Shown: piece by piece, positions 1 to 64,000 of the stretch
Layout of the letters: every line of letters begins with the position of its first letter
Position numbering within the stretch: position 1 is the first letter of the stretch
NCBI GenBank assembly: GCA_035548315.1
Contig: DASZTF010000044.1
Location: forward strand, 31,484 to 95,483
Direction of reading: 5' to 3'
DNA length: 64,000 nt
From: Minisyncoccota bacterium
Lineage (GTDB): Bacteria; Patescibacteriota; Minisyncoccia; Phycocordibacterales; Phycocordibacteraceae
Notes under the pieces: generated by a model
What the model saw: the letters and a program-made list of their open reading frames with translations, nothing else
What the model was told of the DNA's origin: nothing
Databases searched by the model: none
Made by a program: the position numbers and the translations under genes

Positions 1-443
1 AAGCAGGAAATAACTTCGCGCAGCGCACTCGATTCGACGAACGAGTCGGCGTCGAGACAGCCCACGAGTTCAGCGCTCGTCGCTGCGATGCCTGCGTTGA
101 GCGCGGTATGCTTGCCGCCGTTTTCTTTACGGATGATCTTCACCTGCGGATTATCCGCGAACGCTGCCATCGCCGCGGGCGTGCCATCGGTCGAGCCATC
201 GTCCACGAGCACTACTTCGAGTTTGTCTGTGGGGTAGTCGAGCGCGAGCGCGGACTTCACTGTGCCGGCGACGGTGTGCATTTCGTTGTAGCAGGGGATG
301 ATGATGGCGACCGTCGGCGTCTTGGCGGACGCGCCGCGCGCGCGCGCGCGGCGCGCGGGGGTCGAGAGGAACGTGAGCAGCACGAACGTCTCGAAGAAGA
401 TCGCGATAAAGAGAAACGGATATGCCAGTATCTGCGGCCCCAT
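1..443 (-). CDS. Family-2 glycosyltransferase (PgaC/NodC-like processive GT), N-terminal part; gene continues beyond window start
   Basis: Absent from ORF track because its stop lies outside the window. Reverse-complement translation from ATG (complement of 441-443) gives MGPQILAYPFLFIAIFFETFVLLTFLS (TM helix) ... IIIPCYNE ... VVLVDDGSTDGT ... NGGKHTALNAGI ... GCLDADSF. These are the canonical GT-A/GT2 motifs. Confidence 0.8.
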   Translation of the reverse strand, partial: MGPQILAYPFLFIAIFFETFVLLTFLSTPARRARARGASAKTPTVAIIIPCYNEMHTVAGTVKSALALDYPTDKLEVVLVDDGSTDGTPAAMAAFADNPQVKIIRKENGGKHTALNAGIAATSAELVGCLDADSFVESSALREVISC

Positions 444-482
444 AGTAGGGGTCATTATACCACAAATGCGGTACTTTTGGGC

Positions 483-1637
483 CTAGCGGATGGTGGCGGC
501 GAATTCGCTCACCGTGCGTTCCTCGAGCTGCTTGTGGAGCGCGTTCACCTCGTCATTGGTGAGTGTGCGCTCGAGCGAGCGGTAGGTGATGCGGTAGGCG
601 TAGCTCACGTTGCCCTCACCGAGCTTCGCTGCATTTTCATACTTGTCGAGGAGTGTCACATCTTCTGCCATATCGCCGAGCACGTCGCGCACGAGGTCGA
701 AGTAGTTGTTTGGGATGAAGTCGTTCTTCACGATGAATGAGATATCGCGTACCACGGGCGGATACTTGCTGACTTCTTTGTATTCTTGGCCGAGCACGAG
801 CTGCTTCTTGATGCGCTGGTCATCGCTCCAGAGGAGGCGGATGTCCGGGAGCGCCATCGAGATGATCGCGAGGCGCTCGATACCGAATCCGAATGCCCAT
901 CCGTGATATCCTTCCAAACCCAATTTAGAAAGCGTGGACTTTTTCGGCATACCGCTCCCGAGGATCTCGAGCCACTCGCCCTTTGCCGGGCCTTCTGCGG
1001 CCGTGCCCTTCACATTTACCTCCACCTCAAACGACGGGTCGGTGTACGGGAAAGTGTCGGCGTTTACACGGAACTGCGTAGCCGGGCCGAACACCGAGTG
1101 CACAATATCGCCGAACACTTTCTTCAAGTCGTCCTCCGTAATCTCGACCGAATCAGGCGCGATATACCACGCACCCATCTGGTGGAAGATGTTCATATGG
1201 CGACTGTCTATTTCGTCCTTGCGGTAGACCTTGCCGTAGCAGAGCGCACCCATCGACTTTCCGCGTGCGATGCGTTCCTTGATCTCGGGCTGGCTCAGGT
1301 AGTAGTACCAGAACACCGTGTCGTGGGTGCGCAGCGCGTTTTCCTCGTCCACGAAGTAGGTGTCCGACGTACTGCGTGCTGGGTGGTCGGGTGGGAAGTC
1401 GAAGAGGTCGAAGAGGATAGACGAGGGGACGATTTCCGGGATCTCGATGTCGTCGAATCCGACGAATGACGGGGCAGCTTTGACCCGCTGGACTATTTCA
1501 TACAGCGGCGAGCCCGGGGTGCGGGAGAGGTCCGGCATAGCGAGGTACCGCTTCATGCGGGCAGCATCAAAGTCCGTGCGGGCTTCAAGCTCCTTCCGGA
1601 GACGCATTTCGTCGGTCCTATCGATTTTGATGTCCAT
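483..1637 (-). CDS. pheS: Phenylalanine--tRNA ligase, monomeric type (PheS-like class II catalytic core fused to C-terminal FDX-ACB anticodon-binding domain)
   Basis: Class II motif 3 GWAFGFGIERLAII. The ~110 aa C-terminal tail SKYPPVVRDISFIVKND...ERTLTNDEVNALHKQLEE matches the FDX-ACB fold of PheT C-termini and mitochondrial PheRS. Start moved to MDIKI (ATG at 1637) to avoid overlap with the downstream + gene. No pheT in window. Confidence 0.8.
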   Translation of the reverse strand: MDIKIDRTDEMRLRKELEARTDFDAARMKRYLAMPDLSRTPGSPLYEIVQRVKAAPSFVGFDDIEIPEIVPSSILFDLFDFPPDHPARSTSDTYFVDEENALRTHDTVFWYYYLSQPEIKERIARGKSMGALCYGKVYRKDEIDSRHMNIFHQMGAWYIAPDSVEITEDDLKKVFGDIVHSVFGPATQFRVNADTFPYTDPSFEVEVNVKGTAAEGPAKGEWLEILGSGMPKKSTLSKLGLEGYHGWAFGFGIERLAIISMALPDIRLLWSDDQRIKKQLVLGQEYKEVSKYPPVVRDISFIVKNDFIPNNYFDLVRDVLGDMAEDVTLLDKYENAAKLGEGNVSYAYRITYRSLERTLTNDEVNALHKQLEERTVSEFAATIR

Positions 1638-1667
1638 GGTGCCGAGTGTAGCAGAAATGGGTATAGT

Positions 1668-2330
1668 GTGGCTATGGAGAAGCATGTCTATTTCGTCCGA
1701 CACGGGGAGAGCAATAGCAACAAGGACGGTCTTTTGCGTGGCTCCGAATCCGGACTAACGGACGAAGGGAAGAAGCAAGCAGAAATCGTTGCCGCACGGG
1801 TCGGCCGTATTGGTGTGGATGCACTCATATCCAGTAAGTACGCTCGTACCTTAGATACAGCAGAAGCTATCGCGCGGGTAACGCGGCTTCAGGTCCAGAA
1901 GAGCGACCTTCTCGTCGAGTGGAGGCAGCCGAGCGCAATTATGGGCAAGCATAAGGATGACCCAATGGTCCGACAGATACACGCCGAAATACATGCTGGT
2001 CGCATGACTCCTGGGTACCGACATTCTGACGAAGAGTCCTTCAGCGACATGAAGGCTCGTGCCGTGGGTACACTTGAGCTGCTGCGCAATCATCCGAAAG
2101 ATCGTCTGTGCGTCGTTACGCACGGAATCTTCCTGCGTGTGCTTCTCGGCACTACGCTTCTTGGTGACCGATTTTCGGAACCTGACTTTCGCAACTTTAT
2201 GACACACCTACTTACTAGCAACACGGGGATCACATACGCTCGCTATCGTGATGATATTGGTTTCCGCGGGTATCCGACTGAATCAGGCTGGGAATTTATA
2301 TCCTGGAACGATGCAGCGCATCTTGGATGA
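1668..2330 (+). CDS. Histidine phosphatase family protein (phosphoglycerate mutase-like)
   Basis: N-terminal VYFVRHGESNSN catalytic RHG motif, and a C-terminal VVTHG region. Confidence 0.75.
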   Translation: MAMEKHVYFVRHGESNSNKDGLLRGSESGLTDEGKKQAEIVAARVGRIGVDALISSKYARTLDTAEAIARVTRLQVQKSDLLVEWRQPSAIMGKHKDDPMVRQIHAEIHAGRMTPGYRHSDEESFSDMKARAVGTLELLRNHPKDRLCVVTHGIFLRVLLGTTLLGDRFSEPDFRNFMTHLLTSNTGITYARYRDDIGFRGYPTESGWEFISWNDAAHLG

Positions 2331-2331
2331 T

Positions 2332-2679
2332 ATGGATTACGTCACGCTCGAGCAGTTCAAGATAAGCGGCATACACGGGCACCATGCGCACGAGCGCGTG
2401 GTGGAGCAGGAGTTCCTGGTCTCGGTAAAAGTGGGATGCGATATCGTGGCAGCGGGGAAGTCAGACAAACTTCCCGACACAATTGATTTTGATTTTCTTC
2501 GATCTTCTATTGAAGAAGTGTTTAAGAATAGAAGCTATTACCTAGTAGAAGCGCTAGCAGAAGACATTGCTACTGCCATATTCACAGACGCCCGCGCAAA
2601 AGAAATTACTGTTGCTATTAAAAAGTTGGCCGTCTGGCCCGACGCGGTCCCGGGCGTGGTCATCACGCGCACAAGATAA
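2332..2679 (+). CDS. folB: Dihydroneopterin aldolase
   Basis: MDYVTLEQFKISGIHGHHAHERVVEQEFLVSVKV resembles the FolB N-terminus. Start taken at the internal ATG that abuts the upstream stop. Size ~115 aa. Confidence 0.7.
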   Translation: MDYVTLEQFKISGIHGHHAHERVVEQEFLVSVKVGCDIVAAGKSDKLPDTIDFDFLRSSIEEVFKNRSYYLVEALAEDIATAIFTDARAKEITVAIKKLAVWPDAVPGVVITRTR

Positions 2680-2685
2680 ATAATA

Positions 2686-2735
2686 AAACCCCACTTACGT
2701 AGTGAGGTCGTGGAAGGTCTGCCGGTTCGGGTTTT
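2686..2735 (+). terminator. GC-rich hairpin after folB (CCGGTTCGGG / CCCAAACCGG stem) without clear U-tract
   Basis: 10-bp stem with one mismatch, loop TTTTTG, seen in sequence downstream of the folB stop. Confidence 0.3.
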
Positions 2736-2952
2736 TGCCCAAACCGGCATCCTTGGATGAGCCTGGCATCCTGGGGCTGTGCGGCTAGTTATCGGTGCGC
2801 TGCACCGTATCGGTCATCTCAATAGTCCCTCCCAAAAATCGTTCCATCTCCATGTCGAGACGGGGTATACAATTATATAGCATATACCTATAATATTGTC
2901 AATGCCTGGAAGCCAAGTTGTAGGGAAATGCACCCAGCGGGAGGCCCTCATT

Positions 2953-2963
2953 TGTGATAGAAT
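2953..2963 (+). promoter_or_regulatory. Extended -10 promoter element (TGaTAGAAT) upstream of gyrB
   Basis: tgtgaTAGAATataggtaagaaaccATG; there is also a perfect TATAAT at ~2893. Confidence 0.4.
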
Positions 2964-2977
2964 ATAGGTAAGAAACC

Positions 2978-5065
2978 ATGGCAAAAGGAGCTGAAAAAGA
3001 GCCTAAAAAGAAGGCTTCTAAAGACTACGATGCATCGAGCATTACCGTGCTCGAGGGCCTCGAGCCGGTCCGCAAGCGACCGGGCATGTACATCGGTACT
3101 ACGGGTCCCGATGGTCTCCACCACCTGATCTGGGAAATCTTTGATAACTCGCGCGACGAAGCGATGGGTGGTCACGCAGACGACATTGAAGTCGCGCTCC
3201 TGCCGGGCGGCTATGTGCGCGTCGCGGACAACGGCCGCGGTATCCCAGTCGGCATTCACCCCAAGACCAAGGTGAGCGCACTCGAGACCATCATGACCAC
3301 GCTCCACGCCGGCGGTAAGTTCGGCGGGGAAGATTCGGGCTACAAAGTCTCCGGTGGTCTCCACGGCGTGGGTGCCTCGGTAGTGAACGCACTTTCCACG
3401 CATGCGAAAGCAGTCGTCTACAAAGACGGCGGCATCCACAAGCAGGAATATAAAATTGGTAAGCCGATGGGCAAGGTGAAGCAGGTTGGGAAGTCGAAGC
3501 TCCACGGCTCGATCATCACGTTCCGTCCCGACGACACTATCTTTACCGATGGCGTGAAGTGGAACTGGGACAAGATCATCTCGCACCTGCGCCAGCAAGC
3601 GTACCTCGTGAAGGGTGTGCGCATTACGGTGATCGATGCACGCGAGAATACGCTCGCCGCAAATGAGGAGGATGTGTTCTACCTCCGCGAGCTCGCGCTT
3701 GAGGTGCCGTCGATGACGTTCTACTTCGAGGGTGGGCTCAAATCGCTTGTCGCATTCAACAACAAGCACCAGGAAGCGGTGCACAAGAATATTTTCTATG
3801 TCGACAAGGAAGCGGACGGTGTGATGGTGGAAGTCGCGCTCCAGTATGTGGACGACATCACGCCGCGCATTCTCGCGTTCGCGAACAATACGTACAACAG
3901 CGAGGGCGGTACGCACATCACCGGATTCAAGACGGCGCTCACGCGCTCGCTCAACACGTATGGCCGCAATGCCAACATCCTGAAAGAAAAAGATGAGAAC
4001 TTCACGGGAGACGACGTGCTTGAGGGCATCACGGCGGTGGTGTCGGTAAAACTCCCAGAGATTCAGTTTGAAGGTCAGACCAAAGCAAAGCTTGGTTCTG
4101 TGGAGGCACAGGGCGCGACTGCAACGGTGTTCGGCGAAGCATTCGCCGCATTCCTCGAAGAGAACCCGGATGATGCAAAGGCTATTGTGAACAAAGTGCT
4201 CCTCGCGCTCAAGGCGCGCAAGGCAGCAAAGGCCGCAAAGGATTCCGTGCTCCGTAAGGGTGCCCTCGAGGGCATGACGCTCCCGGGCAAGCTCGCGGAC
4301 TGCCAGGTGAAGGCGCCAAGCGAAGCAGAACTCTTCATCGTGGAGGGAGACTCCGCAGGTGGCACGGCCAAGACCGGCCGCGATCGCCGCACGCAGGCGA
4401 TCCTCCCGCTGCGCGGTAAGATCCTCAATATCGAGCGCGCGCGTCTCGACCGCATGCTTGCATCGGAGCAGATTCGTAACCTCGTGGTCGCACTCGGCAC
4501 CGCGATCGGCGACGTGTTCGACCTCGAGAAGCTTCGCTATCACAAGATCATCATCGCGACCGACGCCGACGTGGACGGCGCACACATCCGCACGCTCCTC
4601 CTCACGCTCTTCTATCGCCACTTCCGCCCGATCCTCGATGGCGGATACATCTACATCGCGCAACCGCCGCTCTTCAAGATCATGAAGGGCAAGGATATCC
4701 GCTACGCGTACTCGGACGCTGAGCGCGATAAGGAGCTCAAGGACATGGGCGTCGCGGTGAATGAGGTCGCGATTGCAGAAGGAGGCGACGATCAGAGTGG
4801 CGAAGAAGGCGAGGCAGAAGCAGAGGAGACCACCGTTAAAAAAGCATCCAAAGTCCGCGTGCAGCGCTACAAAGGTCTCGGAGAAATGAACGCGTCGGAA
4901 CTTTGGGAGACCACGATGGACCCAGCGCGTCGCGTGCTGAAGCAGGTCACTATTGAAGACGCGCAGGACGCCGACCGCATGTTCGATGTGCTCATGGGGA
5001 ACGACGTCGCGAGCCGTAAGTCGTTCATCCAATCGAACGCGAAGCTCGCGAATCTTGATATTTAA
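2978..5065 (+). CDS. gyrB: DNA gyrase subunit B
   Basis: GHKL ATPase N-terminus (GLHHLIWEIFDNSRDEAMGG, GLHGVGASVVNALS), TOPRIM (LFIVEGDSAGG) and C-terminal tail typical of GyrB. 695 aa. Confidence 0.95.
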   Translation: MAKGAEKEPKKKASKDYDASSITVLEGLEPVRKRPGMYIGTTGPDGLHHLIWEIFDNSRDEAMGGHADDIEVALLPGGYVRVADNGRGIPVGIHPKTKVSALETIMTTLHAGGKFGGEDSGYKVSGGLHGVGASVVNALSTHAKAVVYKDGGIHKQEYKIGKPMGKVKQVGKSKLHGSIITFRPDDTIFTDGVKWNWDKIISHLRQQAYLVKGVRITVIDARENTLAANEEDVFYLRELALEVPSMTFYFEGGLKSLVAFNNKHQEAVHKNIFYVDKEADGVMVEVALQYVDDITPRILAFANNTYNSEGGTHITGFKTALTRSLNTYGRNANILKEKDENFTGDDVLEGITAVVSVKLPEIQFEGQTKAKLGSVEAQGATATVFGEAFAAFLEENPDDAKAIVNKVLLALKARKAAKAAKDSVLRKGALEGMTLPGKLADCQVKAPSEAELFIVEGDSAGGTAKTGRDRRTQAILPLRGKILNIERARLDRMLASEQIRNLVVALGTAIGDVFDLEKLRYHKIIIATDADVDGAHIRTLLLTLFYRHFRPILDGGYIYIAQPPLFKIMKGKDIRYAYSDAERDKELKDMGVAVNEVAIAEGGDDQSGEEGEAEAEETTVKKASKVRVQRYKGLGEMNASELWETTMDPARRVLKQVTIEDAQDADRMFDVLMGNDVASRKSFIQSNAKLANLDI

Positions 5066-5067
5066 AT

Positions 5068-5153
5068 AAAACAAAACACCGCATTCACTCGGGACAGTAC
5101 GTCTTGGCCGAGCGGCCGTGAGCGCTGGCTCGAGGGGATGCGGTGTTTTGTTT
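5068..5153. terminator. Long-range inverted repeat (16-nt arms AAACAAAACACCGCAT / ATGCGGTGTTTTGTTT) between convergent gyrB and the downstream minus-strand gene; probable bidirectional terminator
   Basis: Perfect 16-bp complementary arms, A-run 5' and T-run 3', GC-rich ~54-nt interior that can fold further. Confidence 0.5.
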
Positions 5154-5937
5154 AGCGGCGAACGTCGAAGCTCTTGGTGTCGGTGTTGTCGTTCTCGTTC
5201 GACTCGTTCACGTCGTGGTTAGCATCCACCGTGACCTTGAGGTCTTGGTTGTTGCCCACGTCGAGCTTACCGCGTGTGAAGTCGAGTGTAAGCGGGAGGG
5301 TGGCACCCGCTGCAAGCGACGGCTCGTCCTGGTCAAAGTCAAACGAGCGGTCGTTCTGCGTCGGGAAGACGACGCGGATGTTCCAGCTGCCAGTGGCATT
5401 CGTGCCGTTATTGGTCACAAGGATTTTTGCCACGAGCTCGTCGTCGGAGTTCATGGAATCATCGGAGACGAAGCGGCCGCTGCGATCGAGGTAGCCGATG
5501 TCGGTAATCTTTACGGTGAGATTCGCGAGTCCGTAATTGGAGACGGGGATCTGTACCGGGGTCGAGCCCGGCACGTAGTACGGGTACGCGATGGTCTGGT
5601 AGTACGTCTGCTGATACTGCGCGCTACCAGCGTTTGCGGTCTGCGTCGTTACGGGCGCTGCAGGCTCAGCGGGCGGGACCGTGTAGGAAGTCGTCGTCGC
5701 CGTGGTGGTAGCAGTGACGGTCTGCGTCGTGTCGAACGAAAGAGAGGTCGACGGCACGGTGGTGAGGGAGTTGTCGGTCGGGGTGCTGTTCGTAAAGGCA
5801 AGCGGAATGTAGCGCGCTGCCCAGATGGCGAGCACGATACCGATAAGAATGAGGGCGATGAACCCGACAACGGCAAGCGTGCCCACCGCGGTGCTGCGGC
5901 CGTGGGTCTTTTCCGTCGTAATCGTGGTTTGCTGCAT
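5152..5937 (-). CDS. Membrane-anchored surface protein with Thr-rich linker and CARDB-like beta-sandwich domain
   Basis: N-terminal TM (AVGTLAVVGFIALILIGIVLAIW), a T/A/P-rich low-complexity segment, and a C-terminal WNIRVVFPTQND...DVNESNENDN motif resembling CARDB. Start taken at MQQTT. Confidence 0.55.
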   Translation of the reverse strand: MQQTTITTEKTHGRSTAVGTLAVVGFIALILIGIVLAIWAARYIPLAFTNSTPTDNSLTTVPSTSLSFDTTQTVTATTTATTTSYTVPPAEPAAPVTTQTANAGSAQYQQTYYQTIAYPYYVPGSTPVQIPVSNYGLANLTVKITDIGYLDRSGRFVSDDSMNSDDELVAKILVTNNGTNATGSWNIRVVFPTQNDRSFDFDQDEPSLAAGATLPLTLDFTRGKLDVGNNQDLKVTVDANHDVNESNENDNTDTKSFDVRR

Positions 5938-6048
5938 ATAGAGGGTATTTACCACACGCTGTATTATTTGTCAAATTGGCCGCTTTGTGCCCGAATGTGG
6001 GGCCTATTGACAAAGTCAGTTTAGTAGTGTATTTATATCTAAGATTAT

Positions 6049-6723
6049 ATGAGCGCAGTAAATGCAGCCGTACGACTCGTACGTGCCGCCCAGCATGCCT
6101 GGGCGGCCCGTTTCCAGTTCCTCGTGACGTTCACGGGGGTGCTGTTCGTGACGCTCTCGGTGCTCATCTGGCTCGATTGGGTACCAGACGCTCCGGCTGC
6201 AACCACGCCCGTACCGACGACCCTCTCTGAGCTCCAGTCGCCGGACGCGGTGCAGGCCTTTGTATCACTCTCGGGCGAAGATCCGGTGAAGATCACCGCG
6301 CCGGCAATCGGGCTCTCGGCCACGATCAGCAACCCCACGACGACCAATGTCGAGGCACTCGACCAGTACCTGCTTACGGGCGCGGTGCGATACCCGACGT
6401 CGGCGCTGCTTGGGCAGAATGGGAACATGATCCTGTTTGGCCACTCGAGCTACCTGCCTATAGTGCACAACCAGGCGTACAAGACGTTCGATGGCATCCA
6501 GAATTTGAAGCAGGGTGATCTCATCACGGTCTCTTCATCCGGTCGCGCTTATACCTACAGTGTGGACACCGTGGCGCAGGAGAATGTATCGACTGGGGCC
6601 ATCCCGCTCACGAACGACGGCAAGCAGCACCTGACGCTCGCGACGTGTGACTCGTTCGGCACGAAGTCAGACCGGTTCGTCGTCATGGCGACCCTTGTAG
6701 AAAGCCACGCGCTCTCGAACTAA
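6049..6723 (+). CDS. Sortase family transpeptidase
   Basis: N-terminal TM anchor, catalytic His in NMILFGHSSY, the TLATC active-site cysteine motif, and a downstream Arg. Confidence 0.8.
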   Translation: MSAVNAAVRLVRAAQHAWAARFQFLVTFTGVLFVTLSVLIWLDWVPDAPAATTPVPTTLSELQSPDAVQAFVSLSGEDPVKITAPAIGLSATISNPTTTNVEALDQYLLTGAVRYPTSALLGQNGNMILFGHSSYLPIVHNQAYKTFDGIQNLKQGDLITVSSSGRAYTYSVDTVAQENVSTGAIPLTNDGKQHLTLATCDSFGTKSDRFVVMATLVESHALSN

Positions 6724-6832
6724 CGTTCGAGGTCGTGTGGGTTTCTGCAAACAATAGTGTTTGTAGGGACAACGGTGATGCTTCTGTGCAAACAGGAGGG
6801 CATCATGGTCTTCAAATGGAAGGGAACACGTC

Positions 6833-8098
6833 ATGTCTGAAGACAATCATGGGCCTCCGTCACAAGAGGCACACGAACAAGTGATCAATGAGCGTAACGA
6901 TGCTCGCACAAAACTCGAGCAGACGAAACGCGAGCTCAACGATAGCCGCCAGAAAACTCGCGACGAGGAGATCGCGCATAACGCCACCAGAACGGAGCGC
7001 GATGCGCAAAAGACTCGCGCAGCAAACTGGCGCGTCGTCGCGTTCATCGCCGCGATCGCCGCGTTGCTGTTCGCCATCGGCCTCGCGCTGTGCATGTTCC
7101 GTTCGTGCCAGTATTCGACGCCCGTTGCGGCGCCGGAGACCATCACGTTCCCGAACAGCTCATCCGATCCATCGGCGGACGCCGGCAAGCAGTGCATCAA
7201 GCAGCAACTGAAGCTGCTCGGCTCAGCGCGTGTCGACGCAGTGAAGGAAGCGAGGGATTTGTACGGCGGCACTTCCGCCGGGCGCGAATTCGTCGACTAC
7301 GTCACCAAGAACCCGGATGGCGACCCCAAGAAGGGGATGCTCAAGGGTCTCGCGACCCTCGGACAGCGCATCGCATGGAACTTCACCGCCAGCAACGGCG
7401 AAGGGTTCCATCTCGACGACAAGCGGAAGGTCTGCATCTGCCACGATTGGCATCATGCGCACACCAAACCGCCGGCGCCTCCGGTCACACACACCATCTG
7501 GCAGCACACCGAGATTCAAAACCTCGGCAACGGCTGCGCCACGATCGACATCACCAACCTGTTCTTCGCCGGTGAGTACGTCCGAGTGCCGGACGGGCAG
7601 GGTGGTGTGGAAACCGCGCAGGTGAAGCACGGCGAGTTGCACTTCGGCTACGACACTGCCGATGGACCGCTCCCGCCTCATTTGTGCGGCACGATCCAGC
7701 AGGGTCACGGCTCGATCGAGAACTGGTATAACAGCCTGTGCTCGGCGAACTGCAAACCGCTCGCTGACTACATCTTCAACATGCTGGATGCCATGCCGGA
7801 GGAACCGCGCCGTATTTTCACCGTCGAAATTGTTGACGGTCATATACGGCTCACGGCGCCGATGGCGATCATCCGCAAAGTGATGTACTTCTGCTACTCG
7901 TTCACGTTGACCGATGGCAGACGCTTCGAGACGCGGTTCTTCTACCTGACTCCTCCGGGCAGACGCCCAGGCGAGTCAGGCGCAGGGAACTTCGTCTCCT
8001 GGGGCCGGTCCATGCACGTGACGCTCAACGCAGCGCGCTGGCCTATGGACTGGCGTCACGACGCGCCGGATGACGATCACTACCTTCACGTCCAGTAA
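6833..8098 (+). CDS. Hypothetical single-pass membrane protein: N-terminal charged coiled-coil, TM helix, Cys-rich (12 Cys) ectodomain
   Basis: Residues ~10-65 are K/E/R/Q-rich heptad-like. The TM helix is AFIAAIAALLFAIGLALCMF. The remainder contains CICHDWHH, LCGTIQ, CSANC and similar. No family recognised. Confidence 0.5.
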   Translation: MSEDNHGPPSQEAHEQVINERNDARTKLEQTKRELNDSRQKTRDEEIAHNATRTERDAQKTRAANWRVVAFIAAIAALLFAIGLALCMFRSCQYSTPVAAPETITFPNSSSDPSADAGKQCIKQQLKLLGSARVDAVKEARDLYGGTSAGREFVDYVTKNPDGDPKKGMLKGLATLGQRIAWNFTASNGEGFHLDDKRKVCICHDWHHAHTKPPAPPVTHTIWQHTEIQNLGNGCATIDITNLFFAGEYVRVPDGQGGVETAQVKHGELHFGYDTADGPLPPHLCGTIQQGHGSIENWYNSLCSANCKPLADYIFNMLDAMPEEPRRIFTVEIVDGHIRLTAPMAIIRKVMYFCYSFTLTDGRRFETRFFYLTPPGRRPGESGAGNFVSWGRSMHVTLNAARWPMDWRHDAPDDDHYLHVQ

Positions 8099-8112
8099 CA
8101 CGGACACCTTGA

Positions 8113-8152
8113 TGGGGGGTGGCGGGCAGCGATTGCTCGCCGCCCACCCTTT
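8113..8152 (+). terminator. Rho-independent terminator (GC hairpin + TTTTT)
   Basis: gggtggcgggcagcgattgctcgccgcccaccc followed by tttttgt. Confidence 0.55.
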
Positions 8153-8225
8153 TTGTACGCTGTGCCTTAGAGGCATGGCAGGGGCATTTATTTAACCAGT
8201 GCGTTACCAGCATTACTCAACATCT

Positions 8226-10316
8226 ATGGATTTCACTAAAATCAGTGCCGTCATGGCCGCACAGAAACGCTCGATCGCGATCGGCGCTTTTGTCATTGTG
8301 TCGGTTGTGGGCATCGGGTTCGGCATCGGCCTTGCGACCGGTGTCGTGAACGTCCCGTCAGCACACGCGTGCTGCGGTATGCCACCCCCGCCCCCTCCTC
8401 CGCCACCCCCGCCCCCTCCTCCGCCACCCCCGCCCCCGCCCCCTCCTCCGCCCCCGCCGCCGGAGAAGCCGAGCTGTACACTTTCGGCTAATCCGTCGAG
8501 CCTCACGGGTGAGGGCGATTCAAAGCTTTCCTGGACCACTAAGAATGCGACGTCCGCTTCCATCAATCAGGGCATCGGTTCGGTGAGTCTCAATGGCAGC
8601 AAGAGCGTCCATGTGACGCAGACCATCACCTACACGCTTACCGCAAAGAGCAAGGACGGCACGAGCGTTAGCTGCCACACGACTGTCACGGTGAAGACCA
8701 AGCAGAATGCACCGACCTGTACGCTCACGGCGAGCCCGACCAAGATCAATCAGGGCGGCAAATCGACGCTTTCCTGGACGACCGACAATGCGACGTCGTT
8801 CTCGATCAACCAGGGCATCGGCAATGTAAAGCCGGTATCGGGTGGTTCGCTGAGTGTCTCTCCGATCCAGACGATTACCTACACTGGTACGGCTAAGGGC
8901 GACGGCGGCACCGTCACCTGCTCGACGACTATTACGGTCGTGACGAAGCAGAACGGCCCGACCTGTACGCTCTCGGCGTCTCCGCAGAACATCAAGCCGG
9001 GCAAGAGCTCCACGCTCACCTGGACGACCGATAACGCGACCTCCGTGTCAATCGATCACGGCATCGGCGACGTGAAGCTTTCCGGCAGCAAGGACGTCTC
9101 GCCGAACAAGGACACCACCTACACCCTCACGGCGCAGGGCAAGGGAGGTACGGTAACGTGTCAGACGACGATCACCGTGTCGGAGAATCCGGGCCCGGAG
9201 TGCACGCTCGACATCAGCCCAGACAACATCGACAAGGGCGATAACGCTACCATCAAGTGGACGACCGATAACGCTGAGTCGTTCAAGATCGACCACGGTA
9301 TCGGGAATGTGAAGCCGGTCGACAAGGGTTCGGAGAAAATCTCGCCGAACGACGACACCACCTACACGGGCACCGCGACGTCGAAGGACGGCCGCACCGC
9401 GACGTGTAAGGCATCGATCGACGTGGGTACTAACCACGGCGGTGGCGGTGGCCACAATAATAATGACGTCACCCTCACCGGCGCACCGACCCAGTCCCAG
9501 TCGTACGTGTATCTCTCGCAGATCCCGTACACCGGTCTTGACCTTGGTCCGGTGGGTACGGTCGTGTACTGGCTCGCGCTCGTGCTCTGGAGCCTCGGCC
9601 TCTCGTACCTCTTCCTCTTCAAATTCCTTCCGTTCGTGAAGGGTGGGGCGGTGGCGTTCGGTCACCAGGTGGGTGTCGCTCTCAACAGCGATGTACACAC
9701 TACGGCAAACGACCTCGTTCACGCGCACTACTCGCAGAATGTTGAGGACGTGCATATGCCGAATACGGAACCGATTGCTGAATCTACACTCGCGATGCCG
9801 AGCCGCGGCTACTCGACCTACGACGGCTTCCGCTCGTTCGCGACGGGTGGCGCGCTCTCGGTGGATGACATCGTGAAGGGCCTCTCGCGCCAGCCGGCTG
9901 CACCCGAACCGGTGCACGAAGCTCCGGCACCGATCGCGCCCGCACCGATGACTTTCGCTGACGAAGCACCGGCCATCCACCGCGAGGCTGACACGAACGT
10001 TCGCGGATTTATCGCCGCGGTCCTCGATGGCGATCGCAACGCGGTCTTCGGTATGCTCCGCACGATTGCGAAGGGCGGCGGAAGCTCGCAGGCGTTCCTC
10101 ACGGACGCAGTCTCCGCGCTCGATGACGCGTATCGCGCTCGCATCGACGGCACGCCCGTCGATCCGGAAGTGGCACGCATCCTTGCCGCGACGATGACGC
10201 CGACGCTCGAGCGCCTCATCGGCGCGCTCGCGACGGCAGTCGACTCGAGCTACTCGCAGGACTCGACCGCAGCGAAGCTCGCGCTCACCCGCGCGTTCGC
10301 CGTGATCGGGAAGTAA
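8226..10316 (+). CDS. Two-TM surface protein: signal-anchor, ~27-residue polyproline linker, five tandem Ig-like repeats, Gly-rich segment, second TM, ~220-aa cytoplasmic tail
   Basis: ATG at 8226 preferred over the track's GTG at 8199. The repeats follow the pattern CTL(T/S)ASP..I..G..STLSWTTDNATS.SI(N/D)(Q/H)GIG.VK...S.SP...TTYT.TA.G.GGTVTC.TTITV, five times. The internal IPYTG motif is followed by a hydrophobic helix and KF..K. Confidence 0.7.
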   Translation: MDFTKISAVMAAQKRSIAIGAFVIVSVVGIGFGIGLATGVVNVPSAHACCGMPPPPPPPPPPPPPPPPPPPPPPPPPPPEKPSCTLSANPSSLTGEGDSKLSWTTKNATSASINQGIGSVSLNGSKSVHVTQTITYTLTAKSKDGTSVSCHTTVTVKTKQNAPTCTLTASPTKINQGGKSTLSWTTDNATSFSINQGIGNVKPVSGGSLSVSPIQTITYTGTAKGDGGTVTCSTTITVVTKQNGPTCTLSASPQNIKPGKSSTLTWTTDNATSVSIDHGIGDVKLSGSKDVSPNKDTTYTLTAQGKGGTVTCQTTITVSENPGPECTLDISPDNIDKGDNATIKWTTDNAESFKIDHGIGNVKPVDKGSEKISPNDDTTYTGTATSKDGRTATCKASIDVGTNHGGGGGHNNNDVTLTGAPTQSQSYVYLSQIPYTGLDLGPVGTVVYWLALVLWSLGLSYLFLFKFLPFVKGGAVAFGHQVGVALNSDVHTTANDLVHAHYSQNVEDVHMPNTEPIAESTLAMPSRGYSTYDGFRSFATGGALSVDDIVKGLSRQPAAPEPVHEAPAPIAPAPMTFADEAPAIHREADTNVRGFIAAVLDGDRNAVFGMLRTIAKGGGSSQAFLTDAVSALDDAYRARIDGTPVDPEVARILAATMTPTLERLIGALATAVDSSYSQDSTAAKLALTRAFAVIGK
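8382..8462 (+). repeat. Imperfect 21-nt tandem repeat (CCACCCCCGCCCCCTCCTCCG-like) encoding a ~27-residue Pro run
   Basis: Direct reading of the sequence: two full 21-nt units plus a longer degenerate third. Confidence 0.85.
8472..9430 (+). repeat. Five tandem ~240-bp intragenic repeats (Ig-like domains)
   Basis: Repeated protein pattern with recurring codon blocks such as tggacgaccgataacgcgac. Confidence 0.8.
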
Positions 10317-10327
10317 CTCCACACAAG

Positions 10328-10364
10328 AAAACCGCCGCCTCCTTCGAGGCGGCGGGTTTCTTTT
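10328..10364. terminator. Bidirectional intrinsic terminator between convergent genes
   Basis: aaaccgccgcct-ccttcg-aggcggcgggttt flanked by an A-run and cttttg. Confidence 0.7.
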
Positions 10365-10367
10365 GCC

Positions 10368-12122
10368 TTAGATATTTGCGCGTTCTTTGATGCGCGCGAG
10401 GGTCGCATCGATAAATTCTTGGAGTGGCACCGTGGCCTTGTCGCCGTTGCGATTATTTTCTACCGTCATGGTGCCGGCACCTGCTTCTGCATCACCGAGC
10501 ACGATGAAGCACGGAACCTTCGCCGTCTTCACTGCGCGGATGCGCTTGCCGAGCGAGTCATCGGCATGCAGCTCTGCGCGGATGCCGGCTTCTTTGAGTT
10601 TGCTCATGACTTCGTTCGCATAGTCTGCGTGCTTCTCAGAGACAGGGAGCACCGCTGCCTGCACTGGCGCGAGCCAGAGCGGGAACACGCCCGCCGTGTG
10701 CTCGATGTAAACCGAGAGGAAACGCTCGAGCGAACCGGCGATCGCGAGGTGGATCATCACTGGCGTCTTCGGCGATCCATCGGTGTCGATGTATTCAAGT
10801 GCAAAGCGTGCCGGCTGCACGAAGTCGAGCTGGCCCGTAGCGAGCTGGTGTTCGCGGCCGATCGCATCCGTGGCCATGAAGTCGATCTTAGGTCCGTAGA
10901 AAGCTGCTTCCCCCCGCGCGATGAAGTAGTCGAACCCGCCGTTCTTCGCGATGGCTTCGAGCTGCGCTTCGGCGCTATCCCAGAGTGCGGATTCACCAAG
11001 GTACTTTTCGGGCGTAGCCGGATCACGGAAGGAAAGTCGTGCACGGAACTTCATGCCCATCGTGGCATAAAACTCCATCACCATCTGCATGATCGAACCA
11101 TATTCCTGCTCGATCTGGTCGGGGCGGCAGAACACATGGCTGTCGTCCTGCGTGATCGAGCGCACACGCGAGAGGCCCGCGAGCTCGCCCTTTTTCTCAT
11201 CGCGGTATACCGTCGTGGTCTCGAGGTAGCGGAGCGGGAGGTCGCGGTAGCTGCGGCCGCGCGACGCATAGATCTGCGTGTGGTGCGGGCAGTTCATCGG
11301 CTTCAGTACGAACTTGTCGCTCGTCTCCTGGCTCTTCACGAGGAAGAGTTCGTTGCCGAACTTGGCCCAGTGGCCAGACTTCTCGTAGAGCTCCTGCTTC
11401 GTGATGTGCGGGATCCATACGCGGTCGAACCCACGCTTGGTGCGCAGTTCTTGCGAGTACCGATGAATCTCTTCGCGCAGCACCGTGCCCTTGGGAGTGA
11501 AGAGTGGGAGGCCTGAACCGACAAGCTCGGAGAACGTAAATAGGTCGAGCTCCACCCCGAGTTTGCGGTGGTCACGCTTCTTCGCTTCCTCGAGCTGGAC
11601 CTTGTAGGCGTCGAGGTCGGCCTTGGTATCAAACGCCAGCCCATAAATACGCGTGAGCTGGGGCTTGTTCTCATCGCCGCGCCAGTAGGCGCCCGCGATG
11701 CGGTCGAGGAGGAATGCGTCGGCCTCAATGTCGTGCGCCGGGTGCTCGCTGTGACCACCGCGGCACAGGTCGGTAAAGCCCCCTGCGGTGTAGAGCGTGA
11801 TTTTCTCGCCCCTCTCTGTGATCTCGTCGATGAGTTCGAGCTTGAACGGGTTGTCCTTGAACCGGTCCTTTGCGTCGGCCTCGGACACTTCCACACCGGT
11901 CATGCTGGTCCAGGAGGGCAGGAGGTCGCGCATGTCCGCGGTGAGCTTCTCGAGTTCTTCTTCGCCAGGTTTTTCACCGGCTGAGAAATCAAAGTCGTAA
12001 TAAAAGCCATTGTCGACAGCAGGGCCGATGGTGGCCTTGGCGTGCGGGTAGCGCTCCGCCACGGCTGCAGCCAAGAGATGCGCGAGGGTGTGGCGCTTTT
12101 CAGGAAGTGAGGCCATGTACAT
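10368..12122 (-). CDS. thrS: Threonine--tRNA ligase lacking N-terminal TGS domain
   Basis: The N2 editing-domain region HTLAHLLAAAVAERYPHAKATIGPAVDNGFYYDFDF, class II catalytic core and anticodon-binding domain are all present. Begins at the editing domain. First ATG used; the track start is GTG at 12146. Confidence 0.85.
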   Translation of the reverse strand: MYMASLPEKRHTLAHLLAAAVAERYPHAKATIGPAVDNGFYYDFDFSAGEKPGEEELEKLTADMRDLLPSWTSMTGVEVSEADAKDRFKDNPFKLELIDEITERGEKITLYTAGGFTDLCRGGHSEHPAHDIEADAFLLDRIAGAYWRGDENKPQLTRIYGLAFDTKADLDAYKVQLEEAKKRDHRKLGVELDLFTFSELVGSGLPLFTPKGTVLREEIHRYSQELRTKRGFDRVWIPHITKQELYEKSGHWAKFGNELFLVKSQETSDKFVLKPMNCPHHTQIYASRGRSYRDLPLRYLETTTVYRDEKKGELAGLSRVRSITQDDSHVFCRPDQIEQEYGSIMQMVMEFYATMGMKFRARLSFRDPATPEKYLGESALWDSAEAQLEAIAKNGGFDYFIARGEAAFYGPKIDFMATDAIGREHQLATGQLDFVQPARFALEYIDTDGSPKTPVMIHLAIAGSLERFLSVYIEHTAGVFPLWLAPVQAAVLPVSEKHADYANEVMSKLKEAGIRAELHADDSLGKRIRAVKTAKVPCFIVLGDAEAGAGTMTVENNRNGDKATVPLQEFIDATLARIKERANI

Positions 12123-12151
12123 TCGAGAATACCACGATTTCCTCACGCGAC

Positions 12152-15100
12152 TTAGAGCGTTTTCAGGTTATCGATCGCGAGCGAGATCTCGCCGTTGCGG
12201 TCGGAGATGGTCGCTTTAAGCAGGAGGCAAGTGCCCGGAACGACTTTCGCGCCGACCTCTTTATAGAGTTTGGGGAAGACGACGCCCTCGATCGAGTCGG
12301 TCTTGTCTTCGAATTTCACGAACGCCATTTTCTCGCCCGACTTGGTGAGGATAGTGCGCACGTCAGAGACGAGCACGGGGATGATCACCGGCCGGCCTTT
12401 GTGCGGGTCGGCGTTGATTGCGCTTATCGTGAGCTTGGCGCGCGCGAGGGTATCTTCGTGTGCGTCGAGGGGGTGCCCTGATACGTAAATGCCGAGCAGT
12501 TCTTTTTCCGCGCGCAGTTTCTCACCGATCGGGAGTTCGGGCGCGGGGATAAGGGTGAGGGTGGGCGCCGCGAGCGCACCAAAGAGCGAGTCCTGCGGGG
12601 ATTCCTTGGCGGCATCGCGATGGAATTCGAGCATGCGGTCGATATTTTCCATGAGTGTGCCGCGTTCCGCGAAGGAATCGAGCGCTCCTGCCTTGATAAG
12701 CGATTCGAGCGATTTCTTATTCAAATTTTTTGATCCCACACGGATGAGAAAGTCAGAAATAGTTGCGAACGGTCCGTGCGCGGTACGCTCCGCAAGTATT
12801 GCTTCCGCGATGCCCTCGCCAAAGTTCTTGATCGAGGAGAGGCCGAATCGAATCGTGTCTTTCTTTTCTCCCACAATGGTGAACACCGCTCCGCTCTCGT
12901 TCACGTCGGGCGGCAGCACGGGTATGTGGAGGCGCTCTGCCTCAGCAATAAGGACCGCGATCGATTCAGTGTCGCCCGCGTCCGCCGTAAGGAGCGCCGT
13001 CATGTATTCCACCGGGTGGTTGGCCTTCATGTATGCGGTCTGGTACGCGACCTTCCCGTAGCTTGCGGCGTGCGCTTTGTTGAACCCGTACGCAGCGAAC
13101 GGTTCGATAAGCGCCCAGATCGCTTTCCCTTTTTCAGGCGGGAGCTTGCCGTACTCTACAAATCCTTTGAGCAACTTTTCTTTTTGTGCCTCCATTTCCG
13201 CAGGGATTTTCTTACCCATGGCCTTGCGGAGCGTGTCGGCTTCGAGCCAGGAATAGCCGCCGAGCGTAATGGCGGTGAGGAGCACGTCGTCCTGGTACAC
13301 GAGGAGTCCGTAGGACGCACCCAAGTATTCCTTCATGCGCGGATCCATGTACGTCACCAGTCCGGGATTACGCTTGCGCTCGATGTACTGCGGGATCGTT
13401 TCCATTGGGCCCGGGCGGTAGAGCGCCACCATGGCGTTGATATCGTGGATGGTGGTCGGTTTGAGCTCCTTCAAGTAGCGCGTCATGCCGGAGCCGTTCA
13501 GCTGGAACGTGCCTTCCGTCTCGCCCCGCGCGAGCATGGCAAACGTCTTCGCGTCGTCGAGCGGGATGTTCTCAATATCGATCACGATGCCGCGGGTTTC
13601 CTTCACGCGCTCCATGGCGTCGGCGAGGATGGAGAGGTTCTTGATCCCGAGGAAGTCGTACTTGAGGAGCCCCGCGTCTTCTACGGCGTGCATGTCGTAC
13701 TGCGTGATGAGCTTGCCCGTTTTCGGATCGGTCTGGAGTGGCGTCCATTCGGTAAGGGGAGTCGGTGATATCACCACGCCCGCGGCATGCACGCCGGTAT
13801 GGCGCGCAGAGCCCTCGATGCGCATCGCGAGGTCGAGTATTTCTTTCACGTCTTCGTCTTCGGTATAGAGCTGCTTGAGTTCGGGCTCTTCTTTAAACGC
13901 GCGTTCGATGGTCATCGGGAATCCTTGCTGGCCGATGGGGATGAGCTTAGCGATGCGGTCGCCCGTGCCGTAGCTGTGCCCGAGCGCGCGCGCCACATCG
14001 CGTACTGCTGCGCGCGCCATCATGGTGCCGAAGGTGCCGATCTGCGCGACGTGGTCTTCGCCATAACGCTGCTTGGCGTACGCGATCATTTCGTCGCGGC
14101 GAGTATCGGCGTAGTCCATATCGATATCGGGTGCTTTCGGACGCTCGGGGTTGAGGAATCGTTCGAAGGGGAGTTGGTATTCGAGCGGATCGACGTTCGT
14201 GATGCCGGTCACATAGGAGACGAGCGATCCGGCGGCCGATCCGCGCGTGGTCGTGAGAATACCCGCCTGCTTGGCGAACGTGAGCAGGTCGGACACCACG
14301 AGGAAGTACGGCGCGAACCCTTTTTCGATGATCACGCCGAGCTCGTACTCGAGTCGCTTAACGACCGCCGGATTTTCCTTGGAGAGTCCGCGTGCCGTGA
14401 GACCTTTGTAGGCTTTCTCGCGCAACATATCGGCGTGCGTTTTACCTGGCTCCTCGGGAAAATTGGGGAACACCCAGCTCCCGAGCGTGAGCGAGACATT
14501 ACAGCGCTCCGCAATTTCTCCCGAACGGTCGACTGCGTCTTCCATGCCCTTAAATCGTTTACGCATCTCCTTTTCGGTAACGAAGGAAAAGTCCTCCTCC
14601 TCATTGCGGTCTGCCTGCCCGTGCTGGATGCGCCGCATCACTGATGTCGCTTCGCGATCGTCGGGGTCGAGGTAGTACACGTCCTGCTGTGCGACCAGCG
14701 GCACGCCGCTTCGCTTCGAAAGCTCCATCACCTTGCGCATTTTTTCTTCGTGGCCCGCGGCTTTGGGGTGATGGGTGATTTCAAGAAACAGATTATCCTT
14801 CCCGAAAATGCTCGACCACTCGGCGAGCGCGGCGCCCGCCGCCTCGTCCTGCCCGCTCGCGAGGAGGCGGGGCACATCACCCGCAAACGACGGCATGAGC
14901 GCGATGAGACCATGCGCGTGTTCTCGGATAAGGTCCATGTCCATGAGCGGTCGGTCGAAGAATCCTTCCGTGAACGATCTCGTCACGAGCGCCATGAGGT
15001 TCTTGTAGCCGGTATTATTTTCTGCGAGCAGCACGAGACGCGTGCGCTTTTCAGCGGTAGCCTGGTCCCGATCGAACCGCGAGCGCGGCGCAATGTACGC

Positions 15101-15316
15101 GTCGACGCCGATAATCGGTTTGATGCCGGCCTTCGCACACTTCTGATAGAGCTCGATCGCGCCGTGGAGGTTACCGTTATCGGTGAGTCCGAGCGCGGGC
15201 ATACCGTACTTCTTCGCGCGCTCGACCAGTTCGTCGACTTTGGGCAGCGCCTGGAGGAAGCTGTAGTGGCTGTGTGTGTGGAGGTGGACGTACTTTCCAT
15301 TACTCGTGCCGGCCAT
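12152..15316 (-). CDS. dnaE: DNA polymerase III alpha subunit
   Basis: PHP domain start MAGTSNGKYVHLHTHSHYSFLQALPK, palm and fingers motifs, 1054 aa. Stop is 2 nt from the thrS start region, so co-oriented and operon-like. Confidence 0.95.
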   Translation of the reverse strand: MAGTSNGKYVHLHTHSHYSFLQALPKVDELVERAKKYGMPALGLTDNGNLHGAIELYQKCAKAGIKPIIGVDAYIAPRSRFDRDQATAEKRTRLVLLAENNTGYKNLMALVTRSFTEGFFDRPLMDMDLIREHAHGLIALMPSFAGDVPRLLASGQDEAAGAALAEWSSIFGKDNLFLEITHHPKAAGHEEKMRKVMELSKRSGVPLVAQQDVYYLDPDDREATSVMRRIQHGQADRNEEEDFSFVTEKEMRKRFKGMEDAVDRSGEIAERCNVSLTLGSWVFPNFPEEPGKTHADMLREKAYKGLTARGLSKENPAVVKRLEYELGVIIEKGFAPYFLVVSDLLTFAKQAGILTTTRGSAAGSLVSYVTGITNVDPLEYQLPFERFLNPERPKAPDIDMDYADTRRDEMIAYAKQRYGEDHVAQIGTFGTMMARAAVRDVARALGHSYGTGDRIAKLIPIGQQGFPMTIERAFKEEPELKQLYTEDEDVKEILDLAMRIEGSARHTGVHAAGVVISPTPLTEWTPLQTDPKTGKLITQYDMHAVEDAGLLKYDFLGIKNLSILADAMERVKETRGIVIDIENIPLDDAKTFAMLARGETEGTFQLNGSGMTRYLKELKPTTIHDINAMVALYRPGPMETIPQYIERKRNPGLVTYMDPRMKEYLGASYGLLVYQDDVLLTAITLGGYSWLEADTLRKAMGKKIPAEMEAQKEKLLKGFVEYGKLPPEKGKAIWALIEPFAAYGFNKAHAASYGKVAYQTAYMKANHPVEYMTALLTADAGDTESIAVLIAEAERLHIPVLPPDVNESGAVFTIVGEKKDTIRFGLSSIKNFGEGIAEAILAERTAHGPFATISDFLIRVGSKNLNKKSLESLIKAGALDSFAERGTLMENIDRMLEFHRDAAKESPQDSLFGALAAPTLTLIPAPELPIGEKLRAEKELLGIYVSGHPLDAHEDTLARAKLTISAINADPHKGRPVIIPVLVSDVRTILTKSGEKMAFVKFEDKTDSIEGVVFPKLYKEVGAKVVPGTCLLLKATISDRNGEISLAIDNLKTL

Positions 15317-15337
15317 ATACCCTAGTATACTTTCTTC

Positions 15338-15931
15338 ATGAAATTTGTGCCCAAAGCGGTGATCGGCGTCGATGAGGCAGGAAGGGGACCGCTCGCGGGG
15401 CCGGTGGCGGTGGGGTTCGTGCTGGTGCCGAAGGGGTTTGACGTGGCGAAGGAATTTCCCGGTGTCGATGATTCGAAAAAGCTCACGGAAGGGAAGCGGG
15501 AAGAACTATTTGAAATGCTCACCCGCCGCGCGGAGCGCGGCGATATTTCCTACTGCGTGCGGTACGGGAGCCACGCGATGATCGATGCGCGCGGCATGAC
15601 GCGCGTGGTGCGCGCCGCTATTGGGCGTGGTGTGCGGACGCTTGCGCCAGAATCACGCGGCGTGCACGTGTACCTCGATGGCTTGCTCCACGCGCCGCAA
15701 GAGTACTCGCAAGAGACGGTGATTCACGGAGACTCACTCATTCCCATTATTTCTCTTGCTTCGATTGCGGCAAAAGTCTCTCGAGACAGACTCATGCAGC
15801 GCTATGAGAAAAAGTTTCCGGGGTACGGCTTCGCGGTTCACAAGGGGTACGGCACCAAGCTCCACTACCAGATGCTTTCGGAACTTGGCCCTTCAGAAAT
15901 CCACCGCCGTTCCTACCTACCTTCACGATAG
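15338..15931 (+). CDS. rnhB: Ribonuclease HII
   Basis: VIGVDEAGRGPLAGPV catalytic DEAGRG motif, and a DDSKKL motif. Confidence 0.9.
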   Translation: MKFVPKAVIGVDEAGRGPLAGPVAVGFVLVPKGFDVAKEFPGVDDSKKLTEGKREELFEMLTRRAERGDISYCVRYGSHAMIDARGMTRVVRAAIGRGVRTLAPESRGVHVYLDGLLHAPQEYSQETVIHGDSLIPIISLASIAAKVSRDRLMQRYEKKFPGYGFAVHKGYGTKLHYQMLSELGPSEIHRRSYLPSR

Positions 15932-16031
15932 CTTCACCTGTGTGGTACAATCACACGATGTCTGCTGATTCGTCGCCTACGGGGACGGAGCAGCTGGCAC
16001 TGGGCCAACAACAAAATCTTTGGGAAAAGAC

Positions 16032-16217
16032 ATGCCACTGGAAAAGAGTAAGAGGGAACTACCTGAGGGCTCTGCCTGCATAGGGTGCCCCTTTTTTGAA
16101 GGCATTGCTTCGGGTAACCGCAGAAGTGCCGAATGCCTCTGTGGCCGGCTTCGCAGGCTGGTATCCGCGATCATGACGCTTGGCGTCTGTCCCGCGGTTG
16201 TACCGACACGCGATTGA
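16032..16217 (+). pseudogene. YceD/DUF177-like C-terminal zinc-ribbon remnant upstream of rpmF
   Basis: ELPEGSACIGCPFFEGIASGNRRSAECLCG follows the DUF177 C-terminal pattern LP-x4-C-x2-C ... C-x-C. The frame is closed by a stop at 15966-15968, so no full-length ~170-aa DUF177 is possible. The position immediately upstream of rpmF matches the conserved yceD-rpmF synteny. Confidence 0.3.
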
Positions 16218-16228
16218 ACGGTTGATGG

Positions 16229-16262
16229 CTAGGTGAAAAGGCGTCGCTTCCGAGCGGCGCCT
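16229..16262 (+). terminator. Hairpin + T-run between YceD remnant and rpmF
   Basis: aaggcgtcgc-ttccga-gcggcgcctt followed by cacattttta. Confidence 0.45.
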
Positions 16263-16297
16263 TCACATTTTTATGCCCGCGTGCTACAGTGGCCGCC

Positions 16298-16663
16298 ATG
16301 TCAATTCGAATGCGCCATACCCGCGGCCACACCAATAACCGCCGCTCCCATCATGCCTTGAAGCGCATGACCATCGTCACGGACAAAGAGTCCGGCAATC
16401 TCCGCCTCCCGCACCGTATCGACGAGGCGACCGGCATGTACCGCGGCAAGCAGATTTTCACCCCGAAGACGAAAGGGTCGAAGACCCTGAGGAGCGGAGC
16501 GACGAAGGGCGTCGAGCCGAAGCTTCCGAAGGAAGACCGCCACGCCGATCACGAGCATATAGAGCAGACGAGTGCCAAGAAGGGAGGCCTCATGCGTCGG
16601 TTCGTGGGCGGCGGACGTCCGCAGGCCCGCTCCGGCATGGGCGGCGGCTCCGGCGGCAAATAA
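16298..16663 (+). CDS. rpmF: 50S ribosomal protein L32 with ~60-aa Lys/Gly-rich C-terminal extension
   Basis: [21 protein letters not shown] ... [21 protein letters not shown] aligns to the bL32 signature (RRSHxAL, LxxxHxI, YRGxxI). Track start is GTG at 16289; the ATG at 16298 lies just after a TACAGT -10. Confidence 0.7.
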
Positions 16664-16685
16664 TTTCTCCACGTGTGATATCCAC

Positions 16686-16716
16686 GGCCCCGCTTCGCGG
16701 GGCCGTTGTGTTTGCT
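16686..16716 (+). terminator. Rho-independent terminator after rpmF
   Basis: ggccccgc-ttc-gcggggcc perfect 8-bp stem followed by gttgtgtttgct. Confidence 0.7.
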
Positions 16717-16736
16717 ATACTCGTACACAGAGTTCC

Positions 16737-17651
16737 ATGGCCAACAGACATCTCGCGCGATCGGTCGTACTCCAAACACTCTTCGAGTGGGATACGACGC
16801 TTGCCGCGCCGGAAGATGCCGGAGCCATGCTCGCACGTAACGTAGAAGAATTCGGTGGCGACTCCACCGACCGACCGTTCATGGATCAACTCCTCTCGGG
16901 CGTCCTTGCGAAAAAGGACGACGTCGACCTTATCATCACCAAAGCGGCTCCCGATTGGCCGCTCGATAAAATCGCGCCGGTTGATCGCAATATTCTACGC
17001 ATCGGCCTTTACGAACTCCTCTTCGCTGATCGCGCACAGGTGCCAGCGAAGGTCGCCATCAACGAAGCCATCGAACTCGCGAAGACCTTCGGCGGGGAAT
17101 CTTCAGGCCGTTTCGTGAACGGTGTCTTGGGTGCGGTCTATAAAGAGATCGGCGAGCCCGGGAAGGACGAGACCGGCAAGAAGAAGCAGCTGCGCCGCGA
17201 AGACCTCCCGGTCGAGCAGCTCGGCGGCGCGGTCGTGTACGCGTACCACGAGGGCCAGTACTACCTCGCACTCGTCCACGACGTGTTCGGTCACTGGACG
17301 CTCTCGAAGGGCGGGCTCGAGGAGGGTGAAGATGCGCCCACAGCGACCGTGCGCGAGATGAAGGACGAGCTCGGACTCGACGTCACTATCATCGAGAAGG
17401 TCGGCGAGAATGAATACGTGGCGAGCCACCCGGAGAAGGGTAAGTACCGCAAGCACGTGACGTACTTTCTCGCCGAATCCGCGTACACTGAAATCAAGCT
17501 TAAGCAGACCGGTGGGCTCGATGACGCGCGCTGGTTCAAGCTGCCCGACATCCTCGACCTCAATTTCTACGAAGACATGCTTCCGATCGTGACAGCCGCG
17601 GTGCAGACGCTCCTCGACCGCGCCCGCGCGAAGCAGCCGCAGCACGCGTGA
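16737..17651 (+). CDS. nusB: NusB antitermination factor fused to a C-terminal Nudix hydrolase domain
   Basis: N-terminal ~135 aa is NusB-like (RHLARSVVLQTLFEWD ... NGVLGAVYKE). A K-rich linker follows, then a Nudix fold with an intact Nudix box GGLEEGEDAPTATVREMKDELGL. Start at MANRH (16737), preceded by TATACT. Confidence 0.8.
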   Translation: MANRHLARSVVLQTLFEWDTTLAAPEDAGAMLARNVEEFGGDSTDRPFMDQLLSGVLAKKDDVDLIITKAAPDWPLDKIAPVDRNILRIGLYELLFADRAQVPAKVAINEAIELAKTFGGESSGRFVNGVLGAVYKEIGEPGKDETGKKKQLRREDLPVEQLGGAVVYAYHEGQYYLALVHDVFGHWTLSKGGLEEGEDAPTATVREMKDELGLDVTIIEKVGENEYVASHPEKGKYRKHVTYFLAESAYTEIKLKQTGGLDDARWFKLPDILDLNFYEDMLPIVTAAVQTLLDRARAKQPQHA

Positions 17652-17673
17652 TTTTTACCCAAATTCACGTATA

Positions 17674-18369
17674 GTGAGCGCGATGAATCCCGAAGACGCA
17701 GCACGCAAACTTGGACTCAATTTTCTCGACCTCGACCTGTTCGTCGAGGCGCTGACCCATCGCTCGTACCTCAATGAGCACCGCGACCACGCAGGGAAGC
17801 ACAACGAGCGCCTCGAGTTCCTTGGCGACGCAGTTCTCGAGCTTGCGGCCACGCGTTTCCTATATGACAAATTCCCGACCAAGCCCGAGGGCGATCTCAC
17901 GGCATACCGCGCGGCCCTGGTGAATACAGTATCGCTCGCGGGCGTGGCGAACACGCTTGGCATAAGCGAGATGCTGCTGCTGTCGAAGGGCGAAGCACGC
18001 GACACGGGTCGCGCGCGCGACGTAATCCTCGCGAATGCGTTTGAAGCTATCACCGGCGCGATTTATCTCGACCAGGGATACGACGCCGCGGCGCTGTTCC
18101 TCGCGCAGAACTTGTTCCCGAAGATCGACGAAGTGATTCAGAAGCGCGCGTGGCAAGACGCTAAGAGCCGCTTCCAGGAAGTCGCGCAAGAAAAGAAGGG
18201 TGTGACGCCCGCGTACAAAACGATTTCAGAAGTCGGGCCGGATCACGACAAGCAATTCACGGTCGCGGTGTACCTCGGCGCAGACGAGATAGCGCAGGGA
18301 GAAGGGAAGAGCAAGCAAGACGCCGAGCAGTCGGCGGCATCGGCTGCGCTCGACAAGACGGGTTGGTAG
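17674..18369 (+). CDS. rnc: Ribonuclease III
   Basis: RNase III signature ERLEFLGDAVLEL, and a C-terminal dsRBD (KSRFQEVAQEKKGVTPAYK...GKSKQDAEQSAASAAL). Confidence 0.9.
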   Translation: MSAMNPEDAARKLGLNFLDLDLFVEALTHRSYLNEHRDHAGKHNERLEFLGDAVLELAATRFLYDKFPTKPEGDLTAYRAALVNTVSLAGVANTLGISEMLLLSKGEARDTGRARDVILANAFEAITGAIYLDQGYDAAALFLAQNLFPKIDEVIQKRAWQDAKSRFQEVAQEKKGVTPAYKTISEVGPDHDKQFTVAVYLGADEIAQGEGKSKQDAEQSAASAALDKTGW

Positions 18370-18441
18370 GAGCGGCAAAGGGGGAGGCCAGCGGACCGCT
18401 CGTGTCCTCTGACCTCCCCAGGAGAGCGTTGATCTGCATAT

Positions 18442-18477
18442 CGCTATTCCTGGTTAACTGCTACGTAATGGTTAACT
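18442..18477 (+). repeat. Perfect tandem 18-bp direct repeat GGTTAACTGCTACGTAAT x2, each unit containing palindromes GTTAAC and TACGTA
   Basis: Direct reading; located in the rnc-smc intergenic region. Confidence 0.9.
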
Positions 18478-18624
18478 GCTACGTAATCTGATAACTCGTA
18501 CAGCGTGATCTACGTTTCAGGATCGCCAGGCTCCGCGATTAGCCTGGAGCGGTCACTCTACCAACTCCACGGTGAACGCTCCATGAATGCTTCACCTGCG
18601 CAGAATCGTATATACTAGAGGGGA

Positions 18625-20829
18625 ATGCTTAAACGGCTTGAAATAGCTGGCTTCAAATCCTTTGCGCGCAAGACCGTGCTCGATTTCTCGTCGTCGGTCA
18701 CGGCGATCGTGGGGCCAAACGGCTCGGGTAAAAGCAACGTCGCGGAAGCGTTCCGCTTCGCGCTCGGCGAGCAATCGATGAAGTCGATGCGCGGGAAGCG
18801 CAGCGAGGACCTTATATTCTCGGGCTCCCATTCGGCGAGCCGTGCTAATCGTGCATCAGTCGCGGTCACCTTTGATAATGCCAAGAAGCCCTTCAAGGTC
18901 GATTTCGATGAAGTCACGCTCGAGCGCGCGGTATTCCGCGACGGCGCGTCGGAGTACTCGGTAAATGGTTCCAAGGTCCGCTTGCGCGACACGCAGGAGA
19001 TTCTCGCGAGCGCGAACATCGGTGAGACCGGGCACCACATCATTTCCCAGGGCGAGGCGGATCGCATCCTGCTTGCGAATACCAAGGAGCGCCGCGCGAT
19101 GCTCGAAGACGCACTCGGACTGACCGCGTTTGAATTCAAGAAGGAGGAGAGTAAGCGCAAACTCGAGAAGACCGAGGAGAACATGAAACAGGTGGAGGCG
19201 CTGCGCCGCGAACTCACACCGCACCTTAAATTCCTCACCACGCAGGTGGAGAAACTGGAGCGTGCCGACGAACTGCGTCGGCAGCTTGCGGAGCAGTCAG
19301 CTATTTATTTCGCGACGGAGGAACATTATTTGAGTACGGAGAAAGAAAAAGCGGCGCACGCACGCGCCGTGGCGAGCGAGAAGCTGGCCGCCCTTACCGC
19401 GGAACTGAATCGCTTGGACGATACTACGGCCGACAGCGCGGGCATGAAGAAGGCGCAGGCGGTGCGCGACGCCGAGCGCGACCTCGACCGCTTGGTCGCG
19501 GAGAAGGCTGCGCTTGCGCGCGACATCGGTAAGGCCGAGGGTGCGCTCGAAGCAGCCAAGCAGCGCAGCGCCGCAGCCGCACGCGATCCCTATGTGAAGG
19601 TCTCGCGCGATGAATTCACCATGCTGCGGGATGAGATCGAGAAGCAGGTGGAGCACGCGGGAGAAGTGCCCGACTCGCTCAAGGCAGCACTCCAGGCCAT
19701 CCGGGGGGCCATCCGCGCGTTCTTCGAGCGGTTCGCACTGCCCAAGGACGCGTACCTCGCTGATGAGGAGCAGGCAGTATACAAGCTCGAAGAAGAGCAT
19801 CAAAAACTTGCGGCCAAGGATGCTGCGCTCGCCGAGATCGTCGAGCGCATGCGGCACGAACTCAGTCGCGCGCGCGAAGACGCGCGCGCTCATGAAGAAG
19901 CGGGCCGCGAAGGCAAGAAGGAATTAGTGAAGCTCGCGGACGAGCGCGCGCAAGCCACGGCAGAAGTCGCGCATCAGGGCGACCGCGAGCGAGAACTCGT
20001 CATCCTCACCGGCGAACTTGAGCAGGCACGAGCAGAGGTCGCGGCGCTCATCGGCTCGCTGATGCTCAGCACCGAAGGAAAGCCAGTCATGGGAGAAGAG
20101 CGTGCCGCGCAAGAGGGCAGGAAGCGCGCGATCGAGCGCCTCAAGATCCGTCTTGAAGAATCGGGCGGTACGGGAGAAGAAGTCCGCACGGAATATAAGG
20201 AGGCGACGGAACGTGAAGCATTCCTCGGACGCGAGCTTACCGACCTCGCGCAGTCAGCAGAGGGCCTGCGCACGCTCATCAAGGACCTCGACGACGAGCT
20301 CGCTAAGAACTTTGCAGAAGGGTTGAAGAAGGTGAACGACTCGTTCACAGAATTTTTCGCGCTTATGTTTGGCGGCGGTAGCGCCAAGCTGACCCTTGAA
20401 GAATTTGATGCTGATGAAGAGGAAGATGATCTCGCAGATGACTACGAGCCACGCAAGAAGGATAAAGATGCAAAGCCGGGTATTGAAATTTCAGTAAATC
20501 TTCCCAAGAAGAAAGTGCAGTCCCTCATGCAGCTCTCGGGCGGCGAACGCGCGCTCACCTCGATCGCGCTCATCTTTGCGATGAGCCAGGTAAATCCGCC
20601 CCCGTTCCTCATCCTCGACGAGACCGATGCCGCGCTCGACGAAGCCAACAGCCGCCGCTACGGCGACATGATCGAGAACCTCGCGAAGAAGTCGCAGCTC
20701 ATTGTGATCACCCACAATCGCGAGACCATGAGCCGCGCGGGCATCCTCTACGGCGTCACCATGGGCGCTGACGGCGTCAGTAAGCTCCTCTCGGTAAAGT
20801 TCGACGAAGCCGTCGCCGTCGCGAAATAG
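18625..20829 (+). CDS. smc: SMC-family chromosome-condensation ATPase, short hinge-less form (734 aa)
   Basis: N-terminal MLKRLEIAGFKSF...GPNGSGKSN (Walker A) and a long coiled-coil. C-terminal head carries LSGGERALTSIALIFAM (signature), LILDETDAALD (Walker B) and ITHN (D-loop/H-loop). rnc-smc synteny is conserved. No Gly-rich hinge segment recognisable. Confidence 0.8.
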   Translation: MLKRLEIAGFKSFARKTVLDFSSSVTAIVGPNGSGKSNVAEAFRFALGEQSMKSMRGKRSEDLIFSGSHSASRANRASVAVTFDNAKKPFKVDFDEVTLERAVFRDGASEYSVNGSKVRLRDTQEILASANIGETGHHIISQGEADRILLANTKERRAMLEDALGLTAFEFKKEESKRKLEKTEENMKQVEALRRELTPHLKFLTTQVEKLERADELRRQLAEQSAIYFATEEHYLSTEKEKAAHARAVASEKLAALTAELNRLDDTTADSAGMKKAQAVRDAERDLDRLVAEKAALARDIGKAEGALEAAKQRSAAAARDPYVKVSRDEFTMLRDEIEKQVEHAGEVPDSLKAALQAIRGAIRAFFERFALPKDAYLADEEQAVYKLEEEHQKLAAKDAALAEIVERMRHELSRAREDARAHEEAGREGKKELVKLADERAQATAEVAHQGDRERELVILTGELEQARAEVAALIGSLMLSTEGKPVMGEERAAQEGRKRAIERLKIRLEESGGTGEEVRTEYKEATEREAFLGRELTDLAQSAEGLRTLIKDLDDELAKNFAEGLKKVNDSFTEFFALMFGGGSAKLTLEEFDADEEEDDLADDYEPRKKDKDAKPGIEISVNLPKKKVQSLMQLSGGERALTSIALIFAMSQVNPPPFLILDETDAALDEANSRRYGDMIENLAKKSQLIVITHNRETMSRAGILYGVTMGADGVSKLLSVKFDEAVAVAK

Positions 20830-20833
20830 GGAA

Positions 20834-20861
20834 TTGACAAACAACATATAGGTGCTATTAT
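20834..20861 (+). promoter_or_regulatory. Sigma-70-like promoter TTGACA-16-TGcTATTAT
   Basis: Near-consensus -35 and extended -10 about 30 nt upstream of the ATG at 20892, with GGAGAAAAAC RBS. Confidence 0.55.
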
Positions 20862-20891
20862 TATTCCAGTAACCGCATCTGGAGAAAAACG

Positions 20892-21206
20892 ATGCACCGC
20901 ACCCTGATTGCATTTTCCGTCGCAGCTGCTCTGGCAAGCGCCAGCTCGGCACTGGCCAGTGAGAGAGTCTATGCTGCTCCTGGGCTGGCCATAATAGACG
21001 AATGGTATGTCCTCGCGTGTCACCCGAGAGAGAGACAACTGACTGTTGCCAAGCGCGAAGCGACGTCCGGCTTCCAAAAGAGTTGGAGCGCCGTACTGCC
21101 GATGCATATTGGCGACAAGTTGGCGCTCAACGCGGAGAACTCCCCGCTGCCGCAGGCAACGCTCGTCAACATCAATGGTTGCACTGGGCAGTTCGAAATC
21201 AACTGA
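20892..21206 (+). CDS. Small secreted protein (signal peptide), hypothetical
   Basis: MHRTLIAFSVAAALASASSALA signal peptide. Strong promoter and RBS upstream. Hairpin plus T-run downstream. Confidence 0.5.
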   Translation: MHRTLIAFSVAAALASASSALASERVYAAPGLAIIDEWYVLACHPRERQLTVAKREATSGFQKSWSAVLPMHIGDKLALNAENSPLPQATLVNINGCTGQFEIN

Positions 21207-21220
21207 GCTGTCGATTCTTC

Positions 21221-21256
21221 ACCCCGCCTGGTTCACCCCGGGCGGGCATTCTTTTA
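21221..21256 (+). terminator. Hairpin (cccgcc/ggcggg) + cattctttt after the small secreted protein gene
   Basis: Seen in sequence; the loop is long, so confidence is modest. Confidence 0.35.
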
Positions 21257-21514
21257 GTCAGTGGGTTGTGGATTGGGCACCGGTACCCTGTGTTAGCCTA
21301 CAGGTGTCTGCGACTGTTTTTGGGCGAGCAGACAGCCCTTTACACGTGACGGGAGACAGCAATGAGAATACTCATTTTCCGCCTTTCGGAAGCAGGTGAC
21401 GGAGGCACGACCTTCTAGAGATTCACCCCTCTACGTCGTGCAGATCCCCAACCTCTCTTCTGAAAGGCGGTGATCCAGAATCTCATGCGGTGGGGTCTCT
21501 CGCTGCATGTCTTC

Positions 21515-21552
21515 CGGAAAGGGTCTGACGCAAGTCGGACCCTTTCTTTATC
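21515..21552 (+). promoter_or_regulatory. GNRA-capped hairpin (gaaagggtctgac-GCAA-gtcggaccctttc) followed by tttcttta, 40 nt upstream of gdh; attenuator/terminator-like
   Basis: 12-13 bp stem with one G-U pair, GCAA tetraloop and T-rich 3' flank. Lies at the end of a ~300-nt non-coding stretch. Confidence 0.45.
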
Positions 21553-21592
21553 CCCATGGACGCGTGGCGGGTGAGGAGTATGCTGACTCCAC

Positions 21593-22807
21593 ATGGCCGC
21601 ATTTGAATATTTCAAGCACAACGTCGATAAAGCAGCGACACTTCTTGGACTCGGAGAAGAAGACAGGAAAAAGCTTGAAACTCCGGATCATATTTTGCGC
21701 GCGGATCTCACTATTAATTTGGCGAGCGGTGGAAGCGCGACCTTTCCGGCCTACCGCGTGCAGTTTAATAACGCACGTGGGCCCTACAAAGGCGGCATCC
21801 GATTCCATCCGAACGCCGATCAGGATGAAGTCGAGGCGCTCGCCGCGATGATGGCTATTAAATGTGCGGTGGTCGGGATTCCGCTTGGTGGTGGGAAGGG
21901 CGGTGTTGCAGTCGACCCCAAAAAACTCACGAAAGAAGATTTGCATGAACTCGCGCGCGCCTATGTGCGCGCGTTCGCCGATAACCTCGGTCCTGATGTC
22001 GATGTGCCCGCACCGGACGTGTACACCAACCCTGACATCATGGCGGTGATGCTTGATGAGTACGAGAAAATCGTGGGTCACCCGGCGCCGGCGATGATTA
22101 CTGGCAAACCAATTGAGAAGGGCGGGAGCCTTGGCCGCGACACGGCCACAGCAGACGGCGCCGTGATGGTGCTCGAAGCGCTGCTAGGGGATCAGCATCG
22201 CGATGTGTCAAAACTTTCGGCAGCAATTCAGGGCGCGGGGAACGCCGGCGCGCGTGCGGCAGAACTTCTTTTTGACCGCGGTGCAAAAGTCGTCGCACTC
22301 GCAGACTCTTCCGGAACACTTTTTGATGCGAATGGCCTCGATATTCCGGCGGCACTCAAAGCAAAAGCAGAAAAAGGTGAGTTAAGTGCATTCGGTACTG
22401 TAACGGCGCCCGATGCCGTGATCACCACGCAAACAGATATTTTGATTCCCGCTGCGCTCGAAGAGCAAGTGAATGCAAACAATGCGGCAGAGGTGAAAGC
22501 AGACATTATTTTGGAAGTTGCTAACGGCCCCGTGACTCCGGAAGCAGACGACGTGCTAAGTAAGCGCGGCGTCGCTATTGTGCCCGACGTACTCGCGAAT
22601 GCCGGCGGTGTGACGGTCTCCTATTTCGAATGGTTGCAGAACAAAGCAGGGGAGAAGTGGACGAAGGAACAAGTCGAAGACCGTCTCAAAGAAACGATGG
22701 TAGACGCCTACCGCGACGTCGCCGACTTCGCTATGACGCGCAACGTCACCATGCGCGAAGCCGCCTACGCGCTCGCGCTTTCGCGCATTCTCGAAGCTAA
22801 GCAGTAG
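21593..22807 (+). CDS. gdhA: Glutamate dehydrogenase (Glu/Leu/Phe/Val dehydrogenase family)
   Basis: GPYKGGIRFHP and GIPLGGGKGG (catalytic Lys region), plus a Rossmann GAGNAGARAA motif. RBS GAGGAG sits upstream. Confidence 0.9.
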   Translation: MAAFEYFKHNVDKAATLLGLGEEDRKKLETPDHILRADLTINLASGGSATFPAYRVQFNNARGPYKGGIRFHPNADQDEVEALAAMMAIKCAVVGIPLGGGKGGVAVDPKKLTKEDLHELARAYVRAFADNLGPDVDVPAPDVYTNPDIMAVMLDEYEKIVGHPAPAMITGKPIEKGGSLGRDTATADGAVMVLEALLGDQHRDVSKLSAAIQGAGNAGARAAELLFDRGAKVVALADSSGTLFDANGLDIPAALKAKAEKGELSAFGTVTAPDAVITTQTDILIPAALEEQVNANNAAEVKADIILEVANGPVTPEADDVLSKRGVAIVPDVLANAGGVTVSYFEWLQNKAGEKWTKEQVEDRLKETMVDAYRDVADFAMTRNVTMREAAYALALSRILEAKQ

Positions 22808-24767
22808 CAGCCGGAGCGAGTGCGAAGTCGAGTTCGCGCTCAAACGGGCGCGCCGCCATGAGTTTGACGCGGATCGGGTCGCCGAGGCGGTAGGCGGTGT
22901 GCGTGCGCTCGCCGACCACGCGATAGTGCGGCTCGTCGAATATGAAGTAGTCATCACCGAGGTCGCGGATGCGGATCATGCCTTCTGCATGGGTCTCGTT
23001 GAGCTCTACATAGATGCCGCGGTCAGATACGCCGCTGATCACAGCGTCGAATTCCTGGCCGATCTTGTCCGCCATGAATTCCACGACCTTGAGCTTCACC
23101 GAATCGCGCTCGGCCTCTGCGGCGGATACTTCACGCTCGCTCGAGTGCACGGCGAGATTCTTGAACTCCGCCATCTCCGCCGCGCTCACGACACGCTCGT
23201 GCTCAAAGTGCTTCAGCATACGATGGATCAAAAGGTCAGGGTAGCGGCGGATCGGGGAGGTGAAGTGCGTGTAGTACTCGAACGCGAGACCGAAGTGGCC
23301 AATGTTCTTGGTGTCGTACACAGCCTTCGCCATCGAGCGCAGCGTCGCGGTCTTGATGAGGTATTCCTCCGGCGTACCTTTTACCTTTTCCAAGAGGCGA
23401 TTCAACTCCGTACCTTTTACTTTTCCTGCATGGGTCTGGAGGTCGTATCCCATAACCTTCAAGAACTGCGTAAGGTTCTCGATGCGGTCGGCGTCCGGCG
23501 TGTCGTGCACGCGAAATATTACGCTGTCGTGAAGCTTCGATTGCTTCGCTGCTTTTGCAAGGTGTTCAGCGACCGCTTCATTCGCGAGCAGCATGAAGTC
23601 CTCGATGAGCATATTGGTCTCCTGGCGCTGTTTCAGGTGGATGGCGACTGGCTTACCCGTCGCATCGATCTCCACCTTTATTTCAGCGGTATCAAATTCG
23701 ATCGCGCCCTTTGCGATACGCTTTGCGCGGATCTTGCGCGCGAGCCCAGCGATAGTCTTGAGTTCTTCTACCATCGGCCCGCTACCGGTATCGAGCACGC
23801 CCTGTGCTTCTTCATAGGTAAACCGCTTGGCCGAGTGGATCACCGTTTCGCCGAACCACTTCTCATGCACGTTCGCGTTTTCATCGAGCACAAAGACTGC
23901 AGACATCGAGAGTCGATCGACATCGGGGTTGAGGGAACAGAGGTCATTGCTGAGCACGTGGGGGAGCATCGGGATCGTGCGATCCACCAGGTACACCGAT
24001 GTCGCGCGGTTACGCGCTTCCGTATCAATCGCGGTGCCCGGCGTCACAAAGTACGAGACGTCGGCGATGTGTACGCCGACCTCGATCATGCCGTTCTCAA
24101 GCTTGCGCACCGAGAGCGCATCGTCAAAGTCTTTTGCATCTGCTGGATCAATGGTGAAGGTCGGAATATTCCTGAAATCCTTGCGACCGGGCGTACCCGC
24201 TTCGATCATCGCCTTGCCCGATTCTTCAAGGCGCTTCGCTTCTGCCACGACCCCGGGAGGGAAGTCAGAACGGAATCCCTGTGCGAGCGCGAGCGCGCGC
24301 ATCTCTACTTCGTGCTCGCCAGCCGGGCCGATATCCTCGATAGCTTCGCCGCGCGGGATCTCTTCACCCTCGTTCCAGCCGATCATCTTCACGACGACTT
24401 TATGTTCGAGCGGGAAGGGCGCTTCCGTGCCCACCGGTGCCACCATAAGCGGCACGTACATCCGTTTGTTATCAGGGATGAGGATGGTATTACCGCGCTC
24501 GGTCTTCACGAGGGTGCCCACGAAGTGCTCGCTCGCGCGCTTCACGATCTCCACCACTTTCCCGGCTTTGCGGCGGTCCACGGTACCTGCGGTCTCCACC
24601 TTCACCACGTCGCGTGGGAGGGCCGTATTGAGCCATTCACGGGGGATATAGAGGTCGCTCTCCTTATCGGGCCGGGCCTTGGGGTTCTTGGGATCGGGGA
24701 TGCTGAAAAAGCCCTTACCGGTACGGGTAATGGTAATCGGGCCCTCATATACTTGATTTGCAGCCAT
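22797..24767 (-). CDS. rnr: Ribonuclease R / RNase II family 3'-5' exoribonuclease
   Basis: OB/cold-shock N-terminal region, RNB catalytic domain (FTIDPADAKDFDDALSV) and C-terminal S1 domain. 656 aa. Confidence 0.9.
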   Translation of the reverse strand: MAANQVYEGPITITRTGKGFFSIPDPKNPKARPDKESDLYIPREWLNTALPRDVVKVETAGTVDRRKAGKVVEIVKRASEHFVGTLVKTERGNTILIPDNKRMYVPLMVAPVGTEAPFPLEHKVVVKMIGWNEGEEIPRGEAIEDIGPAGEHEVEMRALALAQGFRSDFPPGVVAEAKRLEESGKAMIEAGTPGRKDFRNIPTFTIDPADAKDFDDALSVRKLENGMIEVGVHIADVSYFVTPGTAIDTEARNRATSVYLVDRTIPMLPHVLSNDLCSLNPDVDRLSMSAVFVLDENANVHEKWFGETVIHSAKRFTYEEAQGVLDTGSGPMVEELKTIAGLARKIRAKRIAKGAIEFDTAEIKVEIDATGKPVAIHLKQRQETNMLIEDFMLLANEAVAEHLAKAAKQSKLHDSVIFRVHDTPDADRIENLTQFLKVMGYDLQTHAGKVKGTELNRLLEKVKGTPEEYLIKTATLRSMAKAVYDTKNIGHFGLAFEYYTHFTSPIRRYPDLLIHRMLKHFEHERVVSAAEMAEFKNLAVHSSEREVSAAEAERDSVKLKVVEFMADKIGQEFDAVISGVSDRGIYVELNETHAEGMIRIRDLGDDYFIFDEPHYRVVGERTHTAYRLGDPIRVKLMAARPFERELDFALAPAATA

Positions 24768-24807
24768 TTACCTCACTCTAGCAGACGTTTCCTCATTTGG
24801 GGCCTAT

Positions 24808-24836
24808 TTGACCGCCTAGTACCTATTTGCTATAGT
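24808..24836 (+). promoter_or_regulatory. Promoter TTGACC-17-TATAGT ending 8 nt before the rpsP start codon (leaderless/near-leaderless)
   Basis: Direct reading of the rnr-rpsP divergent spacer. Confidence 0.5.
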
Positions 24837-24850
24837 CCCGAGACATGTTG

Positions 24851-25345
24851 ATGATCCGAATGCAGCGCATTGGCCGCACGAACGACCCGGCTTTTCGTAT
24901 TCTCGTCCTCGAAAAGACGAGCTCGCCTAAGGCCGGTACCTACACCGATCAGCTCGGTACCTATAACCCGAAGACCAAGGCCCTCACGATCGCGGAGGAC
25001 CGCCTCAAGGACTGGATGAGCAAGGGCGCGCAGCTCTCGCCGAGCCTCAAGAACCTCCTCATCGAGAAGAAGGTGCTCGAGGGTGCAAAGGTCCAGGTGA
25101 TCTCGAAGAAGAATCTCGAGAAGAACGTCGCGAAGCGCGCTGAAGAGGCTGCAGCTGCTAAGGCCAAAGAGGAAGAGGCAGTTGCTGCCGCGAAGGCCGC
25201 TGAAGAAGCAGCAAAGACAGAGGCTGAAGCAGCCGCAGCAGCTCCGGCAGAGGAGCCAGCCCCTGAAGCACCTGCTGAAGCGGCTCCCGCTCCTGAACCC
25301 GAGGCAGCGCCAGAAGCTGCACCGACTGAGGAAGTCGCAGCGTAA
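24851..25345 (+). CDS. rpsP: 30S ribosomal protein S16 with ~80-aa Ala/Glu/Lys/Pro-rich C-terminal extension
   Basis: MIRMQRIGRTNDPAFRILVLEKTSSPKAGTYTDQLGTYNP matches the bS16 core. The tail is AKAKEEEAVAAAKAAEEAAKTEAEAAAAAPAEEPAPEAP.... Start taken at the second ATG. Confidence 0.85.
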   Translation: MIRMQRIGRTNDPAFRILVLEKTSSPKAGTYTDQLGTYNPKTKALTIAEDRLKDWMSKGAQLSPSLKNLLIEKKVLEGAKVQVISKKNLEKNVAKRAEEAAAAKAKEEEAVAAAKAAEEAAKTEAEAAAAAPAEEPAPEAPAEAAPAPEPEAAPEAAPTEEVAA

Positions 25346-25426
25346 GCAAAGCAGAAAGGCCCTGAAAAGGGCCAATATGCTATACTGTACGTCGCTCGAA
25401 AGGTTACCCGCTAAGCATATCCCTCT

Positions 25427-25732
25427 ATGGAACAAGACTACGCATTCCTCGATTTTGTCGTCAAAGCCCTCGTGGATAATCCCGATGCTGTCGTCATTAC
25501 CCGTACCGTCGATGAGATGGGCGTGCTCCTCACGCTCACTGTGCACGCCGACGACATGGGCAAGATCATCGGTAAGGACGGCAATACGGCGAAGTCGTTG
25601 CGCACCCTCCTGCGCGTGGTCGGTATGAAGCACAACGCGCGCGTGAACCTCAAGATCAACGAGCCGCAGGGCGGCAAGCGCGACGTTTCTGGTAAAACCG
25701 TCGACCAAGTGGTTGACGAGGTGGGGATATAG
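25427..25732 (+). CDS. KH-domain RNA-binding protein (YlqC/UPF0109 family)
   Basis: The GKIIGKDGNTAKSLRTLL motif is the KH GxxG loop. Sits in the position of ylqC in the rpsP-ylqC-rimM-trmD cluster. Confidence 0.85.
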   Translation: MEQDYAFLDFVVKALVDNPDAVVITRTVDEMGVLLTLTVHADDMGKIIGKDGNTAKSLRTLLRVVGMKHNARVNLKINEPQGGKRDVSGKTVDQVVDEVGI

Positions 25733-25762
25733 CCCCTTGGCGTACGGTGCTACACTATCCCC

Positions 25763-28700
25763 ATGAAGAAATGGGGGCTGGCGTTTGCCGTGCTCAGTAT
25801 TGTGCTTACCCCACACGTGGCGTCAGCTACCTCCATTGCTGACCTCCAGGCAGAAGTACTCCGCCTCGTCCAACTCGTTCAGTCATTAGAAGCTGAACTC
25901 GCAGCCCGTGGCACTACCACCACATCAAGCTGTCCAGCACTCACGAGAGACCTCACTCTTAATGCCACTGGCCCCGACGTAACAGCGCTCCAATCTTGGC
26001 TCATGAGCCAGGGCTACACCATATCAGCGGGTGCAACGGGATACTTCGGTCCCCAAACCCAGACCGCCCTCAGTGCCTACCAATCAGTACATCTCATCTT
26101 TCCGGCAGTCGGTTATCTTGGTCCCCTGACTCGTTCTTCCATTGGTACGGTCTGCACTCAAACTACTACCACTACCTCCACAACAACCACTATCTCAGCA
26201 GGCGGTGGCGGGGGCAGCCGCAATAATGGCGGAGGCGGAGGCGGCGGAGGAGGAGGAGGCGGCGGAGGTGGGGGAGGTGGTGACACCACCGCGCCAACGG
26301 TTTCAATGACCGCGCCTTCGGACGGGAGTACGGTTACCGGCGCTTCAGTTGCGGTTTCTGCTACTGCGTCTGACGATACTGCCGTTATAGGGGTTCAGTT
26401 CAAGCTCGATGGCTCTTCACTCGGTTCGGAAGACACGTCCGATCCCTATGTTCTCAGTTGGGATAGCACCGGCGTTTCTGACGGTTCTCACACGCTTACA
26501 GCGGTAGCTCGCGACGCTGCCGGCAACACCACTACTGCAACTTCAGTAACCGTGACCGTGGACAATGCAGGACCTGTACTTTCGGCTATAGCATCTACGA
26601 CGGACACCACGGTTGCTACGACTACATGGACGACCGACGAATCTTCGGATTCAAAGGTCGTATACGGTACAACCAGTTCGTACGGCACGACAGTTTTCAA
26701 TGCGTCACGAGTAACTAGTCATGAGCTAGTGCTATCAGGCCTTGCATCGAATACCACTTATCATTTTGCGGTGGTGTCGGCGGATGCGAGCGGTAATACG
26801 TCAACGTCAAGCGACAAGACATTCACCACCCAGGCAGGATCGCAAACAGTCGTTTATATCACTTCTGGCTCTACGTGGACAGTTCCCGCCGACTGGAACA
26901 GCTCAAACAACACCATAGAAGTAATAGGCGGCGGAGCAGGCGCTGCGGGCTACGCGAGTGGTAATGCGCCGGTTGGCGGTGGCGGTGGCGCGTACTCAAA
27001 AATTGTGAACACGAACCTTACACCAAGCGCGACGATTGGCATCCACATCGGCGTCGGCGGCGTTGCAAGCACGTCTGGCGGAGATACCTATCTGTGCAAT
27101 GCGACGAGCAACTGCGGTTCGCTGCTTGGTTCCGCGGTCATTGTAGGAGCGCAGGGCGGCCAGCGCGGAGTCGCAACGGGCACACCTTCGGGAGGGCAGG
27201 GCGGAGCCGCGTCGGCTGGAATCGGCACCACAAAATATTCTGGCGGGAACGGCGGCATCCCGCAGAGCGGCACCGTTATTTCTGGCGTCGGCGGCGGAGG
27301 TGCCGCAGGGCCAAACGGAAATGGTGCTGCGGGAGGCGCAACTACCGGGTCGAGCAATTTCACGTGGGGTGGTTCTGGTGGAGGCGGTTCTGGTGGAGGC
27401 ACTGCAGGAGCAAACGCCACAAGTACGGCGGGCGTGGGCGCAAACGGGGGCGATAATTCAAACGGTGTGGGCCATGGTGTTGGTGCGGTTAATGCAAGCG
27501 CGGGTGGGAATGGCACGGGAGGAACCGCAGGCGGTGGTGGTGGGGCGGGAGGGAATCCCGGGTTCAGCACGGACAATGCAGGTTCGGGTGGCGCAGGCGG
27601 CGCAGGCACGGAATGGGATGCAACGCACGGCGCAGGCGGCGGTGGCGGCGGTTCAGGCGCCTGCCAAGTCGGCGCGACTGTGGGTACGGGAGGAAATGGT
27701 GGACTGTATGGCGGTGGCGGTGGCGGTGGTTGCGGAACCGCAGGCGTTGGAGCACAAGGTGTCATCGTGGTCACGTATGGCGGGTCGTCTGATACCACGG
27801 CTCCAGTCATTTCATCTATCTCGTCCGGCACGCCCAGCTCCTCCGGCGCTACCATAACCTGGACGACCAATGAGAACGCGACTTCGCAAGTCGAATACGG
27901 TCTTACTTCTTCCTACACCGCTACGACCACCCTCGATTCAACGCTCACCACCAGCCATTCGGTGACGTTGTCTGGGCTTTCCTCGGGGACGACGTATCAC
28001 TATCGCGTGCGGTCAAGCGATGCGTCGGGAAATCTCGCCACCTCGTCCGATCAAACGTTCACGACGGCGTCTGGACTCGATGACGGGCTTTCCGGTGCGC
28101 CGAGCGCAACCATCCAGCACCCAACCCTCCTCGATAGCTATACGAAGAAACCAGATTGGAACGTTGCCGGCGTAGATTATGCGGTCGGTATCCCAAGCGC
28201 CGTTACGCTTGCCGACTGGACCACGTATTCGCATAGCGGCTGCACGGTCGATAGCGTCACTAACCATTGGATTCGTTGCGACAATCAAACCGGACTTGTC
28301 TTCGACGGTCTCGACTTTACGTTGCACGGCGGGGCAACGCTCTATCTCGTCAATGATACAAACACCACGGTGCAGAATTCAAAATTTGGCGTACCACACT
28401 CGCCGAACTCCTATTCGATTCAGATGACCGGCACTTCCGAGGACATGACTATGAAATACAACTACTTTGACACTGGCGGAACCGCGTCGGCGATCCGAGC
28501 TCACTGCGGCACCATCGTGTTTGAATACAATTACGTCATCCATCAGCAGCAGCAAGTAATCCAGGTTGGCGCTAACACCGGAGAATCGTGCAACGCGGCC
28601 CTCACGTATAAATACAATTTCATCGACGATGCGAATATCGCATCTGGTTCGCACATGAATTACCAGCAGCTTCAGCTGAATACGCTCACGCTAGACGATG

Positions 28701-29032
28701 AGTTCAATACTACCTATCAGACGTCGCTCGGCGGAGCGGAAGGATTCCAGTATTACTGCGTAGGCACGTGCACGCTGCCGTCGCCTATCTTTGCGTATAA
28801 CACTATGATCGCACTCACAAACGGCGGCACGCGCACTATGTCGTACCTTGCTCATGGCAGTAGCGTTGACTCAAATGGGCACACGACAGCTACGGGTTCG
28901 CCTACAGGCCACGACAACTACTTTGACATCACGGGAGCCGTCGGAGCGCTCTACCCAGCAAGTTTCAACGGGTGGACGCTTTCAAACAACTACAACATGG
29001 TAACGGGAGCCGCGTTCTCAAACAATCCATGA
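25763..29032 (+). CDS. Large secreted multidomain protein: signal peptide, PG_binding_1-like domain, poly-Gly linker, Ig-like domain, Fn3-like domain, ~300-aa glycine-rich (GGxGG) domain, second Fn3-like domain, C-terminal parallel beta-helix-like domain
   Basis: Signal peptide MKKWGLAFAVLSIVLTPHVASA. The PG-binding-like segment is ATGPDVTALQSWLMSQGYTISAGATGYFGPQTQTALSAYQ. The Ig-like segment TTAPTVSMTAPSDGSTVTG...VQFKLDGSSLG...HTLTAVARDAAGN follows. Two Fn3-like stretches are present (TWTTDE..SKVVYG...YHFAVVSADASGN and TWTTNENATSQVEYG...YHYRVRSSDASGN). The Gly-rich block begins TWTVPADWNSSNNTIEVIGGGAGAAG. The C-terminus carries repeated NYFD/NYV/YKYNF beta-helix-like rungs. Confidence 0.8.
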   Translation: MKKWGLAFAVLSIVLTPHVASATSIADLQAEVLRLVQLVQSLEAELAARGTTTTSSCPALTRDLTLNATGPDVTALQSWLMSQGYTISAGATGYFGPQTQTALSAYQSVHLIFPAVGYLGPLTRSSIGTVCTQTTTTTSTTTTISAGGGGGSRNNGGGGGGGGGGGGGGGGGGDTTAPTVSMTAPSDGSTVTGASVAVSATASDDTAVIGVQFKLDGSSLGSEDTSDPYVLSWDSTGVSDGSHTLTAVARDAAGNTTTATSVTVTVDNAGPVLSAIASTTDTTVATTTWTTDESSDSKVVYGTTSSYGTTVFNASRVTSHELVLSGLASNTTYHFAVVSADASGNTSTSSDKTFTTQAGSQTVVYITSGSTWTVPADWNSSNNTIEVIGGGAGAAGYASGNAPVGGGGGAYSKIVNTNLTPSATIGIHIGVGGVASTSGGDTYLCNATSNCGSLLGSAVIVGAQGGQRGVATGTPSGGQGGAASAGIGTTKYSGGNGGIPQSGTVISGVGGGGAAGPNGNGAAGGATTGSSNFTWGGSGGGGSGGGTAGANATSTAGVGANGGDNSNGVGHGVGAVNASAGGNGTGGTAGGGGGAGGNPGFSTDNAGSGGAGGAGTEWDATHGAGGGGGGSGACQVGATVGTGGNGGLYGGGGGGGCGTAGVGAQGVIVVTYGGSSDTTAPVISSISSGTPSSSGATITWTTNENATSQVEYGLTSSYTATTTLDSTLTTSHSVTLSGLSSGTTYHYRVRSSDASGNLATSSDQTFTTASGLDDGLSGAPSATIQHPTLLDSYTKKPDWNVAGVDYAVGIPSAVTLADWTTYSHSGCTVDSVTNHWIRCDNQTGLVFDGLDFTLHGGATLYLVNDTNTTVQNSKFGVPHSPNSYSIQMTGTSEDMTMKYNYFDTGGTASAIRAHCGTIVFEYNYVIHQQQQVIQVGANTGESCNAALTYKYNFIDDANIASGSHMNYQQLQLNTLTLDDEFNTTYQTSLGGAEGFQYYCVGTCTLPSPIFAYNTMIALTNGGTRTMSYLAHGSSVDSNGHTTATGSPTGHDNYFDITGAVGALYPASFNGWTLSNNYNMVTGAAFSNNP

Positions 29033-29054
29033 GAAGCGCTACGCGGATGGTAGT

Positions 29055-32000
29055 ATGAAAAGCATGATGCGCCGACGAAGTGTCATAGTTGCCATAACGA
29101 CGTTGGTCGGTCTTTTTTCACTGCAGCCCTTTCTGGCATCGGCGGCGACGTATACCCGAACGCTTGCAGTTGGCTCAAGTGGTTCCGACGTCGCTGCACT
29201 CCAGACATTCCTTGAGTCCAAGGGGTTTTACACATACCCTTCAATCACTGGCTATTTTGGAGCGGTGACTGAATCGGCACTCAAGGCATTCCAATCCTCG
29301 GTCGGGCTTGAGCCGGTGGGAGAGGTGGGGCCAAAAACGCAAGCAATTCTGAACGGCTCAACCTATACAGAGTCGACCGGAGCCCCATCAAACCTCCCCG
29401 CCTCTTTCACCCGCGACCTAGATGCAGGCACGTCAGGCAGCGACGTCACGGCGCTCCAGAGATGGCTCATTGCTCAGGGGTACACCATTCCTGCAGGAGC
29501 AACCGGATACTACGGTTCTCAAACCAAGGCGGCCGTGGCAGCATACCAGGCAGCGCACGGAATCACGCCTCCGGCGGGACGCTTCGGTCCTGCAACCCGC
29601 GCAAGCATATCGCTTGGCATGGCTGCGGGCACGACCGCGCCGCCCGACCAGATCGCTGTTGGACCAGACACCTACCTTGTTCCCGGAGTGCACCTGTCTG
29701 GAGGCACTCCCCGGCATCCTGAAACCCATACCGGAGGCACGAGCGACACCACGCCGCCAGTTCGCTCAGGCGGCGCTCCCTCAGGCACCCTTGCACTCAA
29801 CACCACAAGCACCACCATCTCACTTGATACCGACGAGTCTGCAACCTGCGCACATGCGACATCCCCGGGCACAGCGTACGGCTCCATGACCTCGTTCGAC
29901 ACCACCGGCGGCACCACGCACTCCTCCACGGTCTCGGGACTCACTAACGGCGGCAGTTATGTGTACTACGTCAAATGCGAAGATGCCGCCGGCAATATCA
30001 ACGCCGACGACTACACCATTTCATTCACCGTTGCCGCGGACACTACGTCGCCGTCGGTGACTCTCGATGCTCCCGCAAACAACGCAACTGTCTCAGGATC
30101 CGTCGCGCTGTCGGCTACTGCAAGCGATGACGTCTCTGTATCAGGCGTCCAGTTCAAACTCGACACCAACACCCTCATTGGGGCAGAGGACACGTCCTCT
30201 CCGTACACGGGCACGTGGGACTCGACGGGGGTCGCTGACGGGTCGCACACACTCGTGGCTGTGGCGCGCGACGGAAGCGGGAACTACGCTACGTCGAGCG
30301 TCGCTACCGTGACCGTCGACAACACCGCTCCTGTGCTCTCCTCCATCTCTTCTGGAACACCGGGCGCTTCAAGCGCGACGATCACGTGGAGTACGGATGA
30401 GGGTGCGTCGTCAACCGTGAACTACGGCCTCACGAGCAGCTATGGCACTGCCTCAACTAGCGACGCGCTTACAACCTCGCACTCGATCACTGTGACGGGA
30501 TTATCAGAAGGTACCACCTATCATTTCCAAGTGGCGTCTGCTGATTCGCAGGGTAATGTCGCAACCTCAAGCGACCAGACGTTCACTACCGGGTCAAGCT
30601 ACGCTCCTCTCGGTCTCACCTTTCTTCCATATAACGGTCTTGGTACGAACAGCGCCCTTGGCGTCACCAACAGCACTGCGCTCACGTACTCATTCTGGCT
30701 CATGGGAACATATAACAACGCGAACCCGACAACGATGGTGGGAACAGAAACATGGGGAGACCCCGGTACTTTCTGTGAGGTCACGGGCGGGACGGCTCCT
30801 GGCATCTGCAACTCTGTTGACACCACAAGTGGCCGGTTCCAGCTCAACTTCAATGACAGTACAGGTACCGTAAACGCAAGCAATGCCGTTAAGTTCATAG
30901 GGCAAGCGGGATCGAATGGTACGTGGCACCACTATCTCGTTAGCTTTGACACACATACGCAGAATTCAGCGCTTTACATAGATGGCGTCGACTCAGGAGT
31001 CCATGCGAACCCCATTCCGGCGGATTTGCTTCCGGATCTGAACAATTCTCACGGATTCCATTTAGGGGGTAAAACAACGGCCCAGCCTGCAGTTTCCCTC
31101 CAATACCAGGCTGAAATAGTTGCGGCTGAAACCAGCATTGTATGTACGGGCGCAGGCACGCCTACTACGATGAATGGTATTAGCGTAACCTGTAGCGCAG
31201 CCAACACCATACCGCCGGAAATACTCAGCAAGTTCATAGCCGATGGAAAGCCACTCGACCTCGGATCGTCATGTCAAAATCCGTTTGGCGGCCGTTCTTC
31301 CGAGGTTTGTGTGCGGGGCAGCAATACTTCTAATTCTGGTACGGGTGGCGCTCTCAGTCCACAGGTGTTCTCCACGGCTTCTTATGGTGGAGTGTATGCG
31401 GCTCCGTATGGGCCTGCAGGCATCCCCGCACATCAAGCAACTATGAAGTGGCTTCAGGCAAAAAACGGCGCCACGGTTACAAGCAATAGCATGACGACCA
31501 ACGCTGCATCGAACCCCATTTCAGTCGGCGATCTAATCGTGATTGTGGCGGGTATAAGCAATAGCTCCGGTAATACAAATTACGCTATGACCTGTCCGTC
31601 TGGGTTTAGCCAGATCGGTCCGGTGAACGACACCTTTGAGAGTGTTAACAGCGAGGCCTGCTACAAAATCCTTACCGGTGGTGATACGAGCGGTGCCTAT
31701 ACAATTACTTGGAATAGCGGCGGCGCTGCACGAACTCATGATTGGGTTATGGCCGATTACGGCAACGTCGCATCTGTGGATCAGACAGGATCTCTCTATA
31801 ACGGTGCTACCGTCACCACCTCGCATAAAACTGCTTCCGGTCTCACGACAACTTCGGCCAACGAGACAGTTGTTTCGGCCTGGGTGGATTGGAATGCAGC
31901 GGTCAATACGCCGTTCACTCCTCCTGGCACAGGGACGCTCCGCTACCGGCTGTCTGACGTCGGGTCTCCGTTGCAGATGATGCTCGTGGATGAATACTCA

Positions 32001-32090
32001 GTTGCAAACGGTAGCAATCCGCAGCGCACCATGACGACCGGGTCCGCAGTTACCTCAGCGGGCTTTACCCTCACGCTCGTCCCAAACTAA
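29055..32090 (+). CDS. Large secreted multidomain protein: signal peptide, two PG_binding_1-like domains, Ig-like, Fn3-like, LamG/ConA-like lectin domain, Cys-rich linker, unassigned ~250-aa C-terminal domain
   Basis: Signal peptide MKSMMRRRSVIVAITTLVGLFSLQPFLASA. Two PG-binding-like blocks are present (SGSDVAALQTFLESKGFY... and SGSDVTALQRWLIAQGYTIPAGATGYYGSQTKAAVAAYQ). Ig-like and Fn3-like segments parallel those of the upstream paralogue. The LamG-like signature is WHHYLVSFDTHTQNSALYIDGV. The protein ends ...GFTLTLVPN. Confidence 0.8.
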   Translation: MKSMMRRRSVIVAITTLVGLFSLQPFLASAATYTRTLAVGSSGSDVAALQTFLESKGFYTYPSITGYFGAVTESALKAFQSSVGLEPVGEVGPKTQAILNGSTYTESTGAPSNLPASFTRDLDAGTSGSDVTALQRWLIAQGYTIPAGATGYYGSQTKAAVAAYQAAHGITPPAGRFGPATRASISLGMAAGTTAPPDQIAVGPDTYLVPGVHLSGGTPRHPETHTGGTSDTTPPVRSGGAPSGTLALNTTSTTISLDTDESATCAHATSPGTAYGSMTSFDTTGGTTHSSTVSGLTNGGSYVYYVKCEDAAGNINADDYTISFTVAADTTSPSVTLDAPANNATVSGSVALSATASDDVSVSGVQFKLDTNTLIGAEDTSSPYTGTWDSTGVADGSHTLVAVARDGSGNYATSSVATVTVDNTAPVLSSISSGTPGASSATITWSTDEGASSTVNYGLTSSYGTASTSDALTTSHSITVTGLSEGTTYHFQVASADSQGNVATSSDQTFTTGSSYAPLGLTFLPYNGLGTNSALGVTNSTALTYSFWLMGTYNNANPTTMVGTETWGDPGTFCEVTGGTAPGICNSVDTTSGRFQLNFNDSTGTVNASNAVKFIGQAGSNGTWHHYLVSFDTHTQNSALYIDGVDSGVHANPIPADLLPDLNNSHGFHLGGKTTAQPAVSLQYQAEIVAAETSIVCTGAGTPTTMNGISVTCSAANTIPPEILSKFIADGKPLDLGSSCQNPFGGRSSEVCVRGSNTSNSGTGGALSPQVFSTASYGGVYAAPYGPAGIPAHQATMKWLQAKNGATVTSNSMTTNAASNPISVGDLIVIVAGISNSSGNTNYAMTCPSGFSQIGPVNDTFESVNSEACYKILTGGDTSGAYTITWNSGGAARTHDWVMADYGNVASVDQTGSLYNGATVTTSHKTASGLTTTSANETVVSAWVDWNAAVNTPFTPPGTGTLRYRLSDVGSPLQMMLVDEYSVANGSNPQRTMTTGSAVTSAGFTLTLVPN

Positions 32091-32162
32091 CTTGATCGCC
32101 TCGGGTTATCCCCACCCGGTAACTCGTCTTTTGAGAGACCCGGCAGGGTAGACTGTGGGCAT

Positions 32163-33800
32163 ATGCATATAAGACGCTTCGCATTCGGCATTCCCGTGCT
32201 TGTGCTCGGGCTTTTCTTTACTCTAAGTCCTGCAGCGCACGCGACGTATAAGCCAGCGGGTATTGAGTTCTTGCCGTTCATGGGCTTCGGTACTGGCAGC
32301 GCTACACCGCTTGGCGTCACCAACACCAAAACGCTCACGTATTCGTTCTGGCTCATGGGTACTGCTGACGAGGATGCTCATTACTCGCTTCAAGGCAACC
32401 AGTTCTTGAGCGATCCGAGTAGTGATTGCGAGGTTACGTCGGGACACCCATCCCCGGGGCTGTGTGGATCAGTTGATGATCCATATGGCCGTTTCCAAAT
32501 GAGCTTTAATGACTCGACCGGAACGGTGTCGGGAACAGACGACATCAAATTCCAAGCACAAGCAGGCAGCAATGCCGTGTGGCATCACTATCTCGTGAGC
32601 ATGGACAGTGCGAACCAGGTTGGTGCGCTCTATATCGACGGTTCGCTCTACACCGCGCGCGGGAATCCGCTCATATCTGCGAATGCCATTCCAGACCTCA
32701 ACAACGCCAATGGATTCCATATCCCGGGTTCTGGTCGGTTGATACAATACGAAGCAGACATTGTCGCAGCTGAAACAAGTGTGGTGTGTACGGGCACCGG
32801 TACGCCAGCATCGATGAACGGCATCGCCGTGACGTGTGCGGCACCGAACACCATCCCGCCCGAAATCGTTTCCAAATTCATCAATGGTTCTGGTAAACCG
32901 GTTGACCTCGGCACCGGCTGCGCCAATCCCTTTGGGGGACGGCAGTCAGAGGTATGTGTCGCTGGCAGCACGATCGGGAATACAGGGAGCGGACACTCGA
33001 TGGCAAGCGAGTTGTGGGGTCTAAGCGGTCTTGGTGGCGCGGGCACTCCGGATTACGGCGGGGTATTCACCGCGCCTTTTGGCCCGTGGGGCATTCCCGA
33101 TCATCAGGCCACGATGCGGTGGGTTCAAGAACAGAATCCTGCGGATGTAGTAACTTCAAATGGTTTCCCGGGAGCGTTAAACAAGGACTACATGACGACG
33201 TACGCCGCTTCTAATCCCATCGCGGTCGGAGATCTTATCGTGATTCTGGGGGGTATAAGTTCGAACTATACTATTAACGACGCACACATGATCTGCCCAA
33301 GTGGCTTCACGACCGTCGGACCGGTTGTGGATTCGGGCTATCCGGCGGGAGAAACAAACAGCATACTCTGCTATAAGTTTGCGACTTCCGCGGACGCGAG
33401 CGGCACGGGCGCATACAACATTTACTGGGATATCGGCAAGGCTGACCGCATGCACGACTGGCTCATGGCTGATTACACAAACGTAGCATCGGTCGATAAG
33501 AGTGGCAGCAACTACAATAGAAATGTTACCTCCCACCAGACTGCTTCTGGTCTCACCACTACATCAGGGAACGAGACGGTGGTGTCGGCGTGGGCGAACT
33601 GGAATGCGGCGGTCAATCAGTTCATCGAGCCGAGCACCGGTACACTCCGATTCCGTCTTCCTGACAATATTGCTTCCCCGATGCAGCTCATGCTGGTGGA
33701 TGAATATGGGGTCAGCAAAGGCAGCAATCCGCAGCGCACGATGACCACGGCATCTGCCGACTCGTCCGCAGGGTACACACTCACGCTCGTCCCGAACTAG
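32163..33800 (+). CDS. Secreted protein paralogous to the C-terminal half of the preceding gene (LamG-like + Cys-rich linker + same unassigned C-terminal domain)
   Basis: Signal peptide MHIRRFAFGIPVLVLGLFFTLSPAAHA. Collinear similarity to residues ~515-1011 of the upstream protein (TYSFWLMGT, WHHYLVS.D, ALYIDG, ADY.NVASVD, NETVVSAW, SNPQRTMTT, TLTLVPN). Confidence 0.8.
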   Translation: MHIRRFAFGIPVLVLGLFFTLSPAAHATYKPAGIEFLPFMGFGTGSATPLGVTNTKTLTYSFWLMGTADEDAHYSLQGNQFLSDPSSDCEVTSGHPSPGLCGSVDDPYGRFQMSFNDSTGTVSGTDDIKFQAQAGSNAVWHHYLVSMDSANQVGALYIDGSLYTARGNPLISANAIPDLNNANGFHIPGSGRLIQYEADIVAAETSVVCTGTGTPASMNGIAVTCAAPNTIPPEIVSKFINGSGKPVDLGTGCANPFGGRQSEVCVAGSTIGNTGSGHSMASELWGLSGLGGAGTPDYGGVFTAPFGPWGIPDHQATMRWVQEQNPADVVTSNGFPGALNKDYMTTYAASNPIAVGDLIVILGGISSNYTINDAHMICPSGFTTVGPVVDSGYPAGETNSILCYKFATSADASGTGAYNIYWDIGKADRMHDWLMADYTNVASVDKSGSNYNRNVTSHQTASGLTTTSGNETVVSAWANWNAAVNQFIEPSTGTLRFRLPDNIASPMQLMLVDEYGVSKGSNPQRTMTTASADSSAGYTLTLVPN

Positions 33801-33821
33801 CATCAGGGTAGCGTGTGCGCT

Positions 33822-33858
33822 AGAGTGACGAGATGGTGAAATTCCATCTCGTCACTCT
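33822..33858 (+). promoter_or_regulatory. Perfect 15-bp hairpin (agagtgacgagATGg / ccatctcgtcactct, 7-nt loop) enclosing the trmD start codon
   Basis: Direct reading; the ATG at 33833-33835 lies inside the 5' arm. Confidence 0.6.
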
Positions 33859-34486
33859 CTTTAAAGAAGCCTGCGAGCCGTATCTCTCGGCGTCTATTTT
33901 GGGTCGCGCACGCGAGAAGAAGCTCATCTCGGTAGACTACTCGAATCCGCGCGACTTTGTCGATAACAAATGGGGCAAAGTCGACGAACGCCCCTACGGC
34001 GGCGGTCCTGGTATGGTGATGCAAGCAATGCCGGTGGTGAAAGCGACTAAGAAAGCGCTTGGCAAGAAGAAGGGCAAGAAGGTAATTGTATGGTTTACGC
34101 CCGGCGCAAGGCAGTTTGATAATAAAGAAGCCGACAAGCTCGCGAAGTATGACGACATCGTGCTTGTCTGTGGCCGCTATGAGGGCATCGACGAGCGCGC
34201 ACTCACTATTTTGAAGAAAGTCGCGCCGGTGAAAGTCTACGCAGTGGGTGACGCCGTCTACACCGGCGGGGAAGTGCCCGCGATGGCGATGATCGACGCG
34301 ATCGCCCGCCGCATCCCGGGCGTGCTCGGCAAGTTCGACTCCGTAGAAGAAAATCGCGTGGCAAGCCGCGCGGTCTACACGCGCCCCGAGACTATTACGT
34401 ACAAAAAGAAGAACTACCGCGTCCCCAAAGTCCTGCAGACCGGCCATCACGCCAATATCGACGCCTGGAAGAGTAAGAAACAGTAG
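33833..34486 (+). CDS. trmD: tRNA (guanine37-N1)-methyltransferase
   Basis: SPOUT-fold motifs: ERPYGGGPGMVM, LVCGRYEGIDER and a C-terminal GGEVPAMAMIDAIARRIPGVLG. Confidence 0.9.
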   Translation: MVKFHLVTLFKEACEPYLSASILGRAREKKLISVDYSNPRDFVDNKWGKVDERPYGGGPGMVMQAMPVVKATKKALGKKKGKKVIVWFTPGARQFDNKEADKLAKYDDIVLVCGRYEGIDERALTILKKVAPVKVYAVGDAVYTGGEVPAMAMIDAIARRIPGVLGKFDSVEENRVASRAVYTRPETITYKKKNYRVPKVLQTGHHANIDAWKSKKQ

Positions 34487-34548
34487 ATACTTGCATAAAG
34501 TAGCGAATTGTTGTATTGTTTTATCCTGTTCATTTGATGGAGGTGGCT

Positions 34549-34902
34549 ATGCCACAGAACTGGGTCGCTCGTGACCCGAAGATGATTCCTGACGACCTGT
34601 TGGTCAGGCTGCTTGATGCGCTTCAGGAGGTGGAGTCCCAAGCGCTCGGAACTCGGAATTATTCGATCAGGAAGGATGACGTGCTGGTCGACGTCCATAA
34701 TTTCGGTAGATTCGACCGGCATAAGCGTGATTTGCAGATCACGATTCTGGCTCACCCTGATTCGGCTCGAAAGGAAAATCTGGACGAACGCAATGACAAA
34801 ATTGTCCGGGCGCTTCAGCCTTTGATGCCACACGGCACCACCGGCTTCATCTGGATCCATATCGGCACGGACTCATCTCTCAAGGTCTTTGCGGGTAAGT
34901 AA
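34549..34902 (+). CDS. Hypothetical protein
   Basis: GGAGGTG RBS 5 nt upstream of the ATG at 34549. GC content and codon usage lower than neighbours. Hairpin plus ttttgtt follows. Sits where rplS would be expected. Confidence 0.4.
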   Translation: MPQNWVARDPKMIPDDLLVRLLDALQEVESQALGTRNYSIRKDDVLVDVHNFGRFDRHKRDLQITILAHPDSARKENLDERNDKIVRALQPLMPHGTTGFIWIHIGTDSSLKVFAGK

Positions 34903-34924
34903 GTTGCGTCACATGAATGCGAAC

Positions 34925-34965
34925 GGGCGGTCCTTCACAGGGCCGCCTTTTGTTATGTCCCCACA
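34925..34965 (+). terminator. GC hairpin + ttttgtt after hypothetical gene
   Basis: gggcggtccttcacagggccgcc followed by ttttgtt. Confidence 0.45.
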
Positions 34966-35156
34966 GCCCCATTGCGCCCGGGGCAGGGAACTGGTATCTT
35001 ATAGATAACCAGAAAAGATTGAGTCCTGGGGAGACTCTGGCGGGCGGGGCGACCTAAGAAGTGGGCGACTTTTAAAAGCGAAGCGGAAAACGCGGGAAGC
35101 GCGCATTTTGCGTGCATGTATCCGTAGCTAATTTCCGCTCTTCATAGCAAAATCAC

Positions 35157-38100
35157 ATGCAGAAAAAGGCCATGCCGGTGAAGACGTTCGGTGCATTTCG
35201 AGCCCCGCTCGTCGAATTCCCGGACTTCATCGCCCACCAGCGTGAATCGTTCGAGTGGCTCCTCAAAGAGGGATTCGCCGAACTCTTTAAGGAATTTTCT
35301 CCGATCCCGGACTATTCGGGTAAGAAGTTCGAACTTCGCATCGAAGACTTCGAAGTCGGTGAGCCTAAGTATGACGAGGAATACGCGCGCGAGAATATGC
35401 GCACGTACGAGGCACCGGTGAAGGTCTCGGTGAAACTCATTAATAAGACCCTCGGTACGGAAAAGACCCAGGACATCTTCCTCGCGGATCTCCCGATCAT
35501 GACGCCGCACGGCAGCTTCATCGTCTCAGGCGTGGAGCGCGCTATCGTGCCGCAGCTCGCGCGCTCGTTCGGTGCGTTCTTCACTTCCGAACTTCTGCGC
35601 GGCAAGCTCTATTATGGTGCGAAGATCATCCCGGCGCGCGGCGTGTGGATCGAGATCGACTCTGAAGCAGACGGCGCAATTTATGTGAAGATCGACCGCA
35701 AGCGCAAGTTCCCGGTCACCGACCTCCTCACGGTCTTCGGCGCTGGCGTCCGCGAAGAGGTCCTCAAGAAATTCATCGGTAACGACGCGGCAGTCGCTGC
35801 ACTCCAGACGACGCTTGCGCACGACACGGCGAAGTCCGTGGATGACGCCTACGTGGAGATCCACCGCCGCATGCGCGACGGCGACCTCGCAACTTCTGAC
35901 AACGCCCGCGATTACGTGAAGTCACTCTTCACGCCTGATCGCTATGACCTCTCGAAGGTCGGTCGCTACCGCTTGAACCAGCGCTTCGGCGAAGCCCTCA
36001 CCCCGAAGGCGCTCGAAGCACGCTCGCTCACGCTCGACGACCTCGTCCGCATTGTCGGTGAGATCGCGAAGCTCAACGTCGACCCGAATGCGAAGCTCGA
36101 CGACATCGACCACCTCGGTTTCCGCCGCGTCCGCTTTGTGGGTGAACTCCTCCAGGCACGCATGCGCGTGGGTATGAGCCGTATGAAGCGCAACATCCAG
36201 GACCGCATGTCCACGATCGAATCGGAGACTTCGCTCCCGATGGCATTCGTGAACCCGCGCCCGTTCCAGGCGTCGGTCCGCGAGTTCTTCACGGCCAACC
36301 AGCTCTCCCAGTTCATGGACCAGCAGAATATCCTCGCCGAACTCGAGCACCAACGTACATTCTCCGCGCTCGGTCCGGGAGGTCTCACACGCGAACGCGC
36401 TGGCTTTGAAGTGCGCGACGTGCACCCGAGCCACTACGGTCGCCTCTGTCCTATTCACACACCGGAAGGACAGAACATCGGCCTCATTCTGCGCATGGCC
36501 GTCCACGCTCGCACCAACGACTTTGGTGTGATCGAGACCCCGTACGCAAAGGTGAAGAAGGGTCAGGTCACCGATGAAATCATTTACCTCAACGCACTCG
36601 AAGAAGAAGAGCAGGTAATAGCGCACGCGGCGACCAAGCTCGACGAGAAGGGCCGCATCGCACTCGAGACCATCGAGGCACGCAAGGGCGGCGAGCCAGT
36701 CCTCGTCTCACGCGACGACGTGACCCTCGTCGACGTCTCGACCTACCAGATGTTCTCGATTGCGACCAACATGATTCCGTTCGTGGATCACGACGACAGT
36801 AACCGCGCGCTCATGGGTAGCAACATGCAGAAACAGGCGACGCCGGTCCTCATCCCAGAGGCGCCGCTCGTGGCGACCGGTATCGAAGAGCACGCAGCGC
36901 GCAACACGGGCCGCCTCATCATCGCTCACGAAGCGGGTGATGTGACCTATGCGGACGCGCGCAAGATCGTCGTCACAAACAAGGACGGCAAGAAGAAGGA
37001 GTACAAGCTGCAAGGCCTTACGCAGACCAACCAGAACTCGGCCTTCTACCAGCGTCCGATCGTGCGCCCCGGGGACAAGGTCAAGAAGGGAGAAGTGCTC
37101 GCCGATGCATCGTCCTCTGATCGCGGTCAGCTCGCGCTCGGCCAGAACGTGCGCGTAGCATTCATGAGCTGGAGCGGCGCGAACTACGAAGACGCTATCA
37201 TCGTCTCCGAGCGCCTCGTGGAGGACAGCAAGTTCACCACCCTCCATATCGAAGACTTCGAGTGCCTCGTGCGCGACACGAAGCTCGGTGCAGAAGTCAC
37301 GACACACGACATCCCGAACGTGGGTGAGATGCGCCTCAAGAACCTCGACGAGGAAGGCGTCGTGCGCATTGGTGCAGAGGTGCGACCGGGCGACATCCTC
37401 GTGGGTAAGGTCACGCCGAAGGGTGAGACTCAGCTCACACCAGAAGAGCGCCTCCTCCGCAGTATCTTCGGCGACAAGGCCAAGGACGTGAAGGACACCT
37501 CGCTCCGCATGGAAGGCGGTAAGCGCGGTCGTGTCATTGGCGTGCGCGTGTTCAGCCGCGAGAAGGGCGACCAGCTCGAGAGCGGTATCATCAAGAAGAT
37601 CGTCGTGACGGTGGCGCAGGTGCGTAACGTATCGGTGGGTGACAAGCTTGCCGGTCGCCACGGTAACAAGGGCGTGATCTCGCGCGTGCTTCCGGTGGAA
37701 GACATGCCGTACGACAAGGACGGTAACCCAGTCGACCTCATCCTCACGCCGCTTGGCGTGCCGAGCCGCATGAACCTCGGTCAGATTCTTGAGATGCACC
37801 TCGGTCTTGCTGCCAATACGCTCGGCTACCAGGCAGTTGTCCCGCCGTTCGTGGGTGCAACGGCTGATGAAATCGCCGACGAGCTCGAAGCTGCAGGCTT
37901 CTCGCGCTCGGGCAAGATGAAACTCTACGACGGTCGCACCGGAGAAACGTTTGGTCAGGACATCGCCGTGGGCTACATGTACGTCTTGAAGCTCCACCAC
38001 ATGGTGGAAGACAAGATCCACATGCGCTCCATTGGTCCCTACAGCCTGATCACCCAGCAGCCGCTCGGTGGTAAAGCACAGAACGGTGGTCAGCGCTTCG

Positions 38101-38336
38101 GAGAAATGGAAGTGTGGGCGCTCCTCGGCTACGGTTCTGCATACACGCTGCGCGAGATGCTCACTATTAAGTCAGACGACATCCAGGGCCGTTCTGCGGC
38201 ATTCGATGCCATCGTGAAATCGGAGCCGATAAGCCACGCGGGTACGCCGGCGTCGTTCTCCGTACTTACTAATCAGATCAGCGGTCTCGCGCTCGACGTC
38301 GACGTCGTCGAAGTGCCGCCGACCGATCTCGCCTAA
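35157..38336 (+). CDS. rpoB: DNA-directed RNA polymerase subunit beta (compact, 1059 aa)
   Basis: Conserved beta blocks: GSFIVSGVERAIVPQL, rifampicin-cluster region FMDQQN...LSALGPGGL, RLCPIHTPEGQNIGL, KLAGRHGNKGVIS, and the QRFGEMEVWAL C-terminal block. Confidence 0.95.
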   Translation: MQKKAMPVKTFGAFRAPLVEFPDFIAHQRESFEWLLKEGFAELFKEFSPIPDYSGKKFELRIEDFEVGEPKYDEEYARENMRTYEAPVKVSVKLINKTLGTEKTQDIFLADLPIMTPHGSFIVSGVERAIVPQLARSFGAFFTSELLRGKLYYGAKIIPARGVWIEIDSEADGAIYVKIDRKRKFPVTDLLTVFGAGVREEVLKKFIGNDAAVAALQTTLAHDTAKSVDDAYVEIHRRMRDGDLATSDNARDYVKSLFTPDRYDLSKVGRYRLNQRFGEALTPKALEARSLTLDDLVRIVGEIAKLNVDPNAKLDDIDHLGFRRVRFVGELLQARMRVGMSRMKRNIQDRMSTIESETSLPMAFVNPRPFQASVREFFTANQLSQFMDQQNILAELEHQRTFSALGPGGLTRERAGFEVRDVHPSHYGRLCPIHTPEGQNIGLILRMAVHARTNDFGVIETPYAKVKKGQVTDEIIYLNALEEEEQVIAHAATKLDEKGRIALETIEARKGGEPVLVSRDDVTLVDVSTYQMFSIATNMIPFVDHDDSNRALMGSNMQKQATPVLIPEAPLVATGIEEHAARNTGRLIIAHEAGDVTYADARKIVVTNKDGKKKEYKLQGLTQTNQNSAFYQRPIVRPGDKVKKGEVLADASSSDRGQLALGQNVRVAFMSWSGANYEDAIIVSERLVEDSKFTTLHIEDFECLVRDTKLGAEVTTHDIPNVGEMRLKNLDEEGVVRIGAEVRPGDILVGKVTPKGETQLTPEERLLRSIFGDKAKDVKDTSLRMEGGKRGRVIGVRVFSREKGDQLESGIIKKIVVTVAQVRNVSVGDKLAGRHGNKGVISRVLPVEDMPYDKDGNPVDLILTPLGVPSRMNLGQILEMHLGLAANTLGYQAVVPPFVGATADEIADELEAAGFSRSGKMKLYDGRTGETFGQDIAVGYMYVLKLHHMVEDKIHMRSIGPYSLITQQPLGGKAQNGGQRFGEMEVWALLGYGSAYTLREMLTIKSDDIQGRSAAFDAIVKSEPISHAGTPASFSVLTNQISGLALDVDVVEVPPTDLA

Positions 38337-38348
38337 CGCTTCACTTCT

Positions 38349-41300
38349 ATGGCACACACACCACGCAATCAGGGCAGGAAAGAAGACTGGGGCGCGATCC
38401 GTCTGTCGGTCGCATCGCCAGAACGCATCCTCCAGTGGAGTCACGGCGAAGTGACGAAGCCGGAGACGATCAACTACCGCACCCAGCGCTCGGAGAAGCA
38501 CGGTCTCTTCGATGAAAAGATCTTTGGCCCTGAAAAGGACTACGAGTGTTACTGCGGTAAGTACAAGGGCATCCGCTACAAGGGCATTGTTTGTGATAAG
38601 TGTGGCGTGGAAATCACACGCTCAATTGTGCGCCGCGAGCGCATGGGCCACATCGAGCTCGTGACGCCGGTCGCGCACATCTGGTACCTCCGCTCGGTCC
38701 CGAGCCGCATGGCGCTCCTCCTCGGTCTCTCGGCATCCGACCTCGAGAAAGTCGTCTACTTCGCGGGCTACATCGTCACCAAGGTGAACGAGGAGACCAA
38801 GAAGAAGCTCCTTTCTGAACTCGAGAGCGAGTACAAGAGCAAGTACAAGTCGACCGAAAAGGACGCAGACAAGGAAGCGCTCAAGGAACGCATGACGCTC
38901 GCGAAGGCCGAGATCGAATCGGTCGTCGTGGGCCGCGTATTCGATGAAATGGAGTACCACCACTTCTCCGTGAAGTACGGTACGCTCTTTGAAGCGCGCA
39001 TCGGCGCAGAAGCGATCTACGACATCTTCCGCGGTATCAACCTCAAGGAGCTCAAGGAGACGCTCGAGGCCCGCTACCAGAAGGCAGGTGCTGCAGAACG
39101 CGAGAAGCTCGCGAAGCGCATCAGCCTCGCGGCAGGCATGATCGCAGCGAACACCCGCCCCGAGTGGATGTTCCTCACGCGCATCCCGGTGATCCCGCCG
39201 GCGCTCCGTCCGATGGTGGCGCTCGAGGGTGGCCGCCACGCGACGAGCGACGTGAACGACCTCTACCGCCGCGTGATCAACCGCAACAACCGTCTCAAGA
39301 AGCTCCTCGACATCCACGCACCGGAAGTGATTCTCCGTAACGAAAAGCGCATCCTCCAGGAAGCAGTGGACGCACTCCTCGACAACTCCATCCGTAAGGG
39401 TGGTGCATCGGGTGGCGCGCTCACGCCGAGCCAGCGCCGTCCATTGAAGTCACTCGCCGACTACCTCAAGGGTAAGCAAGGGTACTTCCGCCAGAACCTC
39501 TTGGGTAAGCGCGTGGACTACTCGGGCCGCTCCGTGATCGTCGTGGGTCCTGATCTCGAGCTCGACCAGTGCGGTCTGCCGAAGCACATGGCGCTCGAGC
39601 TCTTCCGCCCATTCGTGATCGGCGGGCTCTTGAAGCGCGAGCTCGCGTTCAACATCCGCGGCGCAGGGCGCCTCATCGAAGACGGCGTGCCGGAAGTCTG
39701 GGAAATCCTCGAAGAAGTGATCCAGGGCAAGTACGTGCTCCTCAACCGCGCACCGACGCTCCACCGCCAGGGTATCCAGGCATTCCGCCCGCGCCTCATC
39801 GAAGGTGATGCGATCCAGCTGCACCCGCTCGTCTGTCACGCATTCAACGCTGACTTCGACGGTGACCAGATGGCCGTCCACGTGCCGCTTTCTGAAGAAG
39901 CACAGTGGGAAGCACGCGAAGTGATGAGCGCGAACAAGAACATCCTCAAGCCGGGTAACGGCGAAATGACGGTGCTTGCAGCTAAGCCGCAGGACATCAT
40001 TCTCGGTGTGTACTGGCTCACGAAGCTCGCACCGGGCGCAAAGGGCGAGGGCATGTACTTCCAGTCGCCGAATGCCGCGATCCTCGCGTACGAGTACGGC
40101 GCAGTCGACCTGCGTGCGAAAGTGCACGTGGCGCCGACGCCGGAGAAGGCGAAATACGCCGACTTTACGGAAGGTACCTTTGAGACCTCGGTCGGGCGTC
40201 TCCTCTTCAACACCGTGCTCCCGAGCGAGTATCCGTTCGTGAACGACGCAATCACCAAGAAGGTGCTTGCCCGCATCGTGAACGACTGCATCGCGCGCTA
40301 CGGTCTCGACCGCATCCCGGATATCGTGAACAAGGTGAAGCGTTTCGGGTTCGAGTATGCGACCAAGTCGGGCGTGACCTTCGCGATGAGCGAAGTGCTC
40401 GTGCCGGAAGCCAAGCAGGACATCATCAAAGCGACCGAGAAAAAGGTGGAAGGCATCGAGGATAACTTCCGCGATGGCCTCCTCTCGGAAGACGAAAAGC
40501 GTCGCATGGTGATCGAGGCATGGCAGGGCGCGAAGGGTGAGATCGAAAAGATCGTGGCCGAGACGATGAACCCGATGGGTTCCATGTCGGACATGGTGGT
40601 CTCCGGCGCCCGCGGTTCTATGGGCCAGGTGACGCAGATGGTGGGTATCAAGGGCCTCATCCAGAACACCGCTGGCGAGACGATCGAGGTGCCTATTACC
40701 TCGAGCATGGCAGAAGGGCTCAACCCGATTGAGTACTTCATGTCCACGCACGGTGCGCGTAAGGGTCTCACCGACACCGCGCTTGGTACGGCACGCGCAG
40801 GATACCTGACGCGCCGCCTCTTCGACGTCGCGCAGGACTCGATCATTACCGAGAAGGATTGCGGCACTAAGCGCGGTGTGCAGATCAGCCGCGTATCCGC
40901 ATCCGGTATTCAGGTAGACTTCGCCGACGCGGTCCGTGGTCGCGTGCTTGCGGAAGACGCCGGTAGCTTCAAGAAGAATCACTACCTCACCGCAGAGGAC
41001 GCCCGCGTACTCGCAAACGACAACTCGATCCCGTCCGTACTCATGCGCTCCCCGATGAGCTGTGAGACGCGCTTCGGCATCTGCGCAGCTTGCTACGGCA
41101 TGGACCTCACCACACAGGAACTCGTAGACTTGGGCGAGGCAGTCGGTACCGTGGCCGCACAGGCTATCGGTGAACCGGGCACGCAGCTCACGATGCGCAC
41201 CTTCCACTCGGGCGGCGTGGCATCGGTCGGCGGCGACATCACGCAGGGTCTCCCGCGCGTGGAAGAAGTGTTCGAGAAGCGCACGCCGAAGAATCCTGCG

Positions 41301-42047
41301 ATCGTGAGTAAGACCGATGGTATGGTCGTCGAGATCCGCGAAGCGGGTCGCGAGAAGGTCATCGTCGTCGTACCGGAAGTGGGGCAGGGCAAGAAGGACG
41401 GCTCGGCAAGCGAGTACGTCGCTATCTATCCTCGCCAGGCACTCGTGAAGGCGGGCGATAAGGTCACGAAGGGCCAGCTGCTTACCGATGGATCGGTGGA
41501 CCTCGACGAGCTCTTCGAGTACGCTGGGCGCGCGGTCGTGCAGGAGTACATCATCACGGAAACGGCGAAGATCTACGAGCTCCAGGGCGCATCGGTGTCG
41601 CGCAAGCACATCGAGGTGATCGTGAAGCAGATGTTCAACCGCGTGAAGATCACCGAGATCGGTGAGACCGAGTATTCGGTCGGCGACGTGATCGAAGACT
41701 GGGAGTACGCAGCAGCACTTGCGGAAGCGAAGAAGGAAGGCAAGGAAGCGCCGAAGGCAAAGGAAATCGTCCTTGGTATCAAGGAGTCCGCACTCAGTCG
41801 CCGCTCGTTCCTCTCGGCAGCGTCGTTCGAACAGACCACGAAGATCCTCATCAACGCAGCCCTCAAGGGTTCCGTGGATACGCTCCGTGGTCTGAAAGAA
41901 AATGTGATCCTCGGTCGCCTCATCCCGGCGGGTACTGGATTCGCTCAGTCGAAGAAGCACGCTTCAATCAAGAAGCTGCAGGCTGAGCGCCCAGCGCCAG
42001 TCATGGAAGAGCGCAGTTTCACCGCCAAGTTCCCGGCAAAGTCCTAA
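38349..42047 (+). CDS. rpoC: DNA-directed RNA polymerase subunit beta'
   Basis: Zn-binding [20 protein letters not shown], catalytic [12 protein letters not shown], trigger loop and bridge helix regions. 1232 aa. Confidence 0.95.
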
Positions 42048-42066
42048 TTAATTACAAAATAGGGAA

Positions 42067-42107
42067 CACAGCGCCGCCCCGTGAGGGGCGGCGCTGTTGT
42101 ATACTTT
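42067..42107 (+). terminator. Rho-independent terminator after rpoC
   Basis: cagcgccgcccc-gtga-ggggcggcgctg perfect 12-bp stem followed by ttgtatacttt. Confidence 0.8.
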
Positions 42108-42111
42108 CCGG

Positions 42112-42414
42112 ATGAACCACGAACCCCGCTCGCAAGCGTCGCTCGAAAACCTCACCGAAATGGTGGTGGATTTAACAGGTGCAGTGCAGGAAGGATTTAC
42201 TCGAGTCGAGAAAAGTATTGAAGTACTTCACGAAGGCCAGGAGAATCTGAAAGAACGTGTGGGTGTCCTCGAGGGCACCGTAGGGAAATTGGTAGTCAAA
42301 GTTGATGAAATGTCCGATGCGCTGGATGGCTTGGCCCGCGCAGTGGATAAAGACGCCGTTACACTCGTAAATCACGAAGGCCGCATCGCCCGCCTCGAGA
42401 AAGCCGCAGCATAA
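42112..42414 (+). CDS. Hypothetical coiled-coil protein
   Basis: ATG at 42112; the track's TTG at 42097 lies inside the terminator stem. Heptad-like LENLTEMVVDL...LKERVGVLEGTVGKLVVKVDEMSDALDGLARAV. Confidence 0.4.
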   Translation: MNHEPRSQASLENLTEMVVDLTGAVQEGFTRVEKSIEVLHEGQENLKERVGVLEGTVGKLVVKVDEMSDALDGLARAVDKDAVTLVNHEGRIARLEKAAA

Positions 42415-42463
42415 ACAAAAACGGCGCAGAGAGTTCCCTCTCCGCACCGCTCGTAGTGCCAAC

Positions 42464-42646
42464 TTACCATCGGCACAGTTTCGTACCGGGGATATGTTCA
42501 TAGCCGCCGGGGCACATTGCTGGACGGTAGCCGGTCGCTGGGACTTGAGCAACCAACTTCGGACCAGTTGTGGATCCAATAGCGGCTGGGATCGCAATCG
42601 CCCCAATGAGAGCGAGAGCTATTCCAAAACGAGACAAAGGACTCAT
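42464..42646 (-). CDS. Small secreted peptide (60 aa; signal peptide + ~35-aa Cys-containing mature part)
   Basis: GGAGG RBS 7 nt upstream of ATG (MSPLSRFGIALALIGAIAIPAAIG...). Mature region CPGGYEHIPGTKLC has two Cys. Confidence 0.45.
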   Translation of the reverse strand: MSPLSRFGIALALIGAIAIPAAIGSTTGPKLVAQVPATGYRPAMCPGGYEHIPGTKLCRW

Positions 42647-42731
42647 ATGAACGCCTCCTGCTTGGTCAAAGTACTTTATAAACATAATGATTCTTTGTCA
42701 AGTATCAGAAACAAGCGTAAAATTGGGAGAA

Positions 42732-44411
42732 ATGGCGGGGGATACGGTACAGCAGGTGAAGGAGAAACTGTCGATTGTCGACGTGATTTCGCCGTATGTG
42801 AAGCTCGCTCGGGCGGGGAAGTACTGGAAGGGGCTCTCGCCCTTTAATAAGGAAAAGACGCCGAGTTTCTATGTGAACATTGAGCGCCAGAGCTACTACT
42901 GCTTCTCAAGTAATCAGGGCGGCGATATGTTCACATTCATCCAGGCGATGGAGGGTGTCGACTTCAAAGGCGCACTGAAAATTCTCGCGGAGAAAGCGGG
43001 TGTGGAAATTGAATATTCTGGCCCGGGGAAAGGGAAGGAGCATAAAGAAAAAGAAGAGCGCGAGCGCGAAGCGCTCGCGCGGGCTGAGCAATTCTTCGTC
43101 CGTAATCTCACGGAAAATTCACCGGCGTACGCCTACGCTCTTAAACGCGGGCTTTCACCTGCTACTATCGCGAGCTGGAATTTGGGTGTCGCACCTGACA
43201 CCTGGCGCGGACTGCTCGATGAGCTTACCGCTGCAGGATTTACCAATCCCGAACTCATCGCAGCCGGCCTTATCAAAGAAGCCGACGGGAAACCCGGCAC
43301 CTACTATGATCGATTCCGTAATCGCTTGATGTTCCCGATCAAGGACGCGGCGGGCCGCACGGTGGCATTTACCGGCCGTGCGCTCGACCCGGATGATCAG
43401 GCAAAGTACCTCAACTCACCAGAAACGGACCTCTACAAGAAATCCAAGATTCTCTTTGCGATGGATCGGGCAAAGGACGCCATCCGCCAGCGGCAGTTTG
43501 CGCTCCTCATGGAAGGGCAGATGGATGTGATTCACGCGCATCAGGCAGGATTCACGAACACTGTGGCGCTTTCGGGCACTGCGCTCACCGATGAGCACCT
43601 TTCGCTTATCAAACGCTACTCCGAGAACTTGATGCTGTGTCTTGATGCCGATCGTGCCGGGCTCGCCGCGACACAGAAGCACGCGCTCGCGGCGCTCCGC
43701 CACGGTTTGCGAGTAAAGGCAGTGCGGCTTCCAAAAGGCAAAGACCCGGCAGATCTCATCTCGGAAGACCCAAAGGAATTCACCAAACGTGTCGCAGACG
43801 CGGAACCGGTCATCGAGTTTTTCCTCGCAGTGCTCGCGGAAGCGGAGCCGGACCCGCACCGGCTCGTGCTCCATAGCGAGAAAATCGTGCTGCCGCTGCT
43901 TGCCGCTGTTAAGAGTCCGATGGAGCGGGATCACTTTGTGGGGGTGATCGCCCGTGCGACGGGGCTTACGCCGGAGTCGATCCGCGCTGGGCTTGCTGCG
44001 GTACCCAAAGACGCCATGGGGGCAGAATCACCGAGCAGGGCGCCTGTGCCGGCTGCTAAAGACGAGCCCGTCACCGACCTCATGCGCCTCACCGCAATTG
44101 TAGAGGTGTACCCGGCGAGCCACCTTGCCGAACGAGTAAAAAGTGAGTATACTCGCATCACGGGTGCGACGATGCCAGAGGAGGCAAGTCCCGAACGTGT
44201 CTCATTTGAGACCGGGATACTCTACGGAGAAGCTCCTCTTGAGCGCGCCGCCGATGATGTACTCAAACGATTTGAACGGGCGACTCTGACCCGGAGGTAC
44301 GAAGAGGCACTGACCGAGCTCCGCCGCGCAGAACGCGCAGGAGACCAGGACGCCATTTCTGCCGCAGAGGCTTCGTGCGACAAACTTATGAAGACGATCG
44401 CGACTCTCTGA
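42732..44411 (+). CDS. dnaG: DNA primase with degenerate zinc-binding domain
   Basis: ZBD-like N-terminus in which the canonical CPFHxEKTPSF...YHCFGCG reads SPFNKEKTPSF...YYCFSSN (3 of 4 Zn ligands replaced). Intact TOPRIM (LMEGQMDVI, LCLDADRAG). dnaG-rpoD synteny. Confidence 0.9.
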   Translation: MAGDTVQQVKEKLSIVDVISPYVKLARAGKYWKGLSPFNKEKTPSFYVNIERQSYYCFSSNQGGDMFTFIQAMEGVDFKGALKILAEKAGVEIEYSGPGKGKEHKEKEEREREALARAEQFFVRNLTENSPAYAYALKRGLSPATIASWNLGVAPDTWRGLLDELTAAGFTNPELIAAGLIKEADGKPGTYYDRFRNRLMFPIKDAAGRTVAFTGRALDPDDQAKYLNSPETDLYKKSKILFAMDRAKDAIRQRQFALLMEGQMDVIHAHQAGFTNTVALSGTALTDEHLSLIKRYSENLMLCLDADRAGLAATQKHALAALRHGLRVKAVRLPKGKDPADLISEDPKEFTKRVADAEPVIEFFLAVLAEAEPDPHRLVLHSEKIVLPLLAAVKSPMERDHFVGVIARATGLTPESIRAGLAAVPKDAMGAESPSRAPVPAAKDEPVTDLMRLTAIVEVYPASHLAERVKSEYTRITGATMPEEASPERVSFETGILYGEAPLERAADDVLKRFERATLTRRYEEALTELRRAERAGDQDAISAAEASCDKLMKTIATL

Positions 44412-44441
44412 CGCGCTGGTCGTATAGTTTCCATTCCATAC

Positions 44442-45674
<1,233 letters not shown>

Positions 45675-45688
45675 AGACTCAAATACGT

Positions 45689-45727
45689 AAACGGCGCCTA
45701 CCTCCTGGGGCGCCGTTTTGTGTTAAT
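45689..45727. terminator. Intrinsic terminator after rpoD
   Basis: aacggcgcc-tacctcctg-gggcgccgtt followed by ttgtgtt. The 3' end of the convergent minus-strand ORF overlaps it. Confidence 0.7.
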
Positions 45728-46039
45728 GTGTGCAGTTGTCTTCTTGTCGCGAAGTGCGCGGAGCTCGTCCCACGGGATATCCACGCCGCTATTGTCTGTC
45801 CTACAGAGCAATGCCCGGGGACGAATGGTTTGCAGATGTCCGTTCTTGAGCACTTTGTACTTGCGATCGACGAACGCCACCACGCAGGCTTTTGCAGCTC
45901 TGTGGTCCTTCGCATAGAACGTAAGGGTACGCATCACCGACCCTAAGTTGTGTTCGACCAGGTCCCCGGCACTTGAACGGCGATGGACGGTCTTACCCAA
46001 CGGTTGGTCGTACTCCAAGTAATACTCGATTTCAGCCAC
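45698..46039 (-). CDS. Hypothetical protein with atypical codon usage
   Basis: GTG start preceded by GGGAGGG RBS (6-nt spacer). Uses TTG/TTA/AGA/AGG codons rare elsewhere in the window. Confidence 0.5.
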   Translation of the reverse strand: MAEIEYYLEYDQPLGKTVHRRSSAGDLVEHNLGSVMRTLTFYAKDHRAAKACVVAFVDRKYKVLKNGHLQTIRPRALLCRTDNSGVDIPWDELRALRDKKTTAHINTKRRPRR

Positions 46040-46138
46040 GTTTTACCCTCCCAAACTCGGCTACTTCCCACCTTACGCCTCTATACACGAGAGCGCAATG
46101 GTCAGTACAAAAGTCAAACAGCGTATACTACAAGGGCA

Positions 46139-47017
46139 ATGGCACGGGAAAGCGCCCGCAAGAAACCTCGAGTGTCGAGAATGAAGAAGCTCCCGATCAA
46201 GCACTGGAGCCACTCGAGCCTCATGGCGTACCTGCGGAACCCACTGGCCTGGTACAAGCGGTACGTGGAGGAGGTCTACGACACGCCCTCGACCCCGTCG
46301 TCGGTGATCGGCCGGGCGGCCCACTACGCGATGGAGCTCTACTACACCGGCCGTCCTAAGGAAGAGGCAGTCGCACGCGGGAAGGAATATATGCGCGGCG
46401 TGTCGGACTTCGAGATCAACTTCGGCCGCGCGAAGAGCAAGAAAGCGAAGAAAGAAAAGCGCGCCGCGATGGAGCGTGAGTACGAACAGGCGGTGCGATT
46501 CTATCTCGAGAAACCGCCGCGGCACCGCGTGGTGGGCGTGGAAGTGCGCGGGCTCGTGCAAGTAGAAGGCCTCCCGCTCCCGATCAAAGCAATATCGGAC
46601 CTCGTGGTGGAGTCGAGGGCGGAGAAGGGAGCGCTCGACATCGTGGACCATAAATTCGTCGACTCGTTCAGCGTCAAGAAAGAGGCGAAGGCGCTGTTCA
46701 TCATTCAAGCGATTTTCAACTACTACACCATACGCGAGCTGTATGGGAAGCCGGTGCGCCGGTTCATCGTGTACGAGTGCAAGAAGTCGCGGAACGCGGG
46801 CGGGCAGCCCCAGCTGCGCCGCTATGTGATCGATTACCGGGACGCCGGAGAATACTTCGCGCTTTTCCACCGGCTCGTGAACGACGCGACCGAGGAGTTG
46901 CGCTATCGGCGTGTATTCTTGCCGAACCCCTCTGACATGTTCGAGGGCGATCATTCGTTCGACCTCTACCGGCTCGATCTCGCTGGTGATGAGACAGAGG
47001 ACGATGTCCGTGATTAG
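46139..47017 (+). CDS. PD-(D/E)XK nuclease superfamily protein (RecB/Cas4-like fold)
   Basis: N-terminal HWSHSSLMAYLRNPLAWYKRYV resembles the SxSxLxxYxxCPxxY opening of Cas4/RecB-like nucleases. The core has ISDLVV ... LDIVDHKF (D...D-x-K). Basic N-terminus. Confidence 0.6.
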   Translation: MARESARKKPRVSRMKKLPIKHWSHSSLMAYLRNPLAWYKRYVEEVYDTPSTPSSVIGRAAHYAMELYYTGRPKEEAVARGKEYMRGVSDFEINFGRAKSKKAKKEKRAAMEREYEQAVRFYLEKPPRHRVVGVEVRGLVQVEGLPLPIKAISDLVVESRAEKGALDIVDHKFVDSFSVKKEAKALFIIQAIFNYYTIRELYGKPVRRFIVYECKKSRNAGGQPQLRRYVIDYRDAGEYFALFHRLVNDATEELRYRRVFLPNPSDMFEGDHSFDLYRLDLAGDETEDDVRD

Positions 47018-47688
47018 GAGGCGGGTACCTTCGCGAGCAGGGTATCGATGAGCTGCTGCATTTGGCTATAGGAGAATGCGCCCTGTATGGGGATCGTCGC
47101 GTGGCCCTCGATGAATACGACCGTGTAGGGTGCGCCTGACGCGCCTGCACTGAGGGCGTCTTTCGTTTGTGCAGCCACGAGTGGCGCATAGGTCTGGCTG
47201 GCAAGACAGGAAGCAAATGAGGTGGAGTCTATCCCGAGCGGCGTGATGAATGGTGCATACGACGCTGCGCCGCTGAGCCCATCAGCACTACCGCTCGCCG
47301 CTACCGTGTCAATAAATTTGAAGAACGTATTGGTCCCCCCGAGCGCACCCACGCATTCTGACGCTTCGGCTAGCTCCTCGGCGTTCGCGTATTGATCAGT
47401 AAGCGGCAGGTGGCGGTAGACCCACGCGACACTGCCGTTCTTGCCGTACGCGGCGATCACATTCTCCATGACCGTTTGGAAGCTTCTGCAGTACGGCGAC
47501 TCGATATCGCAGTATTCAACAAACACGATGGGTGCTGCCGGATCGCCGAGGATATGGTCGGTCGTGGTGACGGGCGAGAGGCTCGCCGGTGAACTCGAGG
47601 GTTTCTGATCTACGAAAAAGTACCACCCGATCCCAAGGAGTATCAGGGCGATGACGACAATGACTATCCAGATCGCGGTCCGACGCAT
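47014..47688 (-). CDS. Membrane-anchored DsbA-like thioredoxin-fold protein with atypical active site
   Basis: N-terminal TM. FVEYCDIESPYCRSF aligns with the DsbA/BdbD F.D..CPYC..F motif, but the motif reads C-x6-C (SPYC). Confidence 0.6.
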   Translation of the reverse strand: MRRTAIWIVIVVIALILLGIGWYFFVDQKPSSSPASLSPVTTTDHILGDPAAPIVFVEYCDIESPYCRSFQTVMENVIAAYGKNGSVAWVYRHLPLTDQYANAEELAEASECVGALGGTNTFFKFIDTVAASGSADGLSGAASYAPFITPLGIDSTSFASCLASQTYAPLVAAQTKDALSAGASGAPYTVVFIEGHATIPIQGAFSYSQMQQLIDTLLAKVPAS

Positions 47689-47703
47689 GCAAGTACGATA
47701 CCA

Positions 47704-48282
47704 CTAAAAAGGGAGCGTATGCGTCATCGATGCGGCCTCGCTTTCCTTGCGCCACGCAGAGGTGTCGAGCTTGATATCGCGGAGCTGGTTCAAATCCTTG
47801 TACTTTACGGCGCTGTGTTTGAGAGCGTAGTCGTAGAGCTCGCGGGTGAGGCGCACATCCATAAGGCAGTACTCTTTTACTTTGTCTCGGAGGCCCTGAT
47901 CCCACCAGGTACCGGCGAGCGCGCCTTCGCCGATCTTGCCTTTCCCAAGTGTCGCTTGTGCGAGCGAGTCGAGGCGCAGCCGCCGGCCGAGCGCTCGGTA
48001 CACCTCTGCCATAAGGTCGAGCGAGCGGATTTTGGTAAGATCGCCGGGGTAGTAGCGGTTGAGGAGCGGAATATCAAAGTAGTCGGAGTTGTAGCCGATC
48101 AGCATATCGGCGCGCTCGAGCACGGGCCAGAGCTTGGGTAGTTCCTCGCGCTCGTACGCGACGTATTCTCCGGTCTCAGAGTCGTGGACGCCCACCACGA
48201 TGAGCTCCATTTCGTTGATATCGAGACGCCCGCGCACGGGGGACGTCGAACGGGTCTCGATATCGAACGTAATTTCCCGCAT
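47704..48282 (-). CDS. DEDD-family 3'-5' exonuclease (DnaQ/RNase T-like fold)
   Basis: Exo I FDIETRS, Exo II YNSDYFDIPLL and Exo III-like EYCLMDVRLTRELY. 192 aa. Confidence 0.65.
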   Translation of the reverse strand: MREITFDIETRSTSPVRGRLDINEMELIVVGVHDSETGEYVAYEREELPKLWPVLERADMLIGYNSDYFDIPLLNRYYPGDLTKIRSLDLMAEVYRALGRRLRLDSLAQATLGKGKIGEGALAGTWWDQGLRDKVKEYCLMDVRLTRELYDYALKHSAVKYKDLNQLRDIKLDTSAWRKESEAASMTHTLPF

Positions 48283-48283
48283 G

Positions 48284-49546
48284 CTAGTGCATTACCCGCG
48301 CCGCCACTTCTCCACGCGGGATTTCTTCCTCCGAACTCGTTGCGAGCGTTTTGAGTCGCACCGTGCCGGTTTCCGCTTCGTTCTTACCAAATGCGGCAAA
48401 GTAGGGAATGCCGCGCTTCACGGCTTCCTTAACTTGGTCGCCGAGCGACTTTTCGGCCAGGTTCATGAATACGCGGACGCCGCTTTTACGCAGTTCGTCG
48501 GCAAACGACCGCGCTGCCGGAAGGTCTTCAGGGCTCGGTGTGCCGACGTAGATGTCAGCGCTTGCGGCGATATGTACCGCATAGCCGTGCGTGGTGAGGA
48601 AGTCCATGAGCGTGACATCCCCGAAGGCGAATCCGACCGCAGGGATGGGATCACCACCAAAGAGTGTGACGAGACCATCATAGCGACCACCGCCAAAGAG
48701 CGAGCGTGCGTTCTCGGGATTGGTGTCGAATATTTCAAACACGGTGCCGGTGTAGTAGTCGAAGCCGCGCACGACATCGAGATCGAGGACGGCGTTACCG
48801 ACACTGCGCGCCTTGAGCGTTTCGATGAATGATTCGAGGCGCGCTTTTTCCGCCGCGACGCCCGCATCCGTACCCGCCTCAATGACGGCGAGAGGATCTG
48901 CCGTGAATTCTTTGCGTGCCGATTCAAATTCTTCCTTGCTCATCTTTGATTTGCGGTCGATGAGCTGCCAGTAATGGCGGGCGTGTTCACCTTCAGCAAG
49001 ACCGGCAACTTCCGATGCGAGGCGCAGCAGCTTGCGCGAGTTTACGTGGATAGAAAAGTCTGCTTCCGATGCGCCAAATGCGATGAGAAGGTCGTGCGCG
49101 AGCGTGACCATTTCAAGATCGGCTTCGCCCTCTGGAAGACCCACGAGGTCGATGTCGGTCTGGTAGAACTCGCGGAGGCGGCCCTTTTGCATGCGTTCGT
49201 AGCGGAAACGGTTACCAATTGAGAACCAACGGAGGGGATAGGTGAGCTCGCGGCGCTTAGCGGCCACCATGCGCGCAAGCGATGGTGTCATCTCGGGACG
49301 CAGCGTGACGCGGCGATCGCCGCGGTCGGTGAAGGTATAGGTCTGCTCGTTCACAATTTCCTCGTTCCCCTTGCTCTCGTAGAGTTCCGCGCGCTCGAGT
49401 GGGGAAGCGTTGTACTCCTCATAGCCGTAGGAGGCGAGGAGTTCACGGGTGCGGTTAAAGAGGGCCTGCATCTTCCCCCAATCGGCGGGGTAGAAATCGC
49501 GCACGCCCTTATAAGGCTCGGTGGAAAGCGGCTGCCGGTCGGTCAT
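48284..49546 (-). CDS. hisS: Histidine--tRNA ligase
   Basis: Class IIa motifs (RDFYPADW, YERMQKGRLREFYQ, GGGRYDGL) and a C-terminal anticodon-binding domain. Confidence 0.9.
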   Translation of the reverse strand: MTDRQPLSTEPYKGVRDFYPADWGKMQALFNRTRELLASYGYEEYNASPLERAELYESKGNEEIVNEQTYTFTDRGDRRVTLRPEMTPSLARMVAAKRRELTYPLRWFSIGNRFRYERMQKGRLREFYQTDIDLVGLPEGEADLEMVTLAHDLLIAFGASEADFSIHVNSRKLLRLASEVAGLAEGEHARHYWQLIDRKSKMSKEEFESARKEFTADPLAVIEAGTDAGVAAEKARLESFIETLKARSVGNAVLDLDVVRGFDYYTGTVFEIFDTNPENARSLFGGGRYDGLVTLFGGDPIPAVGFAFGDVTLMDFLTTHGYAVHIAASADIYVGTPSPEDLPAARSFADELRKSGVRVFMNLAEKSLGDQVKEAVKRGIPYFAAFGKNEAETGTVRLKTLATSSEEEIPRGEVAARVMH

Positions 49547-49569
49547 TTAGGCAGTTTACCACGCCTTAT

Positions 49570-50124
49570 TTACGGCTGGGCAGTCGGATGGAGCGCCGAG
49601 ATTTCGCGGAGGATGAGGTCGCGGATGCCCTCGGGATTCGGGATGCCACCCATCAAAAAGTGCTGCGAGGCGTCGCCTGCGGTCTCGACCCGGAGCGTGC
49701 CGTAGCCAAAAAGCGTGGGGAAGAGTCCGTTCACATCGGTCGTGACGTCTTGCACATGACCCAAGAGGAAGCTCGAGACGTGTCGGTCGAAGAACCCATA
49801 CTGATGGATATCCACGATGCGGGTGGTGGTAATGACCCATTGGTCGAGATAGTAGCGCGTGAATGTGTTAAAGGTGCCGGTCCACAGCACGAGCCAGTAG
49901 AGCCCGAGGGCGAGCCGCATGAGGGGATTACTGAGACTGAGATCACCGGTCACACCGCTTGCAAATGATGGGTTTGCGGCGATCAGTCCAGATGCAAATG
50001 AAAGAACAAAAAGCGGCACGAGCGCCAGGATGAAGTAGGGGAGGAGCTCAAGGGTAAAGACGAACCAGTGCTTGCGCACCGCAAGCGTGATGGATTCTCC
50101 GGGTTCGAGGGTGAATTCTTCCAT
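49570..50124 (-). CDS. Bacterial PH-domain membrane protein (YdbS/DUF304-like)
   Basis: Two N-terminal TM helices, then a bPH_2-like fold (YYLDQWVITTTRIVDIHQ...GYGTLRVETAGD). Confidence 0.65.
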   Translation of the reverse strand: MEEFTLEPGESITLAVRKHWFVFTLELLPYFILALVPLFVLSFASGLIAANPSFASGVTGDLSLSNPLMRLALGLYWLVLWTGTFNTFTRYYLDQWVITTTRIVDIHQYGFFDRHVSSFLLGHVQDVTTDVNGLFPTLFGYGTLRVETAGDASQHFLMGGIPNPEGIRDLILREISALHPTAQP

Positions 50125-50127
50125 ATA

Positions 50128-50382
50128 TTAGAGGCCGGTCGCGGCAAAGCCGATAAGTGCGAGCGATACGAATATGTGCACACAAATCGCAGGTATCGCG
50201 ATCGGTGAGCGGTGTCCGTAGCGCATCCAGTGGTACACGGCGATGGCGCTATATATAAGCACAAGCGCGATCGCGAACCAGAACAACGCGAACGCTACCG
50301 TGCTCACATTTGCCACGCCGAAGGTGGATGAAAAGAGCGACGGGAACTGCGGTGCGAGGACGAGCGTCGTCGTGCTGTGCAT
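50128..50382 (-). CDS. Small two-TM membrane protein, hypothetical
   Basis: Two hydrophobic helices. ATG 3 nt after the prmC stop; ends 3 nt before the bPH gene. Confidence 0.45.
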   Translation of the reverse strand: MHSTTTLVLAPQFPSLFSSTFGVANVSTVAFALFWFAIALVLIYSAIAVYHWMRYGHRSPIAIPAICVHIFVSLALIGFAATGL

Positions 50383-50385
50383 GCG

Positions 50386-51126
50386 CTAATAGTATCCCAC
50401 GACGAGGCGTGGTCTCCCATAGGGGTCCGTGCGTAACTCCGCGCGCAAAGCGCGCGCGGCGATGAGCGCTTCGGCGACAGAGGCATGCTCGCTGTCGCAC
50501 TCGAGCCATAGTTCGCCGCCCACAGTGAGGTGCCTCGGTGCTTCTGCGGCAATGCGGCGGATAAGTCCGAGCCCGTCTGCACCCGCTCGCAGCGCTTCGC
50601 GGGGTTCGAAGTCCGTTACGCTCGCATCGAGCGCGCGCTCATCGGGAATATAGGGCGGGTTCGCGGCGATAATGTCGAAGCGCTCGCCTGCAAGCGGGGC
50701 AAAAAGATCGCCGGTGTGCACCTGCGCCCGCGATTCGTCGAGACCATTCTCGCGGATATTTTTCCGAATAGTCTGTTCGTGTTCTGGTATGAGTTCTGCA
50801 AATGTCACCTGTACGTTGGGGACGTGTTTCAGCACTGCGCAGCCGACGGCGCCCGAGCCCGCACAGAGGTCAAGTACGCGCATCGGGCGGTCCCCGATGT
50901 AGTTGAGCAGCTCCTCGGTCCACCACTCAGTCTCGGGTCGGGGGATAAGCGGCTTAGAGTCGAGGTGGATGCGAAGCCCCAAAAATGGCTGCCACCCGAT
51001 GACGTACGCCAGCGGCTCGCCTGCGGCGAGCCGGCCCTTGTCCGTCTCAAGTTCGCTGCTGTCGGCGTGACCTTCGTATTTCTCGCGGATGAGCCACGCG
51101 GTGTCGGTATCCATGGAGTTGAGCAT
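50386..51126 (-). CDS. prmC: Release-factor glutamine N5-methyltransferase (HemK family)
   Basis: SAM motif VLDLCAGSGAVG and catalytic NPPY. Start taken at the internal Met (MLNSMDTDTAW) so as not to overlap the upstream RRM gene. Confidence 0.75.
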   Translation of the reverse strand: MLNSMDTDTAWLIREKYEGHADSSELETDKGRLAAGEPLAYVIGWQPFLGLRIHLDSKPLIPRPETEWWTEELLNYIGDRPMRVLDLCAGSGAVGCAVLKHVPNVQVTFAELIPEHEQTIRKNIRENGLDESRAQVHTGDLFAPLAGERFDIIAANPPYIPDERALDASVTDFEPREALRAGADGLGLIRRIAAEAPRHLTVGGELWLECDSEHASVAEALIAARALRAELRTDPYGRPRLVVGYY

Positions 51127-51184
51127 ACTCGATACGATAAAGAAAAACACCCGCCGGAGCGGGTGCTTTTCTATACATCGGGAT

Positions 51185-51553
51185 TTAGTAGCTGCTGCCG
51201 CCGAATCCGCCGCGATCGCCTCCGCGACCACCGCCGAATCCGCCGCCGTAACCGCCTCCGCGATTACCACCGAAACCGCCGCGATCACCTGCCGGGCGTT
51301 CACCCTGCGGGCGCGCGAACGATACGGAGAGGGTGCGTCCACCGAACTCCTTACCGTCCCAGCGATCGATAGCAGCCTGGGCCATAGCCTCGTCTGCCAT
51401 TTCCACGAAACCGAATCCGCGGGAGCGGCCGGTCATGCGGTCAGTGATAATGCTTACCGACGAGACCGTGCCTGCCTCTTCAAAGGCTGCGCGGAGCTCA
51501 TCTTCAGTCGAGCGGTAAGGAATACCGCCGATGTACAACTTATTGGTTGCCAT
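51185..51553 (-). CDS. RRM-domain RNA-binding protein with Gly/Arg-rich C-terminal tail
   Basis: RNP2 KLYIGGI, RNP1 RGFGFVEM, and the tail GGFGGNRGGGYGGGFGGGRGGDRGGFGG. Confidence 0.8.
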   Translation of the reverse strand: MATNKLYIGGIPYRSTEDELRAAFEEAGTVSSVSIITDRMTGRSRGFGFVEMADEAMAQAAIDRWDGKEFGGRTLSVSFARPQGERPAGDRGGFGGNRGGGYGGGFGGGRGGDRGGFGGSSY

Positions 51554-51699
51554 GTGGCTTGAATGATTTTTTAACCTCGCTCTCACAAGACACTTTTGGG
51601 CATCTCGGCCGAGAAGCTCACGTTGCTGCGAGTTAGGCTGATTATGCTACAGAGTAGGAAAATATGCAACTTGGCAAGTACCGAGTGTGGATAAGGCAC

Positions 51700-52926
51700 T
51701 TATTCGTAGCGTAACGCATCGATAGGGTTCATGCGGGCGGCGCGGCGGGCGGGGTACCAGCCGAAGCCCACGCCGATTGCTGCCGATACGCCGAACGCGA
51801 GCAGGATCGAGGAGATAGAGACCTGGGGGGAGAGCAGTCCGGTAAGCGATATGCCGAACGACACCAACCACCCGAGTATGACGCCCGTAACGCCGCCGAT
51901 CATGGTGAGGGCAAGCGCCTCAAGCAGGAACTGGCGGTTGATATCGCTACTTGAGGCGCCGACGGCCTTGCGCAAACCGATTTCGCGCGTGCGCTCCGTC
52001 ACCGTAGTGAGCATCATGTTCATGATGCCGATACCGCCCACGACGAGACTGATGCCAGCGACCGCTGCGAGGAGCAATGTGAACGTGCCGGTGACCGATG
52101 ACGCCGTCGAAATAATGTCCGCTTGATTCAGGATGCTAAAGTCGGCATTTGCCGCATCGGCGAGGTGGTGCTGCGCAAGGAGCAAATCGGTGACATCGCT
52201 CTGTACCTGCGTCATGTCGGCGCTATCCGCAGCCTGGATATCAATAGAGGTAAGGTAGGCATCACCGGCGAAATATCGTCCGGCTGTGGTGTAGGGGATG
52301 TAGATCATATCGTCCTGGTTCGTGAATCCCGATCCACCTTTCGCGACCGTGACGCCGATCACGGTGAAGAGCTGCCCCTTGATGCGGATACTCTGGCCGA
52401 TAGCATCCGCCGCCGTAGCGGTATCGCCAAAAAGGTCGGTCACCGTCGTGGGACCAAGTACGGCAACCTTCGAGAGCGCTGCAGCGTGGCTCGCCGTAAT
52501 GAACGATCCCTGATCGATTGATACATTGCGTATCGTCGCATATGTGGGGGAGACGCCGTCCACGGTGGTGTTGGTGTTCGTGCCCTTGGCGGTCACTTGG
52601 TAGCGGCCCGACACCTCTTCCGCGACTTCTGAAATACCGGCCACCTGCGCGGTAATTGCTTGTGCGTCCTCGATGGTAAGCGTCTTGCTACTGCCACGGC
52701 CGGCCGAGACACCAGCCGTGCGGGTCGCGCCAGGATACACAATGAGCAGGTTACTACCGAGCGATTCTATCGATGACTGAATCGTCGCTTGGGCACCATT
52801 CCCGATCGAGACCATCGCGATCACCGACGCGATGCCGATCACGATGCCGAGTATGGTGAGACCCGAGCGGACTTTATTGGCCGAGAGTGCGGTCGCTGTT
52901 TCTTCAAAAGTGTCGCGGAGTTTCAT
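51700..52926 (-). CDS. ABC transporter permease, MacB/FtsX family
   Basis: N-terminal TM plus large periplasmic domain (MacB_PCD-like), and a C-terminal FtsX 3-TM bundle. Start MKLRD 2 nt after the ATPase stop. Confidence 0.8.
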   Translation of the reverse strand: MKLRDTFEETATALSANKVRSGLTILGIVIGIASVIAMVSIGNGAQATIQSSIESLGSNLLIVYPGATRTAGVSAGRGSSKTLTIEDAQAITAQVAGISEVAEEVSGRYQVTAKGTNTNTTVDGVSPTYATIRNVSIDQGSFITASHAAALSKVAVLGPTTVTDLFGDTATAADAIGQSIRIKGQLFTVIGVTVAKGGSGFTNQDDMIYIPYTTAGRYFAGDAYLTSIDIQAADSADMTQVQSDVTDLLLAQHHLADAANADFSILNQADIISTASSVTGTFTLLLAAVAGISLVVGGIGIMNMMLTTVTERTREIGLRKAVGASSSDINRQFLLEALALTMIGGVTGVILGWLVSFGISLTGLLSPQVSISSILLAFGVSAAIGVGFGWYPARRAARMNPIDALRYE

Positions 52927-52927
52927 A

Positions 52928-53629
52928 TTATTTTTTGCCGTCGGCCCGCGCGGTCGGTGTGTCACTCACGATGCGTCCGTCTTTCACGCGGATTATGCGC
53001 TTGGCATGCTCTGCCACGTCCTCTTCGTGGGTAATGATGACCACGGTGCGGCCGTGTTCCTCGTTCAATTTTTGAAACGTTTCGAGTACTACCTCAGTAG
53101 TTTTGCTGTCGAGGTTCCCCGTTGGCTCGTCAGCAAGTACGAGTGACGGTTCATTCACAAGCGCGCGTGCGATAGCCACGCGCTGGATCTGACCGCCCGA
53201 GAGCTGGTTCGATTTATGGGTGAACAGCGACTCATCGAGTCCCGCAGCGCGCAGCGAAGCACGTGCACGCAGATCGCGTTCGGCCTCGGGTACGTCGGCG
53301 TACACCAAGGGCAGCATCACATTACGCAGCACGGTGGTGCGCGGAAGAAGATTGAACGCCTGGAACACGAACCCTATGCGGCGCTTCCTGATGTCAGCGA
53401 GCTCGTCGGCGGTGAGCGTGGAAACGTCTTCGCCATCGAGTACATAGGTGCCAGACGTAGGCGTGTCGAGTGCGCCCAGAATATGCATGAGCGTCGACTT
53501 ACCAGATCCCGAGGGGCCCATGATCGCCACAAATTCGCCATCCGTGATGGTGAAGGACACCCCAGAAAGCGCATGGGTCTCGATGTCTCCCGTGTGGTAC
53601 GTCTTCCTAATGTCGCGGACCTCGATCAT
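52928..53629 (-). CDS. ABC transporter ATP-binding protein (MacB/LolD-like)
   Basis: Walker A GPSGSGKST, signature LSGGQIQR, Walker B LVLADEPTGNLD, and an H-loop. Confidence 0.9.
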   Translation of the reverse strand: MIEVRDIRKTYHTGDIETHALSGVSFTITDGEFVAIMGPSGSGKSTLMHILGALDTPTSGTYVLDGEDVSTLTADELADIRKRRIGFVFQAFNLLPRTTVLRNVMLPLVYADVPEAERDLRARASLRAAGLDESLFTHKSNQLSGGQIQRVAIARALVNEPSLVLADEPTGNLDSKTTEVVLETFQKLNEEHGRTVVIITHEEDVAEHAKRIIRVKDGRIVSDTPTARADGKK

Positions 53630-53631
53630 GG

Positions 53632-55500
53632 CTATCCGCCAGCGCGGAATACGGCCGCGCCACCGCCGAACCCTCCGGCGGGGCGTGCGGTGCCAGCACC
53701 GAATCCGCCAGTAGTACGCGTGGTGCCCGAGGTCGTGGCGCTCGCGGTCGTCCCGGTCTTAGTCGCCGTGACCACCAGCTGTCCTCCTACAAGCCCCTGC
53801 ACGATCTGGGTTTCGGTGTCGTTACTGATGCCGACTTCAACGGGCACACGGGTCACGGTCACGCTCGAGGCGTCGACGGTTTCCGTGGAGGCTGCGCCGC
53901 CGCGCACTGAGCCTCCGGCGAATGCGCGTGTCGAGGAACTTGTGGAATCCGTCTCCATACGCGGGCTCGTGGTCGCAGTATCGCTCGTGGTAGAAGCGTA
54001 GCGACCGAATGCGCGCGTGGTGGTCGCGAGTGCCGGTGCCCCCGTGGTTACGACTTGCACGTAACTTTTGCCACCGACGGTCGTCACCGCAGAGCTCGGG
54101 ACGATGATCGCGTCATCGACCGATGAGGTCGTGATCACCGCATCTACGGTCATGCCGGGTTTCACTCGGGCGTCTTGGGTATCAAAGGCGATCTTCGCGT
54201 CGTAGGTCACCACTCCGTTGCTGACCGTACCCACGCTGTCGATTTCTGCTACCGTACCCGCGATCGTGAGACCGTCGACTGCGTCAAAGGTGAGCGTCGC
54301 CTTCTGACCGTTCTGCACTTTAGCCGCATCGACTTCGTTTAGCGAGAGGTCCGCGTACTCTTCATTCGTAATAAGCGTGGCGACGGCGCCCGAGGCCTGG
54401 TCGTGGACTTGGACATCGACTTTTGCAATTGTCCCGTCAAACGGTGCCACCACGACGTAATTAGCGAGGGTGGTCTTTGCGTCCGCGACGGCGTTCTCGG
54501 CTTTGGTGAGTGCGAGTTGCGCCGACTGGATATCAAGCGGCGTCGAACCGGCATTACCAAGCGTCGCGGTCGATGATTCGAAGCTCGTCTTCGCCGTATA
54601 GACATTCGAGACCGCGTTCGTCATCGTTGTATCGTCGTTCGCGATAGTAGAAAGTTTGCCGGTAAAAGATGCGGGAATGGTGACGTCGTTGCGGGTGAGT
54701 TTGTCGTTTACTGCCGTCATCGTCGTGTGGGTGAGGCTAGTCGCGCTCGCGGCGTCGGTTGCGGCCTGATACGCGGCCGTCGCCAGGTGTTCGATATCGC
54801 TGTCGGAGGAGGTGGGGGAGATGCCGATGGCGGCGGTGAGTGCTGCCTGGTAGGAAGCTTCGGCTGCTTGGTACGCACTCTTAATCTGGCTGCGTGCCGC
54901 ATCCCCCTCGCTCCCGCCGATCACGCTCGCGAACGCATCAATGCCGAGCTGGTTCTGATGTTCTGGAATAGAGGAGATTTGATAGAGCGTGCTGTTGAGG
55001 TCCTTGAGGACGCTCGATGCGTCCGTGATAGCACTCGACGCTGCTGAGAATGCGTCACCTGAGGCTTTGGTTTTACTCGTGCCTGCGCTCGTCACGGCTT
55101 GCTGGTACGTGATCTGCGCACTCACGAGCGAGGCTTCAGCGTCGCGCAGGGATTCTGCCGCGGTTGTATCATCGACGCGTGCAATGACGGTGCCCGCAGA
55201 TACGGTGTCGCCGGCTTTCACTCCTACATAGGTCACCTCGCCGGATGACTTTGGCGTAAGTTCGAGGGTCTGGTTGGCCGCCACCTGGCCACTCCCAGTC
55301 ACGCTCGCGGTGAGCGTACCGTGGCGAGCCGCTGTGACTACATACTGCGTGCCGGCTGCCGCATTCTGGTAGTGCGCGTACACCGCATAGCCGCCGAGCA
55401 GCACGATCACAAGCATGACCGCGCTCCATACTTTATGCGCGCGCACCCAACTCAGGAGATGGCTAATGCGATTCTTGAGGGTGGTAAAAAATGAAGTCAT
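53632..55500 (-). CDS. Periplasmic adaptor (HlyD/MacA-like membrane fusion protein) with ~130-aa Gly/Thr/Ala-rich low-complexity C-terminal tail
   Basis: N-terminal TM, alpha-hairpin coiled-coil, then lipoyl and beta-barrel segments. Tail ...TGTTASATTSGTTRTTGGFGAGTARPAGGFGGG. Forms an adaptor-ATPase-permease operon. Confidence 0.7.
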   Translation of the reverse strand: MTSFFTTLKNRISHLLSWVRAHKVWSAVMLVIVLLGGYAVYAHYQNAAAGTQYVVTAARHGTLTASVTGSGQVAANQTLELTPKSSGEVTYVGVKAGDTVSAGTVIARVDDTTAAESLRDAEASLVSAQITYQQAVTSAGTSKTKASGDAFSAASSAITDASSVLKDLNSTLYQISSIPEHQNQLGIDAFASVIGGSEGDAARSQIKSAYQAAEASYQAALTAAIGISPTSSDSDIEHLATAAYQAATDAASATSLTHTTMTAVNDKLTRNDVTIPASFTGKLSTIANDDTTMTNAVSNVYTAKTSFESSTATLGNAGSTPLDIQSAQLALTKAENAVADAKTTLANYVVVAPFDGTIAKVDVQVHDQASGAVATLITNEEYADLSLNEVDAAKVQNGQKATLTFDAVDGLTIAGTVAEIDSVGTVSNGVVTYDAKIAFDTQDARVKPGMTVDAVITTSSVDDAIIVPSSAVTTVGGKSYVQVVTTGAPALATTTRAFGRYASTTSDTATTSPRMETDSTSSSTRAFAGGSVRGGAASTETVDASSVTVTRVPVEVGISNDTETQIVQGLVGGQLVVTATKTGTTASATTSGTTRTTGGFGAGTARPAGGFGGGAAVFRAGG

Positions 55501-55533
55501 ATGCAGCATGAATACGCGTGAATAATGAGCCTT

Positions 55534-56019
55534 CTACTTCTGGCTCGTGCTCGAGCTGTTCGGTGCTGCACCCGGCGGGGGCAGGACACGGATCAGAGTC
55601 GCGTCCACAGTGCCGTCGTCGGTCGGGCTGCCGAGCACCACGACGTATTGCCCGATCGAGAGATCGCTCGGCGCAAGTGATTTGTTGCCGTCGCGGACGA
55701 TAGTGTCGTCGTTGGTGACGATGATGCGTTCGGGCCCGCTGCCGCCCGCGATGACGAACGTGGGGAGCGTGAGGTCGATGATGCGGCCGTTCGCCCCGTG
55801 TGGATTCGGCACCCCGGTGCCAGGCATCCCGAGCATCATGCTGGGGCCGAAGTTCCGATCGTAATTTTCTTCCCAATGGCCCGCGTACTCGGCTTTATGG
55901 AAACCGACCGCGACGCCTGCTTCAAAGATAAAGACGGCGATCACCAAGCACCCGATACCGACGAGGATCGGTACGAAGCGGGGCGAGTTCATAAATGCGG
56001 AGATGCTTTTGGGATCCAT
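55534..56019 (-). CDS. Hypothetical membrane-anchored protein
   Basis: TM (FVPILVGIGCLVIAVFIF) plus ~110-aa extracytoplasmic domain. Last gene of the ECF sigma operon. Confidence 0.4.
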   Translation of the reverse strand: MDPKSISAFMNSPRFVPILVGIGCLVIAVFIFEAGVAVGFHKAEYAGHWEENYDRNFGPSMMLGMPGTGVPNPHGANGRIIDLTLPTFVIAGGSGPERIIVTNDDTIVRDGNKSLAPSDLSIGQYVVVLGSPTDDGTVDATLIRVLPPPGAAPNSSSTSQK

Positions 56020-56024
56020 AGTGA

Positions 56025-56456
56025 TTAGGCGAACCGCTCGGTGCGCCACGCCCATGCGATGCCCGATACCACGAGTACTCGCAGCGATTGGATGAACACG
56101 GCGAGGAGTGCAAGCGAGAAGACCACTTCAGGACCAGGAAGCGATTCGAGAAGGGAGAGGAGGAACGAATGGCTGCTCCCGAGTACGGCACTGCTGTCGG
56201 TAAGTGCAAGCGAGGCGTACGTCAGGAATCCAGATGCACTCATCGCCGCCACGAGTGCTTTTCCGGCTACGATAAAGCCACCAAGGGAGAGGACTCCCGT
56301 ACAGGAAGAGAATACGAGCCGCATCCGCAATATACGGATGCGCTCCCGCGTCATTGCGCCAAACACCCGCTCGCAAAGGTATGCCGGCGCGGAATTCTGC
56401 GGAAGGGCCCCGAAGAGCCACTCGTATTCTCGTCCCATACTGCTACTACGCGCCAT
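56025..56456 (-). CDS. Multi-TM membrane protein; candidate anti-sigma factor
   Basis: Immediately downstream of, and overlapping, the ECF sigma stop. Several hydrophobic helices. No recognised domain. Confidence 0.4.
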   Translation of the reverse strand: MARSSSMGREYEWLFGALPQNSAPAYLCERVFGAMTRERIRILRMRLVFSSCTGVLSLGGFIVAGKALVAAMSASGFLTYASLALTDSSAVLGSSHSFLLSLLESLPGPEVVFSLALLAVFIQSLRVLVVSGIAWAWRTERFA

Positions 56457-57027
56457 GGTCGTGATTCGGTGCAAAGGGAAGGAGGGATGCTCTGAGCTTC
56501 CCGAGCGCCCGCCGGTGCCAGCTCTTGACCGTGTTCACGGGTGCCTCCATCGCGATAGCGATATCGTCCCAGGCGAGGTCTTCAGTATACCGCAGCACCA
56601 GGATCGCTCGGTCCCGTGGGGGCAGGTCGGTGAGTGCGTGGGCGACATGCTCAGCGAGCTCGCGGTCGGCAAAGAGCTCCGGCGGTAGTGGCGCGGGATC
56701 GGCCAGGGTGTCCTCAAATGCGGTGTCGGTACCGGGTGTTGAGAGGTCGGTAAAAAGAGTCGCGCGTTTTTTCCGCATCAGGTCACGCGCGGCGTTACGG
56801 GCAATCTCAAACAGCCAGGGTTTGAGGGCGCGAGATTCGTCAAAGCGCTTGAGGTTACGCCATGCCTTCACGAAGGTCTCTTGCGTAGCGTCTTCAGCGA
56901 GCGCGGCGTTCCCGAGGTAGCGGACGAGGAAGTTGTACACCGCGTCGATGTGCCGCTTCACGAGGAGTTCGACCGCCGCGTCGTCTCCGGCTTTGGCGCG
57001 CGCTATGAGCGGTGCATCCGGGTCCAT
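56446..57027 (-). CDS. ECF-type RNA polymerase sigma factor
   Basis: Region 2 (AEDATQETFVKAWRNLKRFD) and region 4 (RDRAILVLRYTEDLAWDDIAIAMEAPVNTVKSWHRRALGKLR). Confidence 0.8.
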   Translation of the reverse strand: MDPDAPLIARAKAGDDAAVELLVKRHIDAVYNFLVRYLGNAALAEDATQETFVKAWRNLKRFDESRALKPWLFEIARNAARDLMRKKRATLFTDLSTPGTDTAFEDTLADPAPLPPELFADRELAEHVAHALTDLPPRDRAILVLRYTEDLAWDDIAIAMEAPVNTVKSWHRRALGKLRASLLPFAPNHDHGA

Positions 57028-57100
57028 CTACGGCATTCTACCTGTGATGCTGGCGGCGCGCTAACGCAACTCGGGGCAGTATGGAGTAGTATTAATACCC

Positions 57101-57649
57101 ATGCGCCCCGTGATACGACTATTCCTCCCGGTCGCGTTCGGTCTCACCGCACTTCTCGGGGTTACCTATATAAATGAGCAGCAGCTTTTGCGTGGGGGAG
57201 CGAACGAGCCGCAGTTCGGCATGGCCCACGATATGGCCGATGCGCTTGCGGCGTCACCCGCGGCGACCACGACCGGTGCTACGGTCGCGATAGAGTCTGA
57301 CCTTTCGCCCTACACGGTCGTGTACGACTCGTATGGGAATCCCATCGGCGGCACGGGGCTTCTCCACGGCGCCCTCCCCGATATTCCCTCCGGTATTTTC
57401 GACGTGATTCGCAGCAAGGGGCAGCCGGACATGCTCACCTGGCAGCCGGAAGCAGGGGTGCGCCAAGCGATCGTGGTCGTCCCGGTGAACGGGGGATCAG
57501 GCGGTTTCGTGATGGCGGGCCGCTCGCTCGCGTATGTCGAGCAGGAAGAAAGCCGTCTTACACTGCGCACAGCGATCGGGTGGGTAGTCACCCTGCTTGT
57601 CGCGCTCCTCGGCGCAGCTATCGCGGCGCGCATAGAGCCGAAGCGCTAA
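57101..57649 (+). CDS. Hypothetical exported protein with C-terminal TM
   Basis: Signal peptide MRPVIRLFLPVAFGLTALLGV and a C-terminal hydrophobic helix. Confidence 0.45.
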   Translation: MRPVIRLFLPVAFGLTALLGVTYINEQQLLRGGANEPQFGMAHDMADALAASPAATTTGATVAIESDLSPYTVVYDSYGNPIGGTGLLHGALPDIPSGIFDVIRSKGQPDMLTWQPEAGVRQAIVVVPVNGGSGGFVMAGRSLAYVEQEESRLTLRTAIGWVVTLLVALLGAAIAARIEPKR

Positions 57650-57654
57650 TACAT

Positions 57655-57677
57655 GAAGGCCGCGACGTGCGGCCTTC
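57655..57677. terminator. Bidirectional terminator hairpin between convergent genes
   Basis: gaaggccgc-gacgt-gcggccttc perfect 9-bp stem flanked by A/T-rich sequence. Confidence 0.6.
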
Positions 57678-57693
57678 AGTCATTTCGTATTAC

Positions 57694-58338
57694 CTAGGTG
57701 GTGATGCTGCCCCAGACCGATTCCGGATAGTCATCCGGGTCGCGTCCGTCCCAGCCCATCTCACCCGAAAAGATCATCTCGATTACATGCGGCAGCCACC
57801 GGTGCTCGATCTGCTGTGTGCGCGTGCGCAGCAGTTCCGGCGTATCGTCCGCATCGATGGTGATCCGTTTGCTAAACAGCGTAGGACCCTTGTCGATCTC
57901 CGCCGTAGCGTAGTGGATGTTGAGCGATGACTGCAGGTAGCGCGCCGTGATCAGCCACTCATAGATCGCTCGATCGTAGAGCCCGTTGGTCGCAGGACGC
58001 GGCCCCGGGTGCGGGTTGATCGTGCGGTACGGCACGTGCCCGCGGATGATCTTGTTCCACCCGCAGAGCACGACGAGGTCGCGCTCGGGGTCGAAGGCGG
58101 CGAAGCGCTCGAACGTCGCATGGTAGTCGGCTGCCGTGTATCCACCGGTATGGTGGAAAAACGGAATGTCGTACTCTTCCGCGAGTTTTTCTGCGCCACC
58201 GCCGGCGATGTTGCTCACAATGCCGCAGACGGCGATGCCCTTTCCAGGCTGTAGGTGCAGCGCCTCGACGACACTGCGTGCTCCCGTTGCGCCCCCGGCG
58301 GGCGTACCGGTTGCAAACAGAAGTACTTGGTTTTGCAT
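57694..58338 (-). CDS. Formyltransferase family protein (PurN-like)
   Basis: Start at MQNQVLLF (ATG 58338). Formyl_trans_N-like motifs LVVLCGWNKIIRG, RTINPHPGP (cf. NIHPSLLP) and NIHYATAEIDKGPT. The long track ORF is an upstream extension. Confidence 0.65.
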   Translation of the reverse strand: MQNQVLLFATGTPAGGATGARSVVEALHLQPGKGIAVCGIVSNIAGGGAEKLAEEYDIPFFHHTGGYTAADYHATFERFAAFDPERDLVVLCGWNKIIRGHVPYRTINPHPGPRPATNGLYDRAIYEWLITARYLQSSLNIHYATAEIDKGPTLFSKRITIDADDTPELLRTRTQQIEHRWLPHVIEMIFSGEMGWDGRDPDDYPESVWGSITT

Positions 58339-58419
58339 GGCTGGTATCCCGGTTGTTGGTCCGTTCCCATCGTGCGCGCTTTGGCGGATAGTGTCAATTC
58401 TCCGTGCTAGCATGCGAGT

Positions 58420-59787
58420 ATGGACGTGCTCACGTTCTCGCGTATTCAGTTTGGCGACACTGCCGCCTTCCACATCCTCTGGCCCCTTATGTCGATCGGG
58501 CTCGCGCTCTACCTCGCCATCATGGAAGGGATGTGGCTCTACACTAAGGACGAGTCCTACTATCGTCAGCTGCGCTTCTGGATAAAGATTTTCGTCCTCA
58601 CGTTCGCCATTGGAGTGGCGAGCGGGTTCCCGCTTTCGTTCCAGTTCGGTACCAATTGGGCAGCATTCTCCAATGCGGCGGGGAGCTTCTTCGGTAACAT
58701 TCTTGGCTTCGAGACCACGATCGCATTCACGCTTGAGACCGCGTCGCTCGGCATACTCCTTTTCGGCTGGAAGCGCGTACCCCGCGCGGTGCACTTTATT
58801 GCGAATCTCTTCGTCCTCATCGGCGCGTCGCTCTCAGGGTTCTGGATCGTCGCAGCTAATTCTTGGATGCAGGTACCGCACGGCGTCGCGTTCGTGGAAG
58901 GGAAGTTTGTCGTCACCGATTATCTGGCTGCGATCTTTAACCCCGATACGCTCGTGTCGTTCGCCCATATGTGGCTCGCGTGCATCGTGGCGACGATGTT
59001 TCTGGTCGCGGGTATCTCCGCCGCAGTGTTGCTTACGAAAAACGCCGCAGATGCCACGCGCGCGTTCTTTCTCCATTCGCTCCGGTACGCGCTTATGCTC
59101 ATTATCATCACGACGCCGGTCCAAATGGTCGTGGGCGATATGTTTGGCGGTATCCTCGAGGCGAATCAGCCTGCAAAACTCGCCGCATACGAACTGCACT
59201 GGAATACGAATCCGCCTGGTACGGGCGCGTCGCTCAATCTGTTCGCGTGGCCGCGAGCGGATGGGGGAGGGAACGTATTCCAGATCTCCGTCCCGAATCT
59301 CCTTTCGTATATTGTCGTGCACACGCCGGATGGCGAGGTCAAGGGACTCAATGATTTCCCCCCGCTTGATCGCCCGAGCGTCGTGGATGCGATTATCACG
59401 TTCCTGTCCTTCCGCGTCATGGTGGGACTCGGCGTGGTGATGTTCTTCATCGCGGTGTGGGGAATCGTCTTGTGGCGGCGCGGCGTACTTACCCTCCCGG
59501 CAATCCTTTCGCGCCGCTGGTTCTTGCGCGTGCTCGTGGCCGCTATCCCCGCAGGATTTATCGCCACCGAAGCAGGGTGGATGGTGCGCGAGATCGGCCG
59601 GCAGCCCTGGGTGGTCTACGGCATGATGCGCACGACCGACGCACTCTCCTCGAACCTCGCACTGCCGCAGGTGGGCACGAGTCTCATTGGACTTTCGGTG
59701 ATTTACGCTGCGCTCGCGGTCGCCTTTGTCGTCTTTGTGGTGCGTATCGTGCGACGAGGTCCTGATCTCACCACTCCCATACCATGA
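58420..59787 (+). CDS. cydA: Cytochrome bd ubiquinol oxidase subunit I
   Basis: Typical CydA N-terminus (FHILWPLMSIGLALYLAIMEG), Q-loop region, 455 aa. Confidence 0.9.
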   Translation: MDVLTFSRIQFGDTAAFHILWPLMSIGLALYLAIMEGMWLYTKDESYYRQLRFWIKIFVLTFAIGVASGFPLSFQFGTNWAAFSNAAGSFFGNILGFETTIAFTLETASLGILLFGWKRVPRAVHFIANLFVLIGASLSGFWIVAANSWMQVPHGVAFVEGKFVVTDYLAAIFNPDTLVSFAHMWLACIVATMFLVAGISAAVLLTKNAADATRAFFLHSLRYALMLIIITTPVQMVVGDMFGGILEANQPAKLAAYELHWNTNPPGTGASLNLFAWPRADGGGNVFQISVPNLLSYIVVHTPDGEVKGLNDFPPLDRPSVVDAIITFLSFRVMVGLGVVMFFIAVWGIVLWRRGVLTLPAILSRRWFLRVLVAAIPAGFIATEAGWMVREIGRQPWVVYGMMRTTDALSSNLALPQVGTSLIGLSVIYAALAVAFVVFVVRIVRRGPDLTTPIP

Positions 59788-60794
59788 TTACGCTCCCGAT
59801 CATCTGGTACCTCATCATCTGTCTCGAGCTCGCACTCTACGTGCTCCTCGATGGCGCTAACCTCGGTGTGGGTATCGTCTCGCTTTTCCCGCAGCAAGAA
59901 TCAAAGCGCGCGAGCATGCTCACTATCCTCGGGCCGATCTGGAATGCGAACGAGACCTGGCTCCTCGTCGCTGCGGGCACCCTCTTCGGGGCGTTCCCGG
60001 CGGTGTACAGTATCGGCCTCAACGCACTCTACCTGCCGGGTGTGATCATCCTCATCGGCCTCATCCTGCGTGCGGTGTCGTTTGAATTCCATGCCTTCTC
60101 CGTCCACAAGCGTCCCTGGAGCTTTGCGTTTGGACTCGGGAGCCTTATCACCGCGATAGGGCACGGCGCGGCGCTCGGCGGGCTCCTCTCCGGCATCGCC
60201 GTCGTCGATGGTCACTTTGCGGGTGGGCCGCTGTCGTGGGCCACGCCGCTCACCGGCATTATCATCGTGGGCGTGGTCGCGAGCTATCTCGTACTCGGGT
60301 ATGCGTACCTCATCCGTCGCATGGCATACGAGAATCAGCACGAGACATTCTCGCGACTCCTCACCACGGTGGGCATCACGTTCGTCGCGCTCGCCATCGC
60401 GACGCTATTTCTACCGGTACAGAATTTCCTCTTCTTCACGCGGTGGGTAGAGCCGCCATCGATGTATTACCTCACCGCAATTGCGGTCGGCATAGTAATC
60501 GCGAGCGCATTCCTTTTGCACGCGGTAATCCGTCACCGCCATGCCGAGCGCCTGTATCCGCTCGCGCTCATCATATTTGGGCTCGGGTTCGTCGGGATGC
60601 TCGTCGGCACCTATCCCTACCTCATGCCGCCCTCGATCACGCTTTTTGATGCAGCGTCTCCCCATAACACGCTCGTGTTCATGCTCTGGGGCATCGGGCC
60701 CATTCTCCCGATCGTGCTCCTCTACAATATCTACCTCTCGCGCGTATTCCGCTCGGATGCGCACGAAGTCCGCGCGAACGCGTACGATATCTAG
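59784..60794 (+). CDS. cydB: Cytochrome bd ubiquinol oxidase subunit II
   Basis: Overlaps the cydA stop by 4 nt. Polytopic membrane protein with a CydB-like start (LPIIWYLIICLELALYVLLDGANLGVG). Confidence 0.9.
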   Translation: MITLPIIWYLIICLELALYVLLDGANLGVGIVSLFPQQESKRASMLTILGPIWNANETWLLVAAGTLFGAFPAVYSIGLNALYLPGVIILIGLILRAVSFEFHAFSVHKRPWSFAFGLGSLITAIGHGAALGGLLSGIAVVDGHFAGGPLSWATPLTGIIIVGVVASYLVLGYAYLIRRMAYENQHETFSRLLTTVGITFVALAIATLFLPVQNFLFFTRWVEPPSMYYLTAIAVGIVIASAFLLHAVIRHRHAERLYPLALIIFGLGFVGMLVGTYPYLMPPSITLFDAASPHNTLVFMLWGIGPILPIVLLYNIYLSRVFRSDAHEVRANAYDI

Positions 60795-62476
60795 GACTTC
60801 GTGAGGAGCGAGCGCTCGATGTCTTCCATCGTGCCGCCAACTTTCTTGCCGGGGTTGAAAATATTCGCAGGGTCGAATATCTTCTTGGTTTCTTTAAATA
60901 GCTTCTCCATCTCGGGACCAAAGAGTTTGCCAATGTACGGCGTGCGGATAATGCCGTCGTTGTGCTCGCCGGTGGTGGTGCCGCCGTATTTGATGACGAG
61001 GTCGTACACTTTGGGGGCGAGTTCCATGATCACCTGACGCGTCTCGGGCTTCTTGAGGTCCATAAGCGGGATGATGTGGAAGTTGCCGTTCCCGATGTGG
61101 CCCGCGACCGTGTAGATCATGCGGTCTTTATACTGGTCGAGGAGCGCGTTGAGCTCGGGGAGAAACTGCGGATACGTTTCGGGCGGCACGACGAAGTCAT
61201 CGATGAAGGGTGACGCATAGAATCCGTGGAGATTCTTTCGGAGGAGCGCGAATGATTCGCGGCGGACGATCCAATACTTCTCGGATTCTTTCTCGTTCTT
61301 TTCGATCTTGGTCTGCACCGGCAGTCCTTCGAGCGCGGCCTTGGCTGCGACCGCCTTGCGGTCCGCCTCCTCGATCGTGTCTTCGGCGAATTCCGCCATG
61401 AGGACCAGTTTTGGCACGCCGCCCGTGAGCACCATTTCTGCTTCGGGGATGAAGTCGATCCCGAGTCGCGCGGCCTTCGCGAACCCCATTTGGGACAACA
61501 TCTCAGGCAAGAACTTCACCGCGAGCGTGAAGGTGTTGTCGTCGTAGCTCTCGAATGATTCGGGGTTCTGCGGAAGCACGCGCTTCACGATTTCTGGTAG
61601 GATCGCGAGGTCGGAGAGAAACACCACAAGCATCGCGCGGTGCTCTTTGGGCCGCACGAGGCGGAGCTTCGCCTCCGTCCAGAGTGCGAGCGTGCCCTGG
61701 CTTCCGCACACGAGCTTTGCGAGGTTGAAGGTCTTCTTTTCTTCGTCGATTACATTCCAGAGTGCGTAGCCGGCGGAATTTTTGGATACCTTTGGTTTGT
61801 GTGCACGGATAACCGCGGCATTCTCCGTGAGAAGGGCGTGCATCTTGCGGTAGATATCGCCTTCAAAATCCTGTTTCGCCATTTTCATCGCGAGCTCGGT
61901 GGGGGAGAGCGGTTTGAATCGGGCCTCCGAGCCATCGGAGAGGACCACCTCCAGTTCCTCGACGTACTTTTCCGTCTTGCCGTATTCGAGCGTGCGTTCA
62001 CCGCCGGAATTGTTCGCCACGATGCCGCCCATCGCGCAGAGCTCGCGCGAAGCGGGGTAGGAGGGGAGGATCAAGCGCTTCTCGAGCGTCTGCTTTTCAA
62101 AATCGCGGTAGTACACGCCGGGCTCGGTGACGGCGAACCCTTGCGTGTCGCTGTCGATCGGGATCTCGTCGGCCGCCACTTCCGCCACGTGGTTCATGTG
62201 CTTGGTGAACACGGCGACGACCGAGCTCGTGAGTGGTCCGCCCGACATGTCGGTGCCGGCCGAGCGCCCCGTGACACTCACGTCCGCGCCCGCTTCGCGG
62301 GCGCGCCGCACTTCTTTCACCAAATTACTCACGTCTTCCGCATCCTTCGGGTACACCACGATGCTCGGCGTACGGGTGAAGAGCGACGTGTCGCGGGAGT
62401 ACATCTGGCGCTCCGCGGCGTCATCGGTGACCTCTCCCTTCATCGCGCCTTTGAGCGCCCCCAAAAGATCTGCCAT
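60791..62476 (-). CDS. FAD-linked oxidase (GlcD / D-lactate dehydrogenase family)
   Basis: FAD_binding_4 N-terminal domain (VVYPKDAEDVSNLVKEVRRAREAGADVSVTGRSAGTDMSGGP) and FAD-oxidase_C C-terminal domain (GGTTTGEHNDGIIRTPY). Start at MADLLG (62476). Confidence 0.85.
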   Translation of the reverse strand: MADLLGALKGAMKGEVTDDAAERQMYSRDTSLFTRTPSIVVYPKDAEDVSNLVKEVRRAREAGADVSVTGRSAGTDMSGGPLTSSVVAVFTKHMNHVAEVAADEIPIDSDTQGFAVTEPGVYYRDFEKQTLEKRLILPSYPASRELCAMGGIVANNSGGERTLEYGKTEKYVEELEVVLSDGSEARFKPLSPTELAMKMAKQDFEGDIYRKMHALLTENAAVIRAHKPKVSKNSAGYALWNVIDEEKKTFNLAKLVCGSQGTLALWTEAKLRLVRPKEHRAMLVVFLSDLAILPEIVKRVLPQNPESFESYDDNTFTLAVKFLPEMLSQMGFAKAARLGIDFIPEAEMVLTGGVPKLVLMAEFAEDTIEEADRKAVAAKAALEGLPVQTKIEKNEKESEKYWIVRRESFALLRKNLHGFYASPFIDDFVVPPETYPQFLPELNALLDQYKDRMIYTVAGHIGNGNFHIIPLMDLKKPETRQVIMELAPKVYDLVIKYGGTTTGEHNDGIIRTPYIGKLFGPEMEKLFKETKKIFDPANIFNPGKKVGGTMEDIERSLLTKS

Positions 62477-62639
62477 GTGAGCAGTATAGCGTAGCTGTGG
62501 AGAGTGGTTTGCGTTTATGTGTTGGCGTGCTATACCGTAAGGGTATGACGAATCGTGTGTATCGCATGCATAAGCGTTGGAACTTCCGCACCGCGGCGGG
62601 TTCTTCGTGCATGTGGAATTAGGCCTATCTATCCACACG

Positions 62640-62675
62640 AAACGAAAACCCGCCCCCTCAGGCGGGTTTTCGTTT
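62640..62675. promoter_or_regulatory. Perfect 15-bp hairpin (aaacgaaaacccgcc-ccctca-ggcgggttttcgttt) in a divergent intergenic region
   Basis: Direct reading. Both flanks are A/T-containing, so it could terminate a transcript from either strand. Confidence 0.5.
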
Positions 62676-62691
62676 ATCACACACCATACCT

Positions 62692-63117
62692 ATGACCATC
62701 ATCTTCGATTTCAATAGAACCCTCTACGATCCCGACACCGGGAGCCTCGTTCATGGTGCGCTCGAACTCCTTGCCGATCTTGCTGGCCAAGGCGCGGTGC
62801 TTCATTTGGTGTCTCGCATTGAGCCCGGCCGTACCGACATACTCGATGCACTGGATGTCAGAAATTATTTCACGACGATTGCATTCGTGTCTGATAAAAC
62901 CGCTCCGATCCGGACCATACTCGCCTCTGCGACGGACGATGCGTATGTGGTCGGAGACCACCTCCACGACGAGGTCCGCGCAGGTAATCGCTATGGAGCC
63001 AAGACCATCTGGCTCAAGCGCGGCAAGTTTAAGCACCTCATGCCGCTCACCGAGCACGATCGTCCCTGGCGTACCGCCACGGATATGCAGGAGGTACGTC
63101 GCGCGCTCTTCTCCTGA
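62692..63117 (+). CDS. Small HAD-superfamily hydrolase-like protein
   Basis: Motif I-like IIFDFNRTLYD (D-x-N variant) and a distal VVGDHLHDE (motif IV-like). 141 aa. Confidence 0.55.
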   Translation: MTIIFDFNRTLYDPDTGSLVHGALELLADLAGQGAVLHLVSRIEPGRTDILDALDVRNYFTTIAFVSDKTAPIRTILASATDDAYVVGDHLHDEVRAGNRYGAKTIWLKRGKFKHLMPLTEHDRPWRTATDMQEVRRALFS

Positions 63118-63123
63118 CATCGG

Positions 63124-63172
63124 TGCGCGCCCTGCTGGCGGGGTCTAGAAACCGCCAGCAGGGCGTCCATCC
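63124..63172 (+). terminator. Two tandem GC hairpins after the HAD-like gene (no clear U-tract)
   Basis: gccctgctggcgg-ggtctagaaa-ccgccagcagggc perfect 13-bp stem, then ggcgtcc-atccg-gacgcc. Confidence 0.4.
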
Positions 63173-63218
63173 GGACGCCCTGGCGAAGTCGCCAGTGCAC
63201 ATTCACAGGAGTTCTGTC

Positions 63219-64000
63219 ATGCATACACAGACATTCGATTCTGGTGTCGCGCGCACGCGCATCGCGGACTATCTCGTGGCAAGTGGATACTGGGGGGATG
63301 AGAGTCTGCGCCGTCGGCACGCCTACGTGCTCTCGCCGGCGGTCTATATGCTCTCACCCGAACAAGAACAGTCGCTGAGTCGCCTCGCACGCTATGCCTA
63401 CAACGCGGTGAAGACGCTCAACGGTCGGCTCGTGCACCTTGCCACGAGCGGCACGCATCTCTCGCACGATGAAGCGCGATTCGTGGGCCTTGCTAACGCC
63501 GGCTCGCGCTCGCTCTACACACCGGCAGATGGCGTCACGGATATCCCGCCCGTGCTCAAGGTGGATCTGGTCCAGGACGCGCAGGGTCGGTTCTTCATCG
63601 CGGAAGTGGACAGCTACAACCCGCGTGGGTTTGGGTTCGCGGCATTGCTTGAAGAAAGCATGCCGGAACTCTCGCTCATGCGGTATCCCGGGATGAAGGG
63701 ATTTGCCGAGCACATGAGTAGCACGCAAGAGTGGTGCGTCGTGGTCTCGGAATTCGAGCGTTATTACGAAGCACCGTTCCGGGTGCTCTGCAATTCCCTC
63801 GAACGGCACGGCAAGAAGATGACGATCCTGCGAGAGCACGAGCTTGGCACGGGCGGGCAGATACCGGAAGGAGCTGGCGTGCTCGCCATACCGGAAAGCC
63901 TCAACCGCTATCCGGTGGTACGCGAGAAGCTGCTCGCACATCACCGGCAGGGCACATGCGCGTTCCTCTATCCGCCGGTCGCGTACCTCGGGTCCAAAGC
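63219..64000 (+). CDS. Hypothetical protein, possibly ATP-grasp-like; truncated by window end
   Basis: AGGAG RBS 8 nt upstream of the ATG at 63219. Frame open to the window end; not in the track because no stop. FFIAEVDSYNPRGFGF resembles the ATP-grasp E-x-N loop. Confidence 0.45.
   Translation, partial: MHTQTFDSGVARTRIADYLVASGYWGDESLRRRHAYVLSPAVYMLSPEQEQSLSRLARYAYNAVKTLNGRLVHLATSGTHLSHDEARFVGLANAGSRSLYTPADGVTDIPPVLKVDLVQDAQGRFFIAEVDSYNPRGFGFAALLEESMPELSLMRYPGMKGFAEHMSSTQEWCVVVSEFERYYEAPFRVLCNSLERHGKKMTILREHELGTGGQIPEGAGVLAIPESLNRYPVVREKLLAHHRQGTCAFLYPPVAYLGSK

What the first reader, a model, noticed from the sequence alone, without database searches (positions are those of the whole stretch)
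483..1637. Apparently monomeric (mitochondrial-type) phenylalanyl-tRNA synthetase
Bacterial PheRS is normally an (alpha-beta)2 enzyme encoded by adjacent pheS-pheT. Here the PheS-like catalytic core (motif 3 GWAFGFGIERLAI) is followed in the same polypeptide by a ~110-aa domain (SKYPPVVRDISFIV...ERTLTNDEVNALHKQLEE). That domain matches the FDX-ACB anticodon-binding fold normally found at the C-terminus of PheT and in monomeric mitochondrial PheRS. No pheT is adjacent; the next gene is a histidine phosphatase. This suggests a single-chain PheRS lacking the beta-subunit editing domain.
Basis: partly seen in the sequence, partly recalled or inferred. Interest (0 to 1): 0.55.

Follow-up and report, generated by a model that had tools for sequence, protein, structure and literature searches.

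The report
Single-chain mitochondrial-type PheRS in a Paceibacteria genome
This ultra-small (CPR/Paceibacteria) bacterium carries a one-piece phenylalanine-tRNA ligase built like the mitochondrial enzyme instead of the two-subunit bacterial one; the same gene is conserved across its whole class, with a rearranged amino-acid pocket and no proofreading domain.

Summary
Window 483-1637 (-) encodes a 384-aa protein. It has a class IIc PheRS catalytic core (Pfam tRNA-synt_2d, E 1.8e-48) fused to a C-terminal FDX-ACB anticodon-binding domain (E 2.5e-21). An AlphaFold model (pLDDT 91) superposes over its whole length on human mitochondrial PheRS (TM 0.78). No B3_4/B5 (pheT) gene was found in the window or in 1.25 Mb of flanks from 80 related genomes.

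The gene is a single-copy, gyrB-linked core gene of class Paceibacteria. At least 327 GTDB species representatives carry it, and it is almost as conserved as GyrB. It forms its own clade, below the NCBIfam cut-offs of pheS_mito, SrmL and pheS.

All catalytic, Phe-ring and candidate anticodon-reading residues are invariant. The carboxylate that holds the water anchoring the Phe amino group has moved from the Glu159 position to the Thr120 position (human numbering). This pairing is strictly exclusive in 317 of 317 sequences. The two residues that H-bond m-Tyr in the human enzyme are Trp and Gly here.

The best reading is the housekeeping, editing-free monomeric PheRS of this lineage. Genome-wide absence of pheT could not be tested. 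I found no paper describing it. Interest is moderate.

The parts
483..1637 (-). Complete CDS of the single-chain PheRS (384 aa; ATG at 1637, stop 483-485). The in-frame GTG at 1703 is an upstream ORF extension that relatives do not share.
1458..1637 (-). N-terminal ~60-aa helical extension (aa 1-60). It is partly conserved (R20, D22, R27, Y31, D36-L37, R39, P44). No Phe_tRNA-synt_N coiled-coil domain was detected.
801..1511 (-). Class IIc catalytic module (Pfam tRNA-synt_2d; aa 43-279).
1308..1334 (-). LRTHDTVFW (aa 102-110), the amino-group-binding helix start. H105 and T107 match human H119 and S121. D106 replaces T120 and W110 replaces Q124.
1167..1235 (-). Motif 2 and the following strand, GKVYRKDEIDSRHMNIFHQMGAW (aa 135-157). 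R139 and Q153 are invariant. G155 stands where all other PheRS have Glu or Asp.
1032..1052 (-). FPYTDPS (aa 196-202), the aromatic pair that sandwiches the Phe ring. It corresponds to human F232/F234/T235, with F234 replaced by Y198.
864..902 (-). Motif 3, GWAFGFGIERLAI (aa 246-258). It holds A248 (equivalent to E. coli A294 and T. thermophilus A314), E254 and R255.
486..770 (-). FDX-ACB anticodon-binding domain (aa 290-384). Invariant residues are R297-D298, D331-x-Y333, S345 and the C-terminal R384.
2978..5065 (+). gyrB, the conserved syntenic partner of the PheRS gene in Paceibacteria. This is context, not part of the enzyme.

Best explanation
The gene encodes the housekeeping phenylalanyl-tRNA synthetase of a Paceibacteria (Parcubacteria/CPR) bacterium, probably Kaiserbacteria-like. 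It takes the single-chain form so far characterised only for mitochondria.

One polypeptide carries three parts: a ~60-aa helical N-terminus, the class IIc catalytic module that makes Phe-AMP and transfers Phe to tRNA-Phe, and a C-terminal FDX-ACB (B8-type) domain that reads the GAA anticodon. By analogy with human mt PheRS, the resting enzyme is closed, as the model predicts. The anticodon-binding domain would have to swing out on a hinge to bind tRNA.

The chain has no B3/B4 editing module, so Tyr- or m-Tyr-tRNA-Phe cannot be cleared in cis.

The amino-acid pocket keeps the Phe-specific aromatic pair and Ala248 but is rewired on its polar wall. In the human enzyme, Thr120, Gln157 and Glu159 hold the water that anchors the Phe alpha-amino group. 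Here the carboxylate has moved from the Glu159 position (Gly155) to the Thr120 position (Asp106). Gln124, which with Glu159 H-bonds the OH of m-Tyr in the human enzyme, is Trp110.

Shown: domain architecture, fold, conservation, synteny, residue states and their covariation. Inferred: monomeric state, Phe/tRNA-Phe activity, that it is the only PheRS of the cell, and any effect of the pocket changes on Tyr/m-Tyr discrimination.
For: Architecture: Pfam tRNA-synt_2d plus FDX-ACB in one chain.

Closest solved relative: human mt PheRS at E 4e-53, with both domains aligned.

Fold: AF2 model with pLDDT 91.1 and pTM 0.89. Foldseek top hits are 3cmq, 5mgv and 8p8x with TMq 0.78-0.79 over about 395 columns. 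The tRNA-bound open form 3tup gives 0.59 and PheS alpha chains about 0.52.

Core-gene behaviour:
- Thousands of two-domain, ~384-aa homologues exist in Parcubacteria MAGs.
- 327 GTDB species representatives were confirmed by tblastn. The best 80 are full length at 62-79% identity, across Kaiser-, Zambryski-, Nomura-, Taylor-, Colwell- and Vogelbacteria.
- A second large group (Wolfe-, Staskawicz-, Nealson-, Portnoybacteria) carries the same two-domain protein.
- There is one full-length copy per locus, and no second pheS or any pheT in 1.25 Mb.
- Linkage to gyrB is conserved.
- Identity to the window protein averages 67.9%, against 72.6% for GyrB in the same 58 genomes, with r = 0.75.

Catalytic competence: R103, H105, T107, R139, D141, Q153, F196, Y198, T199, A248, E254 and R255 are invariant or nearly so in 198 sequences.

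Anticodon domain: D331-x-Y333, S345 and R384 are invariant and align with the same residues of E. coli PheT and eukaryotic FARS2.

Compensatory swap: D106+G155 occurs in 197 of 198 core-group sequences, and the single exception is N106+D155. The wider group has T/M/A106+D155 in 119 of 119. PMC5521548 states that Thr120 OG, Gln157 NE2 and Glu159 OE1 hold the same water (X9) that anchors the alpha-NH3+.

m-Tyr contacts: PMC3275996 states that the m-Tyr OH bonds Gln124 and Glu159, and that hmPheRS lacks editing and stably makes Tyr-tRNA-Phe.
Against: Absence of pheS/pheT from the rest of the genome was not tested. Only 64 kb of this genome and +/-10 kb of related ones could be read.

The protein is below the curated cut-offs of every NCBIfam PheRS model: pheS_mito 211 of 258, pheS 148 of 237. 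Its nominal best hit, by about 1 bit, is 'PheS-related mystery ligase SrmL' at 212 of 300. NCBI therefore often labels these proteins 'hypothetical'.

Three substrate-wall positions differ from every characterised PheRS (D106, W110, G155), so altered specificity is not excluded.

No tRNA-Phe gene was examined. No biochemical data exist.
Confidence: 0.78

Rival explanations
1. It is an accessory PheRS paralogue, a 'mystery ligase' of the SrmL kind. It would act alongside a canonical PheS/PheT encoded elsewhere and do something other than bulk Phe-tRNA-Phe synthesis.
For: The top NCBIfam hit by about 1 bit is NF051887 SrmL (212.4 bits). The substrate wall is altered at D106, W110 and G155. A related protein sits in a non-housekeeping context in a MAG labelled Oligoflexia. 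Genome-wide absence of pheST was not shown.
Against: The SrmL score is far below its cut-off of 300.

The gene is single-copy, present across the whole class, gyrB-linked and nearly as conserved as GyrB. That is unlikely for an accessory gene in genomes of roughly 0.7-0.8 Mb (721-kb complete genome; 785-kb contig).

All Phe-ring and anticodon-reading residues are invariant. The polar-wall changes are compensatory rather than degenerative. No second pheS or pheT turned up in 1.25 Mb of flanks.
Confidence: 0.1
2. It is a true aaRS with shifted specificity. Because of the W110/G155/D106/Y198 pocket, it would charge tRNA-Phe or another tRNA with a different aromatic or modified amino acid.
For: Four pocket positions differ from characterised PheRS. 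Two of them are the residues that contact the ring substituent of m-Tyr in the human enzyme.
Against: The Phe-defining features are kept: the aromatic pair F196/Y198, T199, the Gly-lined floor and A248. The carboxylate swap preserves the amino-group water site. If this is the only PheRS, the proteome still needs Phe-tRNA-Phe. Losing the two H-bond partners argues for less, not more, acceptance of hydroxylated analogues.
Confidence: 0.05
3. It is a recent acquisition of a eukaryotic mitochondrial FARS2 gene by this bacterium, or contamination by eukaryotic DNA.
For: The best PDB relative is human FARS2.
Against: The gene is embedded among bacterial housekeeping genes: gyrB, dnaE, rpoB/C, dnaG and rpoD.

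Its divergence tracks GyrB divergence (r = 0.75), which indicates vertical inheritance within the class.

The core clade has 98/100 NJ bootstrap support and nests inside the eukaryote-containing clade in only 16 of 100 replicates.

It scores below the pheS_mito cut-off, while eukaryotic members score 335-434 bits.
Confidence: 0.03

Closest known systems
Mitochondrial phenylalanyl-tRNA synthetase (FARS2 / yeast MSF1; NCBIfam TIGR00469 pheS_mito; PDB 3CMQ, 3TUP)
   Same: Same two-module chain: the PheS-type catalytic module plus a B8/FDX-ACB anticodon domain, with no B1-B7 domains and no editing site. The fold and closed-state domain packing are the same (TMq 0.78). The post-motif-3 linker is the same (PDIRLxW..D.R...Q). 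The catalytic Arg/Gln/aromatic pair/Ala are the same, as are the Asp-x-Tyr/Phe, Ser and C-terminal Arg of the anticodon domain.
   Different: The host is a bacterial cytoplasm, not an organelle. The protein forms a separate clade (98/100 bootstrap) and scores 211 bits against the family cut-off of 258. HMMER splits its match to FARS2 into two stretches that skip a ~37-residue stretch of the human chain with almost no counterpart here. The pocket differs at human T120 (D106), Q124 (W110), E159 (G155) and F234 (Y198).
Bacterial heterotetrameric (alpha-beta)2 PheRS (pheS TIGR00468 + pheT TIGR00472)
   Same: The catalytic module is homologous to PheS (about 31-37% identity to E. coli PheS in related loci). 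The C-terminal domain is homologous to the last domain of PheT.
   Different: It has one chain instead of two. It lacks the N-terminal PheS coiled-coil domain and the B1-B7 domains, including the B3/B4 editing site. No adjacent pheT is present. Scores are below both family cut-offs: 148 of 237 for pheS and 65 of 403 for pheT.
NCBIfam NF051887 'PheS-related mystery ligase SrmL'
   Same: The model aligns across both modules (profile positions 36-343 of 349), so SrmL appears to share the PheS core plus C-terminal domain layout.
   Different: The score is 212 bits against a cut-off of 300. No paper on SrmL was found. What SrmL does, and where it occurs, could not be established here.

Membership tests
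Monomeric mitochondrial-type PheRS (FARS2 / TIGR00469) | Class IIc PheRS catalytic core (tRNA-synt_2d) with motifs 1-3 | tested here: met
   Pfam PF01409 at E 1.8e-48. Motif 2 R139 and motif 3 E254-R255 are invariant.
Monomeric mitochondrial-type PheRS (FARS2 / TIGR00469) | FDX-ACB (B8) anticodon-binding domain fused C-terminally in the same polypeptide | tested here: met
   Pfam PF03147 at E 2.5e-21, 76.4 bits against a cut-off of 31.1, covering profile positions 1-94 of 94. It aligns to the FARS2 C-terminal domain.
Monomeric mitochondrial-type PheRS (FARS2 / TIGR00469) | No beta-subunit modules (B1, B2, B3/B4 editing, B5, B6/7) in the chain | tested here: met
   Only two Pfam families hit the protein. 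At 384 aa there is no room for further domains.
Monomeric mitochondrial-type PheRS (FARS2 / TIGR00469) | Whole-chain fold and domain arrangement of mt PheRS | tested here: met
   AF2 pLDDT 91.1. Foldseek 3cmq/5mgv/8p8x give TMq 0.78-0.79 with rmsd 2.8-3.2 A.
Monomeric mitochondrial-type PheRS (FARS2 / TIGR00469) | Score at or above the curated cut-off of the equivalog model | tested here: not met
   TIGR00469 gives 211.3 bits against a cut-off of 258.35. Eukaryotic members score 335-434 bits.
Monomeric mitochondrial-type PheRS (FARS2 / TIGR00469) | Active as a monomer; charges tRNA-Phe with Phe | not testable with these tools
   This needs SEC-MALS and aminoacylation assays.
Monomeric mitochondrial-type PheRS (FARS2 / TIGR00469) | Replaces the heterotetramer (no pheS/pheT in the same genetic compartment) | not testable with these tools
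   None was found in the 64-kb window or in 1.25 Mb of flanks from 80 genomes. Whole genomes cannot be read here.
Bacterial PheS alpha subunit (TIGR00468) | Score at or above the cut-off; N-terminal coiled-coil domain; adjacent pheT | tested here: not met
   147.9 bits against a cut-off of 237.45. Pfam finds no Phe_tRNA-synt_N domain. There is no pheT next to the gene in 81 of 81 loci.
SrmL, PheS-related mystery ligase (NF051887) | Score at or above the curated cut-off | tested here: not met
   212.4 bits against a cut-off of 300. Relatives P0125, P0127 and P0130 are also below it, at 219-253 bits.

The most novel reading that the evidence does not exclude
A whole bacterial class (Paceibacteria) translates with an editing-free, single-chain PheRS as its only PheRS. 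This bacterial clade would be an independent, older sister of the mitochondrial enzyme. The 'mitochondrial' architecture would then be a bacterial invention later inherited or acquired by eukaryotes, not a eukaryotic chimera. The W110/G155/D106 pocket would be an adaptation that removes the H-bond partners of hydroxylated Phe analogues, so that Tyr and m-Tyr are rejected at the synthetic site and editing becomes dispensable.
Probability: 0.2. Interest if true: 0.75.

Novelty: new variant of a known kind. Interest (0 to 1): 0.5.

Why it matters
Reviews state that the heterotetrameric form is conserved in all known prokaryotes and that mitochondrial PheRS is the only monomeric enzyme with a class II catalytic module (PMC3275996). 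A large bacterial class that relies on the single-chain form would change that picture.

It would matter in four ways:
- It offers a small bacterial model (384 aa) for the hinge-type tRNA-binding mechanism and for FARS2 disease variants.
- It bears on where the mitochondrial enzyme came from.
- It raises the question of how bacteria cope without PheRS proofreading of Tyr and m-Tyr.
- It explains a practical problem: these genes fall below every NCBIfam PheRS cut-off and are often annotated 'hypothetical'. The lineage would also probably lack the pheT marker used in phylogenomic and completeness sets (from my own knowledge, not checked here).

The strictly exclusive Asp106/Gly155 versus Thr/Asp pairing is a clean natural example of a catalytic-site carboxylate moving between two ligands of the same water.

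Tried and rejected
Structure from a single sequence: the AlphaFold run without an alignment gave an unusable model (pLDDT 36). I repeated it with a 62-sequence alignment.

They covered monomeric PheRS, PheRS or pheT with CPR/Patescibacteria/Parcubacteria, FARS2, and SrmL/'mystery ligase'. None found a paper describing a bacterial single-chain PheRS or SrmL. The papers opened from those searches and PMC7507113 were irrelevant on this point. The PNAS m-Tyr paper is not held.

Whole-genome test for pheT: this was not possible. The single genome-contig scan went to mapping the family, loci are limited to +/-10 kb, and exact look-up of the window protein found no record. I considered spending the last homologue search or the metagenome scan on PheT. 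I rejected that because any PheT query available (E. coli) would return only its own close relatives, and absence from a top-120 list proves nothing.

SrmL: a homologue search seeded with the relative scoring highest against SrmL (P0125) returned more Parcubacteria proteins and none named SrmL.

RNA features: ARAGORN and Rfam found no tRNA-Phe or other RNA in the window.

Rejected readings:
- Eukaryotic contamination or recent HGT from eukaryotes, because of context, vertical signal and tree.
- A pheS pseudogene or fragment, because the reading frame is intact and the residues are invariant.
- The GTG at 1703 as the start codon, because the family N-terminus is MDIxIDR.
Full report
**1. What is in the sequence**

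The minus strand carries an ORF at 483-1703 (406 aa from a GTG start). Homologues are almost uniformly 384 aa and begin MDIxIDR. The real start is therefore the ATG at 1637, and the stop is at 483-485.

Pfam finds two domains. tRNA-synt_2d covers residues 65-301 of the long ORF (E 1.8e-48). FDX-ACB covers 312-406 over the full 94-position profile (E 2.5e-21, 76 bits against a cut-off of 31).

Against PDB sequences, the best matches are the human mitochondrial PheRS entries (E about 5e-53), with the catalytic and C-terminal domains both aligned. Bacterial PheS alpha chains reach about 1e-28. PheT chains match only through their last domain, at about 1e-7.

A single-sequence AlphaFold run failed (pLDDT 36). 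With 62 homologues the model is confident (pLDDT 91.1, pTM 0.89). Foldseek places it on human mt PheRS in the closed state (3cmq, 5mgv, 8p8x) with TMq 0.78-0.79 and rmsd about 3 A over about 395 columns. The tRNA-bound open state 3tup gives TMq 0.59, and PheS alpha chains about 0.52. The observation and the domain assignment are confirmed.

**2. Surroundings**

The window is a chromosomal stretch of a small-genome bacterium, G+C about 0.58. Its genes include:
- gyrB at 2978-5065
- a class IIb aaRS at 10368-12146
- dnaE at 12152-15316
- smc, RNase R, rpoB, rpoC, dnaG and rpoD

The 5' neighbour of the PheRS gene is a divergent histidine phosphatase (1668-2330), followed by FolB. The 3' neighbour is a GT2 glycosyltransferase that is cut by the window start.

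No scanned ORF of 500 aa or more has B3_4 or B5 domains. E. coli PheT finds nothing in the window by tblastn. There is no tRNA-Phe gene and no Rfam match in the window.

**3. Distribution**

A word-indexed search of 5.8 billion proteins returned thousands of hits. The best 120 all have two domains and are about 384 aa, at 72-92% identity. Where a name is given, they come from Parcubacteria, Paceibacterota or Patescibacteria MAGs. JGI calls them 'phenylalanyl-tRNA synthetase alpha chain'. NCBI often calls them 'hypothetical protein'.

In the GTDB species-representative genomes, 327 loci encode a relative. The best 80 are full length at 62-79% identity. They span Kaiser-, Zambryski-, Nomura-, Colwell-, Taylor- and Vogelbacteria and include one complete 721-kb genome, CP174359.1.

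A second search, seeded with a more distant member, showed the same two-domain protein in Wolfe-, Staskawicz-, Nealson- and Portnoybacteria. The gene is therefore a class-wide feature of Paceibacteria.

In 1.25 Mb of flanks from the 80 loci:
- E. coli PheS hits exactly one gene per locus, the monomeric one.
- E. coli PheT hits only the FDX-ACB tail of that same gene.

Synteny is strong. gyrB is next to the gene or within a few genes of it in most loci, and a GT2 gene plus a conserved unknown follow it in about half. In a Staskawiczbacteria 785-kb contig the gene sits 10 bp upstream of gyrB, followed by NUDIX, secE, nusG and rplK.

Across 58 genomes, identity to the window protein averages 67.9%, against 72.6% for GyrB, and the two correlate at r = 0.75. 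This is the behaviour of a vertically inherited, strongly constrained core gene.

**4. Relationship to known families**

NCBIfam places the protein below every curated cut-off:

| Model | Score (bits) | Cut-off (bits) |
|---|---|---|
| SrmL 'PheS-related mystery ligase' | 212 | 300 |
| pheS_mito | 211 | 258 |
| pheS | 148 | 237 |
| pheT (tail only) | 65 | 403 |

An exhaustive HMMER scan of 1.84 billion 50%-identity representatives found only 163 clusters at E <= 1e-30.

In an NJ tree of 110 near-full-length members rooted on E. coli PheS, the window protein and its Paceibacteria relatives form a clade with 98/100 bootstrap support. A wider grouping with P0125, P0126, P0127 and P0130 is weak (50/100). 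The Paceibacteria clade falls inside the clade that holds identified eukaryotes (Salpingoeca, Vitrella) in only 16 of 100 replicates.

Eukaryotic members, and an unnamed 340-370-aa metagenomic group, score above the pheS_mito cut-off at 260-434 bits. The Paceibacteria-like ones do not.

This is a simple distance tree with one outgroup. It supports 'separate clade' but does not settle direction of descent.

**5. Active site**

Numbering below is that of the 384-aa protein. In 198 core-group sequences the following are invariant or nearly so:
- R103, H105, T107
- Y138-R139-K-D141-E (motif 2)
- F151-H-Q153
- F196-P-Y198-T199
- G-W-A248-F-G-x-G-x-E254-R255 (motif 3)

The Phe-ring sandwich (human F232/F234) is F196/Y198. 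The Ala that limits para-substituents (E. coli A294) is A248.

Three polar-wall positions differ from every characterised PheRS in the alignments:
- human T120 is D106
- human Q124 is W110
- human E159 (FHQxE) is G155

The pairing of positions 106 and 155 is strictly exclusive:
- D106+G155 in 197 of 198 core-group sequences.
- The one exception, L046, is N106+D155.
- 119 of 119 sequences of the wider Paceibacteria group have T/M/A106+D155.

W110 is present in all 119 wider-group sequences and is invariant in the 62-sequence core-group alignment.

PMC5521548 explains the coupling. In human mt PheRS the substrate alpha-NH3+ is anchored by Ser121 and by a conserved water. That water is held by Thr120 OG, Gln157 NE2 and Glu159 OE1. 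The carboxylate has therefore moved between two ligands of the same water. This argues for preserved amino-acid binding, not decay.

PMC3275996 adds that the meta-OH of m-Tyr bonds Gln124 and Glu159 in the human enzyme. It also states that the human enzyme, lacking editing, stably forms Tyr-tRNA-Phe. Both of those partners are absent here (Trp, Gly). Whether this improves rejection of hydroxylated analogues is my inference and is untested.

**6. Anticodon domain**

R297-D298, D331-x-Y333, S345 and the C-terminal R384 are invariant in the family. They align with the same residues in E. coli PheT, human FARS2 and two protist FARS2 proteins.

From my own recollection of the T. thermophilus PheRS-tRNA-Phe complex, these correspond to Asp729, Tyr731, Ser742 and Arg780, which contact G34. 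I could not verify that numbering here.

**7. Mechanism proposed**

The enzyme would act as a single chain that activates Phe and reads the GAA anticodon with its own C-terminal domain. By analogy with the human enzyme, the resting state is closed, and the model matches the closed rather than the open crystal form. tRNA binding would require a large hinge rotation of the anticodon-binding domain. There is no cis editing.

I put about 0.78 on 'functional housekeeping single-chain PheRS'. Within that, I put about 0.7 on it being the only PheRS of the cell.

**8. Rivals**

- An SrmL-like accessory ligase (0.10). This is disfavoured by the sub-threshold score, class-wide single-copy conservation, housekeeping synteny and intact specificity residues.
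- A shifted amino-acid specificity (0.05).
- Recent eukaryote-to-bacterium transfer or contamination (0.03). This is disfavoured by context, vertical signal and the tree.

**9. Novelty**

The kind of enzyme, a monomeric PheRS made of a PheS core plus a B8 domain, is known from mitochondria. A 2010 review describes the heterotetramer as conserved in all known prokaryotes and hmPheRS as the only monomeric class II catalytic module.

Ten full-text searches found no paper on a bacterial or CPR single-chain PheRS, or on SrmL. Subscription literature is not covered, and the architecture is visible in domain databases.

I rate it a new variant of a known kind: a distinct bacterial clade in a cytoplasmic setting with a rewired polar wall. 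Interest is moderate (0.5). The main gap is the untested genome-wide absence of pheT.

Noticed in passing
window 1-~450 (-): A GT2-type membrane glycosyltransferase is cut by the window start. It is the conserved co-directional downstream neighbour of the PheRS gene in about 40 of 80 related loci, usually followed by a conserved ~227-aa protein of unknown function.
   Followed up: partly
window 2948-5074 (-): A 708-aa ORF lies antisense to gyrB (2978-5065 +). Similar long shadow ORFs lie opposite rpoC (39450-41960) and RNase R (22899-24851). They are probably artefacts of the high G+C content, not genes.
   Followed up: partly
window 5117-5214 (+): ARAGORN reports a 98-nt 'tRNA-???' with a two-base anticodon. 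It overlaps the 3' end of a 267-aa minus-strand ORF (5152-5955), and Rfam finds nothing there. It is probably a false positive.
   Followed up: partly
window 25763-32090 (+): Two tandem giant proteins (1089 and 1011 aa) combine peptidoglycan-binding (PG_binding_1), Big_7 Ig-like and fn3/purple-acid-phosphatase-N domains. They are likely cell-surface proteins.
   Followed up: no
window 8199-10316 (+), 32163-33800 (+), 6833-8098 (+): Three large ORFs (705, 545 and 421 aa) have no Pfam match at E <= 1e-4.
   Followed up: no
window 1668-2679 (+): The histidine-phosphatase ORF (1668-2330) and the FolB dihydroneopterin-aldolase ORF (2248-2679) overlap by 83 nt as listed, so the FolB start is probably further downstream. 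The divergent intergenic space between the PheRS ATG (1637) and the phosphatase start is only about 30-36 bp. No obvious Shine-Dalgarno sequence precedes the PheRS start.
   Followed up: partly
L022 (JAKFXG010000012.1), near 5267-6415: A second, 89-aa inverted fragment of the PheRS gene lies beside the full copy. It could be an assembly artefact or a pseudogene remnant.
   Followed up: no
L084 (JAIBBV010000034.1, MAG labelled Oligoflexia), 10001-11245: A 414-aa two-domain PheRS-like protein (P0125) sits among non-housekeeping genes: M20 peptidase, GCS2, two MR_MLE racemases and a beta-lactamase. Its closest relatives are Parcubacteria proteins. It could be a horizontally acquired accessory copy or a mis-binned contig.
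   Followed up: partly
L004, L005, L007 and about 35 more loci: Many MAGs titled 'uncultured Candidatus Saccharibacteria' (TPA assemblies) carry this Paceibacteria-type gene and synteny at 63-76% identity. This suggests their taxonomic labels are wrong or generic.
   Followed up: no
P0187 (872 aa), P0250 (761 aa), P0204 (704 aa), P0223 (690 aa), P0203 (669 aa): These long proteins mostly carry the single-chain PheRS module at or near their C-terminus, behind several hundred extra residues. In P0250 the best-matching stretch lies near the N-terminus instead. Their origin and the nature of the extra residues are unknown.
   Followed up: no
P0139, P0143, P0149, P0156, P0170, P0171, P0206: A group of short (345-375 aa) two-domain proteins comes from metagenomic contigs of up to 494 kb. 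The four that were scanned (P0139, P0149, P0170, P0206) score above the pheS_mito cut-off. None carries an organism name. If they are prokaryotic, the 'mitochondrial' family proper also exists outside eukaryotes.
   Followed up: partly
P0001: The closest database relative (92% identity) is annotated as 546 aa, about 160 aa longer than the family norm. This is probably a mis-called start or a fusion.
   Followed up: no

What the first reader, a model, noticed from the sequence alone, without database searches (positions are those of the whole stretch)
5152..10316. Sortase-centred surface locus without a canonical LPXTG substrate in the window
A sortase (6049-6723; His ... TLATC ... Arg) is flanked by three unusual envelope proteins. 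Divergent from it is a TM-anchored Thr-rich CARDB-like protein. Downstream is a coiled-coil/TM/12-Cys ectodomain protein. Last is a 700-aa protein with polyPro linker, 5 Ig-like repeats, an internal IPYTG motif directly followed by a hydrophobic helix and a basic cluster (KF..K), then a 220-aa cytoplasmic domain. The IPYTG + TM + basic arrangement resembles a sortase sorting signal but is internal rather than C-terminal. If cleaved there, the Ig-repeat ectodomain would be transferred to the wall and the cytoplasmic domain released, an arrangement I have not seen described. None of the large secreted proteins in the window ends in LPXTG plus TM, so the sortase substrate is unclear.
Basis: partly seen in the sequence, partly recalled or inferred. 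Interest (0 to 1): 0.6.

Follow-up and report, generated by a model that had tools for sequence, protein, structure and literature searches.

The report
Sortase substrate with internal sorting signal
A conserved four-gene cassette in ultra-small Patescibacteria pairs an unclassified sortase with one surface protein whose sortase-type signal (IPYTG, membrane helix, basic residues) lies mid-protein, ahead of a conserved 231-residue cytoplasmic tail. Known sortase substrates do not have this layout, and cleavage has not been shown.

Summary

The window comes from a Paceibacteria/Kaiserbacteria-like patescibacterium. Between gyrB and thrS-dnaE lies a cassette of four genes:
- a TM-anchored CARDB protein on the minus strand
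- a sortase (H132/C200/R209)
- a fast-diverging secreted Cys-rich protein
- an Ig-repeat protein with ...YLSQ-IPYTG-LDLGPxGT + TM + K/R + tail

Main evidence:
- **Motif conservation:** P, T and G are essentially invariant in 233 unique relatives.
- **Gene linkage:** 52 of 53 loci with enough flank have the sortase within 8 kb, in several different gene orders.
- **Canonical versions:** sister lineages carry the same motif as an ordinary C-terminal signal (29-44 aa to the stop), next to the same sortase clade.
- **Fusions:** two natural fusions (sortase-CARDB, and substrate-PYTG-TM-TM-CARDB) tie the parts together.
- **Tail:** it holds an invariant short motif and a helical domain modelled at pLDDT above 90. 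Its only fold hits, all weak, are to clamp-loader subunits.
- **Prior description:** no Pfam or NCBIfam model and no paper found describes the signal or the tail.

Best reading: a dedicated sortase cleaves at T445|G446 and leaves a 260-aa membrane remnant. Cleavage, the acceptor and the tail's function are inferred, not shown. I class it as a new variant of a known kind.

The parts
5152..5955 (-). TM-anchored, Thr-rich CARDB protein of 267 aa. The TM helix is at about aa 19-45 (nt 5821-5901) and the CARDB domain at aa 168-260 (nt 5176-5454). It is transcribed divergently from the sortase.
   Evidence: It matches Pfam PF07705 at E 9e-9. It holds the same position and strand in almost every cassette locus that reaches that far. 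A CARDB domain is fused to the sortase in L006 and to a PYTG substrate in L048.
6049..6723 (+). Membrane-anchored sortase of 224 aa, with a TM helix at about aa 21-42. The catalytic residues are His132 (nt 6442-6444), Cys200 in TLATC (nt 6646-6648) and Arg209 (nt 6673-6675).
   Evidence: It matches PF04203 at 75.2 bits against a cutoff of 26.6. No NCBIfam class model reaches its cutoff; the best is class E at 43.8 bits against 160. It aligns to 2kw8 and 2xwg. H, C and R are conserved in 58 orthologues.
6833..8098 (+). Cys-rich envelope protein of 421 aa. It has a charged N-terminal helix, a TM helix at about aa 63-88 (nt 7019-7096), and an ectodomain of about 330 aa with 8 of the protein's 10 Cys. 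It is the fast-diverging 'middle gene' of the cassette.
   Evidence: A gene of 290-555 aa with an N-terminal signal or TM helix sits in this slot in every locus examined except L004. 54 of 57 such proteins form one family by single linkage, at only 12-21% identity to the window copy. There is no Pfam or NCBIfam hit. The AF2 model was unusable, at pLDDT 38.
8117..8145 (+). Terminator-like hairpin with a 13-bp stem and a T-run, between the middle gene and the substrate gene.
   Evidence: This is a consensus match only.
8199..10316 (+). Putative sortase substrate of 705 aa: signal sequence, CC, Pro27, 4 Ig-like repeats, extended IPYTG signal, TM helix, cytoplasmic tail.
8274..8369 (+). N-terminal hydrophobic signal or anchor (aa 26-50), ending in A-H-A (aa 55-57), a plausible signal-peptidase site.
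   Evidence: Read directly from the sequence. Orthologues have equivalent N-termini followed by 'GPPCC' and a Pro-rich spacer.
8370..8462 (+). C58-C59, then a run of 27 prolines (aa 62-88).
   Evidence: The CC + poly-Pro arrangement recurs in several orthologues.
8475..9482 (+). Four tandem Ig-like repeats of about 83 aa, each bracketed by a Cys pair (93/159, 174/241, 256/321, 335/403).
   Evidence: There are only weak Pfam hits to Ig-type families. Orthologue length ranges from 556 to 1217 aa with a near-constant tail, so the ectodomain (and probably the repeat number) varies.
9501..9620 (+). Extended sorting signal SYVYLSQ-IPYTG-LDLGPVGT plus the hydrophobic helix (aa 452-474). IPYTG is nt 9522-9536. 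The predicted scissile bond is T445|G446.
   Evidence: The consensus over 233 unique sequences is L-A-[YF]-[VL]-Y-L-S-Q-[IVLM]-P-Y-T-G-[LF]-[DE]-L-G-P-x-G-T-x-x-Y-W. It is the only such site in the window.
9621..10313 (+). Cytoplasmic tail, aa 475-705 (231 aa). It has K475/K481, the conserved motif GYSTYDGFRSFATGGALSVDDIVKGL (aa 537-562, nt 9807-9884), a Pro/Ala-rich linker, and a helical domain of about 105 aa (aa 599-703, nt 9993-10307).
   Evidence: Conservation is shown. In the AF2 model the helical domain has pLDDT above 90. The only Foldseek hits are weak ones to clamp-loader subunits, over about 113 columns. There is no Pfam, NCBIfam or PDB sequence match. A profile search found 1348 cluster representatives.
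10332..10355 (.). Bidirectional terminator-like hairpin with a 10-bp stem, between the substrate gene and the convergent thrS.

Best explanation
This is a dedicated, vertically inherited sortase system of Paceibacteria-type Patescibacteria with one main substrate. The proposed steps are below. Every mechanistic step is inferred unless marked as shown.

1. The 705-aa protein is exported through its N-terminal signal.
2. Export stops at the helix at aa 452-474, with K475 and K481 on the inside. The 231-aa tail therefore stays in the cytoplasm.
3. The membrane-anchored sortase, whose His132/Cys200/Arg209 triad is shown by sequence, recognises the extended ...YLSQ-IPYTG-LDLGP signal. That signal sits about 6 residues outside the membrane.
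4. The sortase cleaves between T445 and G446 and transfers the ectodomain (CC, Pro27, 4 Ig-like repeats) to an amine acceptor. By analogy the acceptor is most likely a peptidoglycan precursor.
5. A 260-aa remnant (G446, TM helix, tail) stays in the membrane.

The tail's invariant short motif and helical domain probably act before cleavage, by holding, clustering or positioning the precursor at the sortase. They may also act afterwards, as a membrane-bound record that processing has happened.

The CARDB membrane protein is a physical partner of the sortase. The hypervariable Cys-rich protein is an exposed accessory component.
For: **Enzyme**
- The sortase passes the Pfam cutoff, and its triad is conserved in 58 orthologues.

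**Signal**
- The site has all three parts of a sorting signal: an LPXTG-like pentapeptide, a 23-aa hydrophobic helix, and basic residues.
- Among 233 unique relatives, P is present in 233, T in 227 and G in 232. Position 1 is I, V, L or M. The x position can change to Q, R or H. This is the LPXTG pattern.

**Linkage**
- 52 of 53 substrate loci with at least 6.5 kb upstream have a sortase within 8 kb.
- 16 of 17 sortase loci from metagenomes with at least 5 kb downstream have a PxTG + TM gene.
- Adjacency survives rearrangement. The sortase is two genes upstream in the window. It is immediately upstream in L089, divergent in L006 and immediately downstream in L090.

**Canonical versions of the same signal**
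- P0088 has 29 aa after the motif and P0045 has 44 aa. Both sit next to the same sortase clade, which scores 261 bits for the L006 sortase against my sortase HMM.

**Fusions**
- The L006 sortase carries a C-terminal CARDB domain.
- L048 4691-6700 reads: signal, cohesin, SQAPYTG, TM, 45-aa loop, TM, CARDB. Only cleavage at PYTG would separate its two halves.

**Tail under selection**
- The tail has invariant residues, and the helical domain is modelled at pLDDT above 90.
- The same C-terminal domain turns up in deeper subfamilies such as P0103, P0100 and P0054.

**Wall present**
- Two neighbouring 1000-aa secreted proteins carry PG_binding_1 domains.

**Precedent for a useful remnant**
- In S. 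gordonii a two-component system senses the peptide left in the membrane after sortase A processing. This is cited in PMC11326707.
Against: - There is no experimental evidence of cleavage in any member of the family.
- Most loci are orthologous cassettes in one clade, so the 52/53 and 16/17 counts are not independent events. Independence rests on about five distinct gene arrangements and two fusions.
- One short-tail relative (P0016, in L087) has no sortase within 8 kb.
- Tyr at the x position is far more conserved than x usually is in LPXTG, and about 20 flanking residues are conserved too. The segment may therefore do something besides, or instead of, sortase recognition.
- Standard LPXTG-anchor models do not detect it.
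- A low-complexity spacer sits at the N-terminal end of the ectodomain, not next to the motif as in classical wall-spanning regions.
- The fold match of the tail is weak: E is 4e-3 at best, with no match at E <= 1e-3.
- The acceptor is unknown.
Confidence: 0.72

Rival explanations
1. The 705-aa protein is a permanent single-pass membrane protein that is never cleaved. On this view the conserved YLSQIPYTGLDLGP segment is a juxtamembrane structural or partner-binding element. The cytoplasmic domain couples the surface Ig-repeat stalk to something inside the cell, and the sortase's real substrates lie elsewhere in the genome.
For: - The conserved block is much longer than a pentapeptide, and Tyr at x is nearly fixed.
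- The tail is strongly conserved, as expected for a working transmembrane link.
- LPXTG-anchor models do not match the segment.
- Only 64 kb of this genome is visible, so other substrates cannot be excluded.
Against: - It does not explain why P, T and G are the invariant positions while x can change.
- It does not explain why a sortase stays adjacent through at least four gene orders.
- It does not explain why lineages that lost the tail keep the motif as a textbook C-terminal signal beside the same sortase.
- It does not explain the L048 fusion, whose two extracellular halves are joined only through PYTG-TM-loop-TM.
Confidence: 0.13
2. The sortase does cleave at IPYTG, but it ligates the ectodomain to another protein rather than to peptidoglycan. 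The partner would be the CARDB membrane protein, the Cys-rich protein, or another copy of the substrate. The result would be a pilus-like or tethered surface assembly.
For: - The CARDB and Cys-rich genes are conserved in the cassette.
- CARDB is fused to the sortase in L006 and to a substrate in L048.
- The best class-model scores, all sub-threshold, are to classes E, C and D.
- Some relatives carry isopeptide or fimbrial-type domains (P0116).
Against: - Only 2 of 120 relatives have a YPK-type pilin motif, and none has an E-box.
- Neither the CARDB protein nor the Cys-rich protein has a sorting signal.
- The sortase scores 33 bits against the class C cutoff of 160.
- A fused CARDB domain fits an accessory or binding module as well as it fits an acceptor.
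Confidence: 0.12
3. The long ORF is an artefact: a sequencing frameshift, a misassembly, or read-through that joins an ordinary sortase substrate to a separate cytoplasmic gene.
For: Many database entries for the tail alone are short proteins of 150-400 aa.
Against: - Those short entries are mostly gene calls truncated at contig ends or at internal GTG/TTG starts.
- The continuous ORF with the same order of parts recurs in over 80 species-level genomes and in 233 unique sequences from independent assemblies.
Confidence: 0.01

Closest known systems
Sortase / LPXTG cell-wall sorting in Gram-positive bacteria (classes A-F)
   Same: The enzyme is a membrane-anchored sortase-fold protein with a His-Cys-Arg triad. 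The substrate has an N-terminal signal and an [ILVM]PxTG pentapeptide, followed by a hydrophobic helix and basic residues.
   Different: The signal is not C-terminal: 231 conserved residues follow the helix, where classical signals have a handful of basic residues. The sortase reaches no class cutoff. The signal is a 25-residue signature with a fixed Tyr. It occurs in Patescibacteria, not in Bacillota or Actinomycetota.
Dedicated one-sortase/one-substrate pairs with variant motifs (SrtB-IsdC NPQTN; oral streptococcal SrtB-AbpA, PMC4974636)
   Same: The sortase gene is adjacent to a single cognate substrate that has a non-canonical, extended recognition sequence.
   Different: Those substrates end just after the signal. 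Those sortases are class B. Those loci are accessory, not embedded among gyrB, thrS and dnaE.
Sensing of the cleaved sorting-signal remnant (C-peptide) by the S. gordonii SGO_1180 two-component system (as cited in PMC11326707)
   Same: The membrane fragment left after sortase cleavage has a function of its own.
   Different: There the remnant is the bare signal of about 30 aa, read by a separate kinase. Here the remnant would carry its own conserved 231-aa cytoplasmic region. No kinase is linked to it.
Other C-terminal sorting systems (exosortase/PEP-CTERM, archaeosortase/PGF-CTERM, rhombosortase/GlyGly-CTERM, myxosortase/MYXO-CTERM; PMC3237569, PMC11980579)
   Same: The signal is tripartite (motif, TM helix, basic cluster) and is paired with a dedicated processing enzyme encoded nearby.
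   Different: The enzyme families differ. All of those signals are strictly C-terminal. None carries a folded cytoplasmic domain.
Helical region of clamp-loader subunits (E. coli gamma/tau, delta', B. subtilis delta)
   Same: These are the only fold matches for the tail's helical domain, over about 113 aligned columns at rmsd 2-3 A.
   Different: The E-values are weak (at best 4e-3) and identity is 12-18%. A profile search of PDB sequences found no link. The tail has no AAA+ module. That the matched part is the domain III collar is my inference from which parts of those proteins are all-helical. This is a lead about shape, and possibly about oligomerisation, not a homology claim.

Membership tests
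Sortase superfamily (Pfam PF04203) | The sequence matches the family model above the curated cutoff. | tested here: met
   It scores 75.2 bits against a cutoff of 26.6, E 5e-21, covering profile positions 1-125 of 125.
Sortase superfamily (Pfam PF04203) | A catalytic His, the Cys of a TLxTC motif, and an Arg are present. | tested here: met
   H132, C200 (TLATC) and R209 align to the GH / TLITC / KRY positions of 2kw8. They are at least 97% conserved in 58 orthologues.
Sortase superfamily (Pfam PF04203) | Transpeptidase activity on the cognate motif. | not testable with these tools
   This needs biochemistry.
Sortase classes A-F (NCBIfam class models) | The score reaches the curated cutoff of one class model. 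| tested here: not met
   The scores are class E 43.8 against 160, C 33.2 against 160, D 30.9 against 165, SrtD 31.4 against 140, and F 22.6 against 166. Classes A and B are not listed at E <= 0.1. The generic TIGR01076 model scores 32.1 against 39.35. No phylogeny with reference sequences was built.
Class C (pilus-assembling) sortase locus | Substrates carry a pilin motif (conserved Lys, YPK-type) and an E-box. Several LPXTG pilins lie in the locus. | tested here: not met
   [YF]PK occurs in 2 of 120 relatives and not in the window protein. The E-box pattern occurs in 0 of 120. The locus has only one signal-bearing gene.
LPXTG-type cell-wall sorting signal | An LPXTG-like pentapeptide is present. 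| tested here: met
   IPYTG lies at aa 442-446. The family shows [IVLM]P[YQRH]TG with P, T and G essentially invariant.
LPXTG-type cell-wall sorting signal | A hydrophobic segment, then positively charged residues, follow directly after the motif. | tested here: met
   The hydrophobic helix is aa 452-474, followed by K475 and K481. Orthologues mostly have R or K in the same place.
LPXTG-type cell-wall sorting signal | The signal sits at the extreme C-terminus of the precursor. | tested here: not met
   231 aa follow the helix. The median distance from motif to stop is 266 aa in 102 relatives, with a range of 29-407. Sister lineages with 29-44 aa do meet this feature.
LPXTG-type cell-wall sorting signal | Curated anchor models (Pfam Gram_pos_anchor, NCBIfam LPXTG anchor) recognise the signal. 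| tested here: not met
   Neither the window signal nor the canonical P0088 signal gave a hit at E <= 10.
LPXTG-type cell-wall sorting signal | The precursor is cleaved between T and G and linked to peptidoglycan. | not testable with these tools
   This needs proteomics or muropeptide analysis. Indirect support is that neighbouring proteins with PG_binding_1 domains imply a wall.
CARDB domain proteins (PF07705) | The sequence matches the family model above the cutoff. | tested here: met
   It scores 35.9 bits against a cutoff of 22.7, E 9e-9, at aa 168-260.

The most novel reading that the evidence does not exclude
Sortase processing in these bacteria is a two-sided event. The enzyme moves an adhesive Ig-repeat stalk onto the wall. 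At the same moment it creates a membrane protein with its own conserved cytoplasmic domain, which oligomerises or signals inside the cell. This would be a sortase-driven link between surface assembly and the cytoplasm. It would be core to Paceibacteria and possibly tied to how these tiny episymbionts attach to hosts. The CARDB partner and the hypervariable Cys-rich protein would act as specificity components.
Probability: 0.25. Interest if true: 0.8.

Novelty: new variant of a known kind. Interest (0 to 1): 0.62.

Why it matters
More than half of CPR/Patescibacteria genomes encode a sortase (PMC6744442), yet I found no paper describing their substrates. Standard LPXTG models also miss this signal.

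This work defines three things:
- a concrete recognition signature, ...YLSQ[IV]PYTG[LF][DE]LGP
- a dedicated substrate family with about 1350 cluster representatives
- a conserved four-gene cassette

If cleavage is confirmed, sortase signals need not be C-terminal, and a sortase could produce two functional products from one precursor. The signature also offers a handle on the surface structures of uncultured episymbionts, and possibly a new specificity for sortase-based protein ligation.

Tried and rejected
- **Middle protein, homologues:** the word-indexed search found a single protein, 97% identical.
- **Middle protein, structure:** The two-sequence AF2 model was unusable at pLDDT 38, so it was not sent to fold search.
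- **Tail, sequence level:** a profile search against PDB sequences gave only a chance-level hit at E 0.9. Pfam and NCBIfam scans of the signal and of the tail alone gave nothing meaningful.
- **Literature:** searches for PYTG with sortase, sortase with Parcubacteria, Patescibacteria, Paceibacteria or Minisyncoccota, and internal sorting signals found no description of this system.
- **Rejected, artefactual gene fusion:** the architecture recurs across many assemblies.
- **Rejected, class C pilus locus:** there is no pilin motif or E-box.
- **Rejected, second TM helix placing the tail outside:** only two hydrophobic segments exist in the protein.
- **Not possible:** a whole-genome census of sortases and PYTG proteins per genome, because only 64 kb of this genome and flanks of at most 10 kb elsewhere could be read.

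Full report
**What is in the window**

The region 5152-10316 holds four real ORFs between gyrB (2978-5065, +) and the convergent thrS (10368-12146, -) and dnaE (12152-15316, -). Relatives of these proteins come almost only from Patescibacteria, in genomes labelled Paceibacterota, Kaiserbacteria or Parcubacteria. The rest of the window is housekeeping: rpoB/rpoC, dnaG, rpoD, SMC, hisS. It also holds two secreted proteins of about 1000 aa with PG_binding_1 domains, and a cytochrome bd oxidase.

**Checking the observation**

- **Sortase (6049-6723).** It passes the Pfam cutoff at 75.2 bits against 26.6. It has an N-terminal TM helix. H132, C200 (TLATC) and R209 align with the catalytic residues of B. 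anthracis SrtA, 2kw8, and are conserved in 58 orthologues.
- **Sortase class.** It reaches no NCBIfam class cutoff. The best score is class E at 43.8 bits against 160. I treat it as an unclassified sortase typical of these bacteria.
- **Divergent gene (5152-5955, -).** It encodes a TM-anchored, Thr-rich CARDB protein (E 9e-9).
- **Middle gene (6833-8098).** It encodes a charged N-terminal helix, a TM helix and a Cys-rich ectodomain. The protein has 10 Cys, not 12.
- **705-aa protein (8199-10316).**
  - At the N-terminus it has a signal ending in AHA, then C58-C59 and 27 consecutive Pro.
  - It has four Cys-bracketed Ig-like repeats, not five.
  - IPYTG lies at aa 442-446, followed by a 23-aa hydrophobic helix (aa 452-474), then K475 and K481.
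  - A further 231 residues follow the helix.
- **Other substrates.** A relaxed six-frame scan of the whole window found no other sortase-signal-like site in a credible gene.

**Is the motif conserved?**

Yes, strongly. Of the 120 best homologues, 102 carry [LIVMF]P[YHS]TG followed by a TM helix. Across 233 unique sequences the signature is L-A-[YF]-[VL]-Y-L-S-Q-[IVLM]-P-Y-T-G-[LF]-[DE]-L-G-P-x-G-T-x-x-Y-W. P is present in 233, T in 227 and G in 232. The x position occasionally changes to Q, R or H. That is how an LPXTG-type site behaves.

The distance from motif to stop codon ranges from 29 to 407 aa, with a median of 266. The same signal therefore exists both as a textbook C-terminal sorting signal and as an internal one. 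The canonical case is P0088...YLSQIPYTG, helix, YKVK, stop.

**Is it linked to the sortase?**

- **Same cassette elsewhere.** The order gyrB | CARDB(-) | sortase | middle gene | PYTG protein | thrS(-) | dnaE(-) recurs in L002, L003 and L004. It also recurs throughout the 80 loci returned by a scan of species-representative genomes. In that scan 183 species encode a relative of the tail.
- **From the substrate side.** 52 of 53 loci with at least 6.5 kb upstream have a sortase within 8 kb.
- **From the sortase side.** 16 of 17 metagenome loci with at least 5 kb downstream have a PxTG + TM gene.
- **Independence.** These counts are inflated by shared ancestry. The informative point is that adjacency survives rearrangement:
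  - L089: sortase immediately upstream.
  - L088: two small ORFs lie in between.
  - L006, Campbellbacteria: sortase divergent from the short-tail P0088.
  - L090: sortase immediately downstream of the short-tail P0045.
- **Exception.** L087, which carries P0016 with a 97-aa tail, has no sortase nearby.

**Fusions**

- The L006 sortase is a single 465-aa protein: TM helix, sortase domain, linker, CARDB domain.
- L048 4691-6700 reads: signal, cohesin domain, Gly/Ser linker, YLSQAPYTG, TM helix, 45-aa loop, a second TM helix resembling the N-terminus of the CARDB protein, then a CARDB domain.
- These fusions tie CARDB to both enzyme and substrate. In the L048 case, only cleavage at PYTG could separate two extracellular modules.

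**The tail**

- **Conservation.** It is not junk. It has an invariant short motif (GYSxYDGFKSFAxxGALSIDDIVKGL, aa 537-562 here) and a C-terminal domain of about 105 aa (F..AL..GDR..VF...CALDDAYRAR.DG...AVDSSYS.G.TGAKLALTRALA).
- **Model.** AF2 with a 76-sequence alignment gave mean pLDDT 79. It shows a long TM helix and a helical C-terminal domain at pLDDT above 90.
- **Fold.** Foldseek against the PDB returned clamp-loader subunits (gamma/tau, delta', delta) as its top 36 hits. These cover about 113 columns at rmsd 2-3 A, but E is 4e-3 at best. A profile search found no sequence-level link. I take this as a hint of a collar-like helical bundle that might oligomerise, not as homology.
- **Breadth.** The same C-terminal domain, sometimes with an extra 'ExRAHA...EDGW' domain, occurs in deeper PYTG subfamilies.
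- **Family size.** A profile search of 1.84 billion cluster representatives found 1348 members at E <= 1e-3 and 800 at E <= 1e-10.
- **Annotation.** Neither Pfam nor NCBIfam recognises the signal or the tail.

**The middle gene**

A gene of 290-555 aa with a signal or TM helix, usually Cys-rich, sits in this slot in nearly every locus. 54 of 57 link into one family, at only 12-21% identity to the window copy. It is evolving fast, as exposed surface components often do. Its fold could not be predicted.

**Most likely mechanism**

*Shown by sequence or comparison:*
- an intact sortase
- a tripartite signal with LPXTG-like conservation
- persistent gene linkage
- canonical C-terminal versions of the same signal
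- a conserved single-TM topology that places the tail inside the cell

*Inferred:*
- Sec export
- arrest of export at the helix
- attack by C200 on the T445-G446 bond
- transfer of the ectodomain (CC, Pro27, 4 Ig-like repeats) to a wall precursor
- retention of a 260-aa membrane remnant

The role of the tail is open. My preferred guess is that it holds or clusters the precursor at the sortase before cleavage. It may also act afterwards, as with the S. gordonii system that senses the remnant peptide. I put 0.72 on the motif being a true cleavage site for the adjacent sortase.

**Rivals**

- **Uncleaved transmembrane protein (0.13).** It explains the tail but not the motif pattern, the linkage or the short-tail forms.
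- **Ligation to a protein partner instead of the wall (0.12).** The CARDB fusions keep it alive. It lacks a pilin motif or an E-box.
- **Artefactual ORF fusion (0.01).** Recurrence across assemblies excludes it.

**Novelty**

Sortases are known to be common in these bacteria (PMC6744442). I found no paper describing their substrates, the PYTG signature, or any sortase substrate with a folded cytoplasmic domain behind the signal. The system works like a sortase/LPXTG pair but fails the 'C-terminal' criterion and the class A-F criteria. I therefore class it as a new variant of a known kind.

Noticed in passing
window 58420-60794 (+): Cytochrome bd oxidase subunits I and II are present (PF01654 E 1e-145; PF02322 E 3e-69). 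This is a respiratory or oxygen-scavenging enzyme in a genome type usually described as lacking respiratory chains. An FAD-linked oxidase (60791-62680, -) lies next to it.
   Followed up: no
window 25763-29032 and 29055-32090 (+): Two adjacent secreted proteins of about 1000 aa carry PG_binding_1, Big_7 and fn3-like domains and no sorting signal. Wall attachment in this organism seems to use non-covalent peptidoglycan binding as well as the sortase route.
   Followed up: partly
L006 6458-7855 (-): In a Campbellbacteria-type contig the sortase and a CARDB domain are one 465-aa protein. It sits divergent to a PYTG protein with a canonical 29-aa C-terminal signal.
   Followed up: yes
L048 4691-6700 (+): This is a second PYTG paralogue in one genome. 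It reads signal, cohesin domain, SQAPYTG, TM helix, 45-aa loop, TM helix, CARDB domain, so a substrate is fused to the CARDB membrane protein.
   Followed up: yes
alignment A1 (orthologues of window 9621-10313): Many orthologues carry tandem 'VEPxYENVEP' repeats in the cytoplasmic linker between the short motif and the helical domain. The window copy has a degenerate Pro/Ala-rich stretch instead. Repeated Tyr-containing acidic motifs might be binding or modification sites.
   Followed up: no
window 8370-8462 (+) and orthologue N-termini: The predicted mature N-terminus starts with a conserved Cys-Cys ('GPPCC' in orthologues), followed by a proline-rich rod of 27 Pro here. If the C-terminus is wall-anchored, this end is distal. 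The paired Cys could disulfide-link the Cys-rich middle protein, but this was not tested.
   Followed up: no
P0204 (325 aa, contig of 40 kb): This relative has an N-terminal TM helix like that of the CARDB protein, joined directly to the TM helix and tail. It has no ectodomain and no PYTG. It could be a deletion derivative, or evidence that the tail works on its own.
   Followed up: no
window 51700-55509 (-): A MacB/FtsX permease, an ABC ATPase and a HlyD-like adaptor lie together. A similar trio lies a few kb from thrS in L006.
   Followed up: no
L087 (P0016) and relatives P0018, P0084, P0086: This PYTG subfamily has a tail of 92-98 aa ending in '...SENGSAPRIVIxR[NS]'. In L087 it has no sortase within 8 kb upstream. 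It is the one exception to the linkage.
   Followed up: partly

Follow-up and report, generated by a model that had tools for sequence, protein, structure and literature searches.

Why are three large secreted proteins encoded between the KH-domain gene and trmD, and what might they do for this ultra-small Patescibacteria cell? In the window analyzed here, the whole 64,000-nt stretch, three intact ORFs (P1, P2 and P3) fill exactly the interval between these two genes (Table 1). The first-pass annotation had described three co-oriented genes that separate KH and trmD, which ORF coordinates and domain matches confirmed, but it had called their products giant, an overstatement for proteins of only about 1000 aa. 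An independent assembly of the same contig exists (Logan SRR12170511). The reading that we favor, with a confidence a little above even, is that the proteins are wall-anchored, stalked, glycan-recognizing adhesins, built like anchored phage receptor-binding proteins.

Table 1. Features in and around the KH-trmD interval; positions refer to the window.
Feature	Position	Strand	Remarks
Promoter-like site 5' of rpsP	24808-24836	+	TTGACC-17-TATAGT, with TG; -10 ends 8 nt before rpsP ATG
rpsP (S16)	24845-25345	+	left flank of backbone; ~75-aa Ala/Glu/Pro-rich C-terminal tail
KH-domain gene, KhpA-like	25427-25732	+	PF13083, 73 bits; 3' end is left insertion boundary
Extended -10-like TGcTACACT	25748-25756	+	TACACT hexamer (25751-25756) ends 6 nt before P1 ATG
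P1	25763-29032	+	1089 aa, secreted (signal peptide)
P1 signal peptide	25763-25828	+	MKKWGLAFAVLSIVLTPHVASA; predicted amphipathic helix next (aa 23-50), read from sequence
P1 PG_binding_1	25934-26146	+	Pfam core aa 69-110
P1 Big_7 and first fn3 cassette	26294-26833	+	59% identical to P2 cassette
P1 glycine-rich domain	26846-27778	+	aa ~362-672; Gly_rich_2 (PF21722) family, via homologs
P1 second fn3	27818-28066	+	Pfam match
P1 C-terminal right-handed beta-helix-like domain	28085-29029	+	aa ~775-1089
P2	29055-32090	+	1011 aa, secreted (signal peptide)
P2 tandem PG_binding_1	29178-29600	+	Pfam match
P2 stalk: Ig/fn3-like, Big_7, fn3	29757-30590	+	Pfam match
P2 LamG/ConA-like jelly-roll	30612-31154	+	assigned to Laminin_G_3 / ConA-like lectin superfamily
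P2 Cys-rich module, ~45-60 aa	31155-31334	+	CxxANTIPPE...C...PFG...C
P2 C-terminal beta-sandwich, phage minor-tail-protein-like	31377-32087	+	predicted-structure match
Weak terminator-like hairpin	32102-32126		5' of P3
TAGACT -10-like hexamer	32139-32144	+	given as ending 8 nt before P3 ATG; putative own leaderless promoter
P3	32163-33800	+	545 aa, secreted (signal peptide), no wall anchor
P3 minor-tail-protein-like domain	33048-33797	+	aa 296-545; predicted
Perfect 15-bp inverted repeat	33822-33858	+	encloses trmD start codon and TAGAGT -10-like hexamer
trmD	33833-34486	+	TIGR00088, 203 bits; 5' end is right insertion boundary
Lower-GC hypothetical gene	34516-34902	+	occupies the clade's variable trmD-rpoB slot
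Strong terminator-like hairpin	34925-34948		after the hypothetical gene

Compared with every relative available, the block is an insertion specific to this genome. Comparison of the rpsP-trmD region with 20-kb loci of related Patescibacteria (L002-L037) bore out the earlier claim of an insertion, since none of the ~35 loci carried these genes in the KH-trmD interval and the gap in the 7 closest relatives measured at most ~60 bp, leaving no room for a gene. All ~35 shared the order rpsP-KH-trmD-(variable slot)-rpoB. Neither rimM nor rplS flanks trmD, as had been noted, but their absence is unconnected to the insertion: tblastn with RimM and L19 of E. coli as probes found nothing in the 64-kb window or in L002-L037 (both genes were detected in a deltaproteobacterial control locus, L038), and as both are missing in all relatives, this is a lineage trait. 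The further claim that a conserved operon was interrupted had to be abandoned. Terminator-like hairpins were present at the KH/trmD junction in two relatives (L002, L005) and a promoter-like TATACT in another (L007), and because some relatives already have a boundary between transcription units here, no tight operon was split. What remains of the E. coli-type rpsP-rimM-trmD-rplS operon is that rpsP, the KH gene and trmD lie near each other in one orientation; it differs in the two missing genes, in the variable slot and rpoB that follow trmD in the clade, and in that boundary. The hypothetical gene 3' of trmD indeed had a low GC content, 0.52 against 0.586 for the window.

The TACACT hexamer directly in front of the P1 start codon had been taken as a sign that the block may be transcribed with the ribosomal-protein genes. 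The hexamer was confirmed but not the conclusion, since 15 of 42 gene starts have a -10 box directly before the ATG, whereas only 3% of random positions do; its presence before P1 argues for a leaderless promoter of its own. We regard the extended element as a putative leaderless promoter for P1-P2. Judging from such motifs, the block is probably driven by its own leaderless-type promoters and not by the ribosomal-protein promoter, with some read-through that may occur from the ribosomal-protein genes. The inverted repeat around the trmD start was restricted to this genome among those compared.

All three proteins begin with signal peptides with n-, h- and AxA-type parts and contain 8-12 Cys each; none has another TM segment or a TM-like segment past residue 40. 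A sortase-anchored Gram-positive adhesin was considered and rejected: LPXTG is absent, and the C-termini (...AAFSNNP, ...TLTLVPN and ...TLTLVPN) have no hydrophobic tail. In P1, the signal peptide is followed by a helix, PG_binding_1, a Thr/Gly linker, Big_7, fn3, the TNF-like/Gly-rich domain, a second fn3 and the beta-helix; in P2, by two PG_binding_1, an Ig/fn3-like module, Big_7, fn3, LamG, a Cys-rich module and the minor-tail-protein-like domain; and in P3, by the last three alone. Profile searches thus showed the domain list proposed initially (PG binding, Ig/Fn3-like, LamG, beta-helix) to be essentially right, with Beta_helix in P1 staying below threshold. For PG_binding_1 (PF01471, GA 23), P1 has a single match (34.6 bits) and P2 has two (104.9 bits over both). 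Big_7 scored 68.4 and 66.6 bits (GA 24.1), fn3 27.7 and 26.5 bits (GA 25) and Pur_ac_phosph_N 48 and 34 bits, with two fn3/Pur_ac_phosph_N modules in P1, one in P2 and a weaker third Ig/fn3-like module there. PHROG endolysin families matched the same P1/P2 segments as PG_binding_1, and NCBIfam SleB and PG-hydrolase matches were confined to this part. PG_binding_1 would presumably anchor P1 and P2 to the cell's own peptidoglycan, but its target could be the partner's wall instead. Of the suggested "surface attachment or cell-wall-directed activity", surface recognition appears, from domain matches and models, to be the best-supported function, whereas Pfam and NCBIfam searches found no catalytic cell-wall-hydrolase domain in P1-P3. 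This role is strengthened because both previously unnamed domains are modules of phage receptor-binding type.

The first of them is the glycine-rich domain of P1. Its own sequence gave no direct hmmscan match to Gly_rich_2 (PF21722), and membership is transitive, via homologs: 301 were found, many with PF21722, and the profile was matched by 16 of 20 aligned ones (best E 3.8e-11), while P0099, 42% identical to the domain over 264 aa, scored 29.9 bits. The family profile matched the Pam3 tail fibre (7yfw/7ypx; E 7.7e-8) in an alignment that spans the domain and covers both non-glycine anchor motifs, the N-terminal VP.D...N.I.VIGGGG and the C-terminal G.QGIIV.Y. [quoted passage not shown] Other family members terminate a type IV pilus operon of a different Paceibacterota MAG or occur on a phage-like contig that carries terminase and portal genes, and some were fused or adjacent to LamG.

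The second is the C-terminal ~250 aa of P2, shared by P3, whose sequence is paralogous to residues 514-1011 of P2 (57% identity). Structure prediction followed by a structural search had been proposed earlier for this then unassigned domain. The two structure models made here were of moderate confidence (pLDDT 70 and 73, built on alignments of 12 sequences). A Foldseek search with the domain gave 79 matches at E<=1e-3 among the predicted structures of BFVD (best 4e-10, TM 0.65-0.79); most of these are phage 'minor tail proteins', and as modeled the domain is of phage-minor-tail-protein-type fold. The Cys-rich module in front of it is repeated between LamG domains in other proteins. The only long repeat pair comes from the 3' ends of P2 and P3, which are paralogous; 7 and 8 of 33 mismatches lie at A and 23 of 33 at third codon positions, a concentration that indicates purifying selection. 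A DGR target protein was also considered and rejected, as the mismatches are not A-specific and no RT was noticed among those window ORFs scanned.

Taken together as the adhesins that we favor, P1 and P2 would be exported by Sec and then stay attached to the peptidoglycan of the cell itself through N-terminal PG_binding_1, with Big_7/fn3 stalks extending them outward. P1 would present at its distal end the TNF-like/glycine-rich tip (Pam3 gp24, Gly_rich_2 type), then the right-handed beta-helix; P2 the LamG lectin-type jelly-roll, a disulfide-rich connector and the phage-minor-tail-type beta-sandwich; and P3 would be this distal cassette of P2, secreted without an anchor. The ligand would be the surface polysaccharide of another bacterium (EPS, capsule or O-antigen-like), and binding it would let the Paceibacterota cell recognize or hold its host, whose polymer the P1 beta-helix might also cut or modify. 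Glycan binding and a host-recognition role are what we infer for these proteins, and an episymbiotic lifestyle is assumed from the phylum only, but P1-P3 are good candidates for recognizing the host's surface sugars.

The beta-helix leads to another reading, one that overlaps with the adhesin reading without contradicting it and that we hold as possible but rather doubtful: that P1-P3 act mainly as enzymes on polysaccharide (depolymerase, lyase or epimerase), secreted or tethered to the wall. EPS or capsule would then be degraded or modified by the beta-helix of P1, and possibly by LamG and the C-terminal cassette of P2 and P3, so that the cell could scavenge nutrients or breach a host glycan layer, with the other modules as carbohydrate-binding accessories. 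Phage tailspikes with beta-helices are often depolymerases. The C-terminus of P1 itself reached 20.8 bits for Beta_helix (PF13229), below the GA of 25.9, and the assignment is transitive via homologs, with 16 of 27 family members matching (best E 7e-7). In the family alignment, Asp, His and Asn positions are invariant, four spaced Asn among them, and there is an Asn ladder; in the family of P3, His, Glu, Arg and Cys positions are invariant. Homologs of P3 and standalone homologs of the beta-helix occur within EPS/O-antigen-type loci, where polymer-processing enzymes are typical. However, no glycoside-hydrolase, lyase or esterase family was matched in Pfam or NCBIfam, the profiles of both families had no PDB sequence match, the conserved Cys are better suited to disulfides than to catalysis, and binding is what LamG and minor-tail-like folds mostly serve.

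The same loci could be read differently again. They are Wzy/GT2/GT4/acetyltransferase (exopolysaccharide) loci of proteobacteria, one of which, in 'Rhizomicrobium', carries both the beta-helix and the P3 families, and homologs in such free-living bacteria presumably act on the producer's own polymer. Accordingly one might suppose that the block proteins serve the cell's own envelope, as structural fibres, S-layer-associated proteins or in own-glycan processing, without partner recognition; the PG_binding_1 anchors would fit, as would the assorted envelope proteins housed in the trmD-rpoB neighbourhood of relatives. We consider this improbable: the block is in no relative and therefore has no core role in the envelope, genes for EPS biosynthesis do not adjoin it in the window, and its modules are those with which phages recognize foreign surfaces.

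Where the block came from bears on the weakest reading. GC3 was 0.57-0.61 in the block and 0.72-0.79 in the flanking housekeeping genes, and tetranucleotide distance peaked over the block; together with the phylogeny, these compositional signals indicate a foreign origin. The C-terminal module of P2 was 67-71% identical to non-CPR homologs but 60% to P3, and the two were never exclusive sisters (0/200 bootstraps). Its identity of 66-71% to homologs in proteobacterial exopolysaccharide loci indicates cross-phylum transfer; TrmD, by comparison, shares just ~40% identity with its proteobacterial counterparts. The direction of transfer we infer. A full-length homolog with 44% identity, P0007, was located in the tail module of a temperate-phage contig, where tail, tail-fibre and J-like genes precede it and a GH19/lysis and integrase region follows; with its signal-peptide-like N-terminus it could represent secreted cargo rather than a fibre of the virion. 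On a second viral contig the module lies within an 804-aa ORF, and no match was found in 50,697 cultured-phage records. An integrated mobile element (prophage or genomic island) was rejected, as integrase, transposase, boundary or att-like repeats and an adjacent tRNA were all absent. That the block is a decaying or domesticated prophage tail-fibre remnant, or cargo delivered by a phage and serving phage-related ends (receptor masking or superinfection exclusion, for instance) in place of host attachment, is very unlikely in spite of its phage-type modules, its atypical composition and the context of P0007, because it has no terminase, capsid or other tail gene, its ORFs are intact, P2 and P3 bear the mark of purifying selection, and signal peptides and PG anchors are cellular, not virion, features. 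For the adhesins that we favor, modules would have been gained horizontally from a pool common to phages and proteobacterial EPS loci, duplicated and shuffled, and would then have landed at the permissive KH/trmD boundary, expressed from their own leaderless-type promoters.

Among known systems, Pam3 gp24 (PDB 7YPX/7YFW), together with the gp38-type adhesin tip of phage S16, to which it is related, comes closest to the glycine-rich domain of P1. In the family of this domain and in gp24 alike, an N-terminal beta-strand motif and a C-terminal motif flank the glycine-rich motifs, but the domain measures ~310 aa in P1 and ~200 aa in gp24, and P1 has a Sec signal peptide, PG_binding_1 and an Ig/fn3 stalk where gp24 has its baseplate-docking helix. 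Neither a gp25-type chaperone gene nor any other phage gene was found near P1, in the block or in the window; with such a tip but no docking helix, chaperone or phage genome, P1 is therefore not a tail fibre itself. The C-terminal fold of P2 and P3 resembles 'minor tail proteins' of actinobacteriophages that infect Mycobacterium and Gordonia, as well as related uncharacterized Caudovirales proteins, at 11-18% identity and with predicted structures on both sides; for most of these phage proteins, function was never measured. In P2 and P3, the domain follows LamG and the Cys-rich connector in a secreted cellular protein.

Bacterial predators and episymbionts offer parallels of another kind. Bdellovibrio uses phage-tail-fibre-like glycan-binding adhesins, and the MATs of Bdellovibrio bacteriovorus share a conserved ~130-aa N-terminal beta-rich domain, form beta-prism trimers and in many cases end in an S74 protease (PMC10769870). 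The block does not belong to this superfamily: we detected no sequence homology, PG_binding_1 follows the signal peptide in P1 and P2, and neither the ~130-aa domain nor, in Pfam, Peptidase_S74 or another MAT-type match was found. Large surface proteins with adhesion domains are a reported CPR theme, and those of Vampirococcus lugosii, whose reduced genome was shaped by HGT, were proposed to act in host recognition and attachment (PMC8080830). The likeness is that in both cases the proteins are large, secreted and equipped with domains of adhesion type (fibronectin, PKD and similar). The domain sets differ, however, the Vampirococcus proteins being 1392-4163 aa long and predicted to be membrane-localized, and PG_binding_1 anchoring and phage tip modules are not reported in the consulted passages of that account (PMC8080830). 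The adhesin block would be a variation on a known theme.

The three secreted-protein ORFs of the block, P1, P2 and P3, were found exactly where the first-pass annotation had placed them, between the KH gene and trmD and all on the plus strand. The gene arrangement was identical in the independent Logan assembly SRR12170511, so that a chimera confined to a single assembly record can be set aside. The source organism belongs to the Patescibacteria, Parcubacteria/Paceibacterota: its TrmD shared 64-74% identity with TrmD of UBA6241, of several Paceibacterota MAGs and of one Adlerbacteria MAG, and the P3 protein carries the NCBI label Candidatus Paceibacterota. For a synteny survey, the window proteins were mapped onto 80 trmD loci together with E. 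coli RimM and L19 as probes. About 35 Patescibacteria loci shared a backbone of RNase R (opposite strand), rpsP, KH, trmD, a variable slot of 0.2-8 kb and rpoB. The gap between KH and trmD measured at most about 60 bp in the seven closest relatives, and none of the ~35 loci held a P1-, P2- or P3-like gene there; the block is therefore a genome-specific insertion. The absence of rimM and rplS, which the first-pass annotation had noted, turned out to be a clade trait. Neither gene was detected at the locus in any relative with the two E. coli probes, both of which matched their own genes in the deltaproteobacterial locus L038. A displacement of rimM by the insertion was ruled out, since no relative carries rimM at that place.

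The KH-trmD junction is not the only variable site of the region. Among relatives, this junction showed terminator-like hairpins in L002 and L005 and a promoter-like TATACT in L007, and thus appears to have been a transcription-unit boundary already and a permissive landing site. A more distant locus, L030, carried five unrelated genes in the same gap (4948-10001). The slot between trmD and rpoB held differing accessory genes across relatives, among them a 2179-aa secreted Big/fn3/PG-binding protein 3' of trmD (L014, 7394-13933) and accessory regions of 7-8 kb ahead of rpoB (L025, L026). In Paceibacterota, the stretch from rpsP through KH and trmD to rpoB is a hotspot where insertions recur. 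As a separate observation, the rpsP product S16 (166 aa) bears a ~75-aa Ala/Glu/Pro-rich low-complexity C-terminal extension; the match in most relatives covered the first ~82-95 residues only, and it reached residues ~110-160 in L008, L025, L028, L029 and L039.

Features of the KH-trmD region (positions in the window)
Feature	Position	Strand	Description
rpsP	24845-25345		Upstream of KH gene
KhpA-type KH gene	25427-25732		Left neighbour of block
P1	25763-29032	+	ORF, 1089 aa
P2	29055-32090	+	ORF, 1011 aa
P3	32163-33800	+	ORF, 545 aa
trmD	33833-34486		Right neighbour of block
Strong terminator-like hairpin	34925-34948		Likely end of trmD-hyp128 unit

The TACACT -10 box noted ahead of P1 in the first-pass annotation is real (TGcTACACT, the hexamer ending 6 nt 5' of the ATG), but the co-transcription with ribosomal-protein genes argued from it was rejected, as such a box implies a leaderless promoter of its own. 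Across the whole window, 15 of the 42 gene starts had a TAnnnT element ending 5-9 nt ahead of the start codon, compared with 3.1% of random positions. As Shine-Dalgarno motifs were almost absent too, this suggests that translation in this Paceibacterota genome starts mainly on leaderless mRNAs. P1, P3 and trmD each had a -10-like element and P2 had none; the likely transcription units are P1-P2, P3 and trmD-hyp128. Read-through from rpsP into the block is possible. No RNA family was matched by Rfam in the whole 64-kb window at gathering thresholds. The trmD start itself lies in a perfect 15-bp inverted repeat with a 7-nt loop (33822-33858, AGAGTGACGAGATGG / CCATCTCGTCACTCT), which encloses the ATG and a TAGAGT -10-like hexamer; the predicted fold of positions -30 to +45 had a dG of -34.1 kcal/mol (z -4.5). 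The hairpin was absent from 16 relatives, where the downstream arm is conserved coding sequence, and the upstream arm, at the insertion junction, repeats the first trmD codons in inverted orientation. The hairpin could keep trmD from being translated off read-through transcripts, serve as insulator or terminator of P3 transcription, or be an insertion scar.

Both composition and phylogeny set the block apart. GC3 was 0.57-0.61 in the block and 0.72-0.79 in RNase R, KH, trmD, rpoB and rpoC, and the tetranucleotide distance to the rest of the window peaked at 0.285 over the block from a baseline of ~0.12, a signal due in part to the block's unusual amino-acid composition. We rated phylogeny as more telling. 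The distal cassette of P2 (LamG, Cys-rich connector and C-terminal minor-tail-like domain) was 67-71% identical to non-CPR homologs and 60% to its neighbour P3, and none of 200 bootstraps placed the two cassettes as exclusive sisters. TrmD of this genome is only ~40% identical to that of Proteobacteria, and the homolog P0003 lies on 44-132-kb contigs binned as Rhizomicrobium (GC 0.645). Together, these data lend good support to a cross-phylum transfer, in one direction or the other. A diversity-generating retroelement, which had also been considered, was rejected after repeat and mismatch analysis.

All three proteins start with a classical Sec signal peptide (basic n-region, hydrophobic core, ASA/AHA cleavage motifs), with no further transmembrane segment and no LPXTG motif. 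PG_binding_1 follows in one copy in P1 and two in P2, and then Big_7 and fn3 modules. The Big_7-fn3 cassettes of P1 and P2 shared 59% identity, and P3, which has neither anchor nor stalk, corresponds to P2 residues 514-1011 at 57% identity; this points to growth of the block through duplication and domain shuffling. The Cys-rich module of ~45-60 aa after LamG is repeated between LamG domains in other proteins. A reading as cell-wall hydrolases was ruled out because NCBIfam SleB and PG-hydrolase matches were confined to the PG-binding module. PHROGs matches were likewise confined to the PG_binding_1 parts (endolysin families), and neither P3 nor its homolog P0007 had one.

The glycine-rich domain of P1 (~310 aa) had 301 homologs, many with Pfam PF21722 (Gly_rich_2), which matched 16 of the 20 aligned ones. 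P1 itself had no direct Pfam match for this domain; it was 42% identical over 264 aa to a PF21722-matching member. The family profile matched the tail fibre gp24 of cyanophage Pam3 (7YFW/7YPX) with an E value of 8e-8, in an alignment that takes in non-glycine strands at both domain ends. PMC9608196 compares domains of the Pam3 tail fibre with the adhesin tip (gp38) of phage S16. Gly_rich_2-family members occurred on a phage-like contig that also bears terminase and portal genes, and fused to or beside LamG proteins. Neither the glycine-rich domain nor P3 had a tblastn match among 50,697 cultured-phage records, and a literature search on PF21722/Gly_rich_2 returned nothing relevant. In a Paceibacterota MAG (L092 1-11398, DASZSF010000005), a complete type IV pilus cluster comprising PilM/N/O, two T2SSE ATPases, PilC, three N_methyl pilins and a prepilin peptidase ends with the gene of another family member, P0100 (465 aa); a further one, P0134, is annotated as a pseudopilin. 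On these two grounds, the phage-type glycine-rich tip may also be a pilus-associated adhesin in CPR bacteria.

For the C-terminal domain of P2 and P3 (~250 aa), 79 predicted viral structures were matched at E<=1e-3 (best 4e-10, TM 0.65-0.79), mostly 'minor tail proteins' from phages of Mycobacterium and Gordonia, along with Rhizobium, Sinorhizobium and uncultured Caudovirales proteins. Resting on predicted structures, this would be the first fold-level assignment for an uncharacterised family whose C-terminal domain has no Pfam coverage; among 1.8 billion representatives, ~67 clusters belonged to the P3 family, with its LamG, Cys-rich connector and minor-tail-like domain, at E<=1e-30. P0007, a full-length P3 homolog (44% identity), is encoded on 38-48-kb temperate-phage contigs (L086-L088, 10001-11593), directly 3' of tail, tail-fibre and J-like genes and 5' of a GDSL-lipase/GH19 lysis region and an integrase. 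A further viral contig held the C-terminal module inside an 804-aa ORF. The N-terminus of P0007 is signal-peptide-like (MLRRIVFCALAAIGLTAYSGEASA), and this protein could be the product of a secreted lysogenic-conversion (moron) gene instead of a virion fibre.

The C-terminal 315 aa of P1 fall into a 77-member family in which most proteins are standalone; Beta_helix matched 16 of 27 aligned members, and the alignment contained spaced invariant Asn residues. The two homologs checked in context, one of them in Bradyrhizobium diazoefficiens, both lay in EPS- or O-antigen-type loci with Wzy, GT2, GT4 and methyl- or acetyltransferase genes. A 'Rhizomicrobium' MAG (L082/L083) carried a P3-family gene and a relative of the beta-helix 9 kb apart (10001-11578, 20331-21578), so that the two families co-occur outside CPR bacteria too. 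This locus is of polysaccharide-biosynthesis type, with UDP-glucose dehydrogenase, an epimerase, GT2 enzymes, Acetyltransf_6 and a STAND/NACHT ATPase.

On balance, we lean towards a set of adhesins with a wall anchor, a stalk and distal modules of types that serve phages in the recognition of glycans on bacterial surfaces. P1 and P2 would sit on the wall via PG_binding_1, with the stalk pointing outward and the distal modules recognising surface glycans, and P3 would be the tip of P2 in an unanchored, secreted form. Recognition of surface polysaccharides is suggested by the contexts of the homologs (EPS loci, phage tail module, pilus operon), and the presumed host dependence of these Paceibacterota would make host recognition or attachment the obvious use; all steps past homology are ones that we infer. 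The main rival, which overlaps with the adhesin model, takes the beta-helix, the P3 cassette or both for polysaccharide-active enzymes and seems possible, if unlikely; PDB sequence-profile searches gave no match for either the beta-helix or the P3 family. A role in the cell's own envelope is improbable and ranks below an enzymatic one. A prophage remnant or phage-cargo function, also ranking below the enzymes, is very improbable; no integrase was found in the block, no repeats at its boundaries, no adjoining tRNA and no mobile-element signature at its borders.

Returning to adhesins, we consider it rather doubtful, though worth stating, that host-recognition hardware was copied both from the host's own EPS locus and from phages infecting such hosts. 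The first source is suggested by the 66-71% identity of the LamG and C-terminal cassette to proteins in such a locus and by the beta-helix relative in the same 'Rhizomicrobium' locus, the second by the glycine-rich tip of gp24 type and the domain of minor-tail type. If this were true, the host of this Paceibacterota lineage would be indicated by the taxonomic position of the nearest homologs, which are Rhizomicrobium-like Alphaproteobacteria, and CPR bacteria would have a general route to their host range in receptor modules shared by phages and episymbionts.

Three features elsewhere in the window deserve mention. ARAGORN called a 98-nt 'tRNA-???' with a 2-nt anticodon at 5117-5214, and Rfam found no tRNA in the 64 kb at gathering thresholds; the call may be a false positive, or else an unusual (e.g. 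intron-containing) tRNA such as reported for Patescibacteria (PMC13011429). Two consecutive large ORFs (6833-8098, 421 aa; 8199-10316, 705 aa) amid the housekeeping genes gyrB, aaRS and dnaE had no Pfam match at E<=1e-5. A 359-aa ORF (16572-17651) combines NusB (aa 62-191) with a NUDIX hydrolase domain (aa 238-339), in what appears to be an unusual fusion.

How Patescibacteria outside Saccharibacteria find and hold a host is, to our knowledge, largely unknown, and most have no identified host. The block offers concrete candidates: putatively wall-anchored proteins with distal modules homologous to phage receptor-binding tips and with nearest relatives encoded in a phage tail module and in polysaccharide loci of Alphaproteobacteria. 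The analysis also ties the Gly_rich_2 domain to a tail-fibre tip of solved structure and to a type IV pilus operon of another Paceibacterota member. A measured binding specificity could allow sequence-based host prediction for uncultured CPR bacteria.

Large surface proteins with adhesion domains are a recognised theme in CPR bacteria (PMC8080830), and for Saccharibacteria type IV pili are reported as the demonstrated means of attachment (PMC12206443). Bdellovibrio binds prey glycans with phage-tail-fibre-like mosaic adhesive trimer (MAT) adhesins (PMC10769870). P1-P3 are not members of the MAT family, nor are they phage tail fibres or LPXTG adhesins. A literature search on CPR proteins combining LamG, PG-binding and fn3 returned nothing relevant. 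Judged from their domains, the module types are known, and it is the arrangement that we did not find described, namely PG_binding_1 anchors with a gp24-type Gly-rich tip and beta-helix, and with LamG and a minor-tail-like domain. The block is not categorically surprising, but as a candidate for host recognition in Paceibacterota it is a useful lead that can be put to the test.
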